Source: an uncultured Actinomycetota bacterium (GTDB lineage: Bacteria > Actinomycetota > Actinomycetes > Propionibacteriales > Nocardioidaceae). From it: a stretch of 64,000 nt of DNA. How positions within the stretch are numbered: position 1 is the first letter of the stretch; every line of letters begins with the position of its first letter. Both the position numbers and the translations under genes were made by a program. Below the pieces are notes generated by a model that saw nothing but the letters and a program-made list of their open reading frames with translations, made no database searches and was not told the origin of the DNA. This document shows, piece after piece, positions 1 to 64,000 of this stretch. The stretch covers positions 271,622 through 335,621 of the forward strand of contig CAVYGA010000002.1 of assembly GCA_963767955.1 (NCBI GenBank), given 5' to 3'.

Positions 1-328
1 ACCGTGTGGTCCAGTCGGACGGCTAGCGTTCGAGAATGGACATGCGCAGGTGGTTTCGGCGCGCAACCTCGATCCGATCGATGGCGGGCCTCTCCCATGC
101 ACCTGCGTCCTAGTGGCTGCACAGACGCGGTGCAATGACGCACAGCCAGCCGGTAGTGCGGCTCGCGGCCTGGGCTGAGTGCGGCCCGGGTGGGAACACG
201 GGTCGGGCTCTACTCGTCAACGTCCGTCGGACGCTCATGGCTGGCTGGCCGGTCGGTCCAGGTGGGCCAGCGCCGGACTGTCTCTGCCTCGACGAATGAG
301 CCGGCGTACTTGCGTCGCCGCAACCGGA

Positions 329-802
329 TCACGGGAGGTCCGCACTCGGCTGCCGCCCATTCCCGCATCTCTCTGCGTTTTGCTGCGAAACGACCTCCGC
401 TTGGATCTGTATGCGGTCGATGAGGACGACAAAGCCGGCCAGTGGGACGAGCGCCGTCCACGAGCCTCGCCACATTGCGTGCGCCACGAGCAGTCCCGCC
501 AGGCCGACGTACATGGGGTTTCGACTGATCGCGTTGGCACCGTCGGTCACCAGCACCGACGCACGGTCGGGTTGAAACGGCTCGAGGGTCGTTCCACTTC
601 GACGGAATCGGCGCGCTGCGGTGCCCGCCATCGACATGGACGCCAGCGAGAAGGCTGCTGCTACCGCAGCGCGACCTCTGCTCGGCGGTGGCTGCCCGCT
701 TGAGAGTGCACGCTGGGCTCCGGCTGCGCCGAGGGCAACCAGTGGTGGAGCAACGCGTGGCACGGCTACCACCCTGCGCCTACTGGATGGGTTTGTCGAC
801 AT
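329..802 (-). pseudogene. Isoprenylcysteine carboxylmethyltransferase/PEMT-family membrane methyltransferase, C-terminally truncated
   Basis: Family motif 'SRNPMYVGLAGLL...IDRIQIQAE' is present. The expected 'E..L...FG..Y..Y...V.RW' tail is replaced by unrelated sequence in all three frames. Confidence 0.6.
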
Positions 803-1005
803 GCCAACCGAATCGCGGTTGCACTCTCTCACCTCCGGACGCTGTCTCCATGCCAGACAGGTGCACCACGCGCCCCGAGATGCACCGAGCCGGGCCCAGA
901 TCGGGCCGGGAGAGTGCGAGCCACGGCGATGAACTGCCGAGTGTGTGCCGAGTTGCCATGCCGTCTCCTCAGTGAGGATTCCGGACCGGCCCAGTGGCCT
1001 GGTGT

Positions 1006-1082
<77 letters not shown>

Positions 1083-1205
1083 ATCGCGTCGACGTACGGA
1101 CGCAAGGCGAAAAGATACCACCGGGCCGGCGGCCCTCCGAATCCACCGTCCGCGCGGGTCCGCGGGTGCGCCGCAACGCTCCGCACGGGCACTACGGTGG
1201 CGGTG

Positions 1206-2471
1206 ATGGACGGTGATGCGACGGACGAGCCCCCCTGGCTGGCGCACGCCGCCCTCGGCAGGTTCACCACGACTCCGGACACCGACCAGGGCACGGTGAG
1301 CGGCCTGCTGGTCCTCGCCCGGGCCCTGCCGGAGACCCTCGCCCCGCGCCTCGAGGTCGACGGGGAGGCCGTCGAGACGACCTGGGGGCTGCGGTCGCCC
1401 GCGGTCCGCCGACGCCATCCCGACGCGGCCAACGCCGGCCGGGCGCGATTCCGCAGTGCACTCCTCCCCGCCCGCACCTGCGTCGTCGAGCTGTTGGTCG
1501 AGGACTCCCGGACCGGCGAGCGGACCACGCTCGCGACCCGTCACGTGGTGGCGCCGGGACGACCCGGCAGCCGCCGGGTCGAGGCGGTCCTGGACCGGAT
1601 CGAGCGGCTGCTCCACGACGCGGAGCGTGACGATGCGGTGCACGGCCGGCTCCGTCGAGCCTTGCGGCGGGTGCCTCCCGCCGACCGGGGCATCGAGTGG
1701 GACGAGGCCCGGGTGCTGGTGGACGCCGTGTTCCTGAGGAATGCGAGGGCTGCGCACCGTCGTCTCCGGGCCGTCCGGGACCAGCGGCGGGCTGCCGGGC
1801 ACGACGACGCCTTCGCCGCCTTCTGGACCAGGCTGCGGCGCGTCACCCACCCTCGTGTCCTGGTGGTCCACGGCTACAAGATCCCCTTCGCGGCCAGGGA
1901 CGAGGCCGCCGTCTGGCGTCAGACCGCCCGCCTGGCCGACCGCATCGAGGCCCTCGGCTACCCGACGTGCGTCGGCTCCGGAGCCCTGCTCGGGCTGGTG
2001 CGCGAGGGAGGGCTCATCGGGCACGACGACGACGTCGACCTCGTCGTGCTGCTGTCCGGTGACAGCATCGCGGACGTGGTGCGCAGCTGGCTCACGTTCA
2101 AGGACCGGTTGGCGCAACTCGGCCTGCTGCGCCTCGACTTCGAGGACGGGCCACAGTCGCACTGCAAGCTGGTCGCGGAGGGTGGACTGAGCGTGGACGT
2201 CTTTCCAGCGTGGCTGCTCGGCGACCGGCTGTTCGCGTGGCCACTCACGTTCGGTGAGCTCGAGGCCGCCGACCTGGTGCCGCTCGACAGCCGCGACGTC
2301 GGCGGGGTCGTGGTGCGCGTTCCCCGGCGCCCCGAGGTGCTGCTCGAGCAGAACTACGGACCCGACTGGCGGAGCCCCGACCCGGCGTTCCGGTTCGACT
2401 GGGCGGCCGCCAATGACCGGTTCGAGCCGTTCCTCACCGAGCTGCGACGGGCGTACGCCGCGAGGCCGTGA
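1206..2471 (+). CDS. LicD-family nucleotidyltransferase-fold (phosphotransferase) protein with N-terminal extension
   Basis: 'GSGALLGLVREGGLIGHDDDVDL' matches the LicD GTLLGAVRHxGFIPWDDDxD motif, with a downstream 'VDVFP'. Start moved to ATG 1206 (TACGGT -10 lies 7 nt upstream); the longer ORF overlaps the tRNA. Confidence 0.7.
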   Translation: MDGDATDEPPWLAHAALGRFTTTPDTDQGTVSGLLVLARALPETLAPRLEVDGEAVETTWGLRSPAVRRRHPDAANAGRARFRSALLPARTCVVELLVEDSRTGERTTLATRHVVAPGRPGSRRVEAVLDRIERLLHDAERDDAVHGRLRRALRRVPPADRGIEWDEARVLVDAVFLRNARAAHRRLRAVRDQRRAAGHDDAFAAFWTRLRRVTHPRVLVVHGYKIPFAARDEAAVWRQTARLADRIEALGYPTCVGSGALLGLVREGGLIGHDDDVDLVVLLSGDSIADVVRSWLTFKDRLAQLGLLRLDFEDGPQSHCKLVAEGGLSVDVFPAWLLGDRLFAWPLTFGELEAADLVPLDSRDVGGVVVRVPRRPEVLLEQNYGPDWRSPDPAFRFDWAAANDRFEPFLTELRRAYAARP

Positions 2472-2477
2472 CCGAGG

Positions 2478-3305
2478 TCAGGACCCGACGGCAGTGCGGG
2501 CCGGGCCCTCGTCGGCGTCCCGCCCGGCCTTGGCGGCGGCGTCCGCCTCGCGCGCGATCGCGGCGGACTCCTCGGTGCGGCCGGAGGTCCAGGCGCCGGG
2601 CTCGCCGAGGTCGATGGTGCGGACGGAGCGGCGGGTGGCGGCCGGCTTGGTGACGTACGTCGGGAGGGTGACCGGCAGCGGATCCCAGAGCGTGCCGTCG
2701 GCGACCGCCGGCATCGTCGCGGTCTCGGCGGAGGAGGCGACCTCGTCGAAGCCCTGGGCGTTGCGCTCGACGGAGTAGTCGGCCGGCAGGTCCGCGGTCA
2801 CATCGCGGGCCGGGGGCGCTTCGGGCTCGGCCAGCCCGACCGGTGCCTCGGCTCGGATCTCGGACCTCACCATCACCCGGCACAGCACCAGCCAGACCAC
2901 GACCAGCCCGGCGGGCGCCGCCTGCCAGACCCAGCCGACCAGCTGCACGGAGGCCAGCGTGGCGACGACCGCATTGGCGAGCAGCAACAGGCCGAGCACG
3001 TTGCGCCGACGACGGGTCGCCCGCGCGACCGTCTCACGCCGGGCACGCAGCTGTGCAGGGGTGGGCGCAGCTGCGGTGGGCTTGACGGTGACCTCGGCGG
3101 TCGAGGAGGCGCGTCCGGGCATCACGACGAGCCGGGCGTCGCGCTTGTTCACGGGCTCACGACGGGCGAGCACCCGCATGGTGTCGGAGAACCGGTCCAC
3201 CGACCTGCTGCGGGCCACCTCGTCGTGGTGACGCAGCGCTTTCGGGATCAGGTAGACCGCCCAGGCGATGGCAAGGGCGACGAAGATCATTCCGGAAAGT
3301 CCCAC
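2478..3305 (-). CDS. SepX/GlpR-like divisome membrane protein
   Basis: N-terminal TM 'MIFVALAIAWAVYLIP', Arg-rich segment, two further TMs, C-terminal 'WDPLPVTLPTYVTKP'. Position downstream of galU-moeA-rimJ and near tRNA-Ala matches mycobacterial Rv0996/corynebacterial glpR. Confidence 0.7.
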   Translation of the reverse strand: MGLSGMIFVALAIAWAVYLIPKALRHHDEVARSRSVDRFSDTMRVLARREPVNKRDARLVVMPGRASSTAEVTVKPTAAAPTPAQLRARRETVARATRRRRNVLGLLLLANAVVATLASVQLVGWVWQAAPAGLVVVWLVLCRVMVRSEIRAEAPVGLAEPEAPPARDVTADLPADYSVERNAQGFDEVASSAETATMPAVADGTLWDPLPVTLPTYVTKPAATRRSVRTIDLGEPGAWTSGRTEESAAIAREADAAAKAGRDADEGPARTAVGS

Positions 3306-3311
3306 GCTCAG

Positions 3312-3359
3312 AGATTAGGAGGACTAGCGCACCGTGGGACGGATGTCCATAGGTGTGTC
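3312..3359 (-). promoter_or_regulatory. Leaderless sepX promoter (-10 TAATCT) with an upstream GACAC (WhiA-type) motif
   Basis: TAATCT at 3317-3312 lies 6 nt before GTG 3305; GACAC at 3359-3355. Confidence 0.45.
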
Positions 3360-3365
3360 GCAGAA

Positions 3366-3968
3366 CTACTCGTGTGACTGTTGTGATTCCAGGTGGGCGA
3401 CCAACCCGCCGGGGCACTCCTCGGCGGTGATCGCGAAGATGCGGTGGTCACGCCAGGCGCCGTCGATGTGCAGGAACCTCGGCGCGAACCCGACCTCGTG
3501 GATCCCCAGCTTCTCCACGACGCGCAACGAGTTGGTGTTCTCCGGCCGGATGCAGACCTCGACCCGGTGCAGCCCGGCCACCATGAAGCAGTGGTCGATC
3601 ACCATCGCCACGGCCAGCGGCATGATCCCGCGCCCGGCCAGCCGCTGGTCGAGCCAGTAGCCGATCGAGGCGAACTGCGCCGAGCCGCGGACGATGTTGT
3701 TGACCGTCACCTGGCCGACGAAGGCGCCGTCGACCTCGACCGCGAACGGCATCGCCGCGTCCTCGCGGGCCAACCGGGACAGCCGGCGGACCAGGGAGCG
3801 GAACGATGCCGGGCGGGCCTGCGAGGCCGGCGGGACCGTCGCGTCCCACGGCTTCAGCCAGGCCGCGTTGCGGACCCGGACCTCGCGCCAGGCCCGCGCG
3901 TCACCGCTCTCCAGCGGCCGCAGCGTCACCTCTCCGTGGCGCAGCACGACAGGCCAGTGCGCGGTCAA
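3366..3968 (-). CDS. rimJ: RimJ/RimL-family GNAT N-acetyltransferase
   Basis: 'GQVTVNNIVRGSAQFASIGYW...GLHRVEVCIRPENTNSLRVVEKLG...WRDH'; syntenic with Rv0995. Confidence 0.85.
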   Translation of the reverse strand: MTAHWPVVLRHGEVTLRPLESGDARAWREVRVRNAAWLKPWDATVPPASQARPASFRSLVRRLSRLAREDAAMPFAVEVDGAFVGQVTVNNIVRGSAQFASIGYWLDQRLAGRGIMPLAVAMVIDHCFMVAGLHRVEVCIRPENTNSLRVVEKLGIHEVGFAPRFLHIDGAWRDHRIFAITAEECPGGLVAHLESQQSHE

Positions 3969-4435
3969 TGGTCGCTTCCGACAGCCTGCTCGACCGCGTG
4001 CACGATCAGCGGCTCGAGCACCGCCAGGCCGTCCTTGACCCCGCCGCGCGAGCCGGGGAGGTTGACCACGACGCAGGAGCCGATCACGCCGGCCAGCCCG
4101 CGCGAGAGTGCGGCGGTCGGGACGCCCTTCGCCACGCCGTACGCCCGGATCGCCTCGGCGATGCCGGGAGCCTCACGGTCGAGCAGCGGCCGGGTGGCCT
4201 CCGGGGTGCGGTCGGTGGGGGTCAGTCCGGTGCCCCCGGTGGTGAGGACGACGCGCGCACCGGCGGCGACCGCATCGGCGATCGCCGCTCCCACCGGGTC
4301 GCCGTCCGGGACCACGACGGGCGGCTCGACGTCGAATCCCCAACCCTGCAAGGCCTCCACGATCACGGGGCCGGTCGTGTCGGCGTACACCCCGGCCGCG
4401 GCGCGGTTGGAGGCCACGACGACGGCGGCCTTCAT
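3965..4435 (-). CDS. MogA/MoaB molybdopterin adenylyltransferase family
   Basis: 'VVLTTGGTGLTPTDRTPEAT...ALSRGLAG...VVNLPGS'. Confidence 0.9.
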   Translation of the reverse strand: MKAAVVVASNRAAAGVYADTTGPVIVEALQGWGFDVEPPVVVPDGDPVGAAIADAVAAGARVVLTTGGTGLTPTDRTPEATRPLLDREAPGIAEAIRAYGVAKGVPTAALSRGLAGVIGSCVVVNLPGSRGGVKDGLAVLEPLIVHAVEQAVGSDH

Positions 4436-4484
4436 GCGGGGACCCCGGCGGAGCGCGAGCGCAGCGACTGGTCCGCTGGGGTGG

Positions 4485-4958
4485 TCATGCTCTTCGCCAG
4501 TCGCCGGACTTGCCGCCGGACTTGGTGTCGATGCGTACGTCGGTGATCACCGCGGCCTTGTCGACGGCCTTGACCATGTCGATGACGGTCAGCGCGGCGA
4601 CCGAGACCGCGGTCAGCGCCTCCATCTCGACGCCGGTGCGGTCGGTGGTCCGCACGGTCGCGCTGATCTCGACGGCGTCGTCGCCGACGGTGAGGTCGAC
4701 GGTGACGCCCGAGATCGCCAGCGGGTGGCAGAGCGGGATCAGCTGGGGAGTCTGCTTGGCGCCCATGATCCCGGCCAGCCGGGCCACGGCCAGCGCGTCG
4801 CCCTTGGGGACGCCCTCACCGCGCAGCAGCGCGATCACGGCGTCGGAGACCAGCACCCGGCCGGACGCGGTCGCCTCGCGGGCGGTGACGTCCTTGCCGG
4901 TCACGTCGACCATCCGGGCCGCGCCGGTCTCGTCGACGTGGGTCAGCCGGTCACCCAT
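4485..4958 (-). CDS. moaC: Cyclic pyranopterin monophosphate synthase MoaC
   Basis: '[15 protein letters not shown]...[18 protein letters not shown]...[26 protein letters not shown]'; start moved to ATG 4958. Confidence 0.95.
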
Positions 4959-4971
4959 CAGTCGTCTCCCA

Positions 4972-6192
4972 TCAGAAGTCCTGGTCGAGGAGCAGCACCT
5001 GGACCGCCTCACCGGGCGCCAGCGACTCGGTCTCGGCCGGCACCACGATCAGGCAGTTGGCGTCGGCCAGGTCGCCGATCAGGTGGGAGCCGTGCCCGCC
5101 GACCGGGGTGACCACCGAGGCGTCGTACTGGCCGCGCACCATCTGCTGCCGTCCCGGGATCGAGCTCATGCCGTGGGTGATCCGGGCGGTGCGGGTCGGG
5201 CGCTCGTGGGGCAGCCGGCCCTGCATCTTGCGCAGCGCCGGCAGCACGAAGGCCTGGAAGGAGACGTAGGCCGACACCGGGTTGCCGGGCAGGGTGAAGA
5301 TCAGCGTCTCGTCGTCACCGACGACCCCGAAGCCCTGCGGCTTGCCCGGCTGCATCGCGACCCCGCCGAACCACACCGTCCCGAGGCCGGAGAGCGCCTC
5401 CTTGACGACGTCGTAGTCACCCTGGCTGACACCGCCGCTGGTCACCACGATGTCGGCGCGCACCAGCTGGTCGGTGAGCGCCTCGGTGAAACCGCGGACG
5501 TCGTCCGCGACGGCGCCGACCCGGTAGGCGATGCCGCCGGCGGCAGTGACCGCGGCCGCGAGCATGTAGGAGTTGGCGTCATAGATCGAGTCGTGGCCCA
5601 GCGCCATCCCGGGCTCGCGGAGCTCGGTGCCGGTCGACATCACCACGACCCGCGGGCGCGGGCGCGACTTCACCGAGGCCCGGCCGGCGGCGGCGAGCAG
5701 GCCGAGCTGGCGGGGGCCGAGGACGGTGCCCTCGGAGATGAGTACGTCGCCCTCCAGCACGTCCTCGCCCGCGCGGCGGATGTGCTGGCCCTCCCGGGGC
5801 GCCTGACTGATCTGCACCTGGGCGACCCCGCGGTCGGTCCACTCGTAGGGCACCACCGCGGTGCACCCCTGCGGGACCGGCGCACCGGTCATGATCTTCA
5901 CCGCGGTGCCCGGCGACATCGCCAGCATGCCGGCCTGGCCGGCGCCGATCTCACCGACGACGGGCAGGTGCACGGGGCGGTCCGCGCGGGCGTCGGCGAC
6001 GTCCTTGAAGACGACCGCGTAGCCGTCCATCGCGGAGTTGTCGAAGCTCGGCAGCGGCAGCGGGGCGGTCACGTCCTCCGCGACCGGGAGGCCGAGGGCG
6101 TCCATCAGCGCCTGGTCGAAGACCGGCAGGGGCGTGACCGCGTCGAGGATCCGGGCGACGTGGTCGGCGACCGGGACCATCTGCTCAGGCAT
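4972..6192 (-). CDS. moeA: Molybdopterin molybdotransferase MoeA (gephyrin-like Glp)
   Basis: '[14 protein letters not shown]', 'IMTGAPVP', 'STGTEL', 'TSGGVSQG', 'MQPGKPQG', 'LPGNPVS'. ATG 6192 overlaps the UGPase stop. Confidence 0.93.
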
Positions 6193-7570
6193 CGGCACCG
6201 AGCACCGTTCCGGGAGCGACCCGCTGGGCGGTCTTCGGCCGGTCGAGCGAGACCTCGCCCTCGACGCTCACCCCGTGGCCGAAGGTCCAGTCGCCGTCGA
6301 CGGTGAACGACGTCGCAGCCTTGAGCGACGGCGCACCCTCGGGGAACCGCTTGTCGAAGTCGCTGACGAACCGGAAGAACTCGGGGTCGAGCTCGACGTA
6401 CGGCACGCCGTTGCCGTCGAGATCGAGCACGAAGTCCTTGCCGAGGCCGTAGATGTCCGAGCGCAGCACCAGCAGGTCGTCGGTGGTCTTCACCGGGACG
6501 AACCGGTCGCGGTCGACCGCGATGGTGCGGGCGTCCTCGAACACCTCGATGGCCGCGCCCATCGCGGTCTCGATCTGGATCACCTCCGGGCTGTCCGGGT
6601 CGCCGGGGTCGAGGCTCTTGGTGTTGCGGATCAGCGGCAGCCCGAGCACGCCCTGCCGGGCGATGAGGGTCTCGCGCATGGCGCGCAGGTCGAACCACAG
6701 GTTGTTGGTGCTCGTGTAGCGGTGCCGCTCGAGGTCCCCGAGCGACTCGAGGTCCTCTGGCAGCGTCTGGGCGCTCTCGCGGAGCACGATCCGGCCGTCG
6801 TTCTTGCGTCGGGCGAAGTGGCCGCCCTTGCGGTCGTTGGGGGTACGCCGCGTGGCCTCGATCGCGAACGGCGCACCGGAGGAGGCGAACCAGCCGGCCA
6901 CGCGGGCGTCCGGCACCGCGCCGAGGTTGTCGGAGTTGGACACGAAGGCCTGGGTGTAGCCCTGGTCGATCAGCCGGTCGAGCAGGCCGGTGCCGAGGAG
7001 GGCGGTGTAGATGTCCCCGTGGCCGGGCGGACACCACTCCAGGTCGGGGTCCTTGGGCCACGACGCCGGGGAGAGGTCCTTGGCCAGCAGTTTGGGCTCC
7101 TTGTTCTGCAGGAACTCCAGGGGCAGTCCCTCCACCGCGAGGCTCTCGTAGCGTGCGAGCGCCGCCATCGTGTCGCTCGAGGTGCGGAAGCTGTTCATGA
7201 AGATCAGCGGCAGGCGGGCGTCGTACTTCTCGCGGAGGAAGAGCACCTGTCGCGCGATGATGTCGAGGAACGAGAGGCCGCGACGCACGCACAGCAGGGA
7301 CTTGGCGCGGTCCATGCCCATCGAGGTGCCGAGCCCGCCGTTGAGCTTGATCACCGCCGTGGTCGCGATGGCGTCCGCGGCGACGTCGTCGGGGACCTCG
7401 ACGTCGGCCAGCGACTCCATGTCGTGCGGGTCGATCGCGGACTCGGGGATCATCCCGGTCTCGCCGTGCTCGAGGAGCCTGAAGTAGTGGGCGAAGACGT
7501 CGATGGCGACGGGATCGACTCCCGCATCGGCCATCTTGTCCCGGGCCCGGTTCAACGCATCACTGCCCAT
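6185..7570 (-). CDS. UTP--glucose-1-phosphate uridylyltransferase, eukaryote-like UDPGP family
   Basis: 'VIKLNGGLGTSMG...KS', 'WCPPGHGD', 'FVSNSDNLGA', 'RFVPVKTT'; occupies the galU position. Confidence 0.9.
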   Translation of the reverse strand: MGSDALNRARDKMADAGVDPVAIDVFAHYFRLLEHGETGMIPESAIDPHDMESLADVEVPDDVAADAIATTAVIKLNGGLGTSMGMDRAKSLLCVRRGLSFLDIIARQVLFLREKYDARLPLIFMNSFRTSSDTMAALARYESLAVEGLPLEFLQNKEPKLLAKDLSPASWPKDPDLEWCPPGHGDIYTALLGTGLLDRLIDQGYTQAFVSNSDNLGAVPDARVAGWFASSGAPFAIEATRRTPNDRKGGHFARRKNDGRIVLRESAQTLPEDLESLGDLERHRYTSTNNLWFDLRAMRETLIARQGVLGLPLIRNTKSLDPGDPDSPEVIQIETAMGAAIEVFEDARTIAVDRDRFVPVKTTDDLLVLRSDIYGLGKDFVLDLDGNGVPYVELDPEFFRFVSDFDKRFPEGAPSLKAATSFTVDGDWTFGHGVSVEGEVSLDRPKTAQRVAPGTVLGADA

Positions 7571-7638
7571 GCCTCCGATCGTAGGCCGCCGGGGGCGACG
7601 AGGCCGAACGGGCCTCCTCGGCGCCCTAGGCTGGCCCC

Positions 7639-8226
7639 ATGTCCCCGACGGGTTCGCAGGCCAAGTCCGCGTTGCGCGACCAGCTGCTGACCGCCCGCGG
7701 ACGGCGGTCGCTGCTGGAGGTCGGCGAGGCCGCGCGGTCGATCGCGGCCCACCTGCTGGCGCATCCGGAGGTACGTCGCGCGGCCACCGTGGCGGCGTAC
7801 GTGTCGGTGGGCAGCGAGCCCGGCACCGGCGTACTCATCGACGCCCTCGTGGCGGCCGGCAAGCGGGTGATCCTGCCGGTGCTGCAGCCCGACGGCGACC
7901 TGGACTGGGCGCTGTACCAGGGCTCGGCGGCGCTGGCTCCCGCCGGGCGCGGGCTGCTGGAGCCGGTCGGGCCGCGGCTGGGCCTCCAGGCGGTCGCCGG
8001 TGCGGACGTGGTGCTGGCGCCCGGGCTGGCGGTGGCCGTCGACGGCACCCGGATGGGCCGTGGCGGCGGGTCCTACGACCGTGCCCTGGCCCGGGTTCCG
8101 GTGGGCACCTTCACCTGCGTGCTGCTCTATGACGACGAGCTCGTCGCCGGGGTCCCCCACGAGCCCCACGACCTCCCCGTCCGGGCCGCGGCCACCCCCG
8201 CCGGGATCACCCCCTTTTCGGGGTAG
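7639..8226 (+). CDS. 5-formyltetrahydrofolate cyclo-ligase
   Basis: 'VAAYVSVGSEPGT', 'LLEP', 'PGLAVAVDGTRMGRGGGSYDRAL', 'PHEPHD'. Confidence 0.92.
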   Translation: MSPTGSQAKSALRDQLLTARGRRSLLEVGEAARSIAAHLLAHPEVRRAATVAAYVSVGSEPGTGVLIDALVAAGKRVILPVLQPDGDLDWALYQGSAALAPAGRGLLEPVGPRLGLQAVAGADVVLAPGLAVAVDGTRMGRGGGSYDRALARVPVGTFTCVLLYDDELVAGVPHEPHDLPVRAAATPAGITPFSG

Positions 8227-8282
8227 TCCCTGACGTTCGGGCCCCTCTGGACCCGATTCAGGGGCCCGAACGTCAGGGACTA
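8224..8282. repeat. REP-like palindrome, 23-bp perfect inverted repeat
   Basis: TAGTCCCTGACGTTCGGGCCCCT-N13-AGGGGCCCGAACGTCAGGGACTA between convergent genes; near-identical copy at 46881. Confidence 0.85.
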
Positions 8283-8300
8283 TCCGAGATGTGTGGGGGA

Positions 8301-10892
8301 TCAGGGCACGGGGATGAGGGTGAGGGTGTTCTCGGCGGCGGCTTCGACGGCATCGCTGGTCCAGGCCCAGGGCAGGGTGCGGCCGTCGACGTAGAGGTCG
8401 GTCTGGTCGGTGAAGTTCGGGTGGAAGGCATGCCCCGAGGCCCCGGTCAGGTTGATCCACCGGGAGTCGTCGAAGTCGCCCAGCGAGACCACCATCCGCA
8501 TCGACGGCGCCGAGGTGACCTCGTAGCCCTGCCCCGCGTCCCAGCCCGTCGCGTTGACGATCGAGCCACCGCCGCCGATCTCCCAGCCGTCGCGGTTGAC
8601 GAGCCACTCGACCGCGCCGATCCCGGACTCCCCCAGGGTCGGGCTGTGCAGGTTCAGCCGGTGCATCCGCCCCCAGTCCCACTCCGAGGGTCGCCGGGCC
8701 TGGAGGCGGGTCATCTCGTCACGACCGTCGCGCAGCGCCGCGGTCAGGATGTCGTCCCGGGTCTCGACGACGTCGGTCGCGCGGTCGTCCCAGAACCCGT
8801 TCGCGGGCTGCCGCAGCAGCCGCCGGACCACCTGGAACCAGCGACTGCCACCGTCGGGCCACTGCGACTCGCGCATCTCGTCGTGGAAGGTCAGCCGCAA
8901 GAGGTTGCTCCACACCGCGTTGTAGTACGCCGCCGCGGACGACCCCGGTCCCTGGTGGAAGTCCCAGTCGTCCAGCAGCTCCTGACCCCCTCTGAAGTAG
9001 CCGCGCGGCAGCCGGACGTCGAGGAGGTAGGGCACCAGCTCCGGCGCCATCGCGTTGTAGTCGTCGAGCTGGAGGTCGGTCATCTCGTCCATCGACAGGT
9101 CGCCCTCGGCCTTCAGCAGCGCGCGGATCCGCTGCGAGCGGTAGCCGTAGTCCCAGTCGTCGGTGAGGAAGTAGGGGTACCTCGAGTCCGTGACGGCCTG
9201 GTTCGCGGTCACCACGAACCCCTCGTCCGGGTCGAGCACCGACGGCAGCGCGTCGAAGGGCACCTCCGTCCCGCTCCAGTCGTTCTCGGCGAGCCAACCG
9301 GCCGCCGGCAGCCTGCCGTCGTTGCCGGACTTGCGGACCGGCACCTGACCCGTCGCCTGGTAGCCGATGTGGCCCTCGGTGTCGGCGTACACCAGGTTCT
9401 GAGCCGGCACCGCGAAGTCCGCGGCCGCGGCCCGGAACTCCTCCCACGTCGAGGCGCGGTTGAACCCCAGGATCGCGTCCGCGGTCGTGGACGGCTCCAG
9501 AGCGGTCCACTGGAGGGCGACGGAGTAGCCGTTGCCCGGCTCGGGACCACCGGGCGTCTCCGCGTTCGCACCGACCGTGCTCAGCTCGTGCGAGACGTCG
9601 GAGAGCAGCGGCCCGTGCCCGGTGGACCGGATGGTCAGCTCGAAGTCGTCGTCGCCGTGGACCTTGATGGTCTCGGTTCGGATGTCGAGGGGCAGCATCC
9701 GGCCGTCGTGCAGCCAGCGGGTGCCGGCCACCTTCTCCAGGTAGAGGTCGGTCACGTCGGGGCCCAGGTTGGTGAACCCCCACGCGATGTCCTGGTTGTG
9801 ACCGATCACCACCCCCGGCACCCCGGAGAAGCTGAAGCCGGAGACGTCGAAGGGGCAGGCGGACGAGATCTCGGTGCAGTGCAGTCCCACCTGGTACCAG
9901 ATGCCGGGCAGGCTGGTGCCCAGGTGCGGGTCGTTGGCGAGCAGCGGCCTCCCGGTCGCGGAGTGCTCGCCGTCGACCACCCAGCTGTTGCTGCCGAGCC
10001 CGGAGCCGCGGCCGAGCAGCGCCGGCATCGCGTCGAGCCCGTCCTGGACGTCGGCGAGCGCCCGCACCTGGGCGGCGGTGTACGGCGGCCGCGCGGGGTT
10101 GCGGGTCCCGGGACCGGAGGCCTCGGACTCGTAGCGGCCGTCGACGACGGCGCCCTGCCGGACGATCGGCTGGTGCTCGGCGGAGGGGTAGTCGGGGTAG
10201 AGCTCGTCGACCTGCTCACGGGTGTGGTTCACCCCCGCCAGCGCCCGGCCGACCTCGTCCTCCATGTTGCCGCGCAGGTCCCACGCCATCGCCTTGAGCC
10301 AGGCCAGCGAGTCGACCGGACCCCACTCCTCGGGGGTGTAGTCGAGGCCGCCCGCGGAGAGCACGGAGTACTCCAGCGAGATCTCCGAGAGCGGTCGGTC
10401 GGCGAGGTAGGCGTTCACGCCCTGGCTGTAGGCCTCCAGCGCCGCGCGCGTGTCGGGGTCGAGCAGCGGCAGCTCCTCCTCGGCGACCCGGCGCCAGCCG
10501 AGGGTCCGGACGAACTTGTCGGTCTCCAGACCGTCCGCACCGAACAGCTCGGCGCTCCGGCCGGCGGTGACGTGGCGGCGTACGTCCATCTCGAAGAAGC
10601 GGTCCTGGGCGGTGACGAAGCCCTGCGCCCGCATGAGGTCGGCGGTGCTCTCGGCGTAGATCTGCGGGATGCCGTTGTCGTCGCGGACCACCCGCACCTC
10701 CGCGTCGAGGCCGGCGAGCTCGAGCTCACCGTCGGTCTGTGGCCAGGACGTGCGGACCAGCACGACACCGGTGACGAGCGCGGCGACCAGCACCAGCACC
10801 ACGCCCACAGCGGCGTACGACGCCCAGCGCGCCGGCGACGGCCAGGCGCGGAACACCCTCCAGCTGCGCATCAGGTCCGGCACGGGGGCCAT
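8301..10892 (-). CDS. Penicillin acylase family (Ntn-hydrolase S45) protein, N-terminally membrane-anchored
   Basis: 'GIPQIYA', 'QGFVTAQDRFFEMD', 'GSNSWVV', 'LLANDPHL', 'NLVYADTEGHIGY', 'ANQ'. Start is ATG 10892 or GTG 10883. Confidence 0.9.
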   Translation of the reverse strand: MAPVPDLMRSWRVFRAWPSPARWASYAAVGVVLVLVAALVTGVVLVRTSWPQTDGELELAGLDAEVRVVRDDNGIPQIYAESTADLMRAQGFVTAQDRFFEMDVRRHVTAGRSAELFGADGLETDKFVRTLGWRRVAEEELPLLDPDTRAALEAYSQGVNAYLADRPLSEISLEYSVLSAGGLDYTPEEWGPVDSLAWLKAMAWDLRGNMEDEVGRALAGVNHTREQVDELYPDYPSAEHQPIVRQGAVVDGRYESEASGPGTRNPARPPYTAAQVRALADVQDGLDAMPALLGRGSGLGSNSWVVDGEHSATGRPLLANDPHLGTSLPGIWYQVGLHCTEISSACPFDVSGFSFSGVPGVVIGHNQDIAWGFTNLGPDVTDLYLEKVAGTRWLHDGRMLPLDIRTETIKVHGDDDFELTIRSTGHGPLLSDVSHELSTVGANAETPGGPEPGNGYSVALQWTALEPSTTADAILGFNRASTWEEFRAAAADFAVPAQNLVYADTEGHIGYQATGQVPVRKSGNDGRLPAAGWLAENDWSGTEVPFDALPSVLDPDEGFVVTANQAVTDSRYPYFLTDDWDYGYRSQRIRALLKAEGDLSMDEMTDLQLDDYNAMAPELVPYLLDVRLPRGYFRGGQELLDDWDFHQGPGSSAAAYYNAVWSNLLRLTFHDEMRESQWPDGGSRWFQVVRRLLRQPANGFWDDRATDVVETRDDILTAALRDGRDEMTRLQARRPSEWDWGRMHRLNLHSPTLGESGIGAVEWLVNRDGWEIGGGGSIVNATGWDAGQGYEVTSAPSMRMVVSLGDFDDSRWINLTGASGHAFHPNFTDQTDLYVDGRTLPWAWTSDAVEAAAENTLTLIPVP

Positions 10893-10962
10893 TGTGCACG
10901 CCGGTCCCCCGCCGCGGCGCGGGAGCCCGCCGACCGCCGGCCGGTGGCCCGGGGGCGCGGCG

Positions 10963-11391
10963 TCAGGAGGTGGCGGACGAGCCCGACGACGAACCCGAGG
11001 TGGCCTTGCCCGATCCCGAGGAGCCGCCCGTCGAGCTCGACGACCCGCCCGAGGACGTGTCGCCCGACGACGTGCTCGACGACTTCCCCGACTTCTCGGA
11101 CGACTTCTCCGACGACGTGCCCGAGGACGTGCCCGAGGACGTGTCGGAGGACTTGGCACCCGAGCCGCTGTCGGACCCGCCCGCGGCGGTCGAGGCGGAC
11201 CCGGCGCGCGCGTCGGCGCGCGAGTCGGTGCGATAGAAGCCCGAGCCCTTGAAGACCACCCCGACCGCGTTGAACACCTTGCGCAGCCGACCCGAGCAGA
11301 CCGGGCAGACGGTCAGCGCGTCGTCGCTGAAGCTCTGCACCTGGTCGAACGCGTGCCCGCACTCGGTGCAGGCGTACTGATAGGTCGGCAC
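10963..11391 (-). CDS. FmdB-family zinc-ribbon protein (Rv0991c-like) with a Ser/Gly-rich tail
   Basis: GTG start 'PTYQYACTECGHAFD...CPVCSGRLRKVF...VVFKGSGFYRTDSR', GGAGG SD, low-complexity C-terminus. Confidence 0.9.
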   Translation of the reverse strand: MPTYQYACTECGHAFDQVQSFSDDALTVCPVCSGRLRKVFNAVGVVFKGSGFYRTDSRADARAGSASTAAGGSDSGSGAKSSDTSSGTSSGTSSEKSSEKSGKSSSTSSGDTSSGGSSSSTGGSSGSGKATSGSSSGSSATS

Positions 11392-11427
11392 GACTCGGGA
11401 ACCTCCGGGAAGACAGGGTGATCGCGG

Positions 11428-11454
11428 CTGGCACTCGGGCCTGCCGACTGCCAA
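11428..11454 (-). promoter_or_regulatory. CIRCE (HrcA operator) upstream of the FmdB gene
   Basis: CTGGCACTC-N9-GACTGCCAA versus consensus TTAGCACTC-N9-GAGTGCTAA; it abuts a minus-strand -10 TATCCT (11459-11454). Confidence 0.8.
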
Positions 11455-11514
11455 GGATACGGCACCTGTGGAGAACTCCGCGGCGCGGTCGCGGATCCAC
11501 CTAGCCTCGATCCC

Positions 11515-12198
11515 GTGCCCACCTCCTCCGCGACGTACCGCTCCGACGACCGCCGGCGCGCAGACCCGCGCGTCCGGATGGCCGACCTGAGCCGTGCCGT
11601 ACGACGAGGGGTGCTGCGCCGCCGCCGGTTGCTGAGCGCGCTGTGCGTCGGCGGAGCGGTGCTGGTCGGGCTGCAGGCGGCCGCGCCGGCGCCGCCGCCG
11701 ACCGTCGCGGTGCTGACCGCGGTCCGTGACCTGCCGGCCGGCACGGTGCTGCGGGGCTCGGACGTGGCCCCGGTCGAGTTCCGTCCCGACTCCGCGCCCG
11801 ACGGGCGCGCGGGGCGGGGCGCGGTGGTGGGGCGCACCCTGGCCGCGCCGTTGCGTCGCGGCGAGCCGGTGACCGACGTCCGGCTGGTCGGCCCGTCCCT
11901 GCTGCGCGGCTACCCCGGCCTGGTCGCGGTTCCGGTGCGCATCCCGGACCCCGGCACCGTGGCGCTGCTGCGGGTCGGCGACCGCGTGGACCTGATGGTG
12001 ACCGAGACCGACGGGTCGTCGTCCCGGCTGCTCGCCGGTGGCGTGCCGGTGCTGGCGCTGCCCACCGACACCGAGGAGACCACGGCGCCGAGCGTGCTCA
12101 GCGGCCGGCTGGTGGTCTTCGGGACGTCTCCCGCGCTCGCCGGGGCGACGACGTCCGCGGCCGTCCGGGGATACCTCGGCGTGGTCATCTCCCGCTAG
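11515..12198 (+). CDS. SAF/CpaB-like domain protein (Rv0990c-like)
   Basis: TM segment, then 'VLTAVRDLPAGTVL...LAAPLRRGEPVTDVRLVG' and 'LLRVGDRVDL'. Leaderless TAGCCT lies 7 nt before GTG. Confidence 0.8.
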   Translation: MPTSSATYRSDDRRRADPRVRMADLSRAVRRGVLRRRRLLSALCVGGAVLVGLQAAAPAPPPTVAVLTAVRDLPAGTVLRGSDVAPVEFRPDSAPDGRAGRGAVVGRTLAAPLRRGEPVTDVRLVGPSLLRGYPGLVAVPVRIPDPGTVALLRVGDRVDLMVTETDGSSSRLLAGGVPVLALPTDTEETTAPSVLSGRLVVFGTSPALAGATTSAAVRGYLGVVISR

Positions 12199-12267
12199 CC
12201 TGCGGCACTGGACGATCGAGACACGCGGGCGCCAGCAGGGGGCTCGTGGTCGAGCAAGGGAGTCATC

Positions 12268-12633
12268 GTGCAGGGTTTCAAGGAGTTCATCCTCAAGGGC
12301 AACCTCGTCGAGCTTGCCGTCGCCTTCATCATGGCCACCGCCTTCGCAGCCGTGGTCACCACGTTCACCGGCGTGCTCATGGGCTTCATCGGCAAGGTCG
12401 GCGGCCAGCCGGACTTCTCCAGTGTCGAGCTGGCCGACGTCAACGTCGGCGTCTTCCTCAACGCGCTGATCGCGTTCGTGGTCATCGGCGCCGTCGTCTA
12501 CTACTTCGTGGTCACGCCCTACAACAAGGTGCTCGAGCGGACCAAGCAGGAGGAGCCCCCGGCCGCCAAGTCCGACGACGTGTTGGTGCTGGAGGAGATC
12601 CGCGACCTGCTGGCCCGGCGCCCGCAGGCCTGA
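12268..12633 (+). CDS. mscL: Large-conductance mechanosensitive channel
   Basis: 'GFKEFILKGNLVELAVAFIMATAF...FLNALIAF...YYFVVTPYN...LEEIRDLL'. Confidence 0.95.
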   Translation: MQGFKEFILKGNLVELAVAFIMATAFAAVVTTFTGVLMGFIGKVGGQPDFSSVELADVNVGVFLNALIAFVVIGAVVYYFVVTPYNKVLERTKQEEPPAAKSDDVLVLEEIRDLLARRPQA

Positions 12634-12644
12634 CCTCAGCCCGC

Positions 12645-12862
12645 TCAGCCGTGGTGCGGCGGCACCTGCCGGCGCAGCCACTCCTCGCTGCGGAGCTGGT
12701 CCGAGGCCGTCTCGGCGCCGGCCTCGGACGCGTCGTCGCGGGTGGCCTCGGGCAGCACGTCCCCGAACACCGCGGCGAGCCGCCGACGGCGTACCCACTC
12801 GGGCTCGGGTCGCCGTCGACCTCGGGCTCGGCCTCGGGCTCGGGCGGCCGCTCGTCGCTCAT
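12645..12862 (-). pseudogene. Small conserved-looking actinobacterial protein (~72 aa), split by an apparent 1-nt frameshift
   Basis: The ATG 12862 frame reads MSDERPPEPEAEPEVDGD. The -1 frame continues PEPEWVRRRRLAAVFGDVLPEATRDD...EEWLRRQVPPHHG* (stop 12645). Confidence 0.55.
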
Positions 12863-12869
12863 CCGTGCC

Positions 12870-14069
12870 TCAGGCGCACAGGCCGTTGGCCGCGGCGGAC
12901 TCGGCATCGGCCTCGGTCGGCGGCGCGGTGTCCTCGTCGGAGGGATCGGCGCCCGGGTCGTCGCTCGCACCATCGCTCGGGGTCGAGCCGGGCTCACCGG
13001 CTGCGGTGATCACCTCGGCGCTCAGCCGCTTGGACAGGGCCTGGTCGAAGCGGAGCTTCTTCCAGAGCAGCTCGGCGTCGTCGGACCAGACCAGGCGGTT
13101 GGGGTCGGGCTGGTAGGCCTCGAACGGCACGGTGATGAACTTGACCTTGCTCAGCCCGATGCCCTGGAACTGTCCGGCGAGCTCCGCGATCTTCTTCACC
13201 GAGCTCAGGCCCGGGTCGAGGGTCAGCGACCTCGTGGCGGCGTCGACGAACTTGAACGCGCGGTCGAAGCGCGCGAGGGTGCCGGCGGACTTCACCTTGT
13301 TGGCCATCGCCGCGATGAAGGCCTGCTGGCGCTTCATCCGGCCGATGTCACCGTTGTTGGAGATGTTGTGCCGCACGCGCACGTAGTTGAGGGCCTCCTG
13401 GCCCCTGATCTCGCGGGTGCCGGCCTTGAGGTGGATGTTGCCCACCGGGTCGTCGACGTCCTCGGGGATGCACACCTTGACACCGTCGATCGCGTCGACC
13501 ATGTCCTTGAAGCCGTTGAAGTCGAGGACCACGAAGTGGTCGATCTTCACCTTGGTCAGCTGCTCGAACTGACGGATCGTGCACGCGGGTCCCCCGACCG
13601 AGAAGGCGGCGTTCCACATGTCGAATCCGCCGGGGATCTCTTCCTTGTCCTCGGTGTAGCAGGTGGGGCGCTGCACCATCGCGTCGCGCGGCAGGCTCAC
13701 GCCGTACGCGTCCTGCCGGTCCGCGGAGAGGTGGAACAGGAGGGTGGTGTCCGAGCGCTGGCCGCCGCCCTTGAGGCCGTCGATGTTGTTGCCCTGACCG
13801 TCGCGGCTGTCCGAGCCCATCACCAGCACGTTGATGGGCTCGCGCGGCCCCTCGACCTCCTCCTTCTCGGGGCGGTCCTCGCCCAGCTGGGCGGCGACGT
13901 CGAGGATGGTGAGGTTCTCGTTGAAGTGCCGGTAGGAGTAGACGGCGAACAGGCCGACGGTGACCGCGAGGGTCAGCACGGCGAAGCCGAAGAGCCGGAG
14001 GACGTGGTGGCGCGCCTCGGCGTCACCCTTGTGGCGGCCGGTGGTTTCACTCACTGAAGAAGGACTCAT
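12870..14069 (-). CDS. LCP (LytR-CpsA-Psr) family cell-wall polymer transferase
   Basis: TM segment, 'INVLVMGSDSR', 'RSDTTLLFH', 'SLPRD', 'ALNYVRVRH...DIGRMKRQQAF'. Confidence 0.93.
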   Translation of the reverse strand: MSPSSVSETTGRHKGDAEARHHVLRLFGFAVLTLAVTVGLFAVYSYRHFNENLTILDVAAQLGEDRPEKEEVEGPREPINVLVMGSDSRDGQGNNIDGLKGGGQRSDTTLLFHLSADRQDAYGVSLPRDAMVQRPTCYTEDKEEIPGGFDMWNAAFSVGGPACTIRQFEQLTKVKIDHFVVLDFNGFKDMVDAIDGVKVCIPEDVDDPVGNIHLKAGTREIRGQEALNYVRVRHNISNNGDIGRMKRQQAFIAAMANKVKSAGTLARFDRAFKFVDAATRSLTLDPGLSSVKKIAELAGQFQGIGLSKVKFITVPFEAYQPDPNRLVWSDDAELLWKKLRFDQALSKRLSAEVITAAGEPGSTPSDGASDDPGADPSDEDTAPPTEADAESAAANGLCA

Positions 14070-14275
14070 TCGGGGGATCGCGGGCAGGACGGGGCGCCGG
14101 TGGAGGCCACGGCACCGGAGGAAAGGCTACGCGATTCCTCCCCGGAGGCGTGAGTTGTCGGGCAATGTGCGCCCACGCCCGCCGGAGCGCGCCGGGAGGC
14201 GCGCCGCAGAGAAATGTCCACAAAGTAGTAACAAAACCGGTTCGCAGAGTCAATTGGGAACTTAGACTCCCCAAC

Positions 14276-15307
14276 ATGTTCCAGGCACTGCACTGGCCGC
14301 TGCGCGGCACCGCCCTGATGCTGGCGATCGCCGCCATGCTGCTCCCGACGACGACTCCCGCCCAGAGCGCCTCCAGCGCGGTGACTGCCTCCTGGCCGTC
14401 CGCCACGATGGTCCGCGGCTCCGCGCACGTCGTCACCGGCACGGTCGCCGACACCGGGTCGGTGGCGCTGGAACAGCGGGTGCTCGGTGGTTGGCGCTCG
14501 GTCGCCACCACCTCGTCGACGTCCACCGGCGCCTACTCCCTCAGGCTGCCGACCTGGTGGCTCGGCTCCCGGACCTACCGGGTGCGCAGCACCACCGCGG
14601 TCACGCGCGAGTGGCGGGCCCACGTGACCCCGCGCTACACGCCCCGCGGCAGGAGCTCGCAGTTCGACTACAGCTTCGACTCGATGACCCGCTGGAACCC
14701 GTGCACCGTCATCGGCTACCGCGTGAACGCCCGGCACGCCACGCGCGGCGCCCTGCGGGACACCAAGCGCGCGTTCGCCCGGATGTCCCAGGCCACCGGC
14801 TTCCGGTTCGTCTACCGCGGCCGCACCCGGGGGATGCCGACCACGGGCACCAACGACTGGTACCGCCCCGACACCCAGATCGTCGTCGCCTGGGCCAAGC
14901 CCAGCCAGTCCTCCCTGCTGAACGCCTACCCGAAGGCGGCCGGCGTCGGCGCCGCGATGGCCCGCACCGGCTACCGCAACGGCGACGGCAGCCGGACCAA
15001 CGTGATCAGCCGGGGCATGGTCGTCATCAACGCAGCGATGCGCCAGAGGCCCGGCTTCGGCGCCGGCCTGACCCGCGGCGACACCCTGATGCACGAGATC
15101 GGCCACGCCATGGGGCTCTCGCACGCCGGGGTCGCCAAGCAGATGATGTACGCCTACCTGACGCGCACCACCGCGCGGTTCGGCCGCGGCGACCTGCACG
15201 CGCTCGAGGCGCGCGGCAGCAAGCTGGGCTGCATCGACACCAGCGCACCCCGCGTCGCCGCCCGCGGCGCCGCACCCGCCGTGGCGGCCATCCGCGTGTC
15301 CCCCTGA
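14276..15307 (+). CDS. Secreted matrixin-like (M10 metzincin) metalloprotease
   Basis: Signal-peptide-like N-terminus; 'HEIGHAMGLSH' zinc motif followed by a Met-turn 'QMMY'. Confidence 0.8.
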   Translation: MFQALHWPLRGTALMLAIAAMLLPTTTPAQSASSAVTASWPSATMVRGSAHVVTGTVADTGSVALEQRVLGGWRSVATTSSTSTGAYSLRLPTWWLGSRTYRVRSTTAVTREWRAHVTPRYTPRGRSSQFDYSFDSMTRWNPCTVIGYRVNARHATRGALRDTKRAFARMSQATGFRFVYRGRTRGMPTTGTNDWYRPDTQIVVAWAKPSQSSLLNAYPKAAGVGAAMARTGYRNGDGSRTNVISRGMVVINAAMRQRPGFGAGLTRGDTLMHEIGHAMGLSHAGVAKQMMYAYLTRTTARFGRGDLHALEARGSKLGCIDTSAPRVAARGAAPAVAAIRVSP

Positions 15308-15308
15308 C

Positions 15309-15337
15309 CCTGCGGCGTCTCCCGGGTACGCCGCAGG
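15309..15337. terminator. Hairpin between convergent genes (probable bidirectional terminator)
   Basis: CCTGCGGCGT-N9-ACGCCGCAGG, 10-bp perfect stem. Confidence 0.6.
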
Positions 15338-15377
15338 CAGGGGAGGCAGCGGTGCCGCCACGCGACCCGCACCCGAG

Positions 15378-16613
15378 CTAGTCGAGCAGTCCGTCGCGCA
15401 GTGCCGCGGCCAGGGTCGGCGTCAGGGGCAGCCGCGGGATCAGGGTCGCCTGGACGGCGTGGTAGGTGTCGGGCTTGCCGTTCCACACGACGCCGCTCGG
15501 CCGGTTCTGCGGGTCCAGCTCGTGGCGCCAGGACCCCAGCTCCGGATCGAGGAACACCTCGGCGACGTGGTCCCACCAGGTGGCGTACCACGCGTCGTAC
15601 GCCGGGTCGCCGGTGGCCGCGTGCAGCGCGGCGGCCGTGGCCGTCGCCTCGGCCGCGACCCAGTGCATCCGCTCGCGCACCACGGGCGTCCCGGCCCAGT
15701 CGACGGTGTAGACGAAGCCGTCCGCGCCGTCGACCGCCCAGCCCTCCCGCACCGAGGCGTCGAAGAGCGCCACGGCGTCGTCGAGCAGCCAGTCCGGCGC
15801 CGTGGAGCCGAGCGCGGCCCGCAGGTGCAACGCCAGCCTGGCCCACTCCAGCCAGTGACCGATCGTCGCGCCGTAGGGTCGGAAGGGGTGGGCGGGCGTG
15901 TCCAGGTTGTAGTCCAGCAGCGGGGTCCACTGCTCGTCGAAGTGCTCCGGCAGCCGCCAGTCGTGGGTGGGGCCGAGGTCGTGGACCACCCGGGTGACGA
16001 TCCGCAGCGCCTTGTCCAGCAGGCTCCGGTCGCCGGTGGCGTCGGCTGCCGCGAGGAGCGCCTCGACCGTGTGCATGTTGGCGTTCACGCCGCGGTAGGG
16101 GTCCAGGGTCGAGAACGACTCGTCCCACTCCTCGACGACCATGCCGTGCGTCTCGTCCCAGAAGTGCGTGAGCAGCACATCGAGGGCCTCGTCGAGCAGG
16201 CCGGCCGCGCCGGGACGCCCGGCGCAGGTCGCGCTCGCGGCCGCGAGCACCACGAACGCGTGGGGATAGGCGCTCTTCTCGCGCGAGGTCGGACCGTCGG
16301 CGTCGACCGCGGCGTACCACCCCGCGCGTGCGTGGTCGCGGAAGCGTCCGGTCAGGGCACGCAGCCCGTGATCCACCAGGGCGCCCGAGCCGGGCCGGCC
16401 CATCAGGTGGCCGAGCGCGAACACGTGCGTCATCCGGCAGGTGATCCACAGCTCCACCGGCCGGTCGAGCCCGGGACGCCCCGAGACGTCGAGCCAGGCG
16501 AACCCGCCGGCCGGATGACGCGAGGCCCGGCTGAAGTCGAGCAGCCGGTCGGCCTCGGCCTCGAGCCAGCGCGCGTGCGCCGGCCGGCCGAGCCACGTGC
16601 TCGAGCCGGACAT
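15378..16613 (-). CDS. AGE-family epimerase/isomerase (YihS/D-mannose isomerase-like)
   Basis: 'WITCRMTHVFALG', 'KSAYPHAF', 'YRGVNANMHTVEA', 'TIGHWLEWARL', 'RMHWVAAEA', 'WRHELD', 'GKPDTYH'. Confidence 0.88.
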   Translation of the reverse strand: MSGSSTWLGRPAHARWLEAEADRLLDFSRASRHPAGGFAWLDVSGRPGLDRPVELWITCRMTHVFALGHLMGRPGSGALVDHGLRALTGRFRDHARAGWYAAVDADGPTSREKSAYPHAFVVLAAASATCAGRPGAAGLLDEALDVLLTHFWDETHGMVVEEWDESFSTLDPYRGVNANMHTVEALLAAADATGDRSLLDKALRIVTRVVHDLGPTHDWRLPEHFDEQWTPLLDYNLDTPAHPFRPYGATIGHWLEWARLALHLRAALGSTAPDWLLDDAVALFDASVREGWAVDGADGFVYTVDWAGTPVVRERMHWVAAEATATAAALHAATGDPAYDAWYATWWDHVAEVFLDPELGSWRHELDPQNRPSGVVWNGKPDTYHAVQATLIPRLPLTPTLAAALRDGLLD

Positions 16614-17584
16614 CACGAGCCCAGCGAGGAGTAGCGCTCCCCCACCGTGTACGTCGCCACGCCCAGCGTCGAGTCGCTCTGCCCGTAGTAGGCGAACCAG
16701 GTGCCCTTGAAGAGCACCAGGCCCTCGACGAACGTCACGTTGGAGACGAGGCCGTGGGTGTCCTCGTAGGTCGAGGGCTCCAGCCAGGGCCGGTTCATCT
16801 GCGCGAGGATCGTGCCCGGGTCGGCCGGGTCGATGAGCAGCTGCCCGCAGGTGTAGCGGACCGTGCCGTCGGGGTTCTTCACCGCCGCGTTGTGCACCAG
16901 CAGGATCAGCCCGTTGTCGGTGATGATCGGCTGCGGGCCGACCTCGACCAGGAACTCGCCGAACGTGCCCGGCCCGGTGGGGACCATCAACGGCTCGTCG
17001 TTGGGGCAGGGCTTCCAGTGGATCAGGTCGTCGGACCACGCGTAGTAGATCGAGCCCTCACCGAAGTACATCAGGTAGCGGCCGTCGATCGGCACCGACA
17101 GGATCCCGCCGGCCTTGCTCCAGGGGGCGTCCGAGCCGTTGCCCTGCGGCAGGAACGTGTTGAAGTCCGGGAACATCGGGCCGTGCTTGGTCCAGGTGAA
17201 CAGGTCGGTCGAGGTGGCCAGGCACAGCTGGGCCGACGTCCGGTCCCAGCCGGTGTAGGTCAGGTAGTAGGTGCCGTCGATCTCGGTGACCCGGGGATCC
17301 TCCGCCCCGAACTCCTCGTAGGGCTCGGTCGGCGAGAGCACCGGCTCCGGGTGCCGCTCGAAGTGGATGCCGTCCTCGCTGGTGGCGAGGCCGACGTGCG
17401 ACACGATGTCGTCGGCGTGGGCGCGGTAGAGCAGGACGACCTTGCCGTCCTTGACCACCGCGGCGGGGTTGTAGACGCTCGCGGACTCCCAGCCGTCTCC
17501 TTGCGGAGACAGGATCGGGTTCTTCTCGTAGGGGCGGAAGGGCCCGAGCGGGAAGGCTGTCGGGGCGTTGGCGTGTGCGGACAT
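16613..17584 (-). CDS. GH130 beta-mannoside phosphorylase (beta-1,2-mannobiose/oligomannan type by resemblance)
   Basis: 'YNPAAVV...LLYRA', 'GLATSEDGIHFER', 'GAEDPRV', 'YYLTYTG', 'KAGGI', 'NVTFVEGLV'. Confidence 0.85.
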   Translation of the reverse strand: MSAHANAPTAFPLGPFRPYEKNPILSPQGDGWESASVYNPAAVVKDGKVVLLYRAHADDIVSHVGLATSEDGIHFERHPEPVLSPTEPYEEFGAEDPRVTEIDGTYYLTYTGWDRTSAQLCLATSTDLFTWTKHGPMFPDFNTFLPQGNGSDAPWSKAGGILSVPIDGRYLMYFGEGSIYYAWSDDLIHWKPCPNDEPLMVPTGPGTFGEFLVEVGPQPIITDNGLILLVHNAAVKNPDGTVRYTCGQLLIDPADPGTILAQMNRPWLEPSTYEDTHGLVSNVTFVEGLVLFKGTWFAYYGQSDSTLGVATYTVGERYSSLGS

Positions 17585-17631
17585 GTTCGTTCCTCGTTCT
17601 CTGGTCATGGGGGTGGTGGTGCGGGGCGGGC

Positions 17632-19707
17632 TCAGCGACGGACGAGGGCGAACCCTCCGGCCGGCACCCTCACGGTGACCGTGCGGGCTCGGGTGACCGA
17701 CGTGCTGACGGGGCGGCCCTGGCCGTCGTAGGTGCGCACCCGGGCCCTGCCGGTCCCGCCGACGCGGACCCTGGCCCGCTCGGCCGAGGTCGAGGCGCTG
17801 CGCAGGAGGGCCGTCCCGTGACCGTCACCGGACAGGACCAGCCGGGACACGAGGGGTTCCAGCATCACGGCGTCGAGCGCGGCCGGGTCGCCGTCACCCG
17901 TGACCGTGGTCGCGGACAGCCGGGTCGCCCGGGCGGGCAGGGTCCTGGGCAGGGTCACCGGCAGCAGTGCCCCGGGAGCCGGGGAGTCCCCCTGCGCTCC
18001 GATGTCGCCGGAGGCGGCACGGCCCAGGACCTTCCCTGCCGCGCGGAACGTGGTGACGGCACCACTGCCCGGGCGGAGGTCGAGCACCGGCAGGACGAGC
18101 GAGCGCCGGTGGGCGGGCAGGGCCAGCGTGGTGGAACCGCCGTCGCCGAGGGCGGCGTAGCCGGAGCCGCTGTAGAGCGACTCCCCCGTCCACAACGAGG
18201 GCGGGACGGTCGCGGAGGCCGCACCGGCCAGGGTGCCGTTCTCCGCCTCGACGGTCAGCGTCCCCCGGCGGGTCACGATGTCGGCGGTCCGCGCCAGCGC
18301 CGCGACCTTCGGCTCCTGGTCGAGCGCGATCATCGACAGCAGCCCGTGGATCGTGGACTCGGCCCCGGAGTTGTGGTTGACCTCACCGGAGCTGGAGATG
18401 CCGTCGAAGGTCCGCCCGGTGGCCGGGTCGTACATCGCCTCTCCTGCGGGGTTGGCGCCGAAGTACCACGCCGCGACGATCCCGGCGAGGCCGTAAGCGG
18501 CGTCCTTCCCGGTGGCGTCGGCGGTGGCGAGCAGCGACTGCAGGCGCGAGTCCGCGCCGTAGGCGATCTGGGAGGCGTCGCCCCGGGTCGGCAGCCGGCC
18601 GTTGTCGGGGCCACCCGAGGTCAGCAGCCACGGGTCGAAGGTGAAGGAGTCGCGGGTGGCGCCGCGCGCCAGGCCGCGATCACGCAGGGTGACGGACGCC
18701 TGCGCCAGGGCGGCCGGCATCTGGCTGCCCCAGCCGTGCCAGATCGATCGCGACAGCGCCCACGGCCGGATTGCTCCCATCGGCCAGGTGCGCGCGTTTC
18801 CGCGACCGAGCTGCGCGATGCCCTTGCTCAGCTTCGCCAGGGCGGTGCGGGCCCGGCGGGAGGCGCCCGCCTCGACGTACGCCGCGAGACCGAGGACGGC
18901 CTCGGCCGTGGCATCCGCCCCGTCCGCGATCAGCCAGGCCGGCGTGCGCTCGCCGTCGATGTCCAGGTGGTCGCCGTACCGGTCGAGGACCTGGCGGTCG
19001 ACGGCGCCGATCGACAGCTCGAGACGCTGGCGGAGGAACCGCGCGAAGGCGGGGTCGGCCTTCTCGAAGGCCGCGTAGCCCTCACCGAGGGCCCAGATCG
19101 TGCGGGCCACCCAGTAGGACGCGTCACTGTCGGACGGGTCGGGCAGCTCCACGGGTTCGGCGCTCGGGTTCAGGGTCCCGTCGGGCTGCATCCACAGCAC
19201 CACGTTGCCGGCGTCCGGACCGGACGCCGTCTGGAGGTAGGTGAGACCGCGGAGCATCTCGTACGCCGCGTCCCTGCTGGCCCGCGAGCCGGTCGCCTGC
19301 CAGTGCCGCAGGTAGACGACCGCGGCCCGGCTCACGTCATCGGCGTTGAACGCGCCCTGTCCCCAGGTGTCGGTCTCCGGGTGGTAGTCCCCGCCGCCGA
19401 CGTGCCGGAAGCTGCCGTCGGGGTTGGGCTCGGCATAGGTCCACAGCACCCCGATCTCGGGCTCGTCCGCGAGGCGGTACGTCGTGTGCCGCTCCTGGTG
19501 CGGCGGGGTCACCGGCACCGAGAGCCAGTCGAGGTGGTCCAGGTTGGTCAGCGTCCCGGAGGCCGCGGGACGCGGGGCCGCCGCGGTCGCAGCGCGATCG
19601 GTCGCGACCGACGGCAGGGCCGGGGTCGCGACCGCCAGGCCGGCGACCAGGCTCACGGTGAGGGCGAGCAGGCGTCGCCACGGTCGAGGTGCGGGGGTGT
19701 GGTCCAT
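17632..19707 (-). CDS. Secreted uncharacterised protein, probable (alpha/alpha) glycosidase-like fold plus C-terminal beta-sandwich
   Basis: Signal peptide 'MDHTPAPRPWRRLLALTVSLVAGLAVATPALP'; 'FNADD', 'TFDGI...VNHNSGAESTI'; lies inside a sugar operon. Confidence 0.6.
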   Translation of the reverse strand: MDHTPAPRPWRRLLALTVSLVAGLAVATPALPSVATDRAATAAAPRPAASGTLTNLDHLDWLSVPVTPPHQERHTTYRLADEPEIGVLWTYAEPNPDGSFRHVGGGDYHPETDTWGQGAFNADDVSRAAVVYLRHWQATGSRASRDAAYEMLRGLTYLQTASGPDAGNVVLWMQPDGTLNPSAEPVELPDPSDSDASYWVARTIWALGEGYAAFEKADPAFARFLRQRLELSIGAVDRQVLDRYGDHLDIDGERTPAWLIADGADATAEAVLGLAAYVEAGASRRARTALAKLSKGIAQLGRGNARTWPMGAIRPWALSRSIWHGWGSQMPAALAQASVTLRDRGLARGATRDSFTFDPWLLTSGGPDNGRLPTRGDASQIAYGADSRLQSLLATADATGKDAAYGLAGIVAAWYFGANPAGEAMYDPATGRTFDGISSSGEVNHNSGAESTIHGLLSMIALDQEPKVAALARTADIVTRRGTLTVEAENGTLAGAASATVPPSLWTGESLYSGSGYAALGDGGSTTLALPAHRRSLVLPVLDLRPGSGAVTTFRAAGKVLGRAASGDIGAQGDSPAPGALLPVTLPRTLPARATRLSATTVTGDGDPAALDAVMLEPLVSRLVLSGDGHGTALLRSASTSAERARVRVGGTGRARVRTYDGQGRPVSTSVTRARTVTVRVPAGGFALVRR

Positions 19708-19772
19708 CAGATCCTCATCATCGGTGGTTGGTCGCGGAGTGGGCGGGTTGCGGAAGGTGGGGAAGCCGTGGC

Positions 19773-20594
19773 TCAGCCCTTCACACCCGACCCGATGTCG
19801 GTGGTCGTGAAGTGCTTCTGGAACGCGACGAAGAGCGCCACCGCAGGAGCGGAGAGCACCACCGCGCCGGCCAGGATCGCGCCGTACGGGTTCGCCGCGC
19901 GGCCGGCCACGTTGCTGATGTAGTTGGCCAGCGCGACCGCGAGCGGCTGCATGTCGGCCTCCTTGGTGACCAGGAACGGCCAGAGGAACTCGTTCCACGG
20001 GCCGATGAACGTCAGCAGGGTCGCGGTCATCAGCGCCGGACGCACGAGGGGCATCGCGATCGACCACAGGATGCGGAGCTCGCCGGCGCCGTCGAGGCGG
20101 GCGGCGGCGAACAGCTCCTCCGGCAGGCTCAGGAAGAACTGCCGGAAGATGAACACCGCGGTCGAGTTGATCGCGAACGGCGCGATCATCCCCAGGTAGG
20201 AGTCGGCCAGCCCGTAGGTGCGCACGATCATCACGTAGATGGGGATGATCAGCAGCTGGAACGGGATGATCTGCACCAGCAGCATGACGGCGAAGAGGGT
20301 GCCGTTGCCGCGGAAGTGCAGCCGGGCCAGCGCGTAGCCGGCCAGGATGCCGAAGACGACGGTCCCGAGCAGCACGCCGCCGGTGAAGATCCCCGAGTTG
20401 GCCAGCGACTGGAGCAGGTTCACCCGGTCGTTGATCGCGAGGTAGTTGTCCAGCGTGTAGCCGCTGGTGGGGATCAGGCCCCCCAGCGACGTGTCGGGGT
20501 CCAGCTGGAGCGAGCTGACCAGCATGTAGTAGAAGGGGAACAGGAAGATCAGGGCGCCGACGTACAGCACCAGGTGTCGCAGGATCCGGCTCAT
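19773..20594 (-). CDS. Carbohydrate ABC transporter permease (MalG-like)
   Basis: 'SLPEELFAAARLDGAG' EAA loop, 'FIGPWNEFLWP'. Confidence 0.93.
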   Translation of the reverse strand: MSRILRHLVLYVGALIFLFPFYYMLVSSLQLDPDTSLGGLIPTSGYTLDNYLAINDRVNLLQSLANSGIFTGGVLLGTVVFGILAGYALARLHFRGNGTLFAVMLLVQIIPFQLLIIPIYVMIVRTYGLADSYLGMIAPFAINSTAVFIFRQFFLSLPEELFAAARLDGAGELRILWSIAMPLVRPALMTATLLTFIGPWNEFLWPFLVTKEADMQPLAVALANYISNVAGRAANPYGAILAGAVVLSAPAVALFVAFQKHFTTTDIGSGVKG

Positions 20595-20595
20595 G

Positions 20596-21528
20596 TCAGT
20601 CCCTCTCCAGCAGCTTCTTGCTGCCCAGGGAGAGCAGCAGCACGGCGATCACGAGCAGCACGCCGATCGCGGCGGCGGTGTCGGGGTTCCCCTGCTCGAT
20701 GCCCTTCTGGTACATCACCAGCACCGGTGAGGTGGACGCCCCGTTGGGCCCGCCCCCGTTGGTGAGCAGGTAGGGCTCGGTGAACAGGTTGGCTCCGGTG
20801 ATGGTGGCCAGGATCAGCACCAGCGTGGTCGCCGCCCTGACCCCGGGCACCGTGACGTGCCAGAACGACTTCACGCGACCGGCACCGTCGGTGGCGGCGG
20901 ACTCGTAGAGCTCCTTCGGCACGTTCTGCAGGGCCGCCAGGTAGAGGAGGACCGACATCCCGAGCTGTTTCCAGGTCACGAACAACGCGATCACCGGCAT
21001 CGCCAGGCCGCTGTTCACCAGCCAGGAGGGGTCCGGCGCCAGCGGCCCGAGCAGCTGGTTGACCATCCCGCCCCTGCTGAAGAGGAACAGCCACACCGCC
21101 ACCAGCGCGACGCTGGCGGTGACGTACGGCGCGAAGAAGGCGACCCTCAGGAAGGTGCGGCCCCGGATGGCGCCGTTGAGCGCCGCGGCCAGGACCAGCG
21201 AGAGTCCGACGGTGAGCGGCACGTTGATGACCAGGAACTGGGCCACGTTCACGAACGACTCCCGCACATCGGGGTCCTCGAGGACGGTGCGGTAGTTCTC
21301 CAGCCCGACGAACGGCCGGTCCACCTGCGCGCCGGGTGCGGTGAAGAAGTAGTCGTGGAAGCTGATCCACACCGCCAACCCGAGCGGGTAGGCGAACACC
21401 ACGGCGAGGAACACCGCATAGGGAGCGGAGAACACGATCCCCAGGGGCTGGCGGCCCAGCAGGGCCGCCAGCCTCGAGCGGGAGCGCGCCGGAGGGGTCC
21501 GGTCCGCGGTCTCGGTGTGAGCACTCAT
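20596..21528 (-). CDS. Carbohydrate ABC transporter permease (MalF-like)
   Basis: 'FVGLENY', 'YLAALQNVPKELYESAATDGAG'. Confidence 0.93.
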   Translation of the reverse strand: MSAHTETADRTPPARSRSRLAALLGRQPLGIVFSAPYAVFLAVVFAYPLGLAVWISFHDYFFTAPGAQVDRPFVGLENYRTVLEDPDVRESFVNVAQFLVINVPLTVGLSLVLAAALNGAIRGRTFLRVAFFAPYVTASVALVAVWLFLFSRGGMVNQLLGPLAPDPSWLVNSGLAMPVIALFVTWKQLGMSVLLYLAALQNVPKELYESAATDGAGRVKSFWHVTVPGVRAATTLVLILATITGANLFTEPYLLTNGGGPNGASTSPVLVMYQKGIEQGNPDTAAAIGVLLVIAVLLLSLGSKKLLERD

Positions 21529-21542
21529 GGTCGGGCTCCGGC

Positions 21543-22826
21543 TCAGGACTGACCGGCGAGCTCGGTGATCTCGTCAGCCGCGCCAGGAAGCGCGTCGTCC
21601 GGAGGCGTCTCGCCGAAGATCACCGAGGAGGAGTACGCGTCACGGAACTTCTGCCAGATCTCGATCGAGTTCGCGACGTTGGGGACCTCGACGGTCCGCG
21701 ATGCCTGGTCCGCGAAGCTGACGTACTCCGGGTGGGACTCGAAGTAGTCCGCGTAGGTGCCTTCCAGGTCGCTGCGCAGCGGCATCTGACCGGTCATCTC
21801 CAGCAGCTTGCCGTCCTGCTCCTCGCTGGACGCGAACTTCAGGACCTCCCACGCGGTGCCCTGGTTCTCGCAGGCCGAGTAGAGCCCGATGTTCTTCGCG
21901 TCGGAGAAGGTGTGGGTCTCCTCCGGGGTGGTGCCGGCCGAGGTCGGGACCGGAGCGGCGCCCCAGTTGACCGAGTCGCCGTAGACCGAGATCGCCCAGG
22001 GGCCGACGATCGACATCGCGGCCTTCTGGTCCGCGAAGGAGTCACCGTTGTACTTCTCCTTCGGGGAGAACCCCTCGTCGTACATCGTCTTCCAGAACCC
22101 CGCGACGCTCTTGCCGGCGTCGGAGTCGAAGGTCGCCTCACCGTCCTCGACCAGCTGCTGTCCACCGGTCTCCGCGGCGTAGAGCGGGTAGAAGTCGAAC
22201 CAGGACTGGAAGAACTCGCTGGTCGGCGCGGGCCAGATGGCTGCGTCCGCGGCACCGCTGTCGACGATCTTCTTGCTGGTGTCGAAGAACTCGTCGTACG
22301 TCGCGAGGGGCGGGTTCTCCGGGTCGACGCCGGCCTTCTTCATGATGTCCTTGTTGTAGAAGATCATCACGGGGTTCGACTTCCACGGGATCTGGTAGAG
22401 CTGGCCGTCCGGCGACTGGTACTGATCGGCGACGTCACCGCTGCGCGACTCGACATAGTCCTTGCCACCCTCGAAGCTGTCCAGGGCGACGAGCCCGCCC
22501 TGCTTCTGGAACTGCGGTACGGCGGCCGGGGAGGTGTTGAACACCAGGCACGGCGCGTTGCCCGCGGTGATCGCGGCGCCGATGACCTCCTCGGAGGTCT
22601 TCCCTGCCGGGATCTCCTGGGCGGTGACCTTCTCGTCGGGGTGCTCGGCGTTCCACGCCTCGACCATCTGCTTGCCCCAGGCGATCTCCTCGGGGTTGTT
22701 CGACAGCCAGACCTTGATCGGGCCGGTGGCCTCGGTGTCGCCGGAGTCTCCGGAGCCACCCCCACACGCGGCGGTCGCGCCCAGCGCCAGCAGGGCGAGT
22801 GTTGCGGTAGCTACCTTCGATCTCAT
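21543..22826 (-). CDS. Sugar ABC transporter solute-binding lipoprotein
   Basis: Lipobox 'ATAAC', SBP family 1 pattern 'YQIPWKSNPVMIFYNKD'; GGAG SD before ATG 22826. Confidence 0.92.
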   Translation of the reverse strand: MRSKVATATLALLALGATAACGGGSGDSGDTEATGPIKVWLSNNPEEIAWGKQMVEAWNAEHPDEKVTAQEIPAGKTSEEVIGAAITAGNAPCLVFNTSPAAVPQFQKQGGLVALDSFEGGKDYVESRSGDVADQYQSPDGQLYQIPWKSNPVMIFYNKDIMKKAGVDPENPPLATYDEFFDTSKKIVDSGAADAAIWPAPTSEFFQSWFDFYPLYAAETGGQQLVEDGEATFDSDAGKSVAGFWKTMYDEGFSPKEKYNGDSFADQKAAMSIVGPWAISVYGDSVNWGAAPVPTSAGTTPEETHTFSDAKNIGLYSACENQGTAWEVLKFASSEEQDGKLLEMTGQMPLRSDLEGTYADYFESHPEYVSFADQASRTVEVPNVANSIEIWQKFRDAYSSSVIFGETPPDDALPGAADEITELAGQS

Positions 22827-22878
22827 CTGTGTCTCCATTCGTGTGCTGCAGGGGGCAGCTGGGTTGCTCGGGGCTTGC

Positions 22879-23904
22879 TCAGGGTTGGTGCGGGGGGACG
22901 GGGCCGCTCGAGCCGCGGACGACGAGACTCGGCGCAGGGAGCTGGAGGTCGGTGGCGGGGCGCTGGTCGACCAGCTCGAGCAGCCGGGTCGCCGCCGCCC
23001 GCCCCCAGCCGATGACGTCGGTGCTGACGCTGGTCAGCGACGGTTGGACGTGGGCGGCGAGCTCGGTGTCGTCGTAGCCGGTGACCGACAGCTGGCCGGG
23101 CACGTCGATCCCGAGCCTGGCGGCGACCGCGAGGCCGGCGATCGCCATCAGGTCGTTGGCGTAGACGATCGCGGTGGGGGGCGTGGCCAGCTCGAGCAGC
23201 TCCCGGGTGGCGAGCGCCCCGCCCTCGGCGGAGAAGTCGGACTCGACGTGCGGGCCCGCGGTCAGGCCGCTCGCGCGCAGGGTGGCTGCCCAGGCGTCGT
23301 GCCGCGATCGGCCGTGCACCATCTGGGTCGGGCCCGAGACGTGCGCGATGCGGGTGTGGCCCTGGGCCGCGAGATGCTCCACGGCGGCGGCGATCCCGGG
23401 GCCGTCGTCGACGCCGACCGCGGGCCAGTACGCCTCCGGCAGCGCCGGACCCACGATCACCGCGGGGAGTCCAAGCTCGGCGAGGAACGCCGGACGCGGA
23501 TCGTCGACGAGCAGGTCGGTGACGAAGACACCGTCGACCCGGCCCTCGTCGCTGAGCCGGCGGTAGGTCTGCAGCTCGCCCTCGTGCTCCGGGACCACCT
23601 GGAGCAGCAGCGCGTAGCCGTGACGGGTCAGCTCGCTCTCCACGCCGGCGATGAAGGACGGGAAGAACGGGTCGGCGCGCAGCGTCTCGGGCGGTCGGGC
23701 CATCACGAGTCCCACGGCCAGGGCCCGGGAGACCGAGAGCGCCCGGGCCCGCGAGCTCGGGGTCCAGCCCAGCTCACCGGCGACGGCGAGGATCCGGGTC
23801 CGGGTCTCCGGCGCGAGCCCCGCGCGGTTGTTGAACGCGAACGAGACGGCACCCTTGGAGACGCCCGCGGCACGGGCGACGTCGTTGATGGTGGGCCGGG
23901 GCAT
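22879..23904 (-). CDS. LacI-family transcriptional regulator
   Basis: HTH 'TINDVARAAGVSKGAVSFAFN'; 'PTAIVYANDLMA', 'LSVTGYDD', 'LTSV'. Confidence 0.95.
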   Translation of the reverse strand: MPRPTINDVARAAGVSKGAVSFAFNNRAGLAPETRTRILAVAGELGWTPSSRARALSVSRALAVGLVMARPPETLRADPFFPSFIAGVESELTRHGYALLLQVVPEHEGELQTYRRLSDEGRVDGVFVTDLLVDDPRPAFLAELGLPAVIVGPALPEAYWPAVGVDDGPGIAAAVEHLAAQGHTRIAHVSGPTQMVHGRSRHDAWAATLRASGLTAGPHVESDFSAEGGALATRELLELATPPTAIVYANDLMAIAGLAVAARLGIDVPGQLSVTGYDDTELAAHVQPSLTSVSTDVIGWGRAAATRLLELVDQRPATDLQLPAPSLVVRGSSGPVPPHQP

Positions 23905-23912
23905 GTGCTCAC

Positions 23913-23926
23913 CTAAACCGGTTTAG
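23913..23926. promoter_or_regulatory. LacI-type operator overlapping the operon promoter
   Basis: Perfect 14-bp palindrome CTAAACCGGTTTAG with central CG, between a minus-strand TTGACA (23940-23935) and the lacI ATG. Confidence 0.8.
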
Positions 23927-24072
23927 TAGCGCCGTGTCAAGGGGTGACCGTCGATCCGCTCCGTCCCGCGCCCGGGCCGTCGACGTCCTCTTGTACCCTC
24001 GTCCCGGGCAGCCTGAGGCAGGGACGGCACCCTCCTGCGGGGGGTCTCGTGCACCGTCTCGTGCTGCTTGTC

Positions 24073-24145
24073 GCCCCAGTAGCTCAGCGGATAGAGCAGC
24101 CGCCTCCTAAGCGAAAGGTCGCAGGTTCGACTCCTGCCTGGGGCA
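24073..24145 (+). tRNA. tRNA-Arg(CCT)
   Basis: GCCCCAG/CTGGGGC acceptor, GCTC/GAGC D stem with A20, anticodon loop CTCCTAA, T arm GCAGG-TTCGACT-CCTGC. No encoded CCA; the anticodon stem has 2 mismatches. Confidence 0.88.
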
Positions 24146-24160
24146 CCGCGCCAGACCCGA

Positions 24161-25093
24161 TCACACCGCCGCTCCCGAGCTCCTGGCCTCCCAGATCCGG
24201 CAGGCCAGGATCACCCCGGCCGCCAGCACGGCGGCGACCAGCGCGTCGACGACGTAGTGCTCCGCGGAGTAGACGAGGACCAGGGACATCGCCAGCGGGT
24301 AGACCAGCACCAGCCACCTCAACGGCGTGCGCCACCGCTCGATCGCATGGAAGGCGAGCAGGAACGCGACCCCAGCATGCAGGGAGGGCATCGCGGCCAC
24401 CTTGTTGGCCATCCCGAAGAGCACCATGGTCTGGCGGTGCAGGTCGATCTCGGCCCACCCACGCCTGCTCACCCGAGCCACCTCGCCCACCAGGCCGTCC
24501 CGGGAGGCCATCCAGGGCGGCGCCATCGGGTAGACCCAGTAGATCGCGAGCGCGACGACGTGCAGCAGGACGAGCCGGCGCATCCAGCGCAGCCAGGAGT
24601 CCCGGTTGCGGACCCACAGGACGCCGGCCACGGCGAGCCCGGTCACGAAGTGGGTGGCGTAGACCGTGGTGAAGACCGCGTCGTACCACCGCGGCTCGGT
24701 GGTCGTGCGGCAGGGATCCCCGCACCAGGCGCCCTGCAGGCGTTCGGTCGGGGTCACGCCGCCCCCGAGCCACTCGTCGAACCGGATCGGCATCACGTAG
24801 TGCACGGGCGAACCCACGTTGTCCGCCAGGCCCCTGAGCAGCCAGTAGACGACCAGGACGAGAACCCACCGCCACCAGTCGCGCCAGAAGTCCAGGTGCT
24901 TCTCCCGCGGCGCCTCGATGTCCCAGGCGATGGTGCCGAGCCACACCCAGAGGACGACGCCGACGGTGTCGTTGGGAATGCCGACGAACCAGCTCCACAG
25001 CAGCAGCAGTGCGGCGTACCCGAGCATCGCGGCGGTCCGCGGGGCGCTGCGGGTGGGAAACCGGGTCTCGGCCGTGTCGAGACGCGGCGTCAC
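24161..25093 (-). CDS. PAP2-superfamily (PAP2_3/AUR1-like) membrane phosphotransferase
   Basis: Multi-TM; 'YPMAPPW', 'AAMPSLHAG', 'EHYVVD'. Confidence 0.85.
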   Translation of the reverse strand: MTPRLDTAETRFPTRSAPRTAAMLGYAALLLLWSWFVGIPNDTVGVVLWVWLGTIAWDIEAPREKHLDFWRDWWRWVLVLVVYWLLRGLADNVGSPVHYVMPIRFDEWLGGGVTPTERLQGAWCGDPCRTTTEPRWYDAVFTTVYATHFVTGLAVAGVLWVRNRDSWLRWMRRLVLLHVVALAIYWVYPMAPPWMASRDGLVGEVARVSRRGWAEIDLHRQTMVLFGMANKVAAMPSLHAGVAFLLAFHAIERWRTPLRWLVLVYPLAMSLVLVYSAEHYVVDALVAAVLAAGVILACRIWEARSSGAAV

Positions 25094-26640
25094 GAGGTGT
25101 CGTTCCTGACATAGATCCAGAAGGTCCCGGCGCGCGCCTCGACCTCGTAGCGGGCCCGGACGACCCGGTTGGCCGCCGCGCCGTCGACCCCCCAGGTGGT
25201 CACCGACCGTCCGGAGACCACCAGCCAGGTCGGCGCGTCGGGCCCGGCCAGCACGTCTGCCAGCAGCTGCGCGTCCGGGTCACGGACCCGGGCCGGCAGG
25301 CTCCAGAGGTGGCGGTAGGGGCTCCGCAGTCCCGTCGTCTCGAGGATGTTCGGGTTGCCGAACGCGACCACCGCGGTGTCACCGGGGCGGGCATGCTCCT
25401 CGAGGTAGGCGATCGCCGGTGCCTGCGAGCCTTCGACCGGGTTGACCACGACCCAGCCCAGGACGGCGAGCGTCGAGAGACCCGCGTAGCCGTACGCGGC
25501 GGTGAGCGGCCGAGAGGTCCAGGGGCTCGCGTCGACGGACGCCGCCGCCAGGACGACCAGCCCGGGCAGGAGCCCGATCAGGTAGTGCAGCCAGTAGCCG
25601 CCGCCGACCAGCACCACCAGCATCTCCCAGACCAGCAGCGCGAGGGCGGCCGCCCGGAGGCCCGCCAGGGCCGCGTGACCCCCGTGCGGGACCTCTGCTC
25701 CCCGTCGGGACCTCCGGGCCAGCTCGACGGCGACGAACGGCGCCCCGCTGAACAGCAGCGCGACGAGTACGCCGACCAGACGGTCCCCGATCGCGGCGGT
25801 GCCGGACTCGGCGATGACGCCGAGGGCCTCGCCGCGGAAGACCACGACGGCGTCCCAGATGCCGGGCACACTCGTGCCTCGTCCGGCGGCGAAGCCCAGG
25901 ACCAGGGCCGTCACGGCCACCGCGCCGCACCCGACGCCCACCACCAGTCGCCACAGGGTCGAGGTCCCGGGCCCGCGATGCCGCCGGCCCGAGACCAGGA
26001 CGACCACGGCGACGAACACGAACACGTCCACGATGTTCTGCTTGACGAGGAAGGCCGCGGCACCCGAGGCACCCGCGGCAACCGCCCACCACGTCGCGGA
26101 CCTCTGCCCGGACCTGGCCAGCGAGACGAGCACCGACGCGATCCCGGCCAGCACGAACGGCAGGCCGAGCAGTTCTGCGCTGACCACGGCGGCGCCGAAC
26201 AGCGGGGTGGCCAGGAAGAGCGCGGCCGTCGCGGCCGGCACCACCACCGGCCCGGTCGCGCCCGGGGTCCCCGACGCCAGGTGTCCGATCGCACCCGCGA
26301 GGAAGACCGACGCGAGGACCGCCACCAGCCCCAGCGCGCGCAGCGCCGGCGGGCCACCCCACCAGTCCGCCACGGCGAACAGACCGATGAGGAGTGGTGG
26401 CCGGTCCACCCAGTAGTCGCCGTAGAGCGACGAGCCCGGTTCCCACTGCGCGGCGAGCATCAGCAGACCGCCCTCGTCCGGGCTGAGGCCTCGCGGCAGC
26501 AACGGCAGGCGTGCCAGCGCGGCCGCGGTCGCGAGGGCGGCGACCCAGAGCCACGGCCGGCGCGCGTCGGGTACGTCGCCGGAGGCAACCGGCGACGTCG
26601 ACGACTCCTCGACCAGTAGTGGCCGCACCGGTCCCATCAT
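25090..26640 (-). CDS. Polytopic GT-C-like (ArnT/PMT-like) glycosyltransferase candidate
   Basis: 'LSPDEG...LYGDYWVDRPPL' first extracytoplasmic loop, 'AELL', 'LVKQN', ~11 hydrophobic segments. Start uncertain. Confidence 0.6.
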   Translation of the reverse strand: MMGPVRPLLVEESSTSPVASGDVPDARRPWLWVAALATAAALARLPLLPRGLSPDEGGLLMLAAQWEPGSSLYGDYWVDRPPLLIGLFAVADWWGGPPALRALGLVAVLASVFLAGAIGHLASGTPGATGPVVVPAATAALFLATPLFGAAVVSAELLGLPFVLAGIASVLVSLARSGQRSATWWAVAAGASGAAAFLVKQNIVDVFVFVAVVVLVSGRRHRGPGTSTLWRLVVGVGCGAVAVTALVLGFAAGRGTSVPGIWDAVVVFRGEALGVIAESGTAAIGDRLVGVLVALLFSGAPFVAVELARRSRRGAEVPHGGHAALAGLRAAALALLVWEMLVVLVGGGYWLHYLIGLLPGLVVLAAASVDASPWTSRPLTAAYGYAGLSTLAVLGWVVVNPVEGSQAPAIAYLEEHARPGDTAVVAFGNPNILETTGLRSPYRHLWSLPARVRDPDAQLLADVLAGPDAPTWLVVSGRSVTTWGVDGAAANRVVRARYEVEARAGTFWIYVRNDTS

Positions 26641-26767
26641 TCCAGTCCGGCCCGCCCCATCCGACTCATTTCTCGCGGCCGACCGACGAACCGCCCGACC
26701 GACCGGACGACCCTGGGGTGGGGACCCCGGAGACCGGGCTCGGGCGGCCGGCCTCAGCCGACCGGCC

Positions 26768-27937
26768 TCAGTCGACGACCTCGAAGCCCATCCCGGCCTT
26801 CTGGAGGCGGGTGAGCAGGTTGTCGCCCATCGCCACGGCGGTGGTGACCTGGCCCGCGGTCGGCGGGTTGGTGTCGAAGGCCAGGCAGAGCGCGGACTCC
26901 CCCAGCATCATCGCGGTCTCGGTGTAGCCGGGGTCGCCGCCGGAGACCCGGGTGTGCAGACGCCTCCCACCGGCCTCGGCGACGAAGTCGACGGTGAACC
27001 ACGCCTTGCGACGCCGGGTCTCGGTCGGTCCCTGGCCCCGCGGCATCCGCTTCTCGAGCAGGCTGCGCACCGGCCCGACCTGCGCGGCCAGCCCCAGCGC
27101 GGTGATGCCGGCCGTCGCCCCGGCGGCGTAGCGCAACGTCTTCAGGCCGGCGTAGTGGGAGTAGCGGAACTTCGGGCCGTACGACGCCAGGGCCGCGCCG
27201 CTGCGCGCCACCACCGTCGGGTCGATGGTCGGCAGCGGCAGCAGCCAGTAGCCGAGCAACGAGTCGCGGTGCGGCTTGCCGGCGACCGCGCGGGACGAGC
27301 GACCCTCGGGACGCCCCTCGGCCTTGCGCCGCTCGGCGTAGGCGGACCGCATCTGCCCGACCCGAGACATCGCGCCGAGCGCCGAGTGGAAGGTGCCGCC
27401 CGACATGCTGGCGTTGGTGCGGACCACGCCGCGGACCGTCACCGGCCCGTCGGTCGGCAGCTGCTGGAGCGTGTAGTAGACGCCGAGGTCGTGAGGGATG
27501 GAGTCGAAGCCGCAGGCGTGCACGATCCGGGCACCCGAGGCGACCGCGGTCTCGTGATGGGCGAGCCACATCCGGTCGACGAACTCGGGCTCGCCGGTCA
27601 GGTCGACGTACGCGCTGCCGGCCGCGGCACACGCGGCGACCAGCGGCTCGCCGAGCTCGAGGTAGGGCCCGATCGTGGTGGCCACGACCTTGGTCCGGGC
27701 GGCGATCTCCGTCAGTCCCGCGGTGTCGGAGGAGTCGGCGACCAGCAGGTCCATCACCTCGAGCCGCGGGTCGATCCCGGTCAGCCGGTCGCGCACCGCC
27801 TCGAGCTTCTCCATGCTCCGCCCGGCCAGGGCCCAGCGGAGCCGGGCCGGGGCGTGCCGGGCGAGGTAGGCCGCGGTCAGCCCGCCGGTGAAACCGGTCG
27901 CGCCGAACAGGACGATGTCGTAGTCGCGTTGCGCCAT
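26768..27937 (-). CDS. Saccharopine dehydrogenase-like / trans-acting enoyl reductase family oxidoreductase
   Basis: 'YDIVLFGATGFTG', 'TTIGPY...GEPLVAACA', 'YVDLTGE', 'CGFDSIPHDLG', 'GDPGYTETA'. Confidence 0.88.
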   Translation of the reverse strand: MAQRDYDIVLFGATGFTGGLTAAYLARHAPARLRWALAGRSMEKLEAVRDRLTGIDPRLEVMDLLVADSSDTAGLTEIAARTKVVATTIGPYLELGEPLVAACAAAGSAYVDLTGEPEFVDRMWLAHHETAVASGARIVHACGFDSIPHDLGVYYTLQQLPTDGPVTVRGVVRTNASMSGGTFHSALGAMSRVGQMRSAYAERRKAEGRPEGRSSRAVAGKPHRDSLLGYWLLPLPTIDPTVVARSGAALASYGPKFRYSHYAGLKTLRYAAGATAGITALGLAAQVGPVRSLLEKRMPRGQGPTETRRRKAWFTVDFVAEAGGRRLHTRVSGGDPGYTETAMMLGESALCLAFDTNPPTAGQVTTAVAMGDNLLTRLQKAGMGFEVVD

Positions 27938-27970
27938 GGCCCCACTCTGCCCCACGCCCGGTGGCGACGG

Positions 27971-27996
27971 GGAACCGATCCGCCGGCCGGGCCGTC
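27971..27996 (+). promoter_or_regulatory. Candidate ECF-sigma promoter
   Basis: GGAAC-N17-CGTC ending 8 nt before ATG 28005. Confidence 0.45.
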
Positions 27997-28004
27997 CCAC
28001 CCCC

Positions 28005-29930
28005 ATGACCCGCACTCCCGATCTCTCCCGTCTCGTCACGTTGCGCCGCGCCGGCATCGGTGCGGTGGCGCTGGCCGCCCTGGCCGGCTCGTTCGCCGTC
28101 GGTGCCGCCTGGCAGGACGGCTCCCCGCCCCGCTCGGGCCGGCTGGTGGCCGCTCCCGACGGCCCGGTCGACCCGCGCTCGGGACCGGGCCTGGTGTCCG
28201 CGGACTCCTGCGACCAGCTGCTCGCGTGGTACGTCGACCACACCGTCGACCGCGTCACCGCCTGGGGCTGGGACGACGTCCGGATCTATGCGATGGAGGA
28301 GTCCACGATGGGCGGGGACGACGCCGCCTCCACACCGAAGTCCGACGACGTGACCTCGAGCGACACCGGGACCAACGTCCAGGAGACCGGCGTCGACGAG
28401 CCCGACGTGGTCAAGACCGACGGCTCCCTGCTGGTGCGGGTCGACGGCGACGAGCTCACGACGTACGACGTCACCGGCGCGACGCCGCGGCGGCTCGGCG
28501 GCCTCACGCTGCCGGGCGTCGACGACGACAACGGTGAGGGCGGTGGGGCCGAGCTGCTGCTCGTCGGTGACCGCGCGGTGGTCCTGGGCACCCACCGTCA
28601 GCAGTTCGACCAGGGCGACCTGATCACGATCGTGCAGACCGTCGACCTCGCGGACCCGGGGTCTCCCGAGCTGGTCGCCGAGCAGACCTACGACGCGGAC
28701 CTCCTGTCCGCGCGGCAGTACGGCGACACCGTGCGGCTGGTGGTCGGGTCCGGGCTGCCCGACCTCGACTTCGTGCAGCCCGAGGGCGACCGCAGCGAGC
28801 GTGAGGCCCGGGCCGAGAACCGCGCGATCGTGCGCGCCAGCACCCTCACCGACTGGTTGCCCACCGTCCGCGACGACGGCGGGGAGGCCGGGCTGCTCCC
28901 CGACTGCGCGGCGATGCGGCTGCCGGCCGGGTTCTCCGGCGCCGGCAGCGTCGTGGTGGTCGGCTTCGACCCGGGCGAGCCCGCCGGCCCGGCCACGCGC
29001 AGCGTCACCGGGGTGGCCACCGCCTCGACGATCGTCTACTCCTCGACGGACCGCCTCTACCTCGCCACCAGCACCGGCTGGGCGCGGGGGTGCTGCGTGC
29101 TGGTGGACGGACCCCGCCCGTTCGACGACGGCGGGAGCACCGACCTGCACGCGTTCTCGCTCAGCGACGACGACGCGACGTACCTCGGCTCCGGGGAGGT
29201 GGACGGCTCGGTCGCGGACCGGTGGGCGATGGACTCCGCCGACGGCGTGCTCCGGGTCGCGGTCGGCGCGACCAGCGAGACCGGCAACTTCAACTCCGTG
29301 GTCACCTTCGCCGAGCGCGACCGTGCGCTGGTCGAGCTCGGCCGGGTGGACCGGCTCGGGGTCGACGAGCAGATCAAGGCGGTGCGCTGGTTCGACGACC
29401 TGGCGTTCGTGGTCACCTTCCGGCAGACCGACCCGCTCTACGCCGTCGACCTGGCGGACCCGGCGGCCCCGCGGGTGCTGGGCAAGCTCAAGATCCCGGG
29501 CTTCAGCGAGTACCTCCACCCGATCGGCGACGACCTGCTGCTCGGTCTCGGCACGGACGCGGACCTCGACGGGTCGACCCGGGGCGGCCAGGCCGCGGTC
29601 TTCGACGTCTCCGACCTCACCGACCCGCGGCGGGTCGCGACCCACGGCTACGGCATGGAGCGGCACACCCGCGCGGGCCAGGACCCGCGCCAGTTCACCT
29701 GGCTGGCCGACCGGCGCACCGCGCTGACCGTGGTCGAGCAGTGGGGCGACAGCGGCGGCGCCAGTGGCATCATCTCGATCCTCCGGGTCGGCCCGGACGG
29801 CGAGCTGACCGCTCGGCGGGTGGCCGGCGCCTACGGCTACGGCGACGTCGCCACGCTCCGGACCGTGCCGCTGCCCGACGGCCGGGTGGTGCTCTCGAGC
29901 GTGGAGCGCACCGAGTTCCTGGACCTGTGA
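28005..29930 (+). CDS. Secreted/anchored beta-propeller domain protein (Beta_propel family)
   Basis: 'SDTGTNVQETGVDEPDVVKTDG', 'RFFDDLAFVVTFRQTDPLYAVDL'-type segment, 'GKLKIPGFSEYLHP'. Confidence 0.85.
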   Translation: MTRTPDLSRLVTLRRAGIGAVALAALAGSFAVGAAWQDGSPPRSGRLVAAPDGPVDPRSGPGLVSADSCDQLLAWYVDHTVDRVTAWGWDDVRIYAMEESTMGGDDAASTPKSDDVTSSDTGTNVQETGVDEPDVVKTDGSLLVRVDGDELTTYDVTGATPRRLGGLTLPGVDDDNGEGGGAELLLVGDRAVVLGTHRQQFDQGDLITIVQTVDLADPGSPELVAEQTYDADLLSARQYGDTVRLVVGSGLPDLDFVQPEGDRSEREARAENRAIVRASTLTDWLPTVRDDGGEAGLLPDCAAMRLPAGFSGAGSVVVVGFDPGEPAGPATRSVTGVATASTIVYSSTDRLYLATSTGWARGCCVLVDGPRPFDDGGSTDLHAFSLSDDDATYLGSGEVDGSVADRWAMDSADGVLRVAVGATSETGNFNSVVTFAERDRALVELGRVDRLGVDEQIKAVRWFDDLAFVVTFRQTDPLYAVDLADPAAPRVLGKLKIPGFSEYLHPIGDDLLLGLGTDADLDGSTRGGQAAVFDVSDLTDPRRVATHGYGMERHTRAGQDPRQFTWLADRRTALTVVEQWGDSGGASGIISILRVGPDGELTARRVAGAYGYGDVATLRTVPLPDGRVVLSSVERTEFLDL

Positions 29931-29960
29931 CGGCCGGGTGCCGCGGCGTATTCTCTCCGC

Positions 29961-30230
29961 ATGTGCCGCAACATCCGCCAGCTCCACAACTTCGAGCCGC
30001 CCGCCACCCGTGACGAGGTCAGCGCCGCCGCGCTGCAGTACGTCCGCAAGGTCAGCGGCGCCACGCGTCCCTCCCAGGCCAACCAGGCCGCCTTCGACGA
30101 GGCGGTCCGGGAGGTCGCGCACATCACCCAGCACCTCCTCGACGCGCTGGTGACCGCCGCCCCGCCCAAGGACCGCGCGGTCGAGGCCGAGAAGGCCCGG
30201 GCCCGCGCCCAGCTGCGGTACGGCGCGTGA
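29961..30230 (+). CDS. DUF2277-family small protein
   Basis: 'MCRNIRQLHNFEPPAT.DE..AAALQYVRKVSG'. Confidence 0.85.
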   Translation: MCRNIRQLHNFEPPATRDEVSAAALQYVRKVSGATRPSQANQAAFDEAVREVAHITQHLLDALVTAAPPKDRAVEAEKARARAQLRYGA

Positions 30231-31075
30231 GCCTGGCACCTGCCGCGTCGGCACGTGAGGTGCCGGGACGGCAACGGGAGGTCTGCGCGTTCCTGCGCGA
30301 CCGGCCCCTGGTGGTGCTCACCGGCGCCGGGGTCTCGACCGACTCCGGCATCCCGGACTACCGCGGTCCCGGCTCGCCCAACCGGCTGCCGATGACCTAC
30401 GGCGAGTTCGTCTCCGGTCCCGACGCGCAGCGGCGCTACTGGGCCCGCAGCCACGTCGGCTGGGCGCGGATGGGCGACGCCTCGCCGAACGCCGGCCACC
30501 GCGCCCTGGCCGCGCTCGAGGCGCGCGCGGCGGTGGACCTGCTGATCACCCAGAACGTCGACGGCCTGCACGAGGCGGCCGGGTCGCGGGCGCTGGCCCT
30601 GCACGGCCGGATCGCCGACGTGGTCTGTCTGGGCTGCCGGACCATCGCGTCCCGTCGGGCGCTGCAGGCCCGGATGGAGGAGCTCAACCCGGGATATGCC
30701 GAGACCCACGCCGCCGCGTCGTCCCGGCCCGACGGCGACGTCGAGCTCGACGACACCGCGGACTTCCGGGTGCCCGGGTGCGGGACCTGCGGCGGGCCGC
30801 TCAAGCCGGACGTCGTGTTCTTCGGCGAGAACGTGCCGGCGCCGCGGGTGCAGCGCAGCTATGCCGCCGTCGAGGGGCTCGCGGACCGCGACGGCGCCCT
30901 GCTGGTCGTCGGCTCGTCCCTGACCGTGATGTCCGGGCTGCGGTTCGTGAAGCGGGCCGCCAGGATCGGTGTCCCGGTGGTGATCGTGAACCGCGGGACG
31001 ACCCGCGGCGACGAGCACGCGACGTACACCCTCCACGCGGGGTGCAGCGAGTTCCTGACCGACCTCGCGCCCTAG
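30227..31075 (+). CDS. Sir2/CobB-family NAD-dependent protein deacylase
   Basis: 'TGAGVSTDSGIPDYRG', 'TQNVDGLH', CxxC...CxxC, 'KPDVVFFGE', 'GSSL'. Confidence 0.93.
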   Translation: MSLAPAASAREVPGRQREVCAFLRDRPLVVLTGAGVSTDSGIPDYRGPGSPNRLPMTYGEFVSGPDAQRRYWARSHVGWARMGDASPNAGHRALAALEARAAVDLLITQNVDGLHEAAGSRALALHGRIADVVCLGCRTIASRRALQARMEELNPGYAETHAAASSRPDGDVELDDTADFRVPGCGTCGGPLKPDVVFFGENVPAPRVQRSYAAVEGLADRDGALLVVGSSLTVMSGLRFVKRAARIGVPVVIVNRGTTRGDEHATYTLHAGCSEFLTDLAP

Positions 31076-31758
31076 AGCTGCCGGACGAAGATGTGCTCGG
31101 CGGCCTCCGGGACGATCTCGGCGGTCTCCCCGCCGGAGCCGAGCAGCACGCCCTCCGTGGTCGCGACCACGGTGACGGTCTTGCCGGGGACCGCGCCGAC
31201 GCGGCGCAGCGCACCCATCAGCACCTCGTCCTTCTGCATCTCCTCGGAGATCCGGCGGATGTGCACCCGTCCCTCCTCGGCGGTCACGACGCCGGCCAGC
31301 GCCTCGACGTCGGCCATGAACTCCTCGCCCAGCTCGGACTCCCCGAGCTCGTCGAGGCCCGGGATCGGGTTGCCGTACGGCGACTCGGTGGGGTGGTCGA
31401 GCAGCTCGACGAGGCGGCGCTCGACGGTCTCGGACATCACGTGCTCCCAGCGGCACGCCTCGGCGTGCACCAGCTCCCAGTCGAGGCCGATGACATCGGT
31501 GAGCAGCCGCTCGGCGAGGCGGTGCTTGCGCATCACGCGGGTGGCGAGGGTGGTGCCCTCCTCGGTGAGCTCGAGGTGCCGGTCACCCTCGACGGTGAGC
31601 AGGCCGTCACGCTCCATCCGGGCCACGGTCTGGCTGACCGTCGGGCCGCTCTGGTGCAGCCGCTCGGCGATCCGGGCACGCAGCGGGACGATGTCCTCCT
31701 CCACGAGCTCGTAGATCGTGCGGAGGTACATCTCGGTGGTGTCGATCAGGTCGCTCAT
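31072..31758 (-). CDS. ideR: DtxR/IdeR iron-dependent repressor
   Basis: 'DTTEMYLRTIYEL...PLRARIAERL.QSGPTVSQTVARMERDGL...MRKHRLAERLL...ACRWEHVMS...SPYGNPIPGL'. Confidence 0.92.
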   Translation of the reverse strand: MSDLIDTTEMYLRTIYELVEEDIVPLRARIAERLHQSGPTVSQTVARMERDGLLTVEGDRHLELTEEGTTLATRVMRKHRLAERLLTDVIGLDWELVHAEACRWEHVMSETVERRLVELLDHPTESPYGNPIPGLDELGESELGEEFMADVEALAGVVTAEEGRVHIRRISEEMQKDEVLMGALRRVGAVPGKTVTVVATTEGVLLGSGGETAEIVPEAAEHIFVRQL

Positions 31759-31858
31759 CCGGGGCCCCTGCGGGAGGCGCGGCGCAGCGAGCATTGCCGT
31801 GGCGTGTTCACCCCAGCATTCTTACCCATGGTGGGAGAGCGCTGGCATGGTGGAGTCG

Positions 31859-33196
31859 ATGAGTGAGCACACGACGACCGTGATGTGGTTCCGCCGCGAC
31901 CTCCGGCTGGCCGACAACCCCGCCCTGATCGAGGCCTGCGCGTCCGACGGCGTACTCCCGCTGTTCGTGCTCGACCCGGCGCTGTGGGGCCCGGCCGGGC
32001 CGGCGCGGCGGGCCTACCTCGCGGCCTCCCTGCGCGCGCTCGACGCCTCGCTGCGGCAGCGCCGGTCCGCGCTGTCCGTGGTCCGCGGGGACCCGGTGCG
32101 GCAGGTCGTGCTGGCCGCCCGGGCGGTGGACGCCACGCGCGTCCACATCGCCGCCGACTACGGCCCCTACGGCCGTCGCCGGGACGCGGAGGCCGAGCGG
32201 GCCCTGGCCGCGGAGGGCATCGAACTCGTGCGGACCGGCTCGCCCTACGCGGTGGCGCCCGGCCGGGTCACCAAGCCGGACGGCGACCCCTACAAGGTCT
32301 TCACCCCCTTCTCGAAGGCGTGGGCCGAGCACGACTGGCGGGCGCCGGTCGACGCCCCGACCGGTGCGCACTGGCTGGCGCTCGACGACGCCGTCTCCCT
32401 TCCGGACGTCGAGCCGCCCGACGGACTGAAGCTGCCCGAGGCCGGCGAGGCCGCGGCGCACCGACGCTGGCGGGCGTACCTCGACTCCGGACTGGCCGCC
32501 TACAGCGCGGAGCGGGACCGCCCCGACCTCGACTCCACCTCGCGCATGTCCGTGCACCTGAAGTGGGGCGAGATCCACCCGCGCACCATGCTGGCCGACC
32601 TGACCGCGGGTGCCGGCTCCGCGACGTACCGCACGGAGCTGGCCTGGCGGGAGTTCTACGCCGACGTGCTCTTCCAGCGTCCGGAGACCGCGCGCGACTA
32701 CCTGCGCCCGGAGTTCGGACGGATGGAGTACGACGAGCCGGGGACGCAGCTCGACGCGTGGCGCGAGGGGCGGACCGGCTATCCCATGGTCGACGCCGGG
32801 ATGCGGCAGCTGCGGGCCACCGGCTGGATGCACAACCGGGTGCGGATGATCGTGGCCAGCTTCCTGGTCAAGGACCTGCATCTGGAGTGGCAGCACGGCG
32901 CGCGCCACTTCATGCACTGGCTGGTCGACGGGGACCTGGCCTCCAACCAGCACGGCTGGCAGTGGACCGCGGGCTGCGGCACGGACGCGTCGCCGTACTT
33001 CCGGGTCTTCAACCCGACCAGCCAGGGCCGCAAGTTCGACCCGGACGGCGCCTACGTCCGACGCTGGGTCCCGGAGCTCGCCGACGCGGCCGACCCGCAC
33101 GAGCCCGGCGAGGTCGCCGGCTATCCCGCACCGATCGTGGACCATGCCGAGGAGCGCCGCGAGGCCCTGGACCGGCTCGAGAGGATGAAGGCATGA
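31859..33196 (+). CDS. phrB: Deoxyribodipyrimidine photolyase (cryptochrome/photolyase family)
   Basis: 'MWFRRDLRLADNPAL', 'TSRMSVHLKWGEI', 'WREFY', 'GYPMVDAGMRQL..TGWMHNRVRM', 'PYFRVFNP'. Confidence 0.93.
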   Translation: MSEHTTTVMWFRRDLRLADNPALIEACASDGVLPLFVLDPALWGPAGPARRAYLAASLRALDASLRQRRSALSVVRGDPVRQVVLAARAVDATRVHIAADYGPYGRRRDAEAERALAAEGIELVRTGSPYAVAPGRVTKPDGDPYKVFTPFSKAWAEHDWRAPVDAPTGAHWLALDDAVSLPDVEPPDGLKLPEAGEAAAHRRWRAYLDSGLAAYSAERDRPDLDSTSRMSVHLKWGEIHPRTMLADLTAGAGSATYRTELAWREFYADVLFQRPETARDYLRPEFGRMEYDEPGTQLDAWREGRTGYPMVDAGMRQLRATGWMHNRVRMIVASFLVKDLHLEWQHGARHFMHWLVDGDLASNQHGWQWTAGCGTDASPYFRVFNPTSQGRKFDPDGAYVRRWVPELADAADPHEPGEVAGYPAPIVDHAEERREALDRLERMKA

Positions 33197-34020
33197 CCGA
33201 GCACTTCCCCACGACCGAGCTGACCATCGCATCGCGGTTCTGCGGCCCGTCAGGGTCCGGCAACGGCGGCTGGACGGCCGGGTCCGTGGCCGCGCTGGTG
33301 CCCGGCCGCGAGCACGAGTACCGGTGCCGGTCGTGGCCGGCGATCGAGGCGACGCTGCGGCAGCCGCCGCCGCTGGACGTCGCGATGAGGGTGGAGCACC
33401 TCGCCGCCGGCGACCCGGCGAACCCGGCTCGACCCGGCGGTCCGCTGACGGTGCTCACGCTGGGCGACGCCCGGGTGGTCGAGGTCCGGACGGTCGAGGA
33501 CGACATCGTCCCGGTGGAGCAGGTGCCGCCCGAGGAGGCCCGGGCGGCGATGGCGACGTACCCCGGGCTGCGCCAGCACCCGTTCCCGTCCTGCTTCGTG
33601 TGCGGCACGGACCGTGCGGAGGGCGACGGCCTGCGGATCTTCCCCGGCCCGGTGACACCGGTCGCGGACGGCTCGACGCGGGTGGCGTCGGTGTGGACGC
33701 CGCACCCGAGCACCGGCGAGGACTACCACGCGTACGTCGACGACGTCGCGCGCGCCAGCCTGCCGGTGACCTGGGCGGCGCTGGACTGCCCGGGCGGGTG
33801 GGCGGCCGACATGGAGGAGCGGATGATGGTGCTCGGCCGGATGAGCGCGGAGATCGACGCGCTGCCCGCGATCGGCGAGGAGCACGTGATCGTCGGGCAG
33901 CTGCTCGGCGCCGAGGGACGCAAGAGCCTGACCGCGACCACGATGTATGACGCGGACGGGCGGATCGTGGGCCGGGCGCGGCACACCTGGATCGCGGTCG
34001 ACCCCCACTCGTTCGGCTGA
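33193..34020 (+). CDS. Hypothetical double hot-dog/thioesterase-like protein
   Basis: 'RFCGPSGSGNGGW', 'HPFPSCFVCG', 'WAALDCPGG'; ATGA overlap with the photolyase. Confidence 0.6.
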   Translation: MTEHFPTTELTIASRFCGPSGSGNGGWTAGSVAALVPGREHEYRCRSWPAIEATLRQPPPLDVAMRVEHLAAGDPANPARPGGPLTVLTLGDARVVEVRTVEDDIVPVEQVPPEEARAAMATYPGLRQHPFPSCFVCGTDRAEGDGLRIFPGPVTPVADGSTRVASVWTPHPSTGEDYHAYVDDVARASLPVTWAALDCPGGWAADMEERMMVLGRMSAEIDALPAIGEEHVIVGQLLGAEGRKSLTATTMYDADGRIVGRARHTWIAVDPHSFG

Positions 34021-34122
34021 GCGTCCGGCCGAGCGTTCGGCCGAGACGCTGGGCTGAGGTGTCCCCGGTTGCTTCTCGCCCGCCGGTTTCACTCCGGGCG
34101 CGAAGTTTGGAAGCATGGGCGG

Positions 34123-35739
34123 ATGACCAGTTTTAACGATCCAAGAAATGCCTGGTGGCGGCACGCGGTCACCTACCAGATCTACGTCCGCAGCTTCGCG
34201 GACAGCAACGGGGACGGCGTCGGCGACCTGCCCGGCATCACCGCCCGGCTGCCCCACCTGCGCGACCTCGGCGTCGACGCGCTGTGGATCACGCCGTTCT
34301 ACACCTCGCCGCAGCGTGACCACGGCTACGACGTCGCGGACTACACCGACGTCGACCCGTTGTTCGGCACCCTGGGCGACGCGGACGCGATGATCGCCAC
34401 CGCGCACGACCTCGGCCTGCGGGTCATCGTGGACCTGGTCCCCAACCACACCTCCGACGAGCACGTCTGGTTCCGGGCCGCGCTCGCGGCCGGGCCGGGT
34501 TCCCCCGAGCGGGCCCGCTACCTGTTCCGCGAGGGCCGCGGCGAGTCCGGTGAGCTGCCGCCGAACAACTGGGAGTCCGTCTTCGGCGGTCCGGCCTGGA
34601 CCCGGGTCGACGACGGCGAGTGGTACCTCCACCTGTTCGACACCACCCAGCCCGACCTCGACTGGCGCAACCCCGAGGTCGCCGACATGTTCGACGAGGT
34701 GCTGCGCTTCTGGCTCGACCGGGGCGTCGACGGCTTCCGGGTCGACGTCGCCCACGGCCTCTACAAGGAGGAGAGCCTGCGCGACCAGGTGGTCGAGGCC
34801 GACGAGGTGCCGGTCAGCGGCGCGTCGATGGAGCACTCGATGGTCGAGCGAGTGCTGCGCGACGAACCGATGTGGGACCAGCCCGAGGTGCACGAGGTCT
34901 ACCGCCGCTGGCGCAAGATCCTCGACGACTACCCCGGCGAGCGGATGGCCGTCGCCGAGGCCTGGACCCAGACCGCGGAGTCGATGGCGGCGTTCATCCG
35001 CTCCGACGAGCTGCACCAGACCTTCAACTTCCACTGGCTCACCGCGCCGTGGTCGGCCGAGGCGTTCGCCGAGGTCGTCTCCCAGACGCTGGACGCCGTC
35101 GGCCTCGTCGAGGGCTCCCCCACCTGGGTGCTGAGCAACCACGACGTCACCCGGCACGTCACGCGGTACGGCGGCGGCGAGGTCGGCCTGGCGCGGGCGC
35201 GGGCCGCGACCCTGACGATGCTGGCGCTGCCCGGCTCCGCGTACCTCTACCAGGGCGAGGAGCTCGGCCTGGAGCAGGTCGACGTGGCACCCGAGAACCG
35301 ACAGGACCCGTCCTGGTTCCGCACCGGCGAGCCCGGTCGCGACGGCTGCCGGGTGCCGGTCCCGTGGGGTGGCGACCGGGCCCCCTACGGGTTCGGGCCG
35401 GGCGCGGCGCAGCCGTGGATCCCGCAGCCCGCCGACTGGGCCGGTCTGACCGTGGCCGCCGAGGCGGCCGACCCCGGGTCCACGCTCTCGTTCTACCGTG
35501 CGGCGCTCGCGGTGCGACGTACCTTCTCGACGACGGCGGGCGACGCCGTGGACCTCTCCGGGACCGAGGGTGACCTGCTGGTCATGCGCCGCGGCCCGAT
35601 CGTGTCGGTGACGAACTGCGGCAGCGCCCCGGTGCCGCTGCCCGCCGGCGAGCTGCTGGTCGCCAGCGGCCCGCTCGAGGAGCCTGTGAGCGGCGGCCGG
35701 CTGCTGCCTCCGGACACCGCCGCCTGGCTCCGCGCCTGA
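34123..35739 (+). CDS. GH13 alpha-glucosidase/oligo-1,6-glucosidase-like
   Basis: 'YQIYVRSFADSNGDG', 'DLVPNH', 'GFRVDVAH', 'VAEAW', 'SNHD', 'YQGEELG', 'RDGCRVP'. Confidence 0.93.
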   Translation: MTSFNDPRNAWWRHAVTYQIYVRSFADSNGDGVGDLPGITARLPHLRDLGVDALWITPFYTSPQRDHGYDVADYTDVDPLFGTLGDADAMIATAHDLGLRVIVDLVPNHTSDEHVWFRAALAAGPGSPERARYLFREGRGESGELPPNNWESVFGGPAWTRVDDGEWYLHLFDTTQPDLDWRNPEVADMFDEVLRFWLDRGVDGFRVDVAHGLYKEESLRDQVVEADEVPVSGASMEHSMVERVLRDEPMWDQPEVHEVYRRWRKILDDYPGERMAVAEAWTQTAESMAAFIRSDELHQTFNFHWLTAPWSAEAFAEVVSQTLDAVGLVEGSPTWVLSNHDVTRHVTRYGGGEVGLARARAATLTMLALPGSAYLYQGEELGLEQVDVAPENRQDPSWFRTGEPGRDGCRVPVPWGGDRAPYGFGPGAAQPWIPQPADWAGLTVAAEAADPGSTLSFYRAALAVRRTFSTTAGDAVDLSGTEGDLLVMRRGPIVSVTNCGSAPVPLPAGELLVASGPLEEPVSGGRLLPPDTAAWLRA

Positions 35740-35750
35740 GCGCCGTCCTC

Positions 35751-35815
35751 GGGTGGTCCCAAGCGATCTGACGGTTCCGAGGGCCGAGAACCTGTCGAAA
35801 CGTCTGGGACCATCC
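35751..35815. repeat. Imperfect inverted repeat related to the REP-like family
   Basis: Arms GGGTGGTCCCAAGCGATCTGACGGTT and (reverse complement) GGATGGTCCCAGACGTTTCGACAGGTT share GGAT(A/G)GTCCC(T/A)GACGTT with the 8224 and 46881 elements. Confidence 0.55.
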
Positions 35816-35827
35816 GCGATATACGGC

Positions 35828-36484
35828 TCAGGAGAAGGCGGGGAGGCCGTCGAGCACGGGAGCCAGCTCGGCACGCTCGTCGGGGGTGGGCTCGGCCCGC
35901 CCGGTGCCGAGTACGGCGACGCGCGCGTCGTCCAGCGCCGGCGGGAACGGTCCGGCCACAGCCTCGACCACCCGGCGTACCTCGGCGAGGCCCACCGCGG
36001 TCGGACCGGGCAGGTCGGGCAGGTGCCGGCCCAGGTCGAGGTGGTGCAGGCTCACCTCGACGGCGAGCGTGCTGGCGAGGTCGGCCACGGTGAGCACGTG
36101 CCCCTGGGTGCCGACCCGTGCGGCACCATCGGCGGCGGCGACCGCGTGCCGGACGGCAGCCGACGTCTCGCGGTGCAGGCCGCGCAGCGGCTCCCAGTCG
36201 GTGAACATGGCGCCGTTCACGCGCGCCCACCGGCGACCGGCCGCGTCGGCGTCCGGGTCACTGCCCCAGCCCCGCCAGTACGTCACGGCGTCGCAGTCGG
36301 CAGGCTCCGTGGTCGGGGTGTGCAGGGCGACCAGCGCCCGCTGCGCGTCCCCCGTGACGTGGAAGACCAGGTCCCTGACCGACCAGCCGCGACACCCGGT
36401 CGGCTCCCAGGAGGTGGGTTCGCCGATCGTCCCGACCGCGTTCTCGAAGGCGACGTACGCGGACTCCAGCAGCTCGGCGCTCAC
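35828..36484 (-). CDS. Maleylpyruvate isomerase N-terminal (MDMPI/DinB-like) protein
   Basis: 'PTGCRGWSVRDLVFH', 'EVSLHHLDL'. GTG 36484 is preferred (GAGCAT 6 nt upstream). Confidence 0.75.
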   Translation of the reverse strand: MSAELLESAYVAFENAVGTIGEPTSWEPTGCRGWSVRDLVFHVTGDAQRALVALHTPTTEPADCDAVTYWRGWGSDPDADAAGRRWARVNGAMFTDWEPLRGLHRETSAAVRHAVAAADGAARVGTQGHVLTVADLASTLAVEVSLHHLDLGRHLPDLPGPTAVGLAEVRRVVEAVAGPFPPALDDARVAVLGTGRAEPTPDERAELAPVLDGLPAFS

Positions 36485-36547
36485 CCGCCCATGCTCCCTC
36501 ATCCCCCCAACGCGTCGTCGAAACCGGGGTACTCCCCGCGGACGGTC

Positions 36548-36988
36548 TCAGTCGAGGGAGGCGTTGTAGCGGCCGAGCATGTCGACGAAGAGGCGGAGAT
36601 CGTCGTCGGACCAGTCGGCGAGGCGCCGGTCGAGGTACTCGCGGCGGTGCCGTTGGACGTCCGTCAGGCGGCGATGGGCGTCGCCGGTGACGGTGAGCAG
36701 CGCCGCTCGGCCATCGGCCGGATCAGGGGTCCGCTCGATGAGGCCGAGCTCGGTCAGGTGCTGCACCTGCCGGCTGATCGCCCCCTTGTCCATGTCGAAC
36801 GCGTCGGCGATCGCGGAGGAGCGGCACGAGCCGGTCGCCGCGAGGTGGGTCAGCACGAGGTAGGACCCCGGCTGCAGGTCCGCGTGCACGGCCCGGGCCC
36901 GCACGCCGATCACCCGCTTGACGCGTCGGATGACCACGCCGACCTCGTGCTCGAGGGCACCCAGCGCATCGCCGCGGGTGGCGCTCAC
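36548..36988 (-). CDS. MarR-family regulator
   Basis: wHTH 'MDKGAISRQVQHLTELGLIERTPDPADGRA'. Confidence 0.9.
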   Translation of the reverse strand: MSATRGDALGALEHEVGVVIRRVKRVIGVRARAVHADLQPGSYLVLTHLAATGSCRSSAIADAFDMDKGAISRQVQHLTELGLIERTPDPADGRAALLTVTGDAHRRLTDVQRHRREYLDRRLADWSDDDLRLFVDMLGRYNASLD

Positions 36989-38583
36989 GACCGGTCCAGC
37001 TCCGCCGTCGCCTCCGGCGCCAGCTCGTCCGCCCGCAGGATCGTGGTGCGCAGGGGCACCTCCTGGATGAGCACCACGCAGATGAGGGCGAGTACGGCGA
37101 ACGGCACCGCCACCAGGAACAGGTGGCCGGTCGCCTCCCCGAAGGCCTGCTCGAAGACCGCCCGCACCGGCGCCGGCAGGGCGCCGAGATCCGGGATGGT
37201 GCGGCTCTCCGAGCCGTCACCGGCGGGGATGCCCAGCCGGGCCAGGCCGGCGGACACCGTGTCCGCGACCTGGTGGCTCAGGATCGCACCCAGAGCCGAG
37301 ACGCCGATCGAGCCGCCCATCGAGCGGAAGAACGCGACGACCGAGCTGGCCGCGCCCATGTCCGCCTGGGCGGTGTTGTTCTGCACCGCGAGGACGAGGT
37401 TCTGCATGGTGGCACCCAGGCCGAGGCCGAGGATCGCCATGAACACCCCGACCAGGGCGAGGTCGGTGCTCTCGTCGATCTGGGAGAGCAGGGTCAGACC
37501 GACGATCACGAACACCATGCCGCCGACCAGGAACCTCTTCCAGCGACCGGTCTCGCTGATGATCCGGCCGGAGGTGATGCTCGAGACCAGCAGGCCGCCG
37601 ACCATCGCGATCGACATCAGGCCGGCGTGCGTGGGCGTCATCCCGCGGGCCAGCTGGAAGTACTGCGACAGGTAGACGGTCGACCCGAACATCGCCACGC
37701 CGATCAGCACGGACGCGGCGGTCGCCAGCGACGTCGTACGGTCGCGGAAGATGCGCATCGGGATGATCGGCTCGCGGGCGACCCTCATCTCGACGTGGAT
37801 CGCGGCGGCGAGCACGACCAGGCCCACCGCGACCAGGCCGGCGCTGATGCCGGAGACCCAGTCGAACTGGTTGCCGGCCAGGGACATCCAGACCAGCAGC
37901 AGCGAGACGCCGCCGACGATGAGGGTCGCGCCGAGGTAGTCGATGTGCACCTCACGCTTGACGACCGGGATGTGCAGGGTCCTCTGGAGCACGGCGAACG
38001 CGACCGCCGCGACCGGGAGGCCGATGAAGAAGCACCAGCGCCAGCCGAGGCCGGGGGTGTCGACGATCAACCCGCCGATCAGCGGTCCGGAGACGGTGGC
38101 CAGGGCGAACGTCGCGCCGATGTAGCCGGCGTAGCGGCCGCGCTCACGCGGGCTGACCATCGACGCGATGACGACCTGGACCAGCGCGGTCAGACCACCG
38201 ACGCCGAGGCCCTGGACGGCTCGGGCACCGATCAGCACCTCCATGGACGGCGCGAAGCCGGCGATCAGGGAGCCGATCGAGAAGATGACCAACGCCGACT
38301 GGACGAGGACCTTCTTGCTGAACAGGTCCGCGAGCTTGCCCCAGATCGGGGTGGTCGCGGTCATGGTGAGCAGGGTGGCCACGACGACCCAGGTGTAGCC
38401 GGTCTGGCTGCCCTCGAGGTCGGTGACGATGCGCGGGAGCGCGTTGGAGACGACGGTGCTGGAGAGCATCGCGACGAACATGGCGAGGAGCAGGCCGGAG
38501 AGGGCCTCGAGCACCTCGCGGTGCGTCATCTCGACGGCCGGCTCGGAGCCGGCCGGCGCGGCGGTGGGGACAGCCTGGGACAC
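36985..38583 (-). CDS. MFS DHA2 (EmrB/QacA-like) 14-TM efflux transporter
   Basis: 'VSNALPRIV', 'WGKLADLFSKK', 'RERGRY', 'GPLIGG', 'WRWCFFI'. Confidence 0.92.
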   Translation of the reverse strand: MSQAVPTAAPAGSEPAVEMTHREVLEALSGLLLAMFVAMLSSTVVSNALPRIVTDLEGSQTGYTWVVVATLLTMTATTPIWGKLADLFSKKVLVQSALVIFSIGSLIAGFAPSMEVLIGARAVQGLGVGGLTALVQVVIASMVSPRERGRYAGYIGATFALATVSGPLIGGLIVDTPGLGWRWCFFIGLPVAAVAFAVLQRTLHIPVVKREVHIDYLGATLIVGGVSLLLVWMSLAGNQFDWVSGISAGLVAVGLVVLAAAIHVEMRVAREPIIPMRIFRDRTTSLATAASVLIGVAMFGSTVYLSQYFQLARGMTPTHAGLMSIAMVGGLLVSSITSGRIISETGRWKRFLVGGMVFVIVGLTLLSQIDESTDLALVGVFMAILGLGLGATMQNLVLAVQNNTAQADMGAASSVVAFFRSMGGSIGVSALGAILSHQVADTVSAGLARLGIPAGDGSESRTIPDLGALPAPVRAVFEQAFGEATGHLFLVAVPFAVLALICVVLIQEVPLRTTILRADELAPEATAELDRS

Positions 38584-38639
38584 GACGGCCTTTCGGGGCA
38601 GGCGCGCGGGCGGGCCGGCGTACGGCGCGCCTCACGGAC

Positions 38640-38684
38640 AGTTGACGGTCACAACTATCCAGCCTTTAGTTGCTATCCGCAACC
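38640..38684. promoter_or_regulatory. Two tandem inverted-repeat operators (probably MarR) upstream of the MFS-marR operon
   Basis: AGTTG-N7-CAACT (38640-38656) and AGTTG-N7-CAACC (38668-38684) in an AT-richer patch. Confidence 0.65.
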
Positions 38685-38733
38685 ATTCACCGCTGTCGGG
38701 TGGCTCACAGCTCCCGGCGGATCCGGACCGGGC

Positions 38734-39234
38734 TCACTTCACGACCGCGTCGATCGTCTTCTTCAGCGCACTCGGCTGCGAGGGCCGGCGGGGCGCGTCC
38801 GCGCGGCGGCGCTCCATCTCCGCCCCGATCGCCTGGAGGGTGGTGCGGCTGAGGCCCTCACGGACCTTCGGGAACCACTCCTGCTCCTCCTCCTCGATGT
38901 GGTGGCGGACGTTCTCGATGAGCACGGTGGTCTTGGCGGTGAACCGCTCGTGGTCCGGCTTCATCGCGGCCAGCTCGACCACGAGCACGTCGGCGACGTG
39001 GTGCTCCTCGTAGGACTCGAGCACGTCGTCCTCGACCTCGGGCAGCAGCTCCCGGACCCGTGGGTACATCACCTCGTTCTCGAGGTAGGTGTGCACGGTG
39101 AGCAGCTCGATGATCCGGTCGACGATCCTGCCCTTGGTGGCATGCGCGTTCTCGCCGGCCCTCTCGAAGTCGGTGAAGGCCTTGCGGATGTCCTTGTGGT
39201 CGTTCTTCAACAGCACGATGGCGTCGGTCGACAT
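38734..39234 (-). CDS. Hemerythrin-like (HHE) domain protein
   Basis: 'LLKNDH', 'LTVHTYLENEVMYP', 'EEHHVAD', 'HHIEEEEQEWFP'; GGAG SD before ATG 39234. Confidence 0.88.
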   Translation of the reverse strand: MSTDAIVLLKNDHKDIRKAFTDFERAGENAHATKGRIVDRIIELLTVHTYLENEVMYPRVRELLPEVEDDVLESYEEHHVADVLVVELAAMKPDHERFTAKTTVLIENVRHHIEEEEQEWFPKVREGLSRTTLQAIGAEMERRRADAPRRPSQPSALKKTIDAVVK

Positions 39235-39316
39235 GGTCGCTCCTGTGGGCGGTGACGGGGAGAGGACGACGTACCCGGGTCCGCCCATGCCATGCCGCGG
39301 CCACCCCGAAAAGCCC

Positions 39317-39345
39317 TTGTCGGCCGCGGGCGCCGGACGTACCGT
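39317..39345 (+). promoter_or_regulatory. Housekeeping-sigma-type promoter of the intergenic transcript
   Basis: TTGTCG (39317-22)-N17-TACCGT (39340-45). Confidence 0.55.
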
Positions 39346-39351
39346 TTCCGT

Positions 39352-39545
39352 ACACGGGAAAGGAGGTGGTCCGAACGGTGAATTCTTTCGGGACTCGTGA
39401 GGTGGCTGCCCGCTAGCGGCACCACTGCCCAGCTTGCAGTGTGTTGCTGCAGGCGAATCCAGAGGCAGACACCCGACCCGCAGGTGCTCCGGACATTTGT
39501 CCCCCGGAGAGACGCTCCGAGCGTCACCACCTGCGGGTCGTTCCC
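39352..39545 (+). ncRNA. Candidate structured sRNA / dual-function RNA
   Basis: Upstream promoter; hairpin GTGG-C-TGCC/GGCA-CCAC; 13-bp perfect closing stem CGACCCGCAGGTG/CACCTGCGGGTCG (39474-39540) enclosing two hairpins; then a pyrimidine run. Confidence 0.5.
39378..39416 (+). CDS. 12-aa small ORF (MNSFGTREVAAR)
   Basis: Perfect SD AAGGAGGTG (39360-39368) 9 nt before GTG; TAG at 39414-39416. Confidence 0.45.
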   Translation: MNSFGTREVAAR

Positions 39546-39603
39546 ATTTCGGCCCCTGACGGCCCCTGATGGCCCCTGACGGCGGCCCGGCTCCGCACAT
39601 GGT

Positions 39604-39637
39604 TCAGGGGTCGACGCATCGCTGCGCCGACCCCTGA
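39604..39637. terminator. GC hairpin downstream of the 39648 gene
   Basis: TCAGGGGTCG...CGACCCCTGA 10-bp stem extended by CGCA/TGCG. Confidence 0.6.
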
Positions 39638-39647
39638 GTCGGAGACG

Positions 39648-40124
39648 CTAGTTGAGCGGGCAGCCCAGGTTGTTGTCCGTGTCCAGCCTGCTCGCCAGGT
39701 CGATCATCGTGGCGCGGTCACCGGAGGCGAAGGCGTCGTTCACGGTCCGCACCAGGGCCGGCCGGGCGTCGAGCCCGACCGAGTCGCGTCGCCACGGGTA
39801 GCCGAGTCCCTCGTTCGCCGCGTTGAGCCAGGCGGCCGTCGCTGCCCGCGCCAGGATCTTGGCCGCCCCGTCGGCGCCCGGTCCACCGCCGCCGGCCAGT
39901 GCCTCCAACAGCGTCAGGTCGGCGACGTTGGCGCGGGCCCGGAAGTAGAGCGACTTGAAGGTGTTGGTGGGAACGGTTTCCTCCCAGCTGTCCGTGTGGT
40001 TCTTCCAGTACCCGGGCGTGCAGCCCTGATAGCCGATGGCGTCGGCCTGCGCGGGCGACGAAGCCACCCCGACGCCGAACGAGAGCAGAAGCGCACACAC
40101 CACAACACGAACGAGATTTCTCAT
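39648..40124 (-). CDS. Small secreted protein with a 'GCTPGYWKNH' domain
   Basis: Signal peptide 'MRNLVRVVVCALLLSFGVGVASSPAQA'; 'GCTPGYWKNH...LTLLEAL...LARAATAAWLNA...LDTDNNLGCPLN'. Confidence 0.7.
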   Translation of the reverse strand: MRNLVRVVVCALLLSFGVGVASSPAQADAIGYQGCTPGYWKNHTDSWEETVPTNTFKSLYFRARANVADLTLLEALAGGGGPGADGAAKILARAATAAWLNAANEGLGYPWRRDSVGLDARPALVRTVNDAFASGDRATMIDLASRLDTDNNLGCPLN

Positions 40125-40296
40125 CGTCACTCCAGAACCTTCTCCAGGGAGCCCCCCTCCGGGACCCGACCGATCCAGCCTCCGTGCCGAAGGTCTCCGC
40201 GACAAGAACCCATGTGAGGGGTCTCGTGACCCACCGGGACCACTGGGGAACCCCAGTGCTCCCGAGCCTGGGCGGCGACCCGTCGAACCCCTCGGG

Positions 40297-41421
40297 CTAC
40301 CCGCCGATCCGCACCAGCCGGGCATCGTCGGTGGGCACGATCGCGTCGTCGTAGCCGCCGGCGACCAGGACGGTACGCCGCCCGACCGGCGTGGCGCTGA
40401 CGAACGACCGCCGCGGCACCAGGGGCGCCGGCAGCACCGACATCTCGTCGGTGCGCGGGTCGAAGACGTTGACCCGGGTCCCTCCGGCGATGACCACCCG
40501 GCCGTCGGCCAGTCGGACCACCGCCCCGTCCAGCTTGTACTCCCCCTCGCTGAGCTCCGGGCCCGCGACGACTCCCGACCCGTCGACGATCTCGGTGCTC
40601 GCCAGCAGCGCCCGCCCCTCGACCGTGGTGGCGCCGCCGACGACGAGCGCCCGCCCGTCCGCCAGGGAGACCACGGCGTGCTTGACCCGCGGGGTGACCA
40701 GGGTCGGGCCCGGGCTGCGCCGCTCGCCGTCGAGCCACTCGGTGTCGGCGAGCGCATCCGTCCGGGCCGTACCCCCGACCAGCAGCACCCGGCCGTCCAC
40801 CAGCGCCGCGGCATGGGCGGCCCGCGGCCGGAGCAGGTCCGCGGCCGGGGTGAACTCGCCGGCATCCGGGTCGAAGACCTCCACCGACGCGACACCGTCG
40901 CCGTCGGCCCCGAAGCCGCCGGCGACCAGGACCCGGCCGTCGGGCAGCACGGTCGCGGTGTGGTCGGCCCGCGCGATGGCCAGGTCGCCGACCGGCGCGA
41001 AGGAGTCGCTGACCGGGTCGAACACCTCGGCGGAGGCGGTGGCCGGCTCACCCTCCCCCGGGTAGCCGCCGACCAGCAGCACCCGGCCGTCCGCCAGCAG
41101 CGTGGCGCTGCCACTGGCCCGCGGCGAGCCCGTCCGCGGGCCGGCCGTCATCCGTCGGGTGGCCGGGTCGTAGACGTCGACGGCCCGCGCGGCGTCGAAG
41201 CCACCGCACCCGGGCTCGGTGCAGCCGCCGGTGAACAGCACCCGGCCGTCGGCCAGCCGGGTGGCCCGGTGCACGGCTCGCGGACGGGTCAGGCGCAGCC
41301 CGGGTGCCGCGTCGCTCGACGTCGACGCGGAGCCAGGTGGCTCCGGAGTCCGGTCGTCCCCGTCCGAGCACCCCACGGCTGCCAGCAGGACCGCGGCGAG
41401 GAGCACCCGCGCGGCGGTCAC
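40297..41421 (-). CDS. Kelch-repeat (galactose oxidase-like propeller) lipoprotein
   Basis: Lipobox 'LAAVGC'; about six repeats 'R..H.A..L.DGRVL..GG...E.FDP'; GTG overlaps the pdxH stop. Confidence 0.85.
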   Translation of the reverse strand: MTAARVLLAAVLLAAVGCSDGDDRTPEPPGSASTSSDAAPGLRLTRPRAVHRATRLADGRVLFTGGCTEPGCGGFDAARAVDVYDPATRRMTAGPRTGSPRASGSATLLADGRVLLVGGYPGEGEPATASAEVFDPVSDSFAPVGDLAIARADHTATVLPDGRVLVAGGFGADGDGVASVEVFDPDAGEFTPAADLLRPRAAHAAALVDGRVLLVGGTARTDALADTEWLDGERRSPGPTLVTPRVKHAVVSLADGRALVVGGATTVEGRALLASTEIVDGSGVVAGPELSEGEYKLDGAVVRLADGRVVIAGGTRVNVFDPRTDEMSVLPAPLVPRRSFVSATPVGRRTVLVAGGYDDAIVPTDDARLVRIGG

Positions 41422-42068
41422 GGCGCCAGTCGCTCGGTCCGCCAGGAGCCTCCGCCCAGGGAGCCGGCCCGGTCGTCGCGCACGTAGCGCCACCGGTCGT
41501 GCATCCGGTCGCGCCTCCCCTGCCAGAACTCCAGGCTCTCGGGCACCACGACGTACCCGCCCCAGTGGTCGGGCAGCGGGACCTCGGCCGGGAAGCGCGC
41601 CGCCGCGTCGGCGTACGACGCCGCGAGGCCGTCGGCGGTGACCACCTCCGACTGCGGTGAGGCCCAGGCTCCGATCTGGGAGCCGCGCGGTCGGGTGGCG
41701 AAGTACGCCGCCGCCTCCGCACGCGGCAGCGGCGCCGCACGGCCCTCGACGCGGACCTGCCGCTGCAGCGCGTGCCAGGGGAACAGCAGCGCGCAGTCGG
41801 GGTGGCCCGCGAGGTCGCGGGCCTTGCGGGAGGTGAGGTTCGTGTAGAAGAGGAAACCTCGGTCGTCGAGGCCCTTCAGCAGCACCGCCCGGGACGAGGG
41901 CCGGCCGTCCGCCGCGACGGTGGCGAGCACCATCGCGTTCGGCTCGGGCAGCGAGCGGGCCTCCTCGAACCAGCGACGGAACAGGGCGATCGGCTCCGGG
42001 GTCAGGTCGCCCTCGGCCAACCCGGCCCGGGAGTACTCCTCCCGCAGCGCCGCGTAGTCGTCGCTCAT
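41418..42068 (-). CDS. pdxH: Pyridoxamine 5'-phosphate oxidase
   Basis: 'EPNAMVLATV...PSSRAVLLK...FYTN..SRK', 'RQVRVEG', 'EFWQGRRDRMHDR'. Confidence 0.95.
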   Translation of the reverse strand: MSDDYAALREEYSRAGLAEGDLTPEPIALFRRWFEEARSLPEPNAMVLATVAADGRPSSRAVLLKGLDDRGFLFYTNLTSRKARDLAGHPDCALLFPWHALQRQVRVEGRAAPLPRAEAAAYFATRPRGSQIGAWASPQSEVVTADGLAASYADAAARFPAEVPLPDHWGGYVVVPESLEFWQGRRDRMHDRWRYVRDDRAGSLGGGSWRTERLAP

Positions 42069-42186
42069 GGCGCGACCCTAGCCCGGTCCGGCGGGTCCGT
42101 CGCCGTGACAACGTGCGTCCCGGCGCCATCGGGGGCAGAATGCTGCGGATGACCACCGCCGGGCACCGATTCTCCAGGGAGCACGC

Positions 42187-43299
42187 ATGACCGAGGTCCA
42201 CCACGGACTCGAGGGCGTCGTCGCCTTCGAGACCGAGATCGCCGAGCCGGACAAAGAGGGCTCGGCGCTGCGCTACCGGGGGGTCGACATCGAGGAGATC
42301 GTGGGCCGGGTCCCCTTCGAGAAGGTCTGGGGGCTGCTGATCGACGGCGCCTACGAGCCCGGCCTCCCCCCGGCCGAGCCCTACAACCTCCCGGTGCACA
42401 CCGGTGACGTGCGCGTCGACGTCCAGGCCGCGGTCGCCATGCTCGCGCCGGCGTTCGGGATGCGGCAGACCTACGACATCACCGACGAGCAGGCCCGCGA
42501 GGACCTCAGCCGGGTCGCGGTGATGGTGCTGTCGTACGCCGCCCAGTCGGCCCGAGGCCTCGACAAGCCGGTCGTCTCGCAGCGCGAGGTGGACACGGGC
42601 AACACGCTCGCGGAGCGGTTCATGATCCGCTGGAAGGGCGAGGCGGATCCCCAGCACGTGAAGGCGATCGACGCCTACTGGAGCTCCGCGGCAGAGCACG
42701 GCATGAACGCGTCGACGTTCACCGCCCGGGTGATCACCTCGACCGGTGCCGACGTCGCGGCCGCGTTCTCCGGCGCGATCGGCGCGATGAGCGGTCCGCT
42801 GCACGGCGGCGCGCCGTCGCGGGTGCTCGGGATGATCCGCGACGTGGAGGAGAGCGGCGACGCCGCGGCATACGTCAAGGGCCTGCTGGACCGGGGCGAG
42901 CGCCTGATGGGGTTCGGGCACCGCGTCTACCGCGCCGAGGACCCCCGGGCCCGCGTGCTGCGGCGCACCGCCAAGGAGCTGGACGCGCCCCGCTACGAGG
43001 TGGCCGAGGCACTCGAGAAGGCCGCGCTGGCCGAGCTCAAGGAGCGTCGCCCGGACCGGGTGCTCGAGACCAACGTGGAGTTCTGGGCCGCGATCGTGCT
43101 CGACTTCGCCGAGGTGCCGTCTCCCATGTTCACCTCGATGTTCACCTGCGCCCGCACCGGTGGCTGGTCGGCGCACATCCTCGAGCAGAAGCGCACCGGC
43201 CGGCTGATCCGTCCGTCCGCCGTCTACACCGGGCCGCCGGCCCGGAAGGCGTCGGAGATCGACGGGTGGGACCAGGCCTGGTCCGCGGACGCCGGCTGA
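42187..43299 (+). CDS. citA: Citrate synthase 2 (CitA type)
   Basis: 'AEHGMNASTFTARV', 'GPLHGGAP', 'LMGFGHRVY', 'TNVEFW'. Confidence 0.93.
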   Translation: MTEVHHGLEGVVAFETEIAEPDKEGSALRYRGVDIEEIVGRVPFEKVWGLLIDGAYEPGLPPAEPYNLPVHTGDVRVDVQAAVAMLAPAFGMRQTYDITDEQAREDLSRVAVMVLSYAAQSARGLDKPVVSQREVDTGNTLAERFMIRWKGEADPQHVKAIDAYWSSAAEHGMNASTFTARVITSTGADVAAAFSGAIGAMSGPLHGGAPSRVLGMIRDVEESGDAAAYVKGLLDRGERLMGFGHRVYRAEDPRARVLRRTAKELDAPRYEVAEALEKAALAELKERRPDRVLETNVEFWAAIVLDFAEVPSPMFTSMFTCARTGGWSAHILEQKRTGRLIRPSAVYTGPPARKASEIDGWDQAWSADAG

Positions 43300-43309
43300 T
43301 CGGCCGCGA

Positions 43310-43894
43310 CTACCGACCGACCACCAGGTAGCGGTCGTCGGTGATCTCCTTGCCCCAGTAGACCGCCTCGGGCAGCGGCCGCAGCTCGGCGTCGCGACCG
43401 GCGGCACGCACCAGCGCGACGGCCTGCTCGGAGGTGATGCCGGCTCCGGTCGACCAGCTGCCCTCGACCAGGAGCAGCACGCCGCCGGGGGCGAGCAGCG
43501 CGAGCCAGCGCCGCAGGGCGGCGGCGGGGTCGTCCATCGCCCAGAGCACGTGCCGGCTCAGCACGACGTCGTACGTCGCGGGGTCGAGGTCGGGAGCGTT
43601 GGCGTCGCCGAGCCGGAGGTCGACGCTGACGCCGGCGGCCTCCGCCTTGGCGCCCGCCCGGAGCACCATCTCCGGGGAGACGTCGATCCCGTCCACGGCG
43701 TACCCCTGCTCCGCGAGCAGCACGGACAGGGTGCCGGTGCCGCAGCCGAGGTCGGCGACCCTCGCCGGCGTCGGCGGCAGCACCCCGAGCAGCAGCGATC
43801 GCCAGGCGGCCCGGGTGGTCTCGTCACCCAGCCCGTGGTCGGGTTCGTCGTCGAAGGTGGGCGCCTCGGCGTCCCAGAGCTCGCGGGGGTCCAT
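43310..43894 (-). CDS. Class I SAM-dependent methyltransferase
   Basis: 'VADLGCGTG', 'GIDVSPEM', 'YDVVLSRHVLW'. Confidence 0.88.
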   Translation of the reverse strand: MDPRELWDAEAPTFDDEPDHGLGDETTRAAWRSLLLGVLPPTPARVADLGCGTGTLSVLLAEQGYAVDGIDVSPEMVLRAGAKAEAAGVSVDLRLGDANAPDLDPATYDVVLSRHVLWAMDDPAAALRRWLALLAPGGVLLLVEGSWSTGAGITSEQAVALVRAAGRDAELRPLPEAVYWGKEITDDRYLVVGR

Positions 43895-43904
43895 GCCCGC
43901 GACC

Positions 43905-44489
43905 CTACGACCGGGCGCGGGCGGCCTTGCGGGCGACGTACCAGCTGGTCTGGGTCCGGGCGCCCTTGCGGATCAGCGAGATGTGCATGTGGTCGCGGTG
44001 GCGCAGGGTCGCGGAGCAGCGCCGCCTGCTGGGACAGCCGGAGCTGAGGTAGTCGCGCTTCTCGAAGCCGTTGTAGGCGCTGTAGATGCGGTCGTTCCAG
44101 ATGACGTACATGATGCCCATCCGGCGGGCCAGCACGTCCTCCTCACCGTCGGCCCGGGCACGGAAGATCCGCTCGAGGAACGCGGCCGCGCGCCTCCGGT
44201 CGGCGGCCCTGGTGGCATCGAGGGTCCAGTCGAAGGCCCGGCCCTCCTTGTGCTCGGAGGTGCCGCCCGACGAGCAGCGTCGCGAGATCGGGCCGTAGCC
44301 GCCGCCGCGGTGGTTGACGATCCAGCGGGCCAGCATCCTGGTGCCCGGCTTGGCCTTCGGTGAGCAGCCGGTCTGGGGCTGGTAGCCGGCGTAGTCCTCG
44401 AGCGGCATCGCCTGCGCCGGCAGGCTGGTGAGCACCAGCGCGGCCGCACAGGTGGCCGGCGCGAGGAGACGGAGGAGGGGGCGGATCAT
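43905..44489 (-). CDS. Secreted protein with LAS/M15-like zinc-peptidase motifs
   Basis: Signal peptide ending 'PAQA'; 'SEHKEGRAFD' (H-x6-D) and 'HRDHMHIS' (HxH). Confidence 0.6.
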   Translation of the reverse strand: MIRPLLRLLAPATCAAALVLTSLPAQAMPLEDYAGYQPQTGCSPKAKPGTRMLARWIVNHRGGGYGPISRRCSSGGTSEHKEGRAFDWTLDATRAADRRRAAAFLERIFRARADGEEDVLARRMGIMYVIWNDRIYSAYNGFEKRDYLSSGCPSRRRCSATLRHRDHMHISLIRKGARTQTSWYVARKAARARS

Positions 44490-44570
44490 GGCAGGACATC
44501 CCGGGAGGTCGGTGGTTTCGTCCCGTCGACAGTAGAGGCCGCCCACCGCCCCTGTCCCGGGAACTGGGGA

Positions 44571-45077
44571 TCAGTGCTCGCCAGTGGCGGGCAGGGGGAG
44601 CGCCAGGCAGCGGGACAGCGGCGAGTCCCGGTAGTGCCCGAAGCCGGGGACCGCGGTGTAGCCCGAGGACTCGTAGAGCGCGATCGCCTCGGGCTGGGCG
44701 ACGCCGGTCTCCAGCACCGCCGCCCGTGCTCCGGCGTCGTAGGCCGTCCGCTCGAGGTGGGCGAGCATCCGCCGGGCCAGCCCGCGGCCGCGGCCGGCCG
44801 GGGCGACGTACATCCGCTTCACCTCGGCGGTGGCCGTGGTGCCGAACACCTCGACGTCCCCGCGCAGCCGCCAGGCGCCGGTGGCCATCGGCACGCCGTC
44901 GACGTACCCGACGAAGAAGGCGCCGCGCGGCGCGTCGAACATGGTCGGCTCGAGCGGGGTCTCGTCCGGGCCGCCGTAGCGGCGGACGTACTCGGCCTGG
45001 ACCTCGGCGACCAGCCGCTGCGCGTCGGGATGCAGGAACCGGACCCGGTCGATGCGCTCGGTGCCGATCTCAGGCAA
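44571..45077 (-). CDS. GNAT N-acetyltransferase
   Basis: 'AEVKRMYVAPAGRGRGLAR', 'LETGVAQPEAIALYESSGY'. Start uncertain (TTG). Confidence 0.85.
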   Translation of the reverse strand: MPEIGTERIDRVRFLHPDAQRLVAEVQAEYVRRYGGPDETPLEPTMFDAPRGAFFVGYVDGVPMATGAWRLRGDVEVFGTTATAEVKRMYVAPAGRGRGLARRMLAHLERTAYDAGARAAVLETGVAQPEAIALYESSGYTAVPGFGHYRDSPLSRCLALPLPATGEH

Positions 45078-45141
45078 GCGACTTCCCAGTGCTCACTGGT
45101 GGACTCCCCTTCGAACGGCGTCGGGTCGGGTGACAGAATAG

Positions 45142-46317
<1,176 letters not shown>

Positions 46318-46358
46318 CCCCTGCTGGATTCACCAGGCACCTCGTGGTGCCGGAGCGG

Positions 46359-46850
46359 TCAGAGGGCGGCCGCGATCTCGTCGTACGCCGCCCGGCCGAA
46401 CGCCACGAGGCGCGCCTCCTCGACCCGGGTCGGGGTGGCTCGCAGGGTCTCCAGGGCGGCGGCGATCGCGTCCTGGCGCGGCCAGCCGTAGACCCCCGCG
46501 CTGACCAGGGGGAACGCGATCGTGCGGGCGTCGAGCTCGTCCGCGACCGCCAGCGCGTCGGCATAGCAGGACGTGAGCAGCGACCGGTCCCGCTCGCCGG
46601 CGGTGAAGTTGGGGCCGACGACATGGATCACCCAGCGCGCGGACATCTCCCCGGCGGTGGTCCAGCCGGCCGCCCCGGTCGCCAGCCCGTCGGGGAAGCG
46701 GCGTACGCAGTCCGCCAGGACCGCCGGACCGCCGGCCCGGTGGATCGCCCCGTCCACACCGCCACCGCCACGCATCGCCCGGTTCGCCGCGTTCACCACG
46801 GCGTCCACGTCCTGCTGCGTGATGTCGCCTTCCACCACCGTCACTCGCAC
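46359..46850 (-). CDS. Macro-domain O-acetyl-ADP-ribose deacetylase (YmdB-like)
   Basis: 'GDITQQDVDAVVNAAN...GGGGVDGAIHRAGG', 'VIHVVGP', 'AFPLVSAGVYGWP'. Confidence 0.92.
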   Translation of the reverse strand: MRVTVVEGDITQQDVDAVVNAANRAMRGGGGVDGAIHRAGGPAVLADCVRRFPDGLATGAAGWTTAGEMSARWVIHVVGPNFTAGERDRSLLTSCYADALAVADELDARTIAFPLVSAGVYGWPRQDAIAAALETLRATPTRVEEARLVAFGRAAYDEIAAAL

Positions 46851-46880
46851 ACCGCCCAGCATGCCACCCCTCCCCCATCG

Positions 46881-46945
46881 GGATACTCCCTGACGTTCGG
46901 GCCCCGAAAAGCAGCGAGAAGGGGCCCGACTGTCAGGGACTATCC
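46881..46945. repeat. REP-like palindrome, second copy
   Basis: GGATACTCCCTGACGTTCGGGCCCC-N15-GGGGCCCGACTGTCAGGGACTATCC; arms nearly identical to the 8224 element, spacer different. Confidence 0.85.
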
Positions 46946-46958
46946 AGACGAGGACGGG

Positions 46959-48020
46959 TCAGCGGGGGCGGAGGGCGCGGAGCAGGACCACGACGACGAT
47001 GCCGAGGACCAGGAACCCGGCCAGCCAGGGGACGGGGCTGCGCTGGGGCTCGCTCGGGTCCGGGAGCCCGACCCCGGGAGCGTCGCGGTCGGCGTCGGAG
47101 CCCGCCGACGGCCCGTCGGAGACCGAGCCGGACGCGCCGTCGGACGGACCCCCCGAGGGCGACGCGGAGGTGGACGGGCTGCCCGACGGCGGGACGGACG
47201 GCGACCCCGCCGGCGCGGCGACCGCGTCGGCGAGCTCCGGCGGCAGGGTGATCCGCAGCACCGCCGTCCGCGCGCCCTCCGAGCTGGCATAGATGGTGCC
47301 GTCGGACGCCACCGCGATGCCCTCGCCCTGCCGCTGCTGGGGAAGGTCGAACCCGCCCACGAGCTCCAGCGACGGGAAGGCCACCACGAACGCCCGGTCG
47401 TAGTTGCGCAGCAGCAGGTGCCGGCCGTCGGGGAAGAACGCGCCGTCGGTGATGAACCCGGGGGCATCACCGAGCCGTTCCAGCCGGTTCGGCGCGCCCT
47501 TCCGCAGCGCGGACGGGGCGGCGTACACCGCCCCACCGAGCAGGACCTTGGTGACCACGAACAGCCGACCGGTGCGCGGGTGTGCGAGCAGCGCCTCGGC
47601 GTCGAAGCGACCGGAGGGGTAGGTCAGGCGGTAGGCCTCCCCCGTCACCGTCCGGTTGCCGCGCGCCACCGGCACCCGGGTCACGGTGATCACGTCGCGG
47701 GCCGTCGAGTTGTCGCCGATGTCGCCGACCCACACCTTGCCGGGGCCGCCCGGGGCCAGCGCCTCGATGTCCGTCGGCTGGGCCGCCCACCTGGTCACCC
47801 CGACCGTCTGGCCCGAGGCCGGGTCGACGACGAAGACCCGCGCGGAGTCGCCCGAGTCGTTGACGGTGGTGACGAGCCCGTCGCCCGCAACCAGCCCGCT
47901 GGACTCCACGATCGCGAGGTCGGCGAAGCGGAACACCTCGTCCCGTTCGGCGGAGGCGGGCGCGAGGGCGGCACCGACCAGGAACGGTACGGCGATCAGG
48001 ACCGCGAACGCCTCACGCAA
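46959..48020 (-). CDS. Secreted, C-terminally anchored propeller-like hypothetical protein
   Basis: Signal peptide, 'ESSGL', 'NDSGD', 'DIEAL', 'VGDIGDN', 'DAEAL', Pro/Ser linker and C-terminal TM. Confidence 0.65.
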   Translation of the reverse strand: MREAFAVLIAVPFLVGAALAPASAERDEVFRFADLAIVESSGLVAGDGLVTTVNDSGDSARVFVVDPASGQTVGVTRWAAQPTDIEALAPGGPGKVWVGDIGDNSTARDVITVTRVPVARGNRTVTGEAYRLTYPSGRFDAEALLAHPRTGRLFVVTKVLLGGAVYAAPSALRKGAPNRLERLGDAPGFITDGAFFPDGRHLLLRNYDRAFVVAFPSLELVGGFDLPQQRQGEGIAVASDGTIYASSEGARTAVLRITLPPELADAVAAPAGSPSVPPSGSPSTSASPSGGPSDGASGSVSDGPSAGSDADRDAPGVGLPDPSEPQRSPVPWLAGFLVLGIVVVVLLRALRPR

Positions 48021-49236
48021 GGCGGTCCGCCACGAGCTCGGCGAGCCTGGGCCGCACCGACCACGCCTCCACGAGGCCGTCGTAGTCCTTGCGGACCGTG
48101 CCGCCCCTCACCGTCCCGCCGGTGCGCACCGCCCGCAGCAGGGTGTTGCGGGGCGTGTGCTGACTCTCCACGAACTCGACCACGTCGACGCGATAGCCCA
48201 GCACCCGCAGCAGCGCCGCCCGCAACGCGTCGGTGAGCGTGTCCGCGAACCGCTCGCGCAGGATGCCGTGCCGGGTGAGCAGGGCGTACGGCGCCGGGGT
48301 GGGGTGGCGGCGCAGCTGCGCGGCGATGTCGTGGTGGCAGCACGGGGCGGCCAGGACCAGCGGCGACTCCCACTCGACCGCCCGGGCCAGCGCCTCGTCG
48401 GTCGCGGTGTCGCACGCGTGCAGCGCGAGCACCACCTCGGGCGGCCTCTCCAGCGATGCGGCACCGATGGTGCCGACCACGAAGTCGGCCGTGTCCGCGA
48501 CCCCGAGCGAGGCGGCGACGGCGCCGTTGTGGTCGCGGGACTGCTCCTTGACGTCCACGCCGGTGACGGTGACCGGCAGTCCGCGCACGTGGGTGAGGAA
48601 GCGGTGGGCGGCGAAGGTGAGATAGGCGTTCCCGCAGCCCAGGTCGACGACCCGCAGCGGGTCCGCGGCGGTCGGGGTCCGCAACGCGCCGGCCTCGACC
48701 GCGTCGGTCACCGAGCCGTCGAGCAGCCGGAGGAACTCCTCGACCTGACGGTACTTCGCCTGCCTGCTGGGCTTGATCCGTCCCTGCGCGTCGGAGATGC
48801 CGAGCGCCACCAGCACCGGGTCGTCCTCGGGCAGCAGCCGGGCCTTGGACTTGTCATGCCCGCGCTCGACCTCGACCTCCGTGTCCCGGGGGCTGGAGTG
48901 CACCATCGCCTCGAGCTTCTTGGTGACCCGCACCTGGTGCTGCTCGGTCGTGGTCTCCACGTGCCAGTTCGCGAACGGCTGGTCGAGGAGGTCGTCGACC
49001 GCGTCACGGGCCGCGTCACCGACGGCATGGTTCGCCGTGTGCGCCTGGGTGTCGTCGTACGCCGTGACCTGGAGGTGACGCCCGGCCTTGAGGTCGACGT
49101 AGCGCAGCTCGACCCGCCTCCACCGTGCCTCCTGGCCCCGCCGGCGGCCGGACGCGACCGCGCGCACCAGCACCTGGTCGTCGAGCAGGTGGGTGCGCAT
49201 CCGGGAGAGGGCACGGAGCAGGGGTTCGGCGGCCAC
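48013..49236 (-). CDS. SAM-dependent methyltransferase (Methyltransf_32-like)
   Basis: 'KYRQVEEF', 'VVDLGCGNAYLTF', 'ALHACDTATD', 'APCCH'. Confidence 0.85.
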   Translation of the reverse strand: MAAEPLLRALSRMRTHLLDDQVLVRAVASGRRRGQEARWRRVELRYVDLKAGRHLQVTAYDDTQAHTANHAVGDAARDAVDDLLDQPFANWHVETTTEQHQVRVTKKLEAMVHSSPRDTEVEVERGHDKSKARLLPEDDPVLVALGISDAQGRIKPSRQAKYRQVEEFLRLLDGSVTDAVEAGALRTPTAADPLRVVDLGCGNAYLTFAAHRFLTHVRGLPVTVTGVDVKEQSRDHNGAVAASLGVADTADFVVGTIGAASLERPPEVVLALHACDTATDEALARAVEWESPLVLAAPCCHHDIAAQLRRHPTPAPYALLTRHGILRERFADTLTDALRAALLRVLGYRVDVVEFVESQHTPRNTLLRAVRTGGTVRGGTVRKDYDGLVEAWSVRPRLAELVADRLA

Positions 49237-49243
49237 GGCGGTG

Positions 49244-49330
49244 CTACCGGACGAGGGCGGCGACGAGGACCAGGAACAGCAGCCCGCCCAGCGCCACCGG
49301 GATCACCAGGCGACGGTAGCGGGGGTTCAT
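49244..49330 (-). CDS. 28-aa small membrane protein (MNPRYRRLVIPVALGGLLFLVLVAALVR)
   Basis: ATG 7 nt after TAGACT (-10, leaderless); basic N-terminus plus one hydrophobic helix; GC3-rich codons; fills the intergenic gap. Confidence 0.7.
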   Translation of the reverse strand: MNPRYRRLVIPVALGGLLFLVLVAALVR

Positions 49331-49381
49331 GGTGCAGAGTCTAGGGGCGAGCGCGCCGCCCGGGGGCATCGTCGGCCGGTC

Positions 49382-50104
49382 TCAGACGAACGGCGTGGGG
49401 TCGCCCTCGACCCGCACGAACTCCGCCATCACCTGACCGCGGGGGTGTCCCCAGTCGCCCACGTAGTTGAACTCCCACGGCAGGTGCTCGGCGGCCCAGG
49501 CGAGGTCCTTGCGGTAGTACCAGTAGAAGTTGCGCTCGGTGTAGAGCGTGCGCCCGCGCTCGCTGATCCCGTCGACCGGGAACTCCGGCTCCTGCTCGAA
49601 GAAGGTGACGTAGAACCTGCCGCCGACCGCCATCACCTTGCCGACGCGGGCCAGGGCCAGCCGCAGGTGGTTCAGCGACAGGTGGCTGAAGATCGACTGG
49701 GCGATCGCCATGTCGAACCGGACGCCGAAGTCGGCGTCGAACCGGTCGGTGATCCGCAGGTTGCCCTCGGGGAGCCGCGCCCGGGTGGCCTCGTCGAGCT
49801 CGTTCTCGTAGCCGGCGGTCAGCAGCGACAGGTTCACGTCGATGCCGTAGTAGTTGCCCGGGTCCAGGTAGGCGGCCAGGAGCCGGCCGGCGCGCAGCGA
49901 GCCGCAGCCGACGTCGAGGAAGCGGTGCTCCGGCCGCAGGCCGCGCCCCTGGAGGAACTCGAGCTGCCTGGCGCCCATCTCCTCCCAGCGGCCGCCGACG
50001 AACGCGCGGTGCTTGAGCTTCTTGACGGCCTTCGCGCCCACGTTGCGGGTCGCGTAGTCGATGTCCGTCTCACGCGGAACCTCGAGGCGGCTCTCGATCG
50101 GCAT
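49382..50104 (-). CDS. Class I SAM-dependent methyltransferase
   Basis: 'HRAFVGGRWEEMG...FLDVGCGSLRAG...YYGIDVN', 'AQSIFSHL', 'HPRGQVM'. Confidence 0.8.
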   Translation of the reverse strand: MPIESRLEVPRETDIDYATRNVGAKAVKKLKHRAFVGGRWEEMGARQLEFLQGRGLRPEHRFLDVGCGSLRAGRLLAAYLDPGNYYGIDVNLSLLTAGYENELDEATRARLPEGNLRITDRFDADFGVRFDMAIAQSIFSHLSLNHLRLALARVGKVMAVGGRFYVTFFEQEPEFPVDGISERGRTLYTERNFYWYYRKDLAWAAEHLPWEFNYVGDWGHPRGQVMAEFVRVEGDPTPFV

Positions 50105-50144
50105 GAAGGCACGTCCTTGCGTCCAGAGGATTTCGGGGACGACC

Positions 50145-53015
50145 CTAGCAACTTCCGCCGGAGCCGCCGGGTGAGGGACGTCGGGCGTCCCGGATGCCCG
50201 GCCGGCCGTCTCGAGCGACGTCGGGGGAACCCAGCCTCGAGGCCAGCAGCTCGGCCAGATGCATGGCCGGCACGTCCGCCAGGTCGTCGAGCTGGACCCG
50301 GCACGACAGCCCGTCCGCCAGCACCACCGCGCCGGGTGCCGCGGCCCGGACCGCCGGCAGCAAGGCGTGCTCCGCGATCGCGACCGAGACCTCGTAGTGC
50401 CCCTGCTCCATCCCGAAGTTGCCGGCCAGACCGCAGCACCCACCCACGCGGGTCACCGACGCCCCTGCCCGGGCCAGCAGCTCGGCGTCCGCCTCCCAGC
50501 CGAGCACCGATGCGTGGTGACAGTGTGGCTGCGCGACCACGACCGTGCCGCGGAGGTCCGGCGGCCTCCACTCGGGCAGGTCGGAGAGCAGCTCGGCCAG
50601 CGTCCGCATGCCGGCGGCCACCTCGGCGGCGCGCGGGTCCTCGACGAGCTCGACGGCGTCGCTGCGCAGCGTCGCCAGGCACGACGGCTCGAGCCCCACC
50701 ACGGGCACGCCGGAGGCGACGTACGGGTGCAGGGTGGCGACCGTGCGCGCCATGATCCGGCGGGCCGCGTCGAGCTGGCCGGTGGTGACCCAGGTCAACG
50801 CGCAGCACGCGGGCTCGTCGATCACCCGCACCCGCAGCCCGGCCGCCTCGAGCAGCCGGATCGCCGCGTGCCCGGACCCCGGCGACAGGTGGTCGGTGAA
50901 GGTGTCGGCCCAGAGCCACACGTCCGGGGCGTCCTTCCCTCCGGTCGCCCGGGTGCCGCGGCGCAGGGTGGTCGACGCGAACCGCGGCAGGTCGCGCCGG
51001 CGGTCGACGCCGGCCACCGCCTTGGCCAGCCGGGCGGTCGGACCGAAGGCGAGCGTGGCGTTGAGCAGTGGCGCCAGCGGTGCGGCCAGTCGTGCCCACC
51101 GCGGCAGCCGGCCCAGCGTGTAGTGCGAACGCGGCCGGCGCCTGCCCGCGAAAGCCTGGTGCAGCGCCTCCGACTTGTACGTCGCCATGTCGACGCCGGT
51201 GGGGCAGTCGCGGGCGCAGCCCTTGCAGGACAGGCAGAGGTCCAGTGCCTCGGCGACCGCGGGATCATCGAGGCCGTCGACCAGCGACCCGTCCAGCGCC
51301 TCCTGGAGGACCCGGGCCCGGCCGCGCGTGGAGTCCTTCTCGTTGCGGGTGGCGATGTAGGACGGGCACATCACGCCGCCGGCGCCGGTGTTGTCGGCCA
51401 GGCACTTGCCGACCCCGGTGCAGCGATGCACGGCCGCGCCGAGCGAGCCCCCGTCGTGGACCAGCCGCAGCGCGGTGCGGACCGGGGCGACCGGCCGCGC
51501 GGGACGCAGGTCGGCGTCCAGCGGTGCCGGGTCGACCAGCACCCCCGGGTTCAGCAGCCCGTCGGGGTCGCAGATCGCCTTCACCGCGCCGAACAGCCGC
51601 AGGGAGTCCGCGTCGTACATCAGCGGCAGCAGCTCCGAGCGGGCCCGGCCGTCGCCGTGCTCGCCGGACAGCGAACCGCCGTGGGTGCGCAGCGTCAGCG
51701 CCGCCTCGGTGAGGAACGCCCGGAACGCCGCGCCCCCGTCGTCGAAGCCGAAGTCGATCCGCACGTGTACGCAGCCGTCGCCGAAGTGACCGTAGGGCAC
51801 GCCGTCGAGACCGTGCTCGCGCAGCAGTCCGTCGAAGTCACGCAGCCAGGCACCCAGCCGGGCCGGTGGCACCGCGGCGTCCTCCCAGCCGGAGTACGCC
51901 GGCGTGCTCAGGCTGCGGGCGGCCAGTCCGGCGCCGTCCTCGCGGATCCGCCAGAGCGCGGCGGCCTCGGCCAGGTCGGTGACCACCCTGCTGTCCACGG
52001 CACCCGCGACCGCGACCAGGCCGCGGGCGAGCGCGGCCGCGTCCTCGGCCGTGTCGGCGCTCACCTCGACGAACAGCCAGCCCTCACCGCGCGGCAGCGG
52101 GGGCACGCCGCGGCCTGTCGCCCGGACCACGTCCACGATGCGGGAGTCGAGACCCTCGCAGGCCACGAGGCCCTGCGGCTGGGCCAGCAGGGCCGGCACC
52201 GCATCCGCGGCCTCGGGCATCGAGGGGTAGCCGAGCACCACGAGGGCGGTCGCCGTCGGCTCCGGCACCAGCTCCACGGTCGCGTCGAGCACCAGCCCGA
52301 GGGTCCCCTCCGAGCCGACCAGGAACCGGTCGATCCGGCGACCGCGCTCGGGCAGCAGGTGCTCGAGGGAGTAGCCGCTCACCTGCCGGCCGAACGTCCC
52401 GAACGCCGTGCGCAGGTGGTCGAGGTGCCCGTCGGCCAGCGCGTTCAGCGCGGCGACCGGCCCGACCGGGCGGCCCTGCACCCGGGTCGAGATCGACGAG
52501 CCGTCGCCGAGCAGCACCCGCATCCCGGCGACGTTGTCGGCGGTCCGGCCGTAGCCGAGCGCCCGCGAGCCGCAGGCGTTGTTGCCGATCATCCCGCCGA
52601 TCGTGCAGCGGGTGTGCGTGGACGGGTCCGGGCCGAAGCGCAACCCGTGCGGTGCGACCGCGCGTTGCAGGGCCGCGTGCACGACGCCGGGCTGCACCGT
52701 GGCGGTGCGGGCCTCCGGGTCGACCGCGAGCACCCGGTTGAGGTGCTTGGAGGTGTCCACCACGATGCCGGGGCCGACCGCGTTGCCGGCGATCGAGGTG
52801 CCGGCGCCGCGCATCGTCACGGGCACCCCGGTCGCGCGGGCGACCGCGAGCACGGCGGCGATCTCGTCGGGGTGGCGGGGACGGACCACCGCCCGCGGGA
52901 CCACACGGTAGAGCGAGGCGTCCGAGGAGTACGTCGCCCGGTCGAGCGTCGACGCGGACGCGTCGGCGACCCCCTCCCGCCGCAGCGCGGCGACCAGGTC
53001 CGCTGCCGCGCTCAC
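50145..53015 (-). CDS. FAD-binding type 4 + Fe-S + CCG-domain oxidoreductase (YdiJ/GlcD-GlcF-like 2-hydroxyacid dehydrogenase)
   Basis: 'RGAGTSIAGNA', 'GPDPST...TIGGMIGNNACG', 'GSEGTLG', 'GHFGDGCVH', 'SGEHGDG', 'CLSCKGCARDCP', 'CCGLAG'. Confidence 0.88.
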   Translation of the reverse strand: MSAAADLVAALRREGVADASASTLDRATYSSDASLYRVVPRAVVRPRHPDEIAAVLAVARATGVPVTMRGAGTSIAGNAVGPGIVVDTSKHLNRVLAVDPEARTATVQPGVVHAALQRAVAPHGLRFGPDPSTHTRCTIGGMIGNNACGSRALGYGRTADNVAGMRVLLGDGSSISTRVQGRPVGPVAALNALADGHLDHLRTAFGTFGRQVSGYSLEHLLPERGRRIDRFLVGSEGTLGLVLDATVELVPEPTATALVVLGYPSMPEAADAVPALLAQPQGLVACEGLDSRIVDVVRATGRGVPPLPRGEGWLFVEVSADTAEDAAALARGLVAVAGAVDSRVVTDLAEAAALWRIREDGAGLAARSLSTPAYSGWEDAAVPPARLGAWLRDFDGLLREHGLDGVPYGHFGDGCVHVRIDFGFDDGGAAFRAFLTEAALTLRTHGGSLSGEHGDGRARSELLPLMYDADSLRLFGAVKAICDPDGLLNPGVLVDPAPLDADLRPARPVAPVRTALRLVHDGGSLGAAVHRCTGVGKCLADNTGAGGVMCPSYIATRNEKDSTRGRARVLQEALDGSLVDGLDDPAVAEALDLCLSCKGCARDCPTGVDMATYKSEALHQAFAGRRRPRSHYTLGRLPRWARLAAPLAPLLNATLAFGPTARLAKAVAGVDRRRDLPRFASTTLRRGTRATGGKDAPDVWLWADTFTDHLSPGSGHAAIRLLEAAGLRVRVIDEPACCALTWVTTGQLDAARRIMARTVATLHPYVASGVPVVGLEPSCLATLRSDAVELVEDPRAAEVAAGMRTLAELLSDLPEWRPPDLRGTVVVAQPHCHHASVLGWEADAELLARAGASVTRVGGCCGLAGNFGMEQGHYEVSVAIAEHALLPAVRAAAPGAVVLADGLSCRVQLDDLADVPAMHLAELLASRLGSPDVARDGRPGIRDARRPSPGGSGGSC

Positions 53016-54274
53016 CACAGCTCCATCGAGCCCCGGAACACCGCGGCCAGGTCGTCACCGGTGACCTCGCGCGGCGCGGTGGCCAGCAGTCGTTGCTGCT
53101 GGAGCGCGCCGGTGACCAGGTCGTCCACGTCGGCGTCGCCGTAGCCGACCTCGGCCAGGCCGTTGGGGATGCCGATGTCGCGCATCAGCGCGGCGAGCAC
53201 GGACGGGAGCGTGTCCGGGTCGTTGCCGGACGCGGACGGGTCGAGCAGCCGGGCGGCCCTGAGGTGCCGCTCCGGCGCTGCCTCGAAGGTGAACCGGAAA
53301 GCCTCCGGTGCCGTGAGCGAGACCGCCATGCCGTGCGGCACGATCGGGTCGTCCTGCGGGTAGCCCTCCGGCCGATAGTCACGCACCCGGCCGGCGATGG
53401 GATAGGCGTTCGCGTGGGGGACGTGCACGCCGGCGTTGCCGAAGCCCATCCCCGCGAAGGTGGCCGCGAGCGCCATCTGCTCCCGGGCCGCGGCGTCCCC
53501 GCCGTCGCGGACCGCCGCGCGGAACGAGCCGGCGAGCAGCGACAGCGCCTTCTCGGACCACATGTCGGCGATCGGGTTCGCTCCGCAGTAGGGCACCCGC
53601 TCGGACGCCTGCTTGGCCGGGAAACTGGCGTACCAGCGCGCGGTGTAGGACTCCAGCGCGTGGCAGAGGATGTCCATCCCGGAGGCGGCGGTGACCATCG
53701 CCGGCTGGCTCATCGTCAGCTCCGGGTCCACCACGGCCAGCGTCGGGCGCAGCCGCGGGTGGCTGATGCCGGTCTTCACGTGCTGCTCGAGCACGTCGAG
53801 GACGCAGATGGTGGTGCTCTCGCTGCCGGTGCCGGTGGTGGTCGGCACCGCGACCAGCGGACGCAGCGCCCGCTCGGGAGCCCGTCCCCCGCCCACCGGG
53901 GCGTTGACGTAGTCCATCAGCTCACCCTCGTTGGTGCCGAGCAGGTTGACGGCCTTGGCGGTGTCGATGGCGGACCCGCCGCCGACCGCGACGTAGGCGT
54001 CGAACGGGCCCTCCGCGCGGCCGAACGCGACCGCCTCCTCCAGCGACGCGTCGGTGGGCTCGACCCGGGCCCGGTCGAAGACCACCACCTCGATCCCGGC
54101 CGCGCGCACCTGGTCGGCGATCCGTGCCGGATGACCGGTCGCCGCCACGCCGGGGTCGGTGACCAGGAGCACCCGGCGGGCGTCGTACTGCCCGAGATCG
54201 TGGCCGATCTCGCCCGAGCTGCCCGGCCCGAACTTCAGGGCCGGCGCGCCGTAGGTGAAGACCGTCTCGTCCAT
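53012..54274 (-). CDS. Hydroxyacid-oxoacid transhydrogenase (HOT/ADHFE1-like)
   Basis: 'AVGGGSAIDTAKA', 'AVPTTTGTGSESTT', 'KTGISH', 'DILCHALESYTA', 'YCGANP', 'GFGNAGVHVPHANAYPIAG', 'VPHG'. Confidence 0.88.
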   Translation of the reverse strand: MDETVFTYGAPALKFGPGSSGEIGHDLGQYDARRVLLVTDPGVAATGHPARIADQVRAAGIEVVVFDRARVEPTDASLEEAVAFGRAEGPFDAYVAVGGGSAIDTAKAVNLLGTNEGELMDYVNAPVGGGRAPERALRPLVAVPTTTGTGSESTTICVLDVLEQHVKTGISHPRLRPTLAVVDPELTMSQPAMVTAASGMDILCHALESYTARWYASFPAKQASERVPYCGANPIADMWSEKALSLLAGSFRAAVRDGGDAAAREQMALAATFAGMGFGNAGVHVPHANAYPIAGRVRDYRPEGYPQDDPIVPHGMAVSLTAPEAFRFTFEAAPERHLRAARLLDPSASGNDPDTLPSVLAALMRDIGIPNGLAEVGYGDADVDDLVTGALQQQRLLATAPREVTGDDLAAVFRGSMELW

Positions 54275-54295
54275 GGCACCCAACGTAGCCGGGGC

Positions 54296-55168
54296 TCAGA
54301 GGGTGAGTGCGTGGCGGACCACGTCGAGGACGTCGAGCTCGCCGCTGTCCACGTCGGCGACCGGCACCCAGGCCACGGCGTCGGTGGTGCCGCCGACCTC
54401 CACCACGCGGGGCTCGGCGTCGGCCGGCACCGTGGCCGCGAAGACCAGGTGCACGCCGTGATAGTCCTCGTGACGCCCCGACGGTGCGGTGCCGGAGAGG
54501 TGCACGTCGTGGATGCCGAGCAGCTGCCCGATGTCGGCCTCGAGGCCGCACTCCTCGTGCACCTCCCGGGCCAGCGCGGCGACCGGCGGCTCGCCGTGGC
54601 CGATTCCGCCGCCGGGCAGGGTCCAGGCCCCCGGGCGGTGACCGCGGTCCGAGATCCGGGTGAGCAGGACACGTCCGTCGCGACGGGCCAGGGCATAGAC
54701 CGCCAGCCGCTGCATCTGGAACGGCTCGTGCCCGCGCAGCGCCTGGTGCACCAGGTCGGTGACCGGCACCCTCCCGGACCGCACGTCGGCCAGCGGGTGC
54801 CACGCCGCGGCGATCGTGGAGCCGTTCACCTCCACGACCCGGGGCGCGGGCGCGTCGACCGGCACCCACCCCTCGAAGACGATCCGGAGCGCGTGGTAGT
54901 CCGCCCCGCCGTCGCCGTGATGGGCCCGGGGGTTGTGCATCGAGTAGACCCGTGACTGTCGGGACACGGCCGCGTGCAGTCCGGTCTCCTCGTAGATCTC
55001 CCGCACCACCGCGCGGGCGGGGTCCTCACCGTGGTCCAGCCCGCCTCCGGGCAGCGCCCAGAGCTCGCCGCCGGCGATCCGGGGGGCGAGCCGCGAGAGC
55101 AGGATCTGATCGTCGCGCAGCACCACGGCGTACGCCGCGACGCGTTGTCGCTGCGGAAACCGACCCAT
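54296..55168 (-). CDS. Tandem two-domain NUDIX hydrolase
   Basis: Two Nudix boxes: '[23 protein letters not shown]' and '[23 protein letters not shown]'. Confidence 0.88.
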
Positions 55169-55265
55169 GGGCGCGAGCCTAGGCCCTGGCACCACGAATC
55201 CCGTCGCCCGCCGACGCGAACCGCGATCCGGTGGGTCGCCGGCAGGCGTTCGCTAGCGTGACGGC

Positions 55266-56288
55266 ATGGCGCGCGACCCCTGGCTGGACAACGTGAAGAT
55301 GGTGCTGGTGACCGTGGTCGTCGTCGGCCACTCGTTGACCATGGTGCCCGGTGAGGGCCGCAACGCCCAGATCTACGACTTCATCTACTACTGGCACATT
55401 CCCGCGTTCGTCCTGGTCACCGGCTACCTCTCCCGCGGCTTCACCTGGTCCCGCCGGCATCTCTGGGCGCTGTTCTGCACGATCGTGGTGCCCTACTTCC
55501 TCTTCGAGTTCGCGCTGCTCTTCTACCGCGAGCACCGCGGCGGTGAGGTCATCGGCGCCCCGATGTGGCTCAACCCGCACTGGCCGATGTGGTACCTCGC
55601 CGGGGTCTTCCTGTGGCGGATGGTGACGCCGCTGCTCAAGCGGCACTGGGCCGCGGTGCCGGTCACCATCGCGATCAGCCTGTGGTTCCCCATGCTCGGC
55701 GGCACCTGGACGACGTACCTCGACCTCAACCGCGTGGTGGGCTTCCTGCCGTTCTTCGCCCTCGGCCTGCACCTGACCCCGGCCCACCTCACGAAGCTCA
55801 AGTCCCGCACCGCCGCCCTCGTCGGCGCCGCGGTGCTGGTGGGCATCTACGTGCTGGCCGGGCACACCGACGACTGGATCGCCACCAAGTGGCTCTGGTT
55901 CGCCTTCTCCTACGACTACTTCGGTGCCTCCGACTCGGAGGGGGTCTGGAACCGGCTGCGGCTGATCGGCATCGCCACGGCCGGGTCGCTGGCGGTGCTG
56001 GCGGTGATCCCGCGCCGCCGCACCTGGTTCACCGACCTGGGCGCGGGCAGCCTGGTGGTCTACCTCTTCCACGGCTTCTTCATCAAGGAGGCGCAGTACC
56101 AGGGATACGCCGACTGGGCCGCCGCGCAGGGCACCTGGACGATCTGGCCGACGATCGCGGGAGCGGTGCTGCTCGCCGTGGTGCTCGCCTGGCCGCCGGT
56201 CTCGACGCGGCTCACCTGGGTGGTCGACCCGATCGGCTCGGTCAGCCGGCTCCGAGGACGCCGGTCCCGGGCCGGGGCGGGGCGCTAG
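55266..56288 (+). CDS. Acyltransferase-3 (OafA/YkrP-like) membrane O-acyltransferase
   Basis: 'RDPWLDNVK...VVVGH', 'IYYWHIPAFVLVTGY', 'WYLAGVFLWR', 'SLVVYLFHG'. Confidence 0.85.
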   Translation: MARDPWLDNVKMVLVTVVVVGHSLTMVPGEGRNAQIYDFIYYWHIPAFVLVTGYLSRGFTWSRRHLWALFCTIVVPYFLFEFALLFYREHRGGEVIGAPMWLNPHWPMWYLAGVFLWRMVTPLLKRHWAAVPVTIAISLWFPMLGGTWTTYLDLNRVVGFLPFFALGLHLTPAHLTKLKSRTAALVGAAVLVGIYVLAGHTDDWIATKWLWFAFSYDYFGASDSEGVWNRLRLIGIATAGSLAVLAVIPRRRTWFTDLGAGSLVVYLFHGFFIKEAQYQGYADWAAAQGTWTIWPTIAGAVLLAVVLAWPPVSTRLTWVVDPIGSVSRLRGRRSRAGAGR

Positions 56289-57063
56289 GGCCCCACGTCG
56301 GCCACACCGCGCTGCGCGGCACCACGTCGAGGGGGGTGGCCTCGTGGCGGTCGGGGGCGTGCCCACCGAGGTGGTGGGGGTACCACGGCGCCTGCTCGCC
56401 GGGGGCCGGCCGGTGCTCGGGCAGCCGCTGCACGCCCTCGAGCAGCGTGGTCAGATGCCGTCCCAGGGCCTGGGTCCACTCGGTCAGGTCGTCCCCCGGG
56501 GCGGCGTACCGCGGCTCACCGAAACGGACGTCCACCACCCGGCCGCGCCGCAGGCTCGGCCTCGGCTCCCTGCCGTCGACCGGCCGGCCCACGCTCCAGA
56601 TGCGCTGCCCACCCCAGACGACGACCGGGAGCACCGGGACCCCGGTCTCACGGGCCAGCGAGGCCACGCCAGGCATCAGGGCCCGGATCGTGTAGGAGTA
56701 GGAGATCCCGGCCTCCGGGAACGCCCCCACCGCCTGCCCGTCGCGCAGCAGGCTCCGCGCCCGCAGGTACGCCGCCGCGGGCGCCTGCCGGTCCACCGGG
56801 ATGTGCTGCATCCGGTCCATCGCCCAGGACACCGGGCGGTTGTGCCAGACGTCGTGGCGGCACATGAACCGCACGAAGCGGTCGCGCTCCACCGCGGCCC
56901 GCTCGACCAGCACGAAGTCGGGGTAGGACACGTGGTTGACGGCCAGCAGCACCGGCCCGGTGCTCGGCAGGTGCTGCGCACCCTCGACGCGGACGCGCAC
57001 GTCGAGTGCGCGGAGGGCGCCACGACCGAGGGCGTTGACCGCTCGATACACCCGGTCGCTCAT
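56242..57063 (-). CDS. Lysophospholipid (PlsC-like) acyltransferase
   Basis: 'LAVNHVSYPD' (HxxxxD), 'FPEAGIS'. Its 3' end overlaps the convergent acyltransferase. Confidence 0.88.
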   Translation of the reverse strand: MSDRVYRAVNALGRGALRALDVRVRVEGAQHLPSTGPVLLAVNHVSYPDFVLVERAAVERDRFVRFMCRHDVWHNRPVSWAMDRMQHIPVDRQAPAAAYLRARSLLRDGQAVGAFPEAGISYSYTIRALMPGVASLARETGVPVLPVVVWGGQRIWSVGRPVDGREPRPSLRRGRVVDVRFGEPRYAAPGDDLTEWTQALGRHLTTLLEGVQRLPEHRPAPGEQAPWYPHHLGGHAPDRHEATPLDVVPRSAVWPTWGPSAPPRPGTGVLGAG

Positions 57064-57092
57064 GATCTGCCCAGCCTAGGCGGTGGGGGCCC

Positions 57093-57155
57093 CTGGTTTC
57101 CCCGGTTGGCCGGGGAAACCAGTGGTTGACGGGCGTTGCAACCCCCGACAACCAC
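57093..57155. other. Two back-to-back hairpins downstream of the rpoC terminator
   Basis: CTGGTTTCCCCGG-TTGG-CCGGGGAAACCAG (57093-57122) and GTGGTTGACGGGCGTTG/CAACCCCCGACAACCAC (57122-57155). Confidence 0.7.
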
Positions 57156-57199
57156 AGGGACGGGCCGACAACCTCGGGCCTCCAGCGCCCGAAGTACGA

Positions 57200-57234
57200 C
57201 GAAGGGCCCCGGCCGGATCGGCAGGGGCCCTTCG
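57200..57234 (-). terminator. Intrinsic terminator of rpoBC
   Basis: CGAAGGGCCCC...GGGGCCCTTCG 11-bp stem starting 17 nt after the rpoC stop, followed by TCGTACTT. Confidence 0.75.
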
Positions 57235-57251
57235 CGCACAGCTGGTTGAGA

Positions 57252-61127
<3,876 letters not shown>

Positions 61128-61214
61128 GTTGGCTTCAATTCCTTCGGTTTGTGTTGCGCTGTGTTCAAGACTTTGACTGACCCCCGGCCCTCAGGCCGTA
61201 ACCACGGACCGGGT

Positions 61215-61258
61215 CCCCGCGGAGCTCTTCGAATGGGGCGATGAAGAGCTCCGTGGGG
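61215..61258. other. 16-bp hairpin in the rpoB-rpoC spacer
   Basis: CCCCGCGGAGCTCTTC-N12-GAAGAGCTCCGTGGGG, immediately after the rpoB stop. Confidence 0.75.
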
Positions 61259-61261
61259 TGG

Positions 61262-64000
<2,739 letters not shown>

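Follow-up and report, generated by a model that had tools for sequence, protein, structure and literature searches.

An exported six-hairpin barrel protein encoded beside GH130 in a predicted beta-1,2-mannoside utilisation locus of Nocardioidaceae is a candidate extracytoplasmic beta-1,2-mannan hydrolase

The window analysed here, a stretch of 64,000 nucleotides of Nocardioidaceae DNA, carries on its minus strand an operon that opens with a LacI-family repressor gene (22879..23904; PF00356, PF13377) and continues with the extracellular solute-binding protein of an ABC importer (21543..22838; PF01547), two ABC permeases (20596..21528 and 19773..20594; PF00528 in each), the exported protein studied here (17632..19707), a GH130 enzyme (16613..17608) and an isomerase (15378..16613) whose start codon, an ATG, overlaps the stop of the GH130 gene. 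Among PDB entries the binding protein is best matched by Listeria Lmo0859 (4GQO, E 6.7e-33), which may belong to the Listeria beta-1,2-mannobiose cluster. The isomerase is of the YihS aldose-ketose type (mannose/fructose, sulfoquinovose; PF07221, E 1.8e-113) and matches 2rgk, 2afa and 7ag4 at E about 1e-132. The GH130 protein (331 amino acids, without a signal peptide; PF04041, E 3.4e-53) has BT3780 (5A7V) as its best PDB match (E 3.7e-53) and, compared with the published description of that enzyme (PMC4599007), keeps residues E141/D142, E227 and E268 and probably K199 as well. By sequence it falls closest to the BT3780 beta-1,2-mannosidase group and is predicted to be a hydrolase rather than a phosphorylase. 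With a GH130 of this clade, a sugar ABC importer and one regulator, the operon can be classed from its gene content as a GH130-centred beta-1,2-mannoside utilisation locus.

A perfect 14-bp palindrome, CTAAACCGGTTTAG, lies at 23913..23926, with a TTGACA hexamer (23935-23940) on one side and the start of lacI on the other. Both elements were identified by reading the sequence; a consensus scan returned no promoter-like site, and its three terminator-like sites were within what shuffled sequences gave (mean 1.5). The palindrome occurs once in the 3.88-Mb genome, is found in 65 of 80 related loci and, where the gene for the exported protein has its own transcription in those loci, recurs directly upstream of it. 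It is a putative conserved LacI operator that would control the genes of the operon.

The gene for the exported protein begins with an ATG at 19707, preceded by GAGGA, and ends with a stop codon at 17632-17634, so that the open reading frame comprises 692 codons with the stop and encodes 691 amino acids. The first-pass annotation had placed the gene correctly; it left the strand unstated, and its length of 692 residues counts the stop. The plus-strand frame of the same interval gives a low-complexity Arg/Gly/Pro reading and is unsupported. That the minus-strand frame is a real gene and not a chance reading frame follows from the 2911 scored candidates that are homologous to it at E<=1e-3 and form 1164 clusters at 50% identity, and from an AF2 model with a mean pLDDT of 91.8. 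No RNA runs containing the sequence were listed; the runs listed are DNA, mostly soil metagenomes.

The N-terminus, MDHTPAPRPWRRLLALTVSLVAGLAVATPALPSVA followed by TD, has the features of a signal peptide over residues 1-35 (19603..19707): twin arginines at positions 11-12, a hydrophobic core and an SVA cleavage-type site, with no lipobox cysteine on inspection of the sequence. It is followed by an Ala/Pro linker modelled at low confidence to about residue 50, and pLDDT falls below 50 at residues 1-8 and 23-45. Of the 45 homologs inspected, nearly all have a signal peptide, and we regard the protein, as judged from this N-terminus, as exported. The twin arginines pointed out in the first-pass annotation are present in this protein and in only 19 of the 45 homologs, so that Tat export is only a possibility. 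Its further statement that this is the sole exported catalytic candidate holds for the operon, whose neighbouring products were scanned with Pfam.

In the AF2 model, N-terminal beta elements and an (alpha/alpha)6 barrel occupy residues 51-472 (18292..19557), as delimited by DSSP and by the match to PDB entry 7TEM; the twelve helices of this candidate catalytic domain span residues 122-464. A C-terminal beta-sandwich had been predicted and is present, in fact as two domains: a beta-jelly-roll resembling CBM6/35/36 at residues 476-619 (about 481-620; 17851..18282) and a small beta-sandwich at residues 620-691 (17635..17850; AF2 models). Modelled separately, the jelly-roll domain reaches a pLDDT of 91.6 and superposes in VIA on 7ay3 (Z 14.0, rmsd 2.7 over 119 residues), 2vzp (Z 13.9) and 1ux7 (Z 13.7). 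The succession of an (alpha/alpha)6 barrel and a CBM6/35/36-like module is predicted with high confidence. Other family members carry CBM9 or CWB2 cell-wall anchors, and short proteobacterial forms keep the barrel and lack the CBM.

The acidic motifs singled out earlier are all present, as FNADD (D123-D124), GADATAE (D265) and TFDG...NSGAESTI (D435, E450), and in the family alignments they occupy the columns of highest conservation. D124 is invariant in 38 sequences and both aspartates of the pair (codons at 19336..19341) are conserved at 94% in 123 sequences; E450 (18358..18360) is invariant in alignment A1, and a search with the NSGAESTI motif by itself returned at least 591 relatives from genomes. 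Conserved at 89% or more in the 123 sequences are H58, Y91, D123, D124, R127, W199, R202, W205, W258, D265, W323, H324, W326, Q380, Y383, W414, N419, D435 and E450, mostly carboxylates and tryptophans, as in glycosidases, with H58 and H324 at 93-99%. In the model, these residues group at the starts of helices 1, 3, 5, 7, 9 and 11, and their helix positions suggest that the carboxylates share one pocket. The catalytic carboxylates could be D123/D124, at the N-terminus of helix 1, together with E450, at the N-terminus of helix 11, with D265 and D435 close by; such N-terminal ends of alternate barrel helices would form the usual active-site face of six-hairpin glycosidases.

With its twelve-helix barrel, whose inner helices carry the conserved residues at their N-termini, the fold is of the six-hairpin glycosidase-like kind. 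The closest structures after 7TEM are cellobiose 2-epimerases, GH76 mannanases and GH88/105/8 enzymes (Z 19-25), and GH9 and GH15-like enzymes are also matched; the glycosidase neighbours as a whole (GH76, GH88, GH105, GH8, GH9, GH15-like) lie at Z 18-24. Of the (alpha/alpha)-barrel glycosidase proposed in the first-pass annotation, the glycosidase-type barrel is thus supported by the AF2 model and its Foldseek and VIA neighbours, and the glycosidase activity is what we infer. The fold is no proof of hydrolysis, since AGE-type epimerases (Z 25.3) resemble it just as strongly as GH76 does (Z 23.9). As to the proposed link between the GAEST motif and glycosyltransferase-fused domains, the one backing found was a set of structural look-alikes fused to GT4 (TM 0.48-0.49). 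Separately, these look-alikes raise the possibility of a role in glycan synthesis for related barrels.

No match to Pfam at E<=1 was obtained for the protein, and no NCBIfam family; the lone NCBIfam line, a valine-tRNA ligase at E 0.31, is noise. Pfam scans of 38 relatives gave only CBM9 and scattered weak matches to GH9, Pec_lyase and C5-epim_C (PF06662), while nearest neighbours in the ESM Atlas language model are the family's own clusters, whose automatic names, such as "GH76 family protein", are unreliable and without Pfam support. The view of the protein as an uncharacterised candidate for a new family agrees with these scans and needs amending in one respect: a member already has a solved structure. 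PDB 7TEM, the "putative exported protein YPO2471" of Yersinia pestis, is a structural-genomics entry and the sole close solved relative. It matches by sequence over residues 117-470 (phmmer E 1.2e-33) and by structure in both Foldseek (E 2.9e-23; TM 0.87 by target) and VIA (Z 40.9, rmsd 2.1 over 389 residues, 28% identity). Both proteins are exported and have the DDxxRA, WHGxG, QIAY, W..N, YxPxTG..DG and NSGAESTI motifs in common, although YPO2471 is a short form (427 amino acids) without the CBM-like and C-terminal beta domains. By sequence, superposable barrel, shared motifs and export signal, the protein belongs to this unnamed YPO2471/7TEM family. Pfam, NCBIfam and the open-access literature yielded no assigned family or activity, and in that literature we found no function or paper for YPO2471, "7TEM" appearing only in AlphaFold benchmarking papers.

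The neighbourhood of the family is highly consistent. In 80 related actinobacterial loci gathered with a 9-sequence family alignment, an adjacent GH130 of the beta-1,2-mannoside clade is present in 72 and ABC importer genes in 71-72, in agreement with the earlier proposal that the protein is the exported partner of the importer; six to eight actinobacterial copies are solitary. A second GH130 type in these loci is closest to the beta-1,2-mannobiose phosphorylase 7FIP, and YihS accompanies only the hydrolase type (30 of 34 such loci). In most of the actinobacterial loci, GH130 is the only recognised sugar-cleaving partner, as judged by a similarity check across the set and by Pfam scans of the window and a few loci. 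Among 61 Nocardioidaceae genomes, all eight with the family have an adjoining GH130 match, and 51 have neither. The family extends over Actinomycetota, Alpha-, Beta- and Gammaproteobacteria and Chloroflexota. Loci of Ideonella and Sphingomonas run in the order TonB receptor (Ideonella only), homolog, binding protein, permeases, GH130 and DUF1861; their GH130 matches the beta-1,2-mannobiose phosphorylase Lin0857 (E 1.9e-104), and similarity to Leishmania mannogen MTPs is seen in the DUF1861 protein (E 3.6e-46). Of the distant members, P0205 and P0226 adjoin GH130, P0165 adjoins a phosphomannomutase-family gene, and P0247 lies with ABC genes and a CBM9/DUF5916 protein, without GH130.

Because the family almost everywhere adjoins genes for beta-1,2-mannoside transport and breakdown, its member here is probably the missing cutter of beta-1,2-mannan outside the cell. 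On balance, the sequence evidence leads us to favour an extracytoplasmic beta-1,2-mannan or oligomannoside hydrolase, which would found a new glycosidase family. We put forward more tentatively, as a serious possibility, that the family comprises the first endo-acting beta-1,2-mannanases (hydrolases of mannogen or beta-1,2-oligomannan) and would make a new CAZy GH family with 7TEM as its solved structure. The exported enzyme would cut beta-1,2-linked mannan or oligomannoside chains outside the cytoplasm, with protist reserve glycans of the mannogen type and the beta-1,2-oligomannosides in yeast walls as candidate substrates, and would release short beta-1,2-manno-oligosaccharides. These fragments could be imported by the binding protein and two permeases of the operon, with an ATPase encoded elsewhere; mannose would then be freed by the cytoplasmic GH130 beta-1,2-mannosidase and converted to fructose by the YihS-type isomerase, with the whole operon under the LacI repressor bound at the palindrome. 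Generic mannan is an unlikely substrate, as the adjoining enzymes indicate beta-1,2-mannosides, and a screen on beta-1,4- or alpha-mannan would therefore probably miss the activity. No beta-1,2-mannanase is described in the open-access literature that we searched. Counting against this reading are the solitary actinobacterial copies, the P0247 locus without GH130 and the want of a known supply of beta-1,2-mannan in nature for soil bacteria. PMC4264767 likewise notes that neither a source of beta-1,2-oligomannan nor an extracellular enzyme producing it was known for the bacteria in question.

A few other roles for the protein are conceivable. First, it could be a glycoside hydrolase that cuts another bond in a heteroglycan containing beta-1,2-mannose, for example as an endo-alpha-mannanase of the GH76 kind with fungal mannan as its substrate, or by freeing beta-1,2-oligomannoside side chains from the alpha-mannan or phosphate to which they are anchored, with the beta-1,2 part handled only inside the cell. 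GH76 enzymes use an adjacent pair of aspartates, and the family has such an invariant pair in D123-D124; GH76 alpha-mannanases moreover rank high among the structural neighbours (6shm, Z 23.9; 4c1s, 4mu9/BT3782 and 6u4z, Z 22.7-22.9), and the Bacteroides beta-1,2-mannosidase BT3780 is itself located in yeast-mannan loci (PMC4599007). However, no alpha-mannosidase of the GH38/92/125 type or other glycosidase stands beside the gene, GH130 being the only sugar-cleaving partner recognised in most of the actinobacterial loci checked, and no second copy of the operator exists elsewhere in the genome. That genome also has no match to the GH76 profile, and hhalign of the family alignment against an actinobacterial GH76 gives a probability of 1.6%. 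We consider this explanation unlikely.

Second, a non-hydrolytic six-hairpin enzyme (an epimerase or isomerase, a transglycosylase or a chain-length modifier) could remodel the glycan outside the cell before uptake. Such a role would fit the best structural match after 7TEM, the cellobiose 2-epimerase 4z4j (rmsd 3.2 over 342 residues), with several AGE enzymes next, as well as the conservation of H58 and H324, which might correspond to the catalytic His pair in the centre of the AGE barrel, the weak C5-epimerase matches of some relatives and the GT4-fused look-alikes. Against it, no PF07221 or other epimerase profile matches the protein, the conserved residues are mainly the carboxylates and tryptophans expected of a glycosidase, and the family is exported, often with CBMs, whereas AGE enzymes work on small sugars in the cytoplasm. 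Without a depolymerase, furthermore, the polymer would be unusable by the locus, and we think a non-hydrolytic role improbable. Finally, a non-catalytic protein that captures glycan at the cell surface and concentrates it for the transporter is more improbable still: the CBM-like module and the want of a known activity for any member would be compatible with it, but the operon already has a dedicated solute-binding protein, the invariant Asp and Glu residues of the barrel are kept across several phyla at roughly 25-30% identity, and the short proteobacterial forms retain the barrel and not the CBM.

Characterised cytoplasmic enzymes for beta-1,2-mannosides include GH130 phosphorylases and mannosidases and the GT108 mannogen enzymes, and the walls of Candida and protists of the Leishmania type are where beta-1,2-mannan has mainly been known so far. 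For the missing extracellular step, the obvious candidate is a six-hairpin protein that is conserved, exported and under joint regulation with beta-1,2-mannoside genes. If a beta-1,2-mannan hydrolase is indeed encoded here, the orphan crystal structure 7TEM would gain a function, a new glycosidase family and activity would be defined, and a tool would become available for cutting mannogen and Candida beta-mannosides, of relevance in parasite and fungal biology. Given the spread of the family over phyla, it would also imply that soil bacteria harvest beta-1,2-mannan as a regular carbon source. Should the protein prove to be another kind of enzyme, its very tight link to GH130 would still make it worth study.

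Set beside known enzymes, the exported protein shares the (alpha/alpha)6 barrel with the GH76 endo-alpha-1,6-mannanases 6shm, 4c1s and 4d4a (Z 22-24, rmsd 3.0-3.6 over about 300-330 residues). Secretion and an adjacent Asp-Asp motif are common to both, as the direction towards mannan would be. Identity is only 6-11%, however, the GH76 profile PF03663 finds no match in the protein, and its partners are beta-1,2-mannoside enzymes, not alpha-mannosidases. The AGE superfamily (cellobiose/mannobiose 2-epimerase, YihS) provides the best structural matches outside the family (4z4j, Z 25.3; 5x32, Z 23.8), but the present protein is exported with a CBM, a genuine AGE member of the YihS type is separately encoded in the same operon, and hhalign against that YihS gives a probability of 0.7%. 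The GH127/GH146 beta-L-arabinofuranosidases (PF07944) likewise combine a barrel with beta-sandwich domains that follow it (Foldseek 6ex6, E 9e-8), and faint PF07944 matches occur in some short family members, with none in the protein itself. GH127/GH146 enzymes use a Cys nucleophile and a Cys/Glu zinc site; no Cys column reaches 85% in the 123-sequence alignment, so that the GH127 Cys/Zn catalytic centre is absent from the family.

The endo-beta-1,2-glucanases of GH144 and GH162 are not among the 50 best structural matches, and the likeness to them considered here is one of function. These extracytoplasmic (alpha/alpha)6 enzymes cut a beta-1,2-linked homopolymer to oligosaccharides, which in beta-1,2-glucan loci are imported by a binding protein and ABC transporter and finished by cytoplasmic phosphorylases or glycosidases. 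The operon described here could work in the same manner, with mannose as the sugar in place of glucose.

The gene at 17632-19707 lies on the minus strand, begins with an ATG at 19707 preceded by GAGGA seven bases upstream, and ends with a stop codon at 17632-17634. The first-pass annotation had located it correctly, and its length of 692 amino acids was corrected to 691. The window has a G+C content of ~72%, and a plus-strand frame at the same coordinates was rejected as an Arg/Gly/Pro-rich artefact of this composition. The minus-strand ORF is clearly a real gene, because 2911 homologs at E≤1e-3 were found among the candidates scored, the family comprises 1164 clusters at 50% identity, and AlphaFold2 produced a confident model (mean pLDDT 91.8, pTM 0.90); its nearest homologs come from Nocardioides and other Nocardioidaceae. 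The signal peptide occupies residues 1-35, where the twin arginines noticed earlier (R11-R12) are followed by a hydrophobic core and a cleavage-type site between S-V-A and T-D, and inspection of this N-terminus revealed no lipobox. By its sequence, the protein is exported.

The gene belongs to a minus-strand operon. Downstream of a TTGACA hexamer (23935-23940) and before the lacI start lies a 14-bp perfect palindrome, CTAAACCGGTTTAG (23913-23926), a putative operator that occurs once in the 3.88-Mb genome. Genes then follow for a LacI repressor (22879-23904), a solute-binding protein (21543-22838), two permeases (20596-21528 and 19773-20594), the exported protein, a GH130 enzyme (16613-17608) and an AGE-family isomerase (15378-16613), whose start codon overlaps the GH130 stop codon; the operon contains no ATPase gene. 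A tRNA-Arg(CCT) (24073-24147, plus strand) directly upstream of the promoter region bounds the locus on that side. Downstream and convergent, 14150-15307 (plus strand) encodes a 385-aa protein whose sole match is a short HExxH-type zinc-metallopeptidase motif (matrixin/M66/reprolysin). Elsewhere in the window, a 664-aa protein with a β-propeller domain (PF09826; 27936-29930, plus strand) overlaps an opposite-strand, 1166-aa ORF without a family (26754-30254), and only the former of the two has support.

The residues of the Bacteroides β-1,2-mannosidase BT3780 with described roles are E141/D142, E227, E268 and K199, E227 and E268 being the glutamates that replace the phosphate site and K199 the lysine of β-1,2 specificity (PMC4599007). 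In our alignment, the operon GH130 retains the E141/D142 pair (EDPR) and both glutamates (YFGEG and LVEVG), and probably also K199, at a point where SKAGGIL faces CKSGSIL and HMMER places the gaps differently. Since these BT3780-type residues are kept, hydrolysis with release of free mannose is predicted for the enzyme, which has no signal peptide. The product of the last gene very closely resembles the YihS-type aldose-ketose isomerases (E ~1e-132), which interconvert mannose, fructose and glucose, and its presence fits a hydrolytic route. The best solved match of the binding protein is Listeria Lmo0859 (E 6.7e-33), which we take to be part of the Listeria β-1,2-mannobiose cluster.

When one genome per species was searched with the motif NSGAESTI[EH], at least 591 relatives were retrieved; locus analysis covered the best 80 of these, all from Actinomycetota. 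The binding protein and permeases recur in 71-72 of the 80 loci, LacI in 67, and GH130 adjacent to the gene in 72; in six to eight of the remaining eight the gene stands alone, and two of the eight (L030 and L044) are uninformative on neighbours because the contig ends beside the gene. Two layouts were seen. In 34 loci of Nocardioidaceae type the gene is followed by a hydrolase-type GH130 and YihS (the latter in 30/34), whereas in 40 loci from Micromonospora, Kribbella, Microbacteriaceae and others a different GH130, nearest to the β-1,2-mannobiose phosphorylase 7FIP (with a Pfam check also made), sits between permease 2 and the gene, and YihS is missing. The occurrence of YihS thus follows that of the hydrolase-type GH130, as would be expected of an enzyme that uses free mannose.

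The palindrome, with up to two mismatches, is present in 65/80 loci, mostly just upstream of lacI, and is common to the Nocardioidaceae, Micromonospora, Kribbella and Microbacteriaceae loci (L004-L083), in the last three often as a tandem pair ~20 bp apart. Four loci in which the gene is transcribed alone (L045, L053, L062 and L067) carry an extra copy 50-150 bp upstream of it, which places the gene within the putative operator's regulon even when it is off the transcript. Sampling of 301 Actinomycetota genomes turned up the barrel in 13. Among 61 Nocardioidaceae genomes, 8 carry it, all with a GH130 match about 0.8-2 kb away, 10 carry GH130, two of them (both fragmented assemblies) GH130 only, and 51 have neither, a pattern to be read as descriptive rather than as a statistical test, as relatives are not independent.

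More distant members share this association. One (P0205) directly follows a GH130, one (P0165) adjoins a phosphomannomutase-family gene, and an 818-aa member with CBM9 (P0226) lies in the order LacI, binding protein, permeases, homolog, DUF624, GH130. A short form (422-432 aa) is encoded on a Sphingomonas plasmid and in an Ideonella genome, in the order homolog, binding protein, permeases, GH130, DUF1861, with a TonB-dependent receptor also upstream in Ideonella. The Ideonella GH130 matches the β-1,2-mannobiose phosphorylase Lin0857 (E 1.9e-104), and its DUF1861 protein the Leishmania mannosyltransferase/phosphorylases of mannogen, a β-1,2-mannose reserve glycan (E 3.6e-46). Next in that locus (L093, 14509-17299) come a GFO/IDH/MocA oxidoreductase and a ROK-kinase/AGE-epimerase fusion protein, which suggests a downstream route for freed mannose different from that in Nocardioides. 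In one member, from a vent metagenome, the neighbours are ABC genes and a CBM9/DUF5916 protein, without a GH130. Two metagenomic polypeptides (P0233, 542 aa; P0269, 1092 aa) apparently join a GH130 part to the barrel; these may be genuine fusions, or adjacent genes merged in gene calling.

The gene is conserved beside an oligosaccharide ABC importer and cytoplasmic enzymes and shares their regulation; the characterised relatives of these enzymes have β-1,2-mannosides as their only substrates. We somewhat favor the reading that its product is an extracytoplasmic depolymerase, which would cut a β-1,2-mannan-type glycan into importable oligosaccharides. Among the actinobacterial loci compared by similarity, GH130 was in most cases the sole recognised sugar-cleaving partner found, so that a homo-oligomer of mannose is probably what is imported. 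Hydrolysis of another bond within a β-mannose-bearing heteroglycan is a less likely alternative.

After an Ala/Pro linker of low model confidence (residues 36-50), short β elements (51-120) pack against a predicted twelve-helix (α/α)6 barrel (~120-470), in line with the (α/α) barrel proposed by the first-pass annotation, and the C-terminal β-sandwich that it expected resolves into a jelly roll (~476-619) and a small β-sandwich (620-691). Pfam and NCBIfam gave no family match. Only one relative has a solved structure, 7TEM, the Yersinia pestis "putative exported protein YPO2471" (E 1.2e-33; Foldseek E 2.9e-23; Z 40.9, rmsd 2.1 over 389 residues), on whose function no paper was found in the open-access literature. 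Below it, in keeping with the expected glycosidase-type fold, follows a plateau of (α/α)6 proteins at Z 19-25, including AGE enzymes (among them cellobiose 2-epimerases), GH76 α-mannanases, the methylmannose polysaccharide hydrolase MmpH, GH88/105, GH8 and GH9. A non-hydrolytic enzyme with an AGE-like fold, which this plateau would accommodate, is improbable; profile comparison found no sequence relationship of the family to the operon's own AGE enzyme, nor to GH76. Some short relatives gave faint GH127 profile matches, and this identity was rejected, as the Cys/Zn center has no counterpart (no conserved Cys column in 123 sequences). By these profile and structure comparisons, the family is distinct within the six-hairpin fold. 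In the ESM Atlas, structural look-alikes of the barrel are fused to SBP_bac_1 solute-binding domains (Gemmatimonadota) or GT4 glycosyltransferase domains (Pseudomonadota, Bacteroidota), a likeness of structure.

The acidic motifs NADD, DATAE and FDG...NSGAEST are all present and fall where conservation across the family is highest. Polar residues kept at ≥89% in the 123-sequence alignment are H58, Y91, D123, D124, R127, Q159, W199, R202, W205, W258, D265, W323, H324, W326, Q380, Y383, W414, N419, D435, E450, S451 and T452. Secondary structure places them at, or directly before, the N-termini of helices 1, 3, 5, 7, 9 and 11 (starting at 122, 198, 264, 330, 382 and 449), the sugar-binding side in six-hairpin enzymes, and we infer that they form a sugar-binding pocket. 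The jelly roll, modelled separately (pLDDT 91.6), resembles CBM36, CBM35 and CBM6 modules (7ay3, Z 14.0, rmsd 2.7 over 119; 2vzp, Z 13.9; 1ux7, Z 13.7). A non-catalytic binder, which such a module might suggest, is the least credible reading of a protein whose modelled six-hairpin barrel also bears conserved carboxylates and tryptophans.

For the bacteria that phosphorolyse β-1,2-oligomannan, no source of that glycan was known according to PMC4264767, and we found no description of an endo-β-1,2-mannanase, or of a function for this family, in the open-access literature. As judged by Pfam, NCBIfam and the open-access literature, the glycosidase family and its activity are probably new, and the logic of the locus is familiar. 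As an extracytoplasmic depolymerase of β-1,2-mannan, the protein would correspond, with mannose in place of glucose, to the (α/α)6 endo-β-1,2-glucanases.

What the first reader, a model, noticed from the sequence alone, without database searches (positions are those of the whole stretch)
39317..39550. Stand-alone structured RNA encoding a 12-aa peptide: candidate undescribed sRNA/peptide system
Seen: a ~410-nt gap in which both flanking genes are on the minus strand. On the plus strand lie TTGTCG-N17-TACCGT, a perfect AAGGAGGTG SD, GTG-NSFGTREVAAR-TAG with the stop codon in the loop of a GTGG-C-TGCC/GGCA-CCAC hairpin, a small TGCAG/CTGCA hairpin, and a three-way junction closed by a perfect 13-bp stem (39474-39540) with inner CTCCGG/CCGGAG and GACGCT/AGCGTC stems. 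No downstream plus-strand gene exists to attenuate. It does not match the tmRNA, RNase P, SRP or riboswitch motifs I can recall. Inference: a dual-function sRNA, a signalling/regulatory peptide, or a type-I-TA-like unit.
Basis: partly seen in the sequence, partly recalled or inferred. Interest (0 to 1): 0.75.

Follow-up and report, generated by a model that had tools for sequence, protein, structure and literature searches.

The report
Known actinobacterial sRNA Ms_IGR-5, ribosome-loaded
The "undescribed" structured RNA is this genome's single copy of Ms_IGR-5, a small RNA family already in Rfam with no assigned function. Its tiny reading frame and unusually long ribosome-binding site are conserved across the phylum and are built into the RNA's own helices, so ribosome loading, not the peptide, is probably what matters.

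Summary
The element is not undescribed: window 39352-39546(+) matches Rfam RF02471 (Ms_IGR-5) at 109 bits against a cut-off of 45, over the full model. It occurs once per genome in 31 of 31 relatives and is widespread in the phylum.

In 97 homologues:
- A stop codon lies exactly 9 nt after an invariant GAGGUG in 97/97 (UAG 73, UGA 17, UAA 7).
- A canonical start codon sits in frame in 74/97. The other 23 carry a near-cognate codon at the same position.
- Amino acids are not conserved. There are 44 distinct peptides among 51, with no third-position excess.
- The 5' leader forms 16 contiguous pairs with the 16S rRNA 3' tail. This is the only such site in the 3.9-Mb genome apart from the rDNA antisense strand, and 84/97 homologues keep all 16.
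- The conserved codons are strands of RNA helices. GGAC pairs with a 3' hairpin loop (a covarying pseudoknot), and GGUGGCUGC pairs with GCAGnCACC.

Gene neighbours are not conserved, so it is not a leader. It is not toxin-antitoxin-like.

Most likely it is a stand-alone sRNA whose fold is gated by ribosome binding and translation. What that gating controls is unknown. Verdict: a new member of a known family, of moderate interest.

The parts
39317..39345 (+). Promoter: -35 TTGTCG (39317-39322), 17-nt spacer, -10 TACCGT (39340-39345). The predicted start is A39352, 6 nt downstream.
   Evidence: Sequence. The pattern TTGnnn-N16-19-TAnnnT-N5-8 lies directly before the RNA in 48/57 homologous loci, against 0/1140 control positions. 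The E. coli-type consensus scanner found nothing.
39352..39552 (+). Ms_IGR-5 sRNA, about 200 nt. The Rfam match covers 39352-39546.
   Evidence: RF02471 at 109.3 bits (cut-off 45), model positions 1-184 of 184. One copy in the genome. Near-identical soil metatranscriptome contigs cover 39362-39552, and no contig covers 39251-39352 or the stretch beyond 39556.
39357..39372 (+). Extended Shine-Dalgarno GGAAAGGAGGUGGUCC. It forms 16 contiguous pairs (14 Watson-Crick plus 2 G-U) with the genome's own 16S 3' tail, GGAUCACCUCCUUUCU.
   Evidence: The 16S tail was read. Apart from the rDNA antisense strand, this is the only 16-pair site in the genome. 84/97 homologues keep 16/16. Variable positions change only A<->G opposite U, or C<->U opposite G.
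39378..39416 (+). 12-codon ORF, GTG-NSFGTREVAAR-TAG. Start 39378-39380, stop 39414-39416.
   Evidence: In-frame stop in 97/97 homologues, using all three stop codons. Canonical start in 74/97 and a near-cognate at the same place in 23/97. Frame length is 12 to 14 codons. There is no amino-acid-level constraint.
39369..39394 (+). Optional hairpin P1: GUCCGAA (39369-39375) pairs with UUC-G-GGAC (39387-39394), with the start codon in the loop. It is mutually exclusive with the pseudoknot and with full SD-16S pairing.
   Evidence: Predicted by RNAalifold on 19 same-genus sequences. It cannot be tested by covariation because its 5' strand is invariant. Its pair at the first GGAC position is broken in all 8 sequences with AGAC or CGAC.
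39390..39394 (+). Pseudoknot 5' strand, GGGAC (ORF codons 5-6).
   Evidence: It pairs with 39499-39503. Over six pseudoknot positions, 89.6% of cells are paired against 75.6% in shuffles (0/500). Covariation score is 0.317 against 0.094. Pair types are GC/CG/AU, CG/UA, and CG/GC/UA/AU.
39399..39404 (+). Second, internal SD-like motif GAGGUG (codons 8-9). It is invariant and lies exactly 9 nt before the stop codon.
   Evidence: Present in 97/97 homologues, always followed by N9 and a stop codon.
39401..39410 (+). Helix P2, 5' strand GGUGGCUGCC (codons 8-11).
   Evidence: It pairs with 39464-39473. Covarying pairs include UA70/CG20/GC6 and CG44/GC22/AU7/UA4. RNAalifold predicted the helix independently, and it appears in the minimum-free-energy fold.
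39411..39454 (+). Variable middle domain.
   Evidence: Length and sequence vary widely among homologues. Pairings here could not be tested.
39455..39460 (+). Conserved unpaired junction motif GAAUCC.
   Evidence: Conserved in the alignments. No complement of 8 nt or more was found in the rRNA operon. Its role is unknown.
39464..39473 (+). Helix P2, 3' strand GGCAGACACC.
39474..39540 (+). 3' domain, closed by the 13-bp stem P4 (39474-39486 / 39528-39540). Inside are hairpin P4a (39487-39492 / 39504-39509) and the species-specific hairpin P4b (39511-39516 / 39520-39525). The P4a loop carries the pseudoknot 3' strand GUCCC (39499-39503). With the U-containing tail 39541-39552, P4 probably also serves as the terminator.
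   Evidence: P4 is 92.8% paired, and all 13 pairs show changes on both sides. P4a is 80.3% paired, with changes on both sides in 6/6 pairs. S. avermitilis data place a mapped 3' end on the homologous sRNA unit (PMC8780764).

Best explanation
This is the genome's single copy of the actinobacterial small RNA Ms_IGR-5 (Rfam RF02471).

Shown here:
- It has its own housekeeping-type promoter and ends in its own 13-bp stem.
- No gene neighbour is conserved.
- The 5' leader is complementary over 16 nt to the 3' tail of 16S rRNA, so it is a very strong ribosome-binding site.
- A mini-ORF of 12 codons here (12 to 14 in the family) keeps its start and stop positions but not its amino acids.
- The ORF's conserved nucleotides are strands of the RNA's own architecture. 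GGAC (codons 5-6) forms a pseudoknot with the loop of the first 3' hairpin. GGUGGCUGC (codons 8-11) forms a long-range helix with GCAGnCACC.

Inferred (about 50% likely):
- A 30S subunit docks on the free leader.
- A translating ribosome must melt the pseudoknot and P2, so the compact fold and ribosome occupancy exclude each other.
- The RNA therefore works as a translation-gated switch. Its conformation, and hence whatever the 3' domain binds, or its own stability, reports or exploits the availability of initiating ribosomes.
- The stop codon releases the ribosome before the 3' domain.
- The second SD-like GAGGUG, 9 nt before the stop codon, would hold the terminating ribosome's anti-SD.

The downstream output or target is not known. 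The confidence given (0.55) is for the whole statement. Family membership alone is about 0.97, and translation of the mini-ORF about 0.8.
For: Identity:
- RF02471 at 109.3 bits against a cut-off of 45, over the full model.
- One copy per genome in 31/31 relatives.
- 22/25 genomes of the same class, and 76/301 across the phylum under stricter filters.

Stand-alone gene:
- The promoter pattern is conserved in 48/57 loci against 0/1140 controls.
- The flanking hemerythrin and secreted-protein genes occur in none of 56 other loci.
- The largest neighbour clusters hold 6 of 57 loci.
- S. avermitilis maps the homologue as an sRNA unit with both a mapped start and a mapped end.
- It is RNA-seq-validated in S. 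lividans.
- Near-identical metatranscriptome contigs cover only the RNA.

Ribosome engagement:
- 16/16 pairs with the genome's own 16S tail, unique in the genome.
- 84/97 homologues keep 16/16, and substitutions are restricted to ones that still pair.
- An in-frame stop lies at GAGGUG+9 in 97/97, using UAG, UGA and UAA.
- Start codons are ATG/TTG/GTG in 74/97, and CUG/AUC/ACG/AUA at the same site in 23/97.
- Ribosome footprints on Ms_IGR-5 are reported in M. abscessus and M. smegmatis (PMC4974804).

The peptide is not the product:
- 44 distinct peptides among 51, and equal variability at the three positions of codons 2-4.

The ORF is embedded in the fold:
- P2, P4 and P4a: covariation score 0.447 against 0.146, 0/500 shuffles as high.
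- Pseudoknot: 0.317 against 0.094, 0/500 shuffles as high, slid controls 0.079 or lower.
- RNAalifold predicts P1, P2, P4 and P4a independently.
Against: - No experiment in this organism shows a transcript, a ribosome footprint or a phenotype.
- Metatranscriptome contigs carry no strand information and may include DNA.
- The nested-helix counts were made on an alignment fitted to the same structure.
- The pseudoknot counts rest on 10-mers that I anchored by motif.
- The 16S tail was read only in this genome and assumed to be the same in the others.
- The last four nucleotides of the extended SD (GUCC) can also be explained by hairpin P1.
- In 23 distant homologues the start is only near-cognate, so translation there could be weak or absent.
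- Nothing identifies what the switch would control.
- The family is absent from C. glutamicum (the control genomes) and from 3 of 25 genomes of the same class, so it is not indispensable.
Confidence: 0.55

Rival explanations
1. It is a 30S or anti-SD decoy. The RNA's job is to hold the 16S 3' tail of a small subunit, for sequestration, protection or a checkpoint on idle or immature subunits. The pseudoknot sits at the mRNA entry channel and hinders accommodation. The start and stop codons exist only to discharge ribosomes that do initiate.
For: The 16-nt complement is the longest in the genome and is kept in 84/97 homologues. A second invariant anti-SD-binding motif is present. The pseudoknot begins 12 nt after the start codon. 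Many starts are weak: 60/97 are non-AUG, and 23 of those are near-cognate.
Against: A single-copy sRNA is unlikely to match ribosome numbers. Canonical starts in 74/97 and the AU-rich, unstructured first codons (57% AU against 35% for the whole RNA) look selected for initiation rather than against it. Ribosome footprints are reported in two mycobacteria.
Confidence: 0.2
2. It is an ordinary trans-acting base-pairing sRNA. The conserved single-stranded motifs (GAAUCC, or the purine-rich leader) pair with target mRNAs. The ORF-like pattern is a by-product of RNA constraints, and translation is incidental.
For: It was recovered as an sRNA by Hfq pull-down, northern blot and 5' RACE in M. smegmatis (review PMC4109619). 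It has conserved unpaired motifs. The peptide is not conserved.
Against: Stop identity varies among UAG, UGA and UAA but is never a sense codon in 97/97. Starts are restricted to AUG or its one-letter neighbours in 97/97. The leader's substitutions track pairing to 16S specifically. RNA structure alone does not predict any of these.
Confidence: 0.12
3. It is a dual-function sRNA whose 12-residue peptide is itself active, as a signalling or regulatory micropeptide.
For: The frame, the strong SD and the invariant Glu-Val are conserved.
Against: There are 44 different peptides in 51 close homologues. Codons 2-4 are free at all three positions. Length varies from 12 to 14 codons. Thr, Glu-Val and Ala-Ala coincide with the pseudoknot, SD2 and P2 nucleotides, and they covary with RNA partners. 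No processing or export genes are linked.
Confidence: 0.06
4. It is a cis-acting leader peptide or attenuator, or a type-I toxin-antitoxin unit.
For: A short ORF is followed by alternative hairpins and a terminator-like stem.
Against: The next gene is convergent. Neighbours and their orientations are not conserved: downstream 29 on the plus strand against 28 on the minus strand, by a rough longest-ORF proxy. The homologue is mapped as an independent sRNA unit in Streptomyces. The peptide is hydrophilic and only 12 residues long, there is no antisense partner, and there is exactly one copy in each relative searched.
Confidence: 0.02

Closest known systems
Ms_IGR-5 (Rfam RF02471), actinobacterial sRNA first reported from M. 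smegmatis
   Same: Full-length match at 109 bits. It shares the conserved leader, GAGGUG box, GAAUCC junction and terminal stem, and is a stand-alone intergenic gene.
   Different: Nothing separates this copy from the family. Features not found in the held literature are the mini-ORF statistics, the 16-nt 16S complement, the pseudoknot and the P2 helix. Rfam's consensus instead pairs the SD region with GCUGCC. Only three held papers name the family, and none gives a function.
Ribosome-dependent attenuator leaders and their released RNAs (for example trpL / rnTrpL, PMC6614838)
   Same: A mini-ORF whose translation decides which of several competing helices form. The released leader RNA can act in trans.
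   Different: There is no downstream regulated gene and no run of regulatory codons. The unit is an independent gene conserved across a phylum.
Dual-function sRNAs (SgrS/SgrT, SR1/SR1P, RNAIII/hld; from my own knowledge)
   Same: An sRNA that is also translated.
   Different: In those cases the peptide sequence is conserved and active. Here it is not conserved.
tmRNA
   Same: A stable, pseudoknotted, single-copy RNA with a short ORF that ribosomes decode.
   Different: There is no tRNA-like domain (ARAGORN found none) and no Rfam tmRNA match. It has its own SD and start codon rather than a resume codon.
rpsO (S15) mRNA pseudoknot that traps the 30S subunit (from my own knowledge)
   Same: A pseudoknot lies just downstream of an SD and start codon, where it can block accommodation of the mRNA in the 30S channel.
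   Different: That element is the leader of a protein-coding mRNA and needs protein S15. Here no protein partner or regulated gene is known.

Membership tests
Rfam RF02471 Ms_IGR-5 | Covariance-model score at or above the curated gathering score (45 bits) | tested here: met
   109.3 bits, E = 1.1e-23 on the whole window and 8.4e-26 on the region alone.
Rfam RF02471 Ms_IGR-5 | Full-length match to the model on one strand | tested here: met
   Model positions 1-184 of 184, plus strand, not truncated.
Rfam RF02471 Ms_IGR-5 | Found in Actinobacteria as an intergenic, independently transcribed sRNA | tested here: met
   31/31 relatives carry one copy. None of 14 control genomes from other groups matches. 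A promoter is conserved. Direct transcript evidence comes only from near-identical metatranscriptome contigs and from published data on homologues.
Rfam RF02471 Ms_IGR-5 | Northern or 5' RACE-verified transcript in this organism | not testable with these tools
   No pure-culture RNA run of this organism was found.
Leader-peptide transcription attenuator | A co-oriented regulated gene directly downstream, conserved among homologues | tested here: not met
   The downstream gene is convergent. Neighbours are not conserved.
Type I toxin-antitoxin | A hydrophobic membrane peptide of about 20-60 residues plus an overlapping or nearby antisense RNA | tested here: not met
   The peptide is VNSFGTREVAAR, 12 residues and hydrophilic. 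No antisense element was found. The unit is single-copy in every relative searched.
Dual-function sRNA with active peptide | Amino-acid-level conservation of the encoded peptide | tested here: not met
   44 of 51 peptides are distinct. Entropies for codons 2-4 are equal across the three codon positions.
tmRNA | A tRNA-like domain and a tag ORF without its own SD or start codon | tested here: not met
   ARAGORN finds no tmRNA or tRNA in 39200-39700. There is no Rfam tmRNA match.

The most novel reading that the evidence does not exclude
Ms_IGR-5 is a phylum-wide, housekeeping-type RNA that works on or through the ribosome itself. The free leader tethers the 16S 3' tail. Initiation and translation of the mini-ORF toggle a pseudoknotted 3' domain. 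The RNA thereby senses, or buffers, the pool of initiation-competent small subunits. This would be a class of riboregulator not yet described, and it would give the uncharacterised family its first function.
Probability: 0.35. Interest if true: 0.8.

Novelty: new member of a known kind. Interest (0 to 1): 0.4.

Why it matters
For this window the result is mostly a correction: the "new system" is a catalogued sRNA.

The family itself remains functionally blank although it is single-copy and conserved across much of the Actinomycetota, including mycobacteria and streptomycetes. The features measured here are an anti-SD complement as long as any in the genome, a mini-ORF conserved in frame but not in sequence, and ORF nucleotides that double as pseudoknot and helix strands. 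Together they give a concrete hypothesis that can be tested in laboratory strains (M. smegmatis mc2 155, S. coelicolor M145): its function depends on ribosome loading.

Tried and rejected
- A permissive Rfam scan of 39200-39700 found no second family.
- ARAGORN found no tRNA or tmRNA.
- The consensus promoter/terminator scanner found nothing. Its criteria are E. coli-like, so I used family conservation instead.
- Synteny. Longest-ORF clustering of flanks gave only small clusters. This proxy is noisy in high-GC DNA. A tblastn search with the two real neighbours found them in no other locus.
- I searched for rRNA complementarity to the conserved GAAUCC junction. There was no match of 8 nt or more in the rRNA operon.
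- MAFFT and covariance-model alignments did not align the pseudoknot loop consistently. I therefore anchored 10-mers independently on each side and counted the pairs with the tool.
- Literature. The original paper by Li et al. is not held. Searches for a function or an alternative name found nothing.
- No pure-culture RNA-seq run holds this sequence.

Full report
**1. Observation**

- TTGTCG (39317-39322), a 17-nt spacer, and TACCGT (39340-39345).
- AAGGAGGTG (39360-39368).
- A GTG start (39378-39380), eleven sense codons (NSFGTREVAAR) and TAG (39414-39416).
- A local hairpin with the stop codon in its loop.
- A small TGCAG/CTGCA hairpin.
- A perfect 13-bp stem (39474-39486 / 39528-39540) enclosing two inner hairpins.

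The gap between genes is 413 nt. On the left, a hemerythrin-domain gene starts at 39234 on the minus strand (PF01814). On the right, a minus-strand gene ends at 39648. Only its last 158 or so codons look real; they encode a secreted protein with no Pfam match. So no plus-strand gene follows the element. The region folds better than all 100 shuffles (z = -4.3).

**2. Identity**

A scan of the whole window against Rfam places 39352-39546(+) in RF02471, Ms_IGR-5. The score is 109.3 bits against a gathering score of 45, covering model positions 1-184 of 184. No other family matches, even at E <= 1.

The family was found in M. smegmatis by pull-down with a foreign Hfq. That study's sRNAs were confirmed by northern blot and 5' RACE, according to a review (PMC4109619). 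The original paper is not held. Published data on homologues:
- RNA-seq-validated in S. lividans (PMC8079986).
- Forms its own sRNA transcription unit, with mapped start and end, in S. avermitilis (PMC8780764).
- Carries ribosome footprints in M. abscessus and M. smegmatis (PMC4974804).

None of the three held papers that name it assigns a function.

**3. Distribution and context**

- The genome has one copy.
- All 31 relatives searched have exactly one.
- In a sample of the phylum, 22 of 25 genomes of the same class and many genomes of other classes have it (76/301 with the stricter filters).
- None of 14 control genomes has it, including Corynebacterium glutamicum.
- A promoter pattern (TTGnnn, 16-19 nt, TAnnnT, 5-8 nt) lies directly upstream in 48/57 loci, against 0/1140 control positions.
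- Neighbours are not conserved. The hemerythrin and the secreted-protein genes occur next to the RNA in no other locus, not even within the genus. Flank clusters never exceed 6 of 57.
- A soil metatranscriptome holds contigs about 99% identical over 39362-39552, and none over the immediate flanks. This is modest evidence for a discrete transcript in a near-identical organism. Contigs carry no strand information, and DNA carry-over is possible.

**4. The mini-ORF**

I compared 97 homologues.
- The hexamer GAGGUG is invariant.
- A stop codon lies exactly 9 nt after it in 97/97: UAG 73, UGA 17, UAA 7, and never a sense codon.
- In frame, 9-13 nt after the GGAGG core, 74/97 have ATG (37), TTG (27) or GTG (10).
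- All 23 remaining sequences, from other classes of the phylum, have a one-letter neighbour of AUG at that position (CUG, AUC, ACG or AUA), with no in-frame stop before it.
- The frame is 12 codons in 51 sequences, 13 in 13 and 14 in 10.

This is the signature of a frame that ribosomes read.

The amino acids, however, are not conserved. There are 44 distinct peptides among 51. Codons 2-4 vary equally at all three codon positions, so there is no third-position excess. The first five codons are AU-rich (57%, against 35% for the whole RNA), as expected for an open initiation region.

**5. The leader**

This genome's 16S rRNA ends ...GGAUCACCUCCUUUCU. Nucleotides 39357-39372 (GGAAAGGAGGUGGUCC) form 16 contiguous pairs with it: 14 Watson-Crick and 2 G-U. 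In both strands of the 3.88-Mb genome, the only other site with 16 pairs is the antisense strand of the 16S gene itself.

Across the family, 84/97 keep 16 of 16. The variable positions change only between letters that still pair: A<->G opposite U, and C<->U opposite G. That pattern is what selection for pairing with a fixed partner predicts. Two caveats apply. I read the 16S tail only in this genome. The last four nucleotides (GUCC) can also pair inside the RNA (hairpin P1).

**6. Structure**

I built a covariance model from a 36-sequence alignment and aligned 97 homologues to it.

| Feature | Window coordinates | Paired | Pairs changed on both sides |
|---|---|---|---|
| P2, GGUG / CACC part | 39401-39404 / 39470-39473 | 90.5% | 0 of 4 |
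| P2, CUGCC / GGCAG part | 39406-39410 / 39464-39468 | 84.7% | 5 of 5 |
| P4, terminal stem | 39474-39486 / 39528-39540 | 92.8% | 13 of 13 |
| P4a, first inner hairpin | 39487-39492 / 39504-39509 | 80.3% | 6 of 6 |

Over the whole nested structure, 88.3% of cells are paired against 69.4% in shuffles, and the covariation score is 0.447 against 0.146 (0/500 shuffles as high). Slid controls score 0.075 or lower. This alignment was fitted to the same structure, which favours it. RNAalifold on an independent MAFFT alignment of 19 same-genus sequences nevertheless predicts the same P2, P4 and P4a, plus a 4-bp hairpin P1.

Reading the sequences suggested a pseudoknot. GGAC in codons 5-6 (39390-39394, GGGAC) is complementary to GUCC in the P4a loop (39499-39503, GUCCC). 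I anchored each side independently by motif and counted with the tool.

| Pseudoknot position | Pair types observed |
|---|---|
| First core position | GC 75, CG 5, AU 3 |
| Two central positions | invariant |
| Fourth position | CG 77, UA 5, UG 1 |
| Next position | CG 31, GC 20, UA 10, AU 2, UG 3 |

Overall, 89.6% of cells are paired against 75.6% in shuffles (0/500 as high). The covariation score is 0.317 against 0.094, and slid controls are 0.079 or lower.

In the eight sequences whose ORF reads AGAC or CGAC, the loop changes to match, while the 5' GGUCC does not. The covariation therefore supports the pseudoknot rather than P1. P1 remains possible as an alternative, mutually exclusive pairing.

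So the conserved "codons" Thr6, Glu8-Val9 and Ala10-Ala11 are the pseudoknot strand, the second SD-like box and the P2 strand.

**7. Mechanism**

Shown:
- A free, very strong ribosome-binding leader.
- A conserved frame.
- ORF nucleotides that double as pseudoknot and P2 strands.

Inferred:
- A ribosome that initiates and elongates must open both pairings. The stop codon then releases it before the 3' domain.
- GAGGUG lies 9 nt upstream of the stop codon, which is 6 nt from the P-site codon. This is the spacing at which it could hold the anti-SD of the terminating ribosome.
- I therefore read the RNA as a translation-gated switch, at about 50%.
- The closely related alternative is a 30S / anti-SD decoy, in which the pseudoknot at +13 hinders accommodation, at about 20%.
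- What the folded or unfolded 3' domain does is unknown. The conserved GAAUCC junction has no rRNA complement.

The remaining rivals fare worse. An ordinary base-pairing sRNA with incidental translation (0.12) does not predict the stop and start statistics. An active peptide (0.06) is contradicted. A leader/attenuator or a type-I TA unit (0.02) is contradicted by context, copy number and peptide properties.

**8. Comparison and novelty**

All testable membership criteria for RF02471 are met. Functionally, the nearest analogues are ribosome-dependent attenuator leaders and their released RNAs, dual-function sRNAs, tmRNA, and the rpsO pseudoknot that traps the 30S subunit. It is a member of none of these families (see the membership table).

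Two earlier reports of this scan, on other genomes, reached a similar reading: a known Ms_IGR-5 with a mini-ORF, a pseudoknot and ribosome loading. I re-derived these points here from my own alignments. They are not independent evidence.

**Verdict:** a new member of a known family. The interpretation "undescribed peptide system" is not upheld, but the family's ribosome-centred anatomy is a worthwhile lead. Interest 0.4.

Noticed in passing
window 39550-39583: A 10-nt tandem repeat, CGGCCCCTGA, in 3.4 copies. It lies directly after the sRNA's terminal tail. The homologues I looked at do not have it, and its meaning is unknown.
   Followed up: partly
window 39596-39640: A strong GC-rich hairpin (GGTTCAGGGGTCGACGC...GCGCCGACCCCTGAGTC), seen in the minimum-free-energy fold, just beyond the stop codon of the convergent minus-strand gene. 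It is probably that gene's terminator and could also back up termination of the sRNA.
   Followed up: no
window 39648-41114 (-): The 488-codon ORF is mostly a high-GC artefact. Only the last 158 or so codons (about 39648-40124) look real. They encode a small protein with a signal peptide and no Pfam match.
   Followed up: partly
window 38734-39234 (-): A hemerythrin HHE-domain protein (PF01814, 166 aa) is transcribed divergently from the sRNA, with 117 nt between its start codon and the sRNA start. The pairing is specific to this genome.
   Followed up: yes
loci L054-L099 (other classes of the phylum): In 23 distant homologues the mini-ORF begins with a near-cognate codon (CUG 17, AUC 3, ACG 2, AUA 1) at the usual distance from the strong SD. 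This suggests weak initiation, possibly sensitive to initiation factors. That idea was not tested.
   Followed up: partly
G051 (contigs C126 and C17): This is the only genome with two Ms_IGR-5 matches. It is a fragmented assembly with 2% contamination, so the second copy may come from a second organism.
   Followed up: no
window 1010-1082 (-) and 24073-24145 (+): Two tRNA genes were found by the Rfam scan.
   Followed up: no
control genomes: RF02471 is absent from Corynebacterium glutamicum and from 3 of 25 sampled genomes of the same class. The family is widespread but dispensable in some actinobacterial lineages.
   Followed up: no

Follow-up and report, generated by a model that had tools for sequence, protein, structure and literature searches.

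Two overlapping actinomycete genes as a candidate hydroxyacid oxidation cycle with 2-oxoglutarate/D-2-hydroxyglutarate as carrier

D-2-hydroxyglutarate (D-2-HG) is familiar chiefly as an oncometabolite and because it marks a human inborn error of metabolism. To our knowledge, its normal production by HOT and its recycling by D2HGDH have been demonstrated in animals only. The corresponding two-enzyme cycle was experimentally established in C. elegans (PMC10096224) and, known in animals, is hitherto undescribed as a bacterial gene module. The locus described here, in a 64,000-nucleotide stretch (the window) from an uncultured actinomycete of the Nocardioidaceae, raises the question of whether two overlapping genes encode such a cycle. 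Judging from comparative sequence analysis, they probably do, with 4-hydroxybutyrate or another omega-hydroxyacid being oxidised and 2-oxoglutarate/D-2-HG serving as the carrier. The genes concerned are the following:

49382..50104, minus strand: class I methyltransferase gene (Pfam Methyltransf_12)
50145..53015, minus strand: GlcD-GlpC fusion FAD/Fe-S 2-hydroxyacid dehydrogenase (P0001), 956 aa; predicted D-2-hydroxyglutarate dehydrogenase
53012..53015, minus strand: GTGA start/stop overlap of the HOT and fusion genes
53012..54274, minus strand: HOT-family iron alcohol dehydrogenase (P0002), 420 aa, Pfam Fe-ADH and ADH_Fe_C
54296..55195, minus strand: double-NUDIX hydrolase gene (Pfam NUDIX, two stretches)

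Both open reading frames lie on the minus strand, have a coding-type composition (GC3 of 0.95) and occupy exactly the positions given in the initial annotation. The HOT frame spans 53012-54283, with an in-frame TTG at 54283; the ATG at 54274 is favoured as its start because the resulting 420 aa match the length of homologues. The fusion frame spans 50145-53018, with a second in-frame GTG at 53018. At the junction (ctgtGGTGAgc), the HOT stop codon TGA (53014-53012) overlaps the fusion start codon GTG (53015-53013), an overlap read directly in the sequence, so that the two genes are, on this reading, translationally coupled. The copy on the Mycobacterium dioxanotrophicus plasmid has an identical CTGTGGTGA junction between HOT and fusion. 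The GTGA coupling of a HOT-like gene to an oxidoreductase of YdiJ architecture, proposed in the initial annotation, is thus borne out by the open reading frames, their Pfam domains and the overlap itself.

A gap of 21 nt separates the end of the upstream NUDIX gene from the HOT start, and the two genes possibly form one transcription unit; this NUDIX-HOT synteny is kept across Nocardioides. On the other side, 40 nt lie between the dehydrogenase stop and the methyltransferase gene, which has an ATG at 50104 preceded by AAGGA. A search for a terminator-like site found none, and the methyltransferase gene is possibly co-transcribed. Within the window, the operon contains no lactonase, SSADH or transporter gene.

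Is P0002 a HOT or another kind of iron-dependent alcohol dehydrogenase (Fe-ADH)? It matches the Pfam families Fe-ADH (E 6e-45) and ADH_Fe_C (E 4e-33) and, in alignment, keeps the GGGS nucleotide motif and the metal ligands D204/H208, H290 and H317. It is closer to animal ADHFE1 than to the other characterised Fe-ADHs compared, with 349 bits (44% identity) for the ADHFE1 orthologue of the insect Chilo suppressalis versus 187 bits for the best-scoring PDB Fe-ADH outside HOT, a methanol dehydrogenase. Two insertions are found only in HOT, one of 19 aa between helices 5 and 6 and one of 13 aa between helices 8 and 9 (PMC5125639). P0002 shares both with animal ADHFE1 orthologues and with other bacterial HOTs, and E. 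coli FucO, in the same alignment, has neither. By these features, P0002 belongs to the HOT/ADHFE1 subfamily proper (CDD cd08190), and its earlier labelling as HOT-like is upheld by both diagnostic insertions and by the identity to the insect orthologue. No NCBIfam equivalog model reaches its cut-off with P0002, and no HOT-family structure is among the solved structures that it matches. P0002 is the sole Fe-ADH of its genome, where an SSADH-like gene lies elsewhere.

The partner, P0001, carries the Pfam domains FAD_binding_4, FAD-oxidase_C, Fer4_8/Fer4_17 and CCG, arranged as follows:

52488..52898, minus strand: FAD_binding_4 domain, residues 41-177 (Pfam E 2.8e-42)
51543..52259, minus strand: FAD-oxidase_C substrate/cap domain, residues 254-492 (Pfam E 1.6e-45), with the catalytic Arg, His, His and Glu-His
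51189..51431, minus strand: two 4Fe-4S cluster motifs (C-x5-C-x11-CP and CxxCxxCxxxCP), residues 530-610 (Pfam Fer4_8 and Fer4_17)
50229..50921, minus strand: GlpC/GlcF-like region with two CCG cysteine-rich domains, residues about 700-930 (Pfam CCG)

This is the architecture of YdiJ (FAD_binding_4, FAD-oxidase_C, two 4Fe-4S clusters and two CCG domains in one chain). In E. coli and Pantoea, dehydrogenases built in this way are strictly specific for D-2-HG (PMC9504171). P0001 is colinear with E. coli YdiJ over about 1000 residues (27% identity, BLASTP), its 4Fe-4S cysteines line up with those of YdiJ, and residues 585-930 match the NCBIfam GlpC model PRK11168 (E 2.8e-46). The YdiJ architecture ascribed to the partner earlier is thus upheld, but this does not extend to orthology: the 27% identity, together with a score of 365 bits against the NCBIfam YdiJ model NF049975, below the curated cut-off of 1350, rules out P0001 as a YdiJ orthologue. 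YdiJ stands outside all actinomycete fusions in the tree, as an outgroup on a long branch. P0001 belongs to an actinomycete clade (clade A) that contains every HOT-adjacent fusion, and the deepest branches of this clade also include HOT-adjacent fusions.

The catalytic residues of the FAD-oxidase_C domain were assigned by alignment to human D2HGDH (6lpn) and a motif table. All the catalytic and zinc residues of canonical D2HGDH (Arg386, His434, His441, Glu475 and His476) are present in P0001, the Arg in LWRIRE, the two His in YGHFGDGCVH and the Glu-His in SGEHGDG. Lys401 and Asn443, the ligands of the C5 carboxylate, are strictly conserved in canonical D2HGDH (PMC7801405); at these sites, P0001 has Trp for Lys401, a position made less certain by a nearby gap in the alignment, and Arg for Asn443, while Tyr432 is kept. 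P0001 and YdiJ both have the H-x-R motif, but so do all the fusion paralogues, and the motif is therefore not discriminating for substrate. Moreover, PP4737, of the same GlcD+GlpC architecture, is a D-lactate dehydrogenase (PMC12297413), and D-2-HG specificity is therefore a property that we infer for P0001; the comparison with the PP4737/Dld-II type is one of architecture alone. On the comparative evidence given below, P0001 most likely turns D-2-HG back into 2-oxoglutarate.

How often do the two genes occur together? In a class sample of 201 genomes, 23 have HOT and 97 have the fusion, which is thus far commoner, and close P0001 orthologues also occur in genomes lacking HOT. In 11 of the 23 HOT-bearing actinomycete genomes (9 of 21 when the unpublished genomes G006 and G031 are left out), HOT is followed within 1 kb by the fusion as the adjacent gene on its strand, and the fusion also comes next in 21 of 80 named loci. 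This co-occurrence analysis had been called for in the initial annotation, and the pairing that it reveals exceeds chance. The HOT-then-fusion order recurs across several actinomycete families, the two genes being joined directly or separated by a Zn-ribbon or DUF1648 gene; most of the distant HOT genes have unrelated neighbours.

Elsewhere, HOT is associated with a canonical D2HGDH. The two genes are adjacent and divergent in a MAG (L088) and in Conexibacter arvalis (L091); both D2HGDH enzymes keep Lys401 and Asn443, and the top PDB match of the former is human D2HGDH (256 bits). Among HOT genomes, all three without any fusion have a canonical D2HGDH, as against only 1 of the 11 with a fusion, and the two dehydrogenases thus have a largely complementary distribution. 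No canonical D2HGDH was found in the genome of P0001, which encodes a separate GlcD-type enzyme with a small/hydrophobic pocket like that of glycolate and D-lactate enzymes.

Plasmids provide a catabolic context. Tetrahydrofuran (THF) catabolism passes via 4-hydroxybutyrate (PMC7464125), and the plasmids carrying the HOT-fusion pair belong to tetrahydrofuran and dioxane degraders. On pYYL1.1 of Rhodococcus ruber YYL, the pair adjoins a cluster of thm monooxygenase and aldehyde dehydrogenase genes, between IS1380 and Tn3; on the M. dioxanotrophicus plasmid, it occurs together with an NADP-SSADH. A Halobacterium plasmid carries a lactonase-HOT-SSADH cluster and a Deinococcus plasmid HOT-AttM, and in other actinomycetes an MBL hydrolase gene precedes HOT or an aldehyde dehydrogenase gene follows it. 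Glyoxylate-assimilation genes surround HOT on the plasmids of M. dioxanotrophicus and R. pseudokoreensis.

The recurrent gene order, the canonical D2HGDH beside HOT in other lineages, the largely complementary distribution of the two dehydrogenases and the plasmid contexts with SSADH, lactonase and thm monooxygenase all argue that HOT and the fusion act together on a hydroxyacid/D-2-HG cycle. The cycle suggested initially is thus partly supported; its inferential parts are the transhydrogenase chemistry in a bacterium, D-2-HG as the substrate of the dehydrogenase, the physiological hydroxyacid and the electron acceptor. HOT oxidises 4-hydroxybutyrate (GHB) in mammals and 3-hydroxypropionate in C. 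elegans, and converts 2-oxoglutarate into D-2-HG (PMC10096224, PMC5125639). The bacterial enzyme would perform the same transhydrogenase chemistry, oxidising an omega-hydroxyacid to its semialdehyde, most likely 4-hydroxybutyrate to succinic semialdehyde but possibly 3-hydroxypropionate or a similar compound, and handing the hydride via a tightly bound nicotinamide cofactor to 2-oxoglutarate. The coupled dehydrogenase would then re-oxidise D-2-HG to 2-oxoglutarate and pass the electrons through the two 4Fe-4S clusters and the CCG domains to an acceptor, probably quinone; the initially suggested transfer to the respiratory chain is putative for YdiJ as well (PMC9504171). The net reaction would be hydroxyacid plus acceptor to semialdehyde plus reduced acceptor, with 2-oxoglutarate/D-2-HG as a catalytic carrier and no build-up of D-2-HG.

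The same logic could operate with another carrier: pyruvate, glyoxylate or 2-oxoadipate would serve as the oxoacid reduced by the HOT-like enzyme, and the D-lactate, glycolate or D-2-hydroxyadipate formed would be oxidised back by the FAD/Fe-S enzyme in the manner of PP4737. The D-lactate dehydrogenase among GlcD+GlpC architectures (PMC12297413), the missing Lys401 and Asn443 and the plasmid glyoxylate-assimilation genes agree with this, but the characterised HOTs use 2-oxoglutarate (PMC5125639, PMC10096224), enzymes with the canonical D2HGDH signature adjoin HOT in other lineages in a complementary distribution, and the genome already has a GlcD-type enzyme with a glycolate/D-lactate-like pocket; another carrier seems unlikely. 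It is similarly improbable that the two proteins have only a transcript in common, the one being a plain NAD(P)-dependent dehydrogenase of 4-hydroxybutyrate or alcohols and the other an independent housekeeping 2-hydroxyacid dehydrogenase. Like any Fe-ADH, P0002 has an intact NAD-binding GGGS and intact metal ligands, the Agrobacterium gamma-butyrolactone operons employ an NAD-dependent Fe-ADH (AttL/BlcB), and fusion orthologues occur in many HOT-less genomes. However, the Fe-ADHs of Agrobacterium- and Rhizobium-type plasmids show less than 36% identity to P0002 and carry no HOT annotation, P0002 has the HOT-only inserts, the links to D-2-hydroxyacid dehydrogenases of two families make sense only with a D-2-hydroxyacid product, and on pYYL1.1 the two genes travel together as a unit flanked by IS elements.

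Could the adjacency be mere inherited synteny of the Nocardioidaceae and their relatives, devoid of functional meaning? Most adjacent cases are indeed in Nocardioides, Aeromicrobium or Marmoricola, where the order rpoC-NUDIX-HOT-fusion-methyltransferase is conserved around them, and two Nocardioides genomes keep HOT at the locus but have lost the fusion from it. Yet the pair is also found away from this gene order: it is carried by Streptomyces sodiiphilus, by members of other families and, amid very different genes, by plasmids of Rhodococcus and Mycobacterium. The M. dioxanotrophicus plasmid preserves the start/stop overlap, and another architecture, HOT divergent from a canonical D2HGDH, arose elsewhere. 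Synteny as the whole explanation is thus very doubtful.

If the coupled 4-hydroxybutyrate cycle does exist, a prokaryotic operon hard-wires both of its steps, which would make the cycle ancient. It would also offer a bacterial HOT that is easy to purify for studies of mechanism, a candidate 4-hydroxybutyrate dehydrogenase step in solvent-degrading actinomycetes, where the pair adjoins THF monooxygenase genes, and a new clade of Fe-S-linked D-2-HG dehydrogenases, with a possible use in biosensing or D-2-HG removal. More tentatively, HOT and the clade-A fusion might constitute a mobile two-gene module, an acceptor-linked (probably quinone-linked) 4-hydroxybutyrate dehydrogenase that supplies this step in actinomycete catabolism of tetrahydrofuran, 1,4-butanediol, gamma-butyrolactone and possibly dioxane; clade A might then be a further non-orthologous family of bacterial D-2-HG dehydrogenases beside the canonical and YdiJ types.

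Among known systems, the gamma-butyrolactone operons attKLM/blcABC of Agrobacterium (lactonase, Fe-ADH GHB dehydrogenase and SSADH) follow the same route from lactone via 4-hydroxybutyrate and succinic semialdehyde to succinate, and the lactonase-HOT-SSADH clusters of Halobacterium and Deinococcus are shaped like them. The Agrobacterium operons lack a 2-hydroxyacid dehydrogenase, however, and AttL-type enzymes are NAD-dependent Fe-ADHs of a different subfamily from HOT. E. coli YdiJ and Pseudomonas putida PP4493, both GlcD+GlpC D-2-HG dehydrogenases, share with P0001 the domain order from end to end, the Fe-S cysteines and the H-x-R motif, but YdiJ recycles D-2-HG from SerA, not from a HOT. 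In the serine synthesis of Pseudomonas and E. coli, the SerA-D2HGDH couple likewise reduces 2-oxoglutarate to D-2-HG, the re-oxidation of which by a flavoenzyme pulls an unfavourable dehydrogenation (PMC9504171, PMC12297413). Unlike HOT, SerA is of the 2-hydroxyacid-dehydrogenase family and uses free NADH, and its gene lies outside any operon with the D2HGDH gene. The animal pair of ADHFE1/HPHD-1 and D2HGDH/DHGD-1 has the same logic, HOT making D-2-HG and an FAD dehydrogenase recycling it; in the bacterial locus, in contrast, the genes are translationally coupled in one operon, and the place of the ETF-linked D2HGDH of about 480 aa is taken by a 956-aa FAD/Fe-S/CCG fusion without Lys401 and Asn443.

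GC3 analysis of the window, in which the G+C content is about 73% and the proteins are 80–97% identical to Nocardioides proteins, reveals a series of genes on the minus strand, broken by one plus-strand gene:

57252-61127, minus strand: rpoC, in the GC3 gene run
56242-57063, minus strand: PlsC-type acyltransferase, in the GC3 gene run
55266-56288, plus strand: Acyl_transf_3 gene, breaking the run
54296-55195, minus strand: double-NUDIX hydrolase of 299 aa, with two NUDIX domains
53012-54274, minus strand: iron-containing alcohol dehydrogenase (Fe-ADH; P0002)
50145-53015, minus strand: FAD/Fe-S protein of 956 aa (P0001)
49382-50104, minus strand: SAM-dependent methyltransferase (Methyltransf_12), 3' of the dehydrogenase
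48013-49236, minus strand: SAM-dependent methyltransferase (Methyltransf_32), 3' of the dehydrogenase

The TGA stop of the Fe-ADH gene overlaps the GTG start of the P0001 gene (GTGA, 53015-53012), 21 nt separate the end of the NUDIX gene from the start of the Fe-ADH gene, and 40 nt lie between the dehydrogenase stop and the start of the first methyltransferase gene; a scan of the locus for promoters and terminators found no promoter-like and no terminator-like site. The initial annotation, which described a gene resembling hydroxyacid-oxoacid transhydrogenase (HOT; ADHFE1) coupled through GTGA to an oxidoreductase of YdiJ architecture, was right in every particular as judged by sequence, GC3, and Pfam. 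The NUDIX-HOT order is kept across Nocardioides and partly in Aeromicrobium, with no evident functional tie to the cycle discussed below, and other Nocardioides also have the Methyltransf_32 gene in a syntenic position.

P0002 is the sole Fe-ADH of the 3.88-Mb genome. It matches the Pfam families Fe-ADH and ADH_Fe_C and stays below the cut-off of every NCBIfam equivalog; its close homologues bear the database name hydroxyacid-oxoacid transhydrogenase, and its matches in the protein atlas carry automatic HOT names only. This name was tested by an exhaustive search followed by a cluster look-up, which identified animal ADHFE1 orthologues among the representatives: P0002 is 44% identical over its full length to the Chilo suppressalis orthologue (349 bits), compared with 187 bits for a methanol dehydrogenase, the best match among Fe-ADHs of solved structure. 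Insertions of 19 and 13 residues occur in all HOT proteins and in no other Fe-ADHs (PMC5125639). In alignment A2, both are present in P0002 and in the HOTs of insects, flatworms, protists, Bacteroidota, Deinococcus, and Streptomyces, and both are missing from E. coli FucO; P0002 has an intact nucleotide motif and intact metal ligands. Judged by these features, P0002 belongs to the HOT family, as its first description as HOT-like had it. AttL/BlcB was considered as a sign that HOT-like proteins of bacteria are ordinary NAD-dependent enzymes and was rejected: plasmid-borne Fe-ADHs of the Agrobacterium and Rhizobium type, which we take to include AttL/BlcB, are less than 36% identical to P0002 and are annotated only as iron-containing alcohol dehydrogenases, which places them in another subfamily.

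The partner, P0001, combines FAD_binding_4 and FAD-oxidase_C domains with two 4Fe-4S motifs and CCG domains, and is colinear with E. coli YdiJ across about 1000 residues. The proposal of a YdiJ-type dehydrogenase therefore holds for the architecture but not for the YdiJ equivalog itself, since identity is 27% and the NCBIfam score is 365 bits against a cut-off of 1350. Key positions were taken from the structure paper on human D-2-hydroxyglutarate (D-2-HG) dehydrogenase, D2HGDH (PMC7801405). P0001 keeps the residues that 2-hydroxyacid enzymes all share (Arg386, His434, His441, Glu475, and His476) as well as Tyr432, and has Trp for Lys401 and Arg for Asn443. Reading its substrate from the positions that separate D2HGDH from D-lactate and glycolate enzymes was tried and rejected, because the same pattern (Tyr, H-x-R, no Lys401) recurs in YdiJ and in every actinomycete paralogue examined and does not discriminate; on sequence comparison, the H-x-R motif is a mark of this family of GlcD-GlpC proteins (hereafter fusions) and not of a substrate. 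In a maximum-likelihood tree, the actinomycete fusions fall into several clades with YdiJ as a long-branch outgroup, so that orthology with YdiJ cannot be claimed. All HOT-adjacent fusions lie in one well-supported clade (98/99) and make up its deepest branches among others; fusions from HOT-less genomes are interspersed in it. Given the tree and the residues, the substrate of P0001 cannot be named from sequence alone. In-frame TGA codons were reported within many fusion matches; recoding was rejected in the one case checked (genome G097, locus L014), where the match overruns the terminal stop of the ORF and its translation is free of internal stops.

How often does the pair recur? Among 201 genomes drawn evenly from the class, HOT is found in 23 and a fusion in 97. 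A same-strand fusion follows HOT within 1 kb or less in 11 of the 23 (9 of 21 without the unpublished genomes G006 and G031), and in one further case a contig end has probably divided the pair. A fusion is present anywhere in the genome in 20 of the 23 HOT genomes versus 48% overall, figures of a kind that kinship inflates. Scanning named genomes yielded 80 HOT loci with 46% or more identity to P0002, spread over Actinomycetota, Chloroflexota, Planctomycetota, Deinococcota, Gemmatimonadota, Bacteroidota, and further groups. The neighbours of distant HOT genes are mostly unrelated (contigs of three distant HOT representatives). At 21 of the 80 loci HOT is followed by a fusion (Nocardioides, Aeromicrobium, Marmoricola, Streptomyces sodiiphilus, and several MAGs), either directly or with an intervening Zn-ribbon (FmdB-like) or DUF1648 gene. 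Two Nocardioides loci, L017 (genome G120) and L021 (G182), retain HOT and have lost the fusion; NUDIX, HOT, and the downstream methyltransferase are kept, other genes occupy the gap, and a fusion of 56–57% identity lies elsewhere in each genome. Small genes found after HOT in individual loci are as follows:

Zn_ribbon_8 protein: L022, 9257-9661; L026, 7561-8037; L099, 7282-7731; about 10 further loci
DUF1648 small membrane protein, between HOT and the FAD/Fe-S gene: L054, 7170-7679; L060; L100, 7257-7745; some Nocardioidaceae
4HBT-fold thioesterase, directly after HOT: L032, 9313-9768; L033, 9297-9740; L138, 6323-6781

The Zn_ribbon_8 (FmdB-like, N-terminal) protein, of 134–170 aa, directly follows HOT in many actinomycetes, sits between HOT and the FAD/Fe-S gene in several loci, and is absent from the window. 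The thioesterase loci are on three unrelated contigs, with a HOT clade of about 46–50% identity.

HOT is accompanied by one or other of two types of D-2-hydroxyacid dehydrogenase. Two loci, L088 from an actinomycete MAG and L091 from Conexibacter arvalis, have HOT divergently next to the gene of a GlcD-only enzyme that keeps Lys401 and Asn443; the closest solved relative of the L088 enzyme is human D2HGDH (256 bits). All three fusion-less HOT genomes of the class sample have a canonical D2HGDH (309–435 bits, signature kept), which is found in only one (G162) of 11 fusion-bearing HOT genomes, the window's own genome being counted in. The other GlcD-like protein of the window's genome is of the glycolate-oxidase type, with a small/hydrophobic pocket. 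Such a pattern would be expected if either dehydrogenase disposes of the HOT product.

Plasmids bear on the substrate. On pYYL1.1 of Rhodococcus ruber YYL (L141), a HOT-fusion pair (11989-16409) lies between IS1380 and Tn3 transposase genes. It adjoins the four-gene thm (tetrahydrofuran) monooxygenase cluster as well as genes for a GntR regulator and an aldehyde dehydrogenase, and has the appearance of a two-gene unit that was mobilised and recruited to tetrahydrofuran catabolism. This strain degrades tetrahydrofuran (PMC5702389), the catabolism of which runs via gamma-butyrolactone or 4-hydroxybutyraldehyde to 4-hydroxybutyrate and succinate (PMC7464125). In Mycobacterium dioxanotrophicus PH-06, which degrades dioxane, the plasmid carries, in this order, genes for an NADP-SSADH, an FAD oxidoreductase, an MFS transporter, HOT, and a fusion 57% identical to P0001, with genes for an AMP-binding enzyme and for the glyoxylate carboligase pathway after them; the HOT-fusion junction there is identical to the window's (CTGTGGTGA). 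Lactonase-HOT-SSADH on the archaeal plasmid pSTJ001 of Halobacterium hubeiense (L145, 5150-8648) and HOT-AttM lactonase on pDrdI of Deinococcus wulumuqiensis (L144, 5980-8085) parallel the attKLM operon of Agrobacterium, a HOT-family enzyme standing where that operon has AttL, which is NAD-dependent. Streptomyces and relatives have an MBL-hydrolase-HOT-Zn-ribbon order, and in a more distant clade of Streptomyces an aldehyde dehydrogenase gene comes after HOT. These contexts point toward 4-hydroxybutyrate as the usual prokaryotic HOT substrate. The window operon has none of these accessory genes; an SSADH-like gene is present elsewhere in its genome. 3-Hydroxypropionate, the substrate of C. elegans HOT (PMC10096224), might conceivably serve here as well.

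The likeliest reading, and one that we consider probable, is the two-enzyme cycle initially proposed: HOT would use a bound nicotinamide cofactor to transfer hydride from the hydroxyacid onto 2-oxoglutarate, and the FAD/Fe-S enzyme would re-oxidise D-2-HG and send the electrons onward through its clusters, a quinone having been proposed as acceptor (PMC12297413). The same cycle could run with another oxoacid/hydroxyacid carrier pair. YdiJ and PP4493 are D-2-HG dehydrogenases, and PP4737, which shares their architecture, acts as a dehydrogenase on D-lactate (PMC9504171, PMC12297413); with canonical D2HGDH in the fusion-less HOT genomes, a different carrier appears unlikely. An equally improbable alternative is a plain NAD-dependent alcohol dehydrogenase beside an unrelated dehydrogenase; against it stand the two HOT insertions. 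HOT enzyme assays are mammalian only, C. elegans HPHD-1 having been examined by genetics and isotope tracing (PMC5125639, PMC10096224).

That the adjacency is inherited synteny only seems very unlikely; against this reading may be set the pair flanked by transposases on pYYL1.1. As to the HOT-less genomes, M. tuberculosis SerA, according to the title of a paper cited in PMC9504171, makes no use of 2-oxoglutarate; were this general in actinomycetes, SerA would not be their source of D-2-HG, and the widespread fusions of the HOT-less ones would need another explanation.

A search of open-access papers (HOT with actinobacteria, tetrahydrofuran, dioxane, and gene clusters) found no description of a bacterial HOT/dehydrogenase module. 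The HOT/D2HGDH cycle of animals and the YdiJ-type enzymes are already known; compared with these systems, what is new is the prokaryotic operon form, the distinct Fe-S fusion clade, and the presence of the pair on solvent-degradation plasmids.
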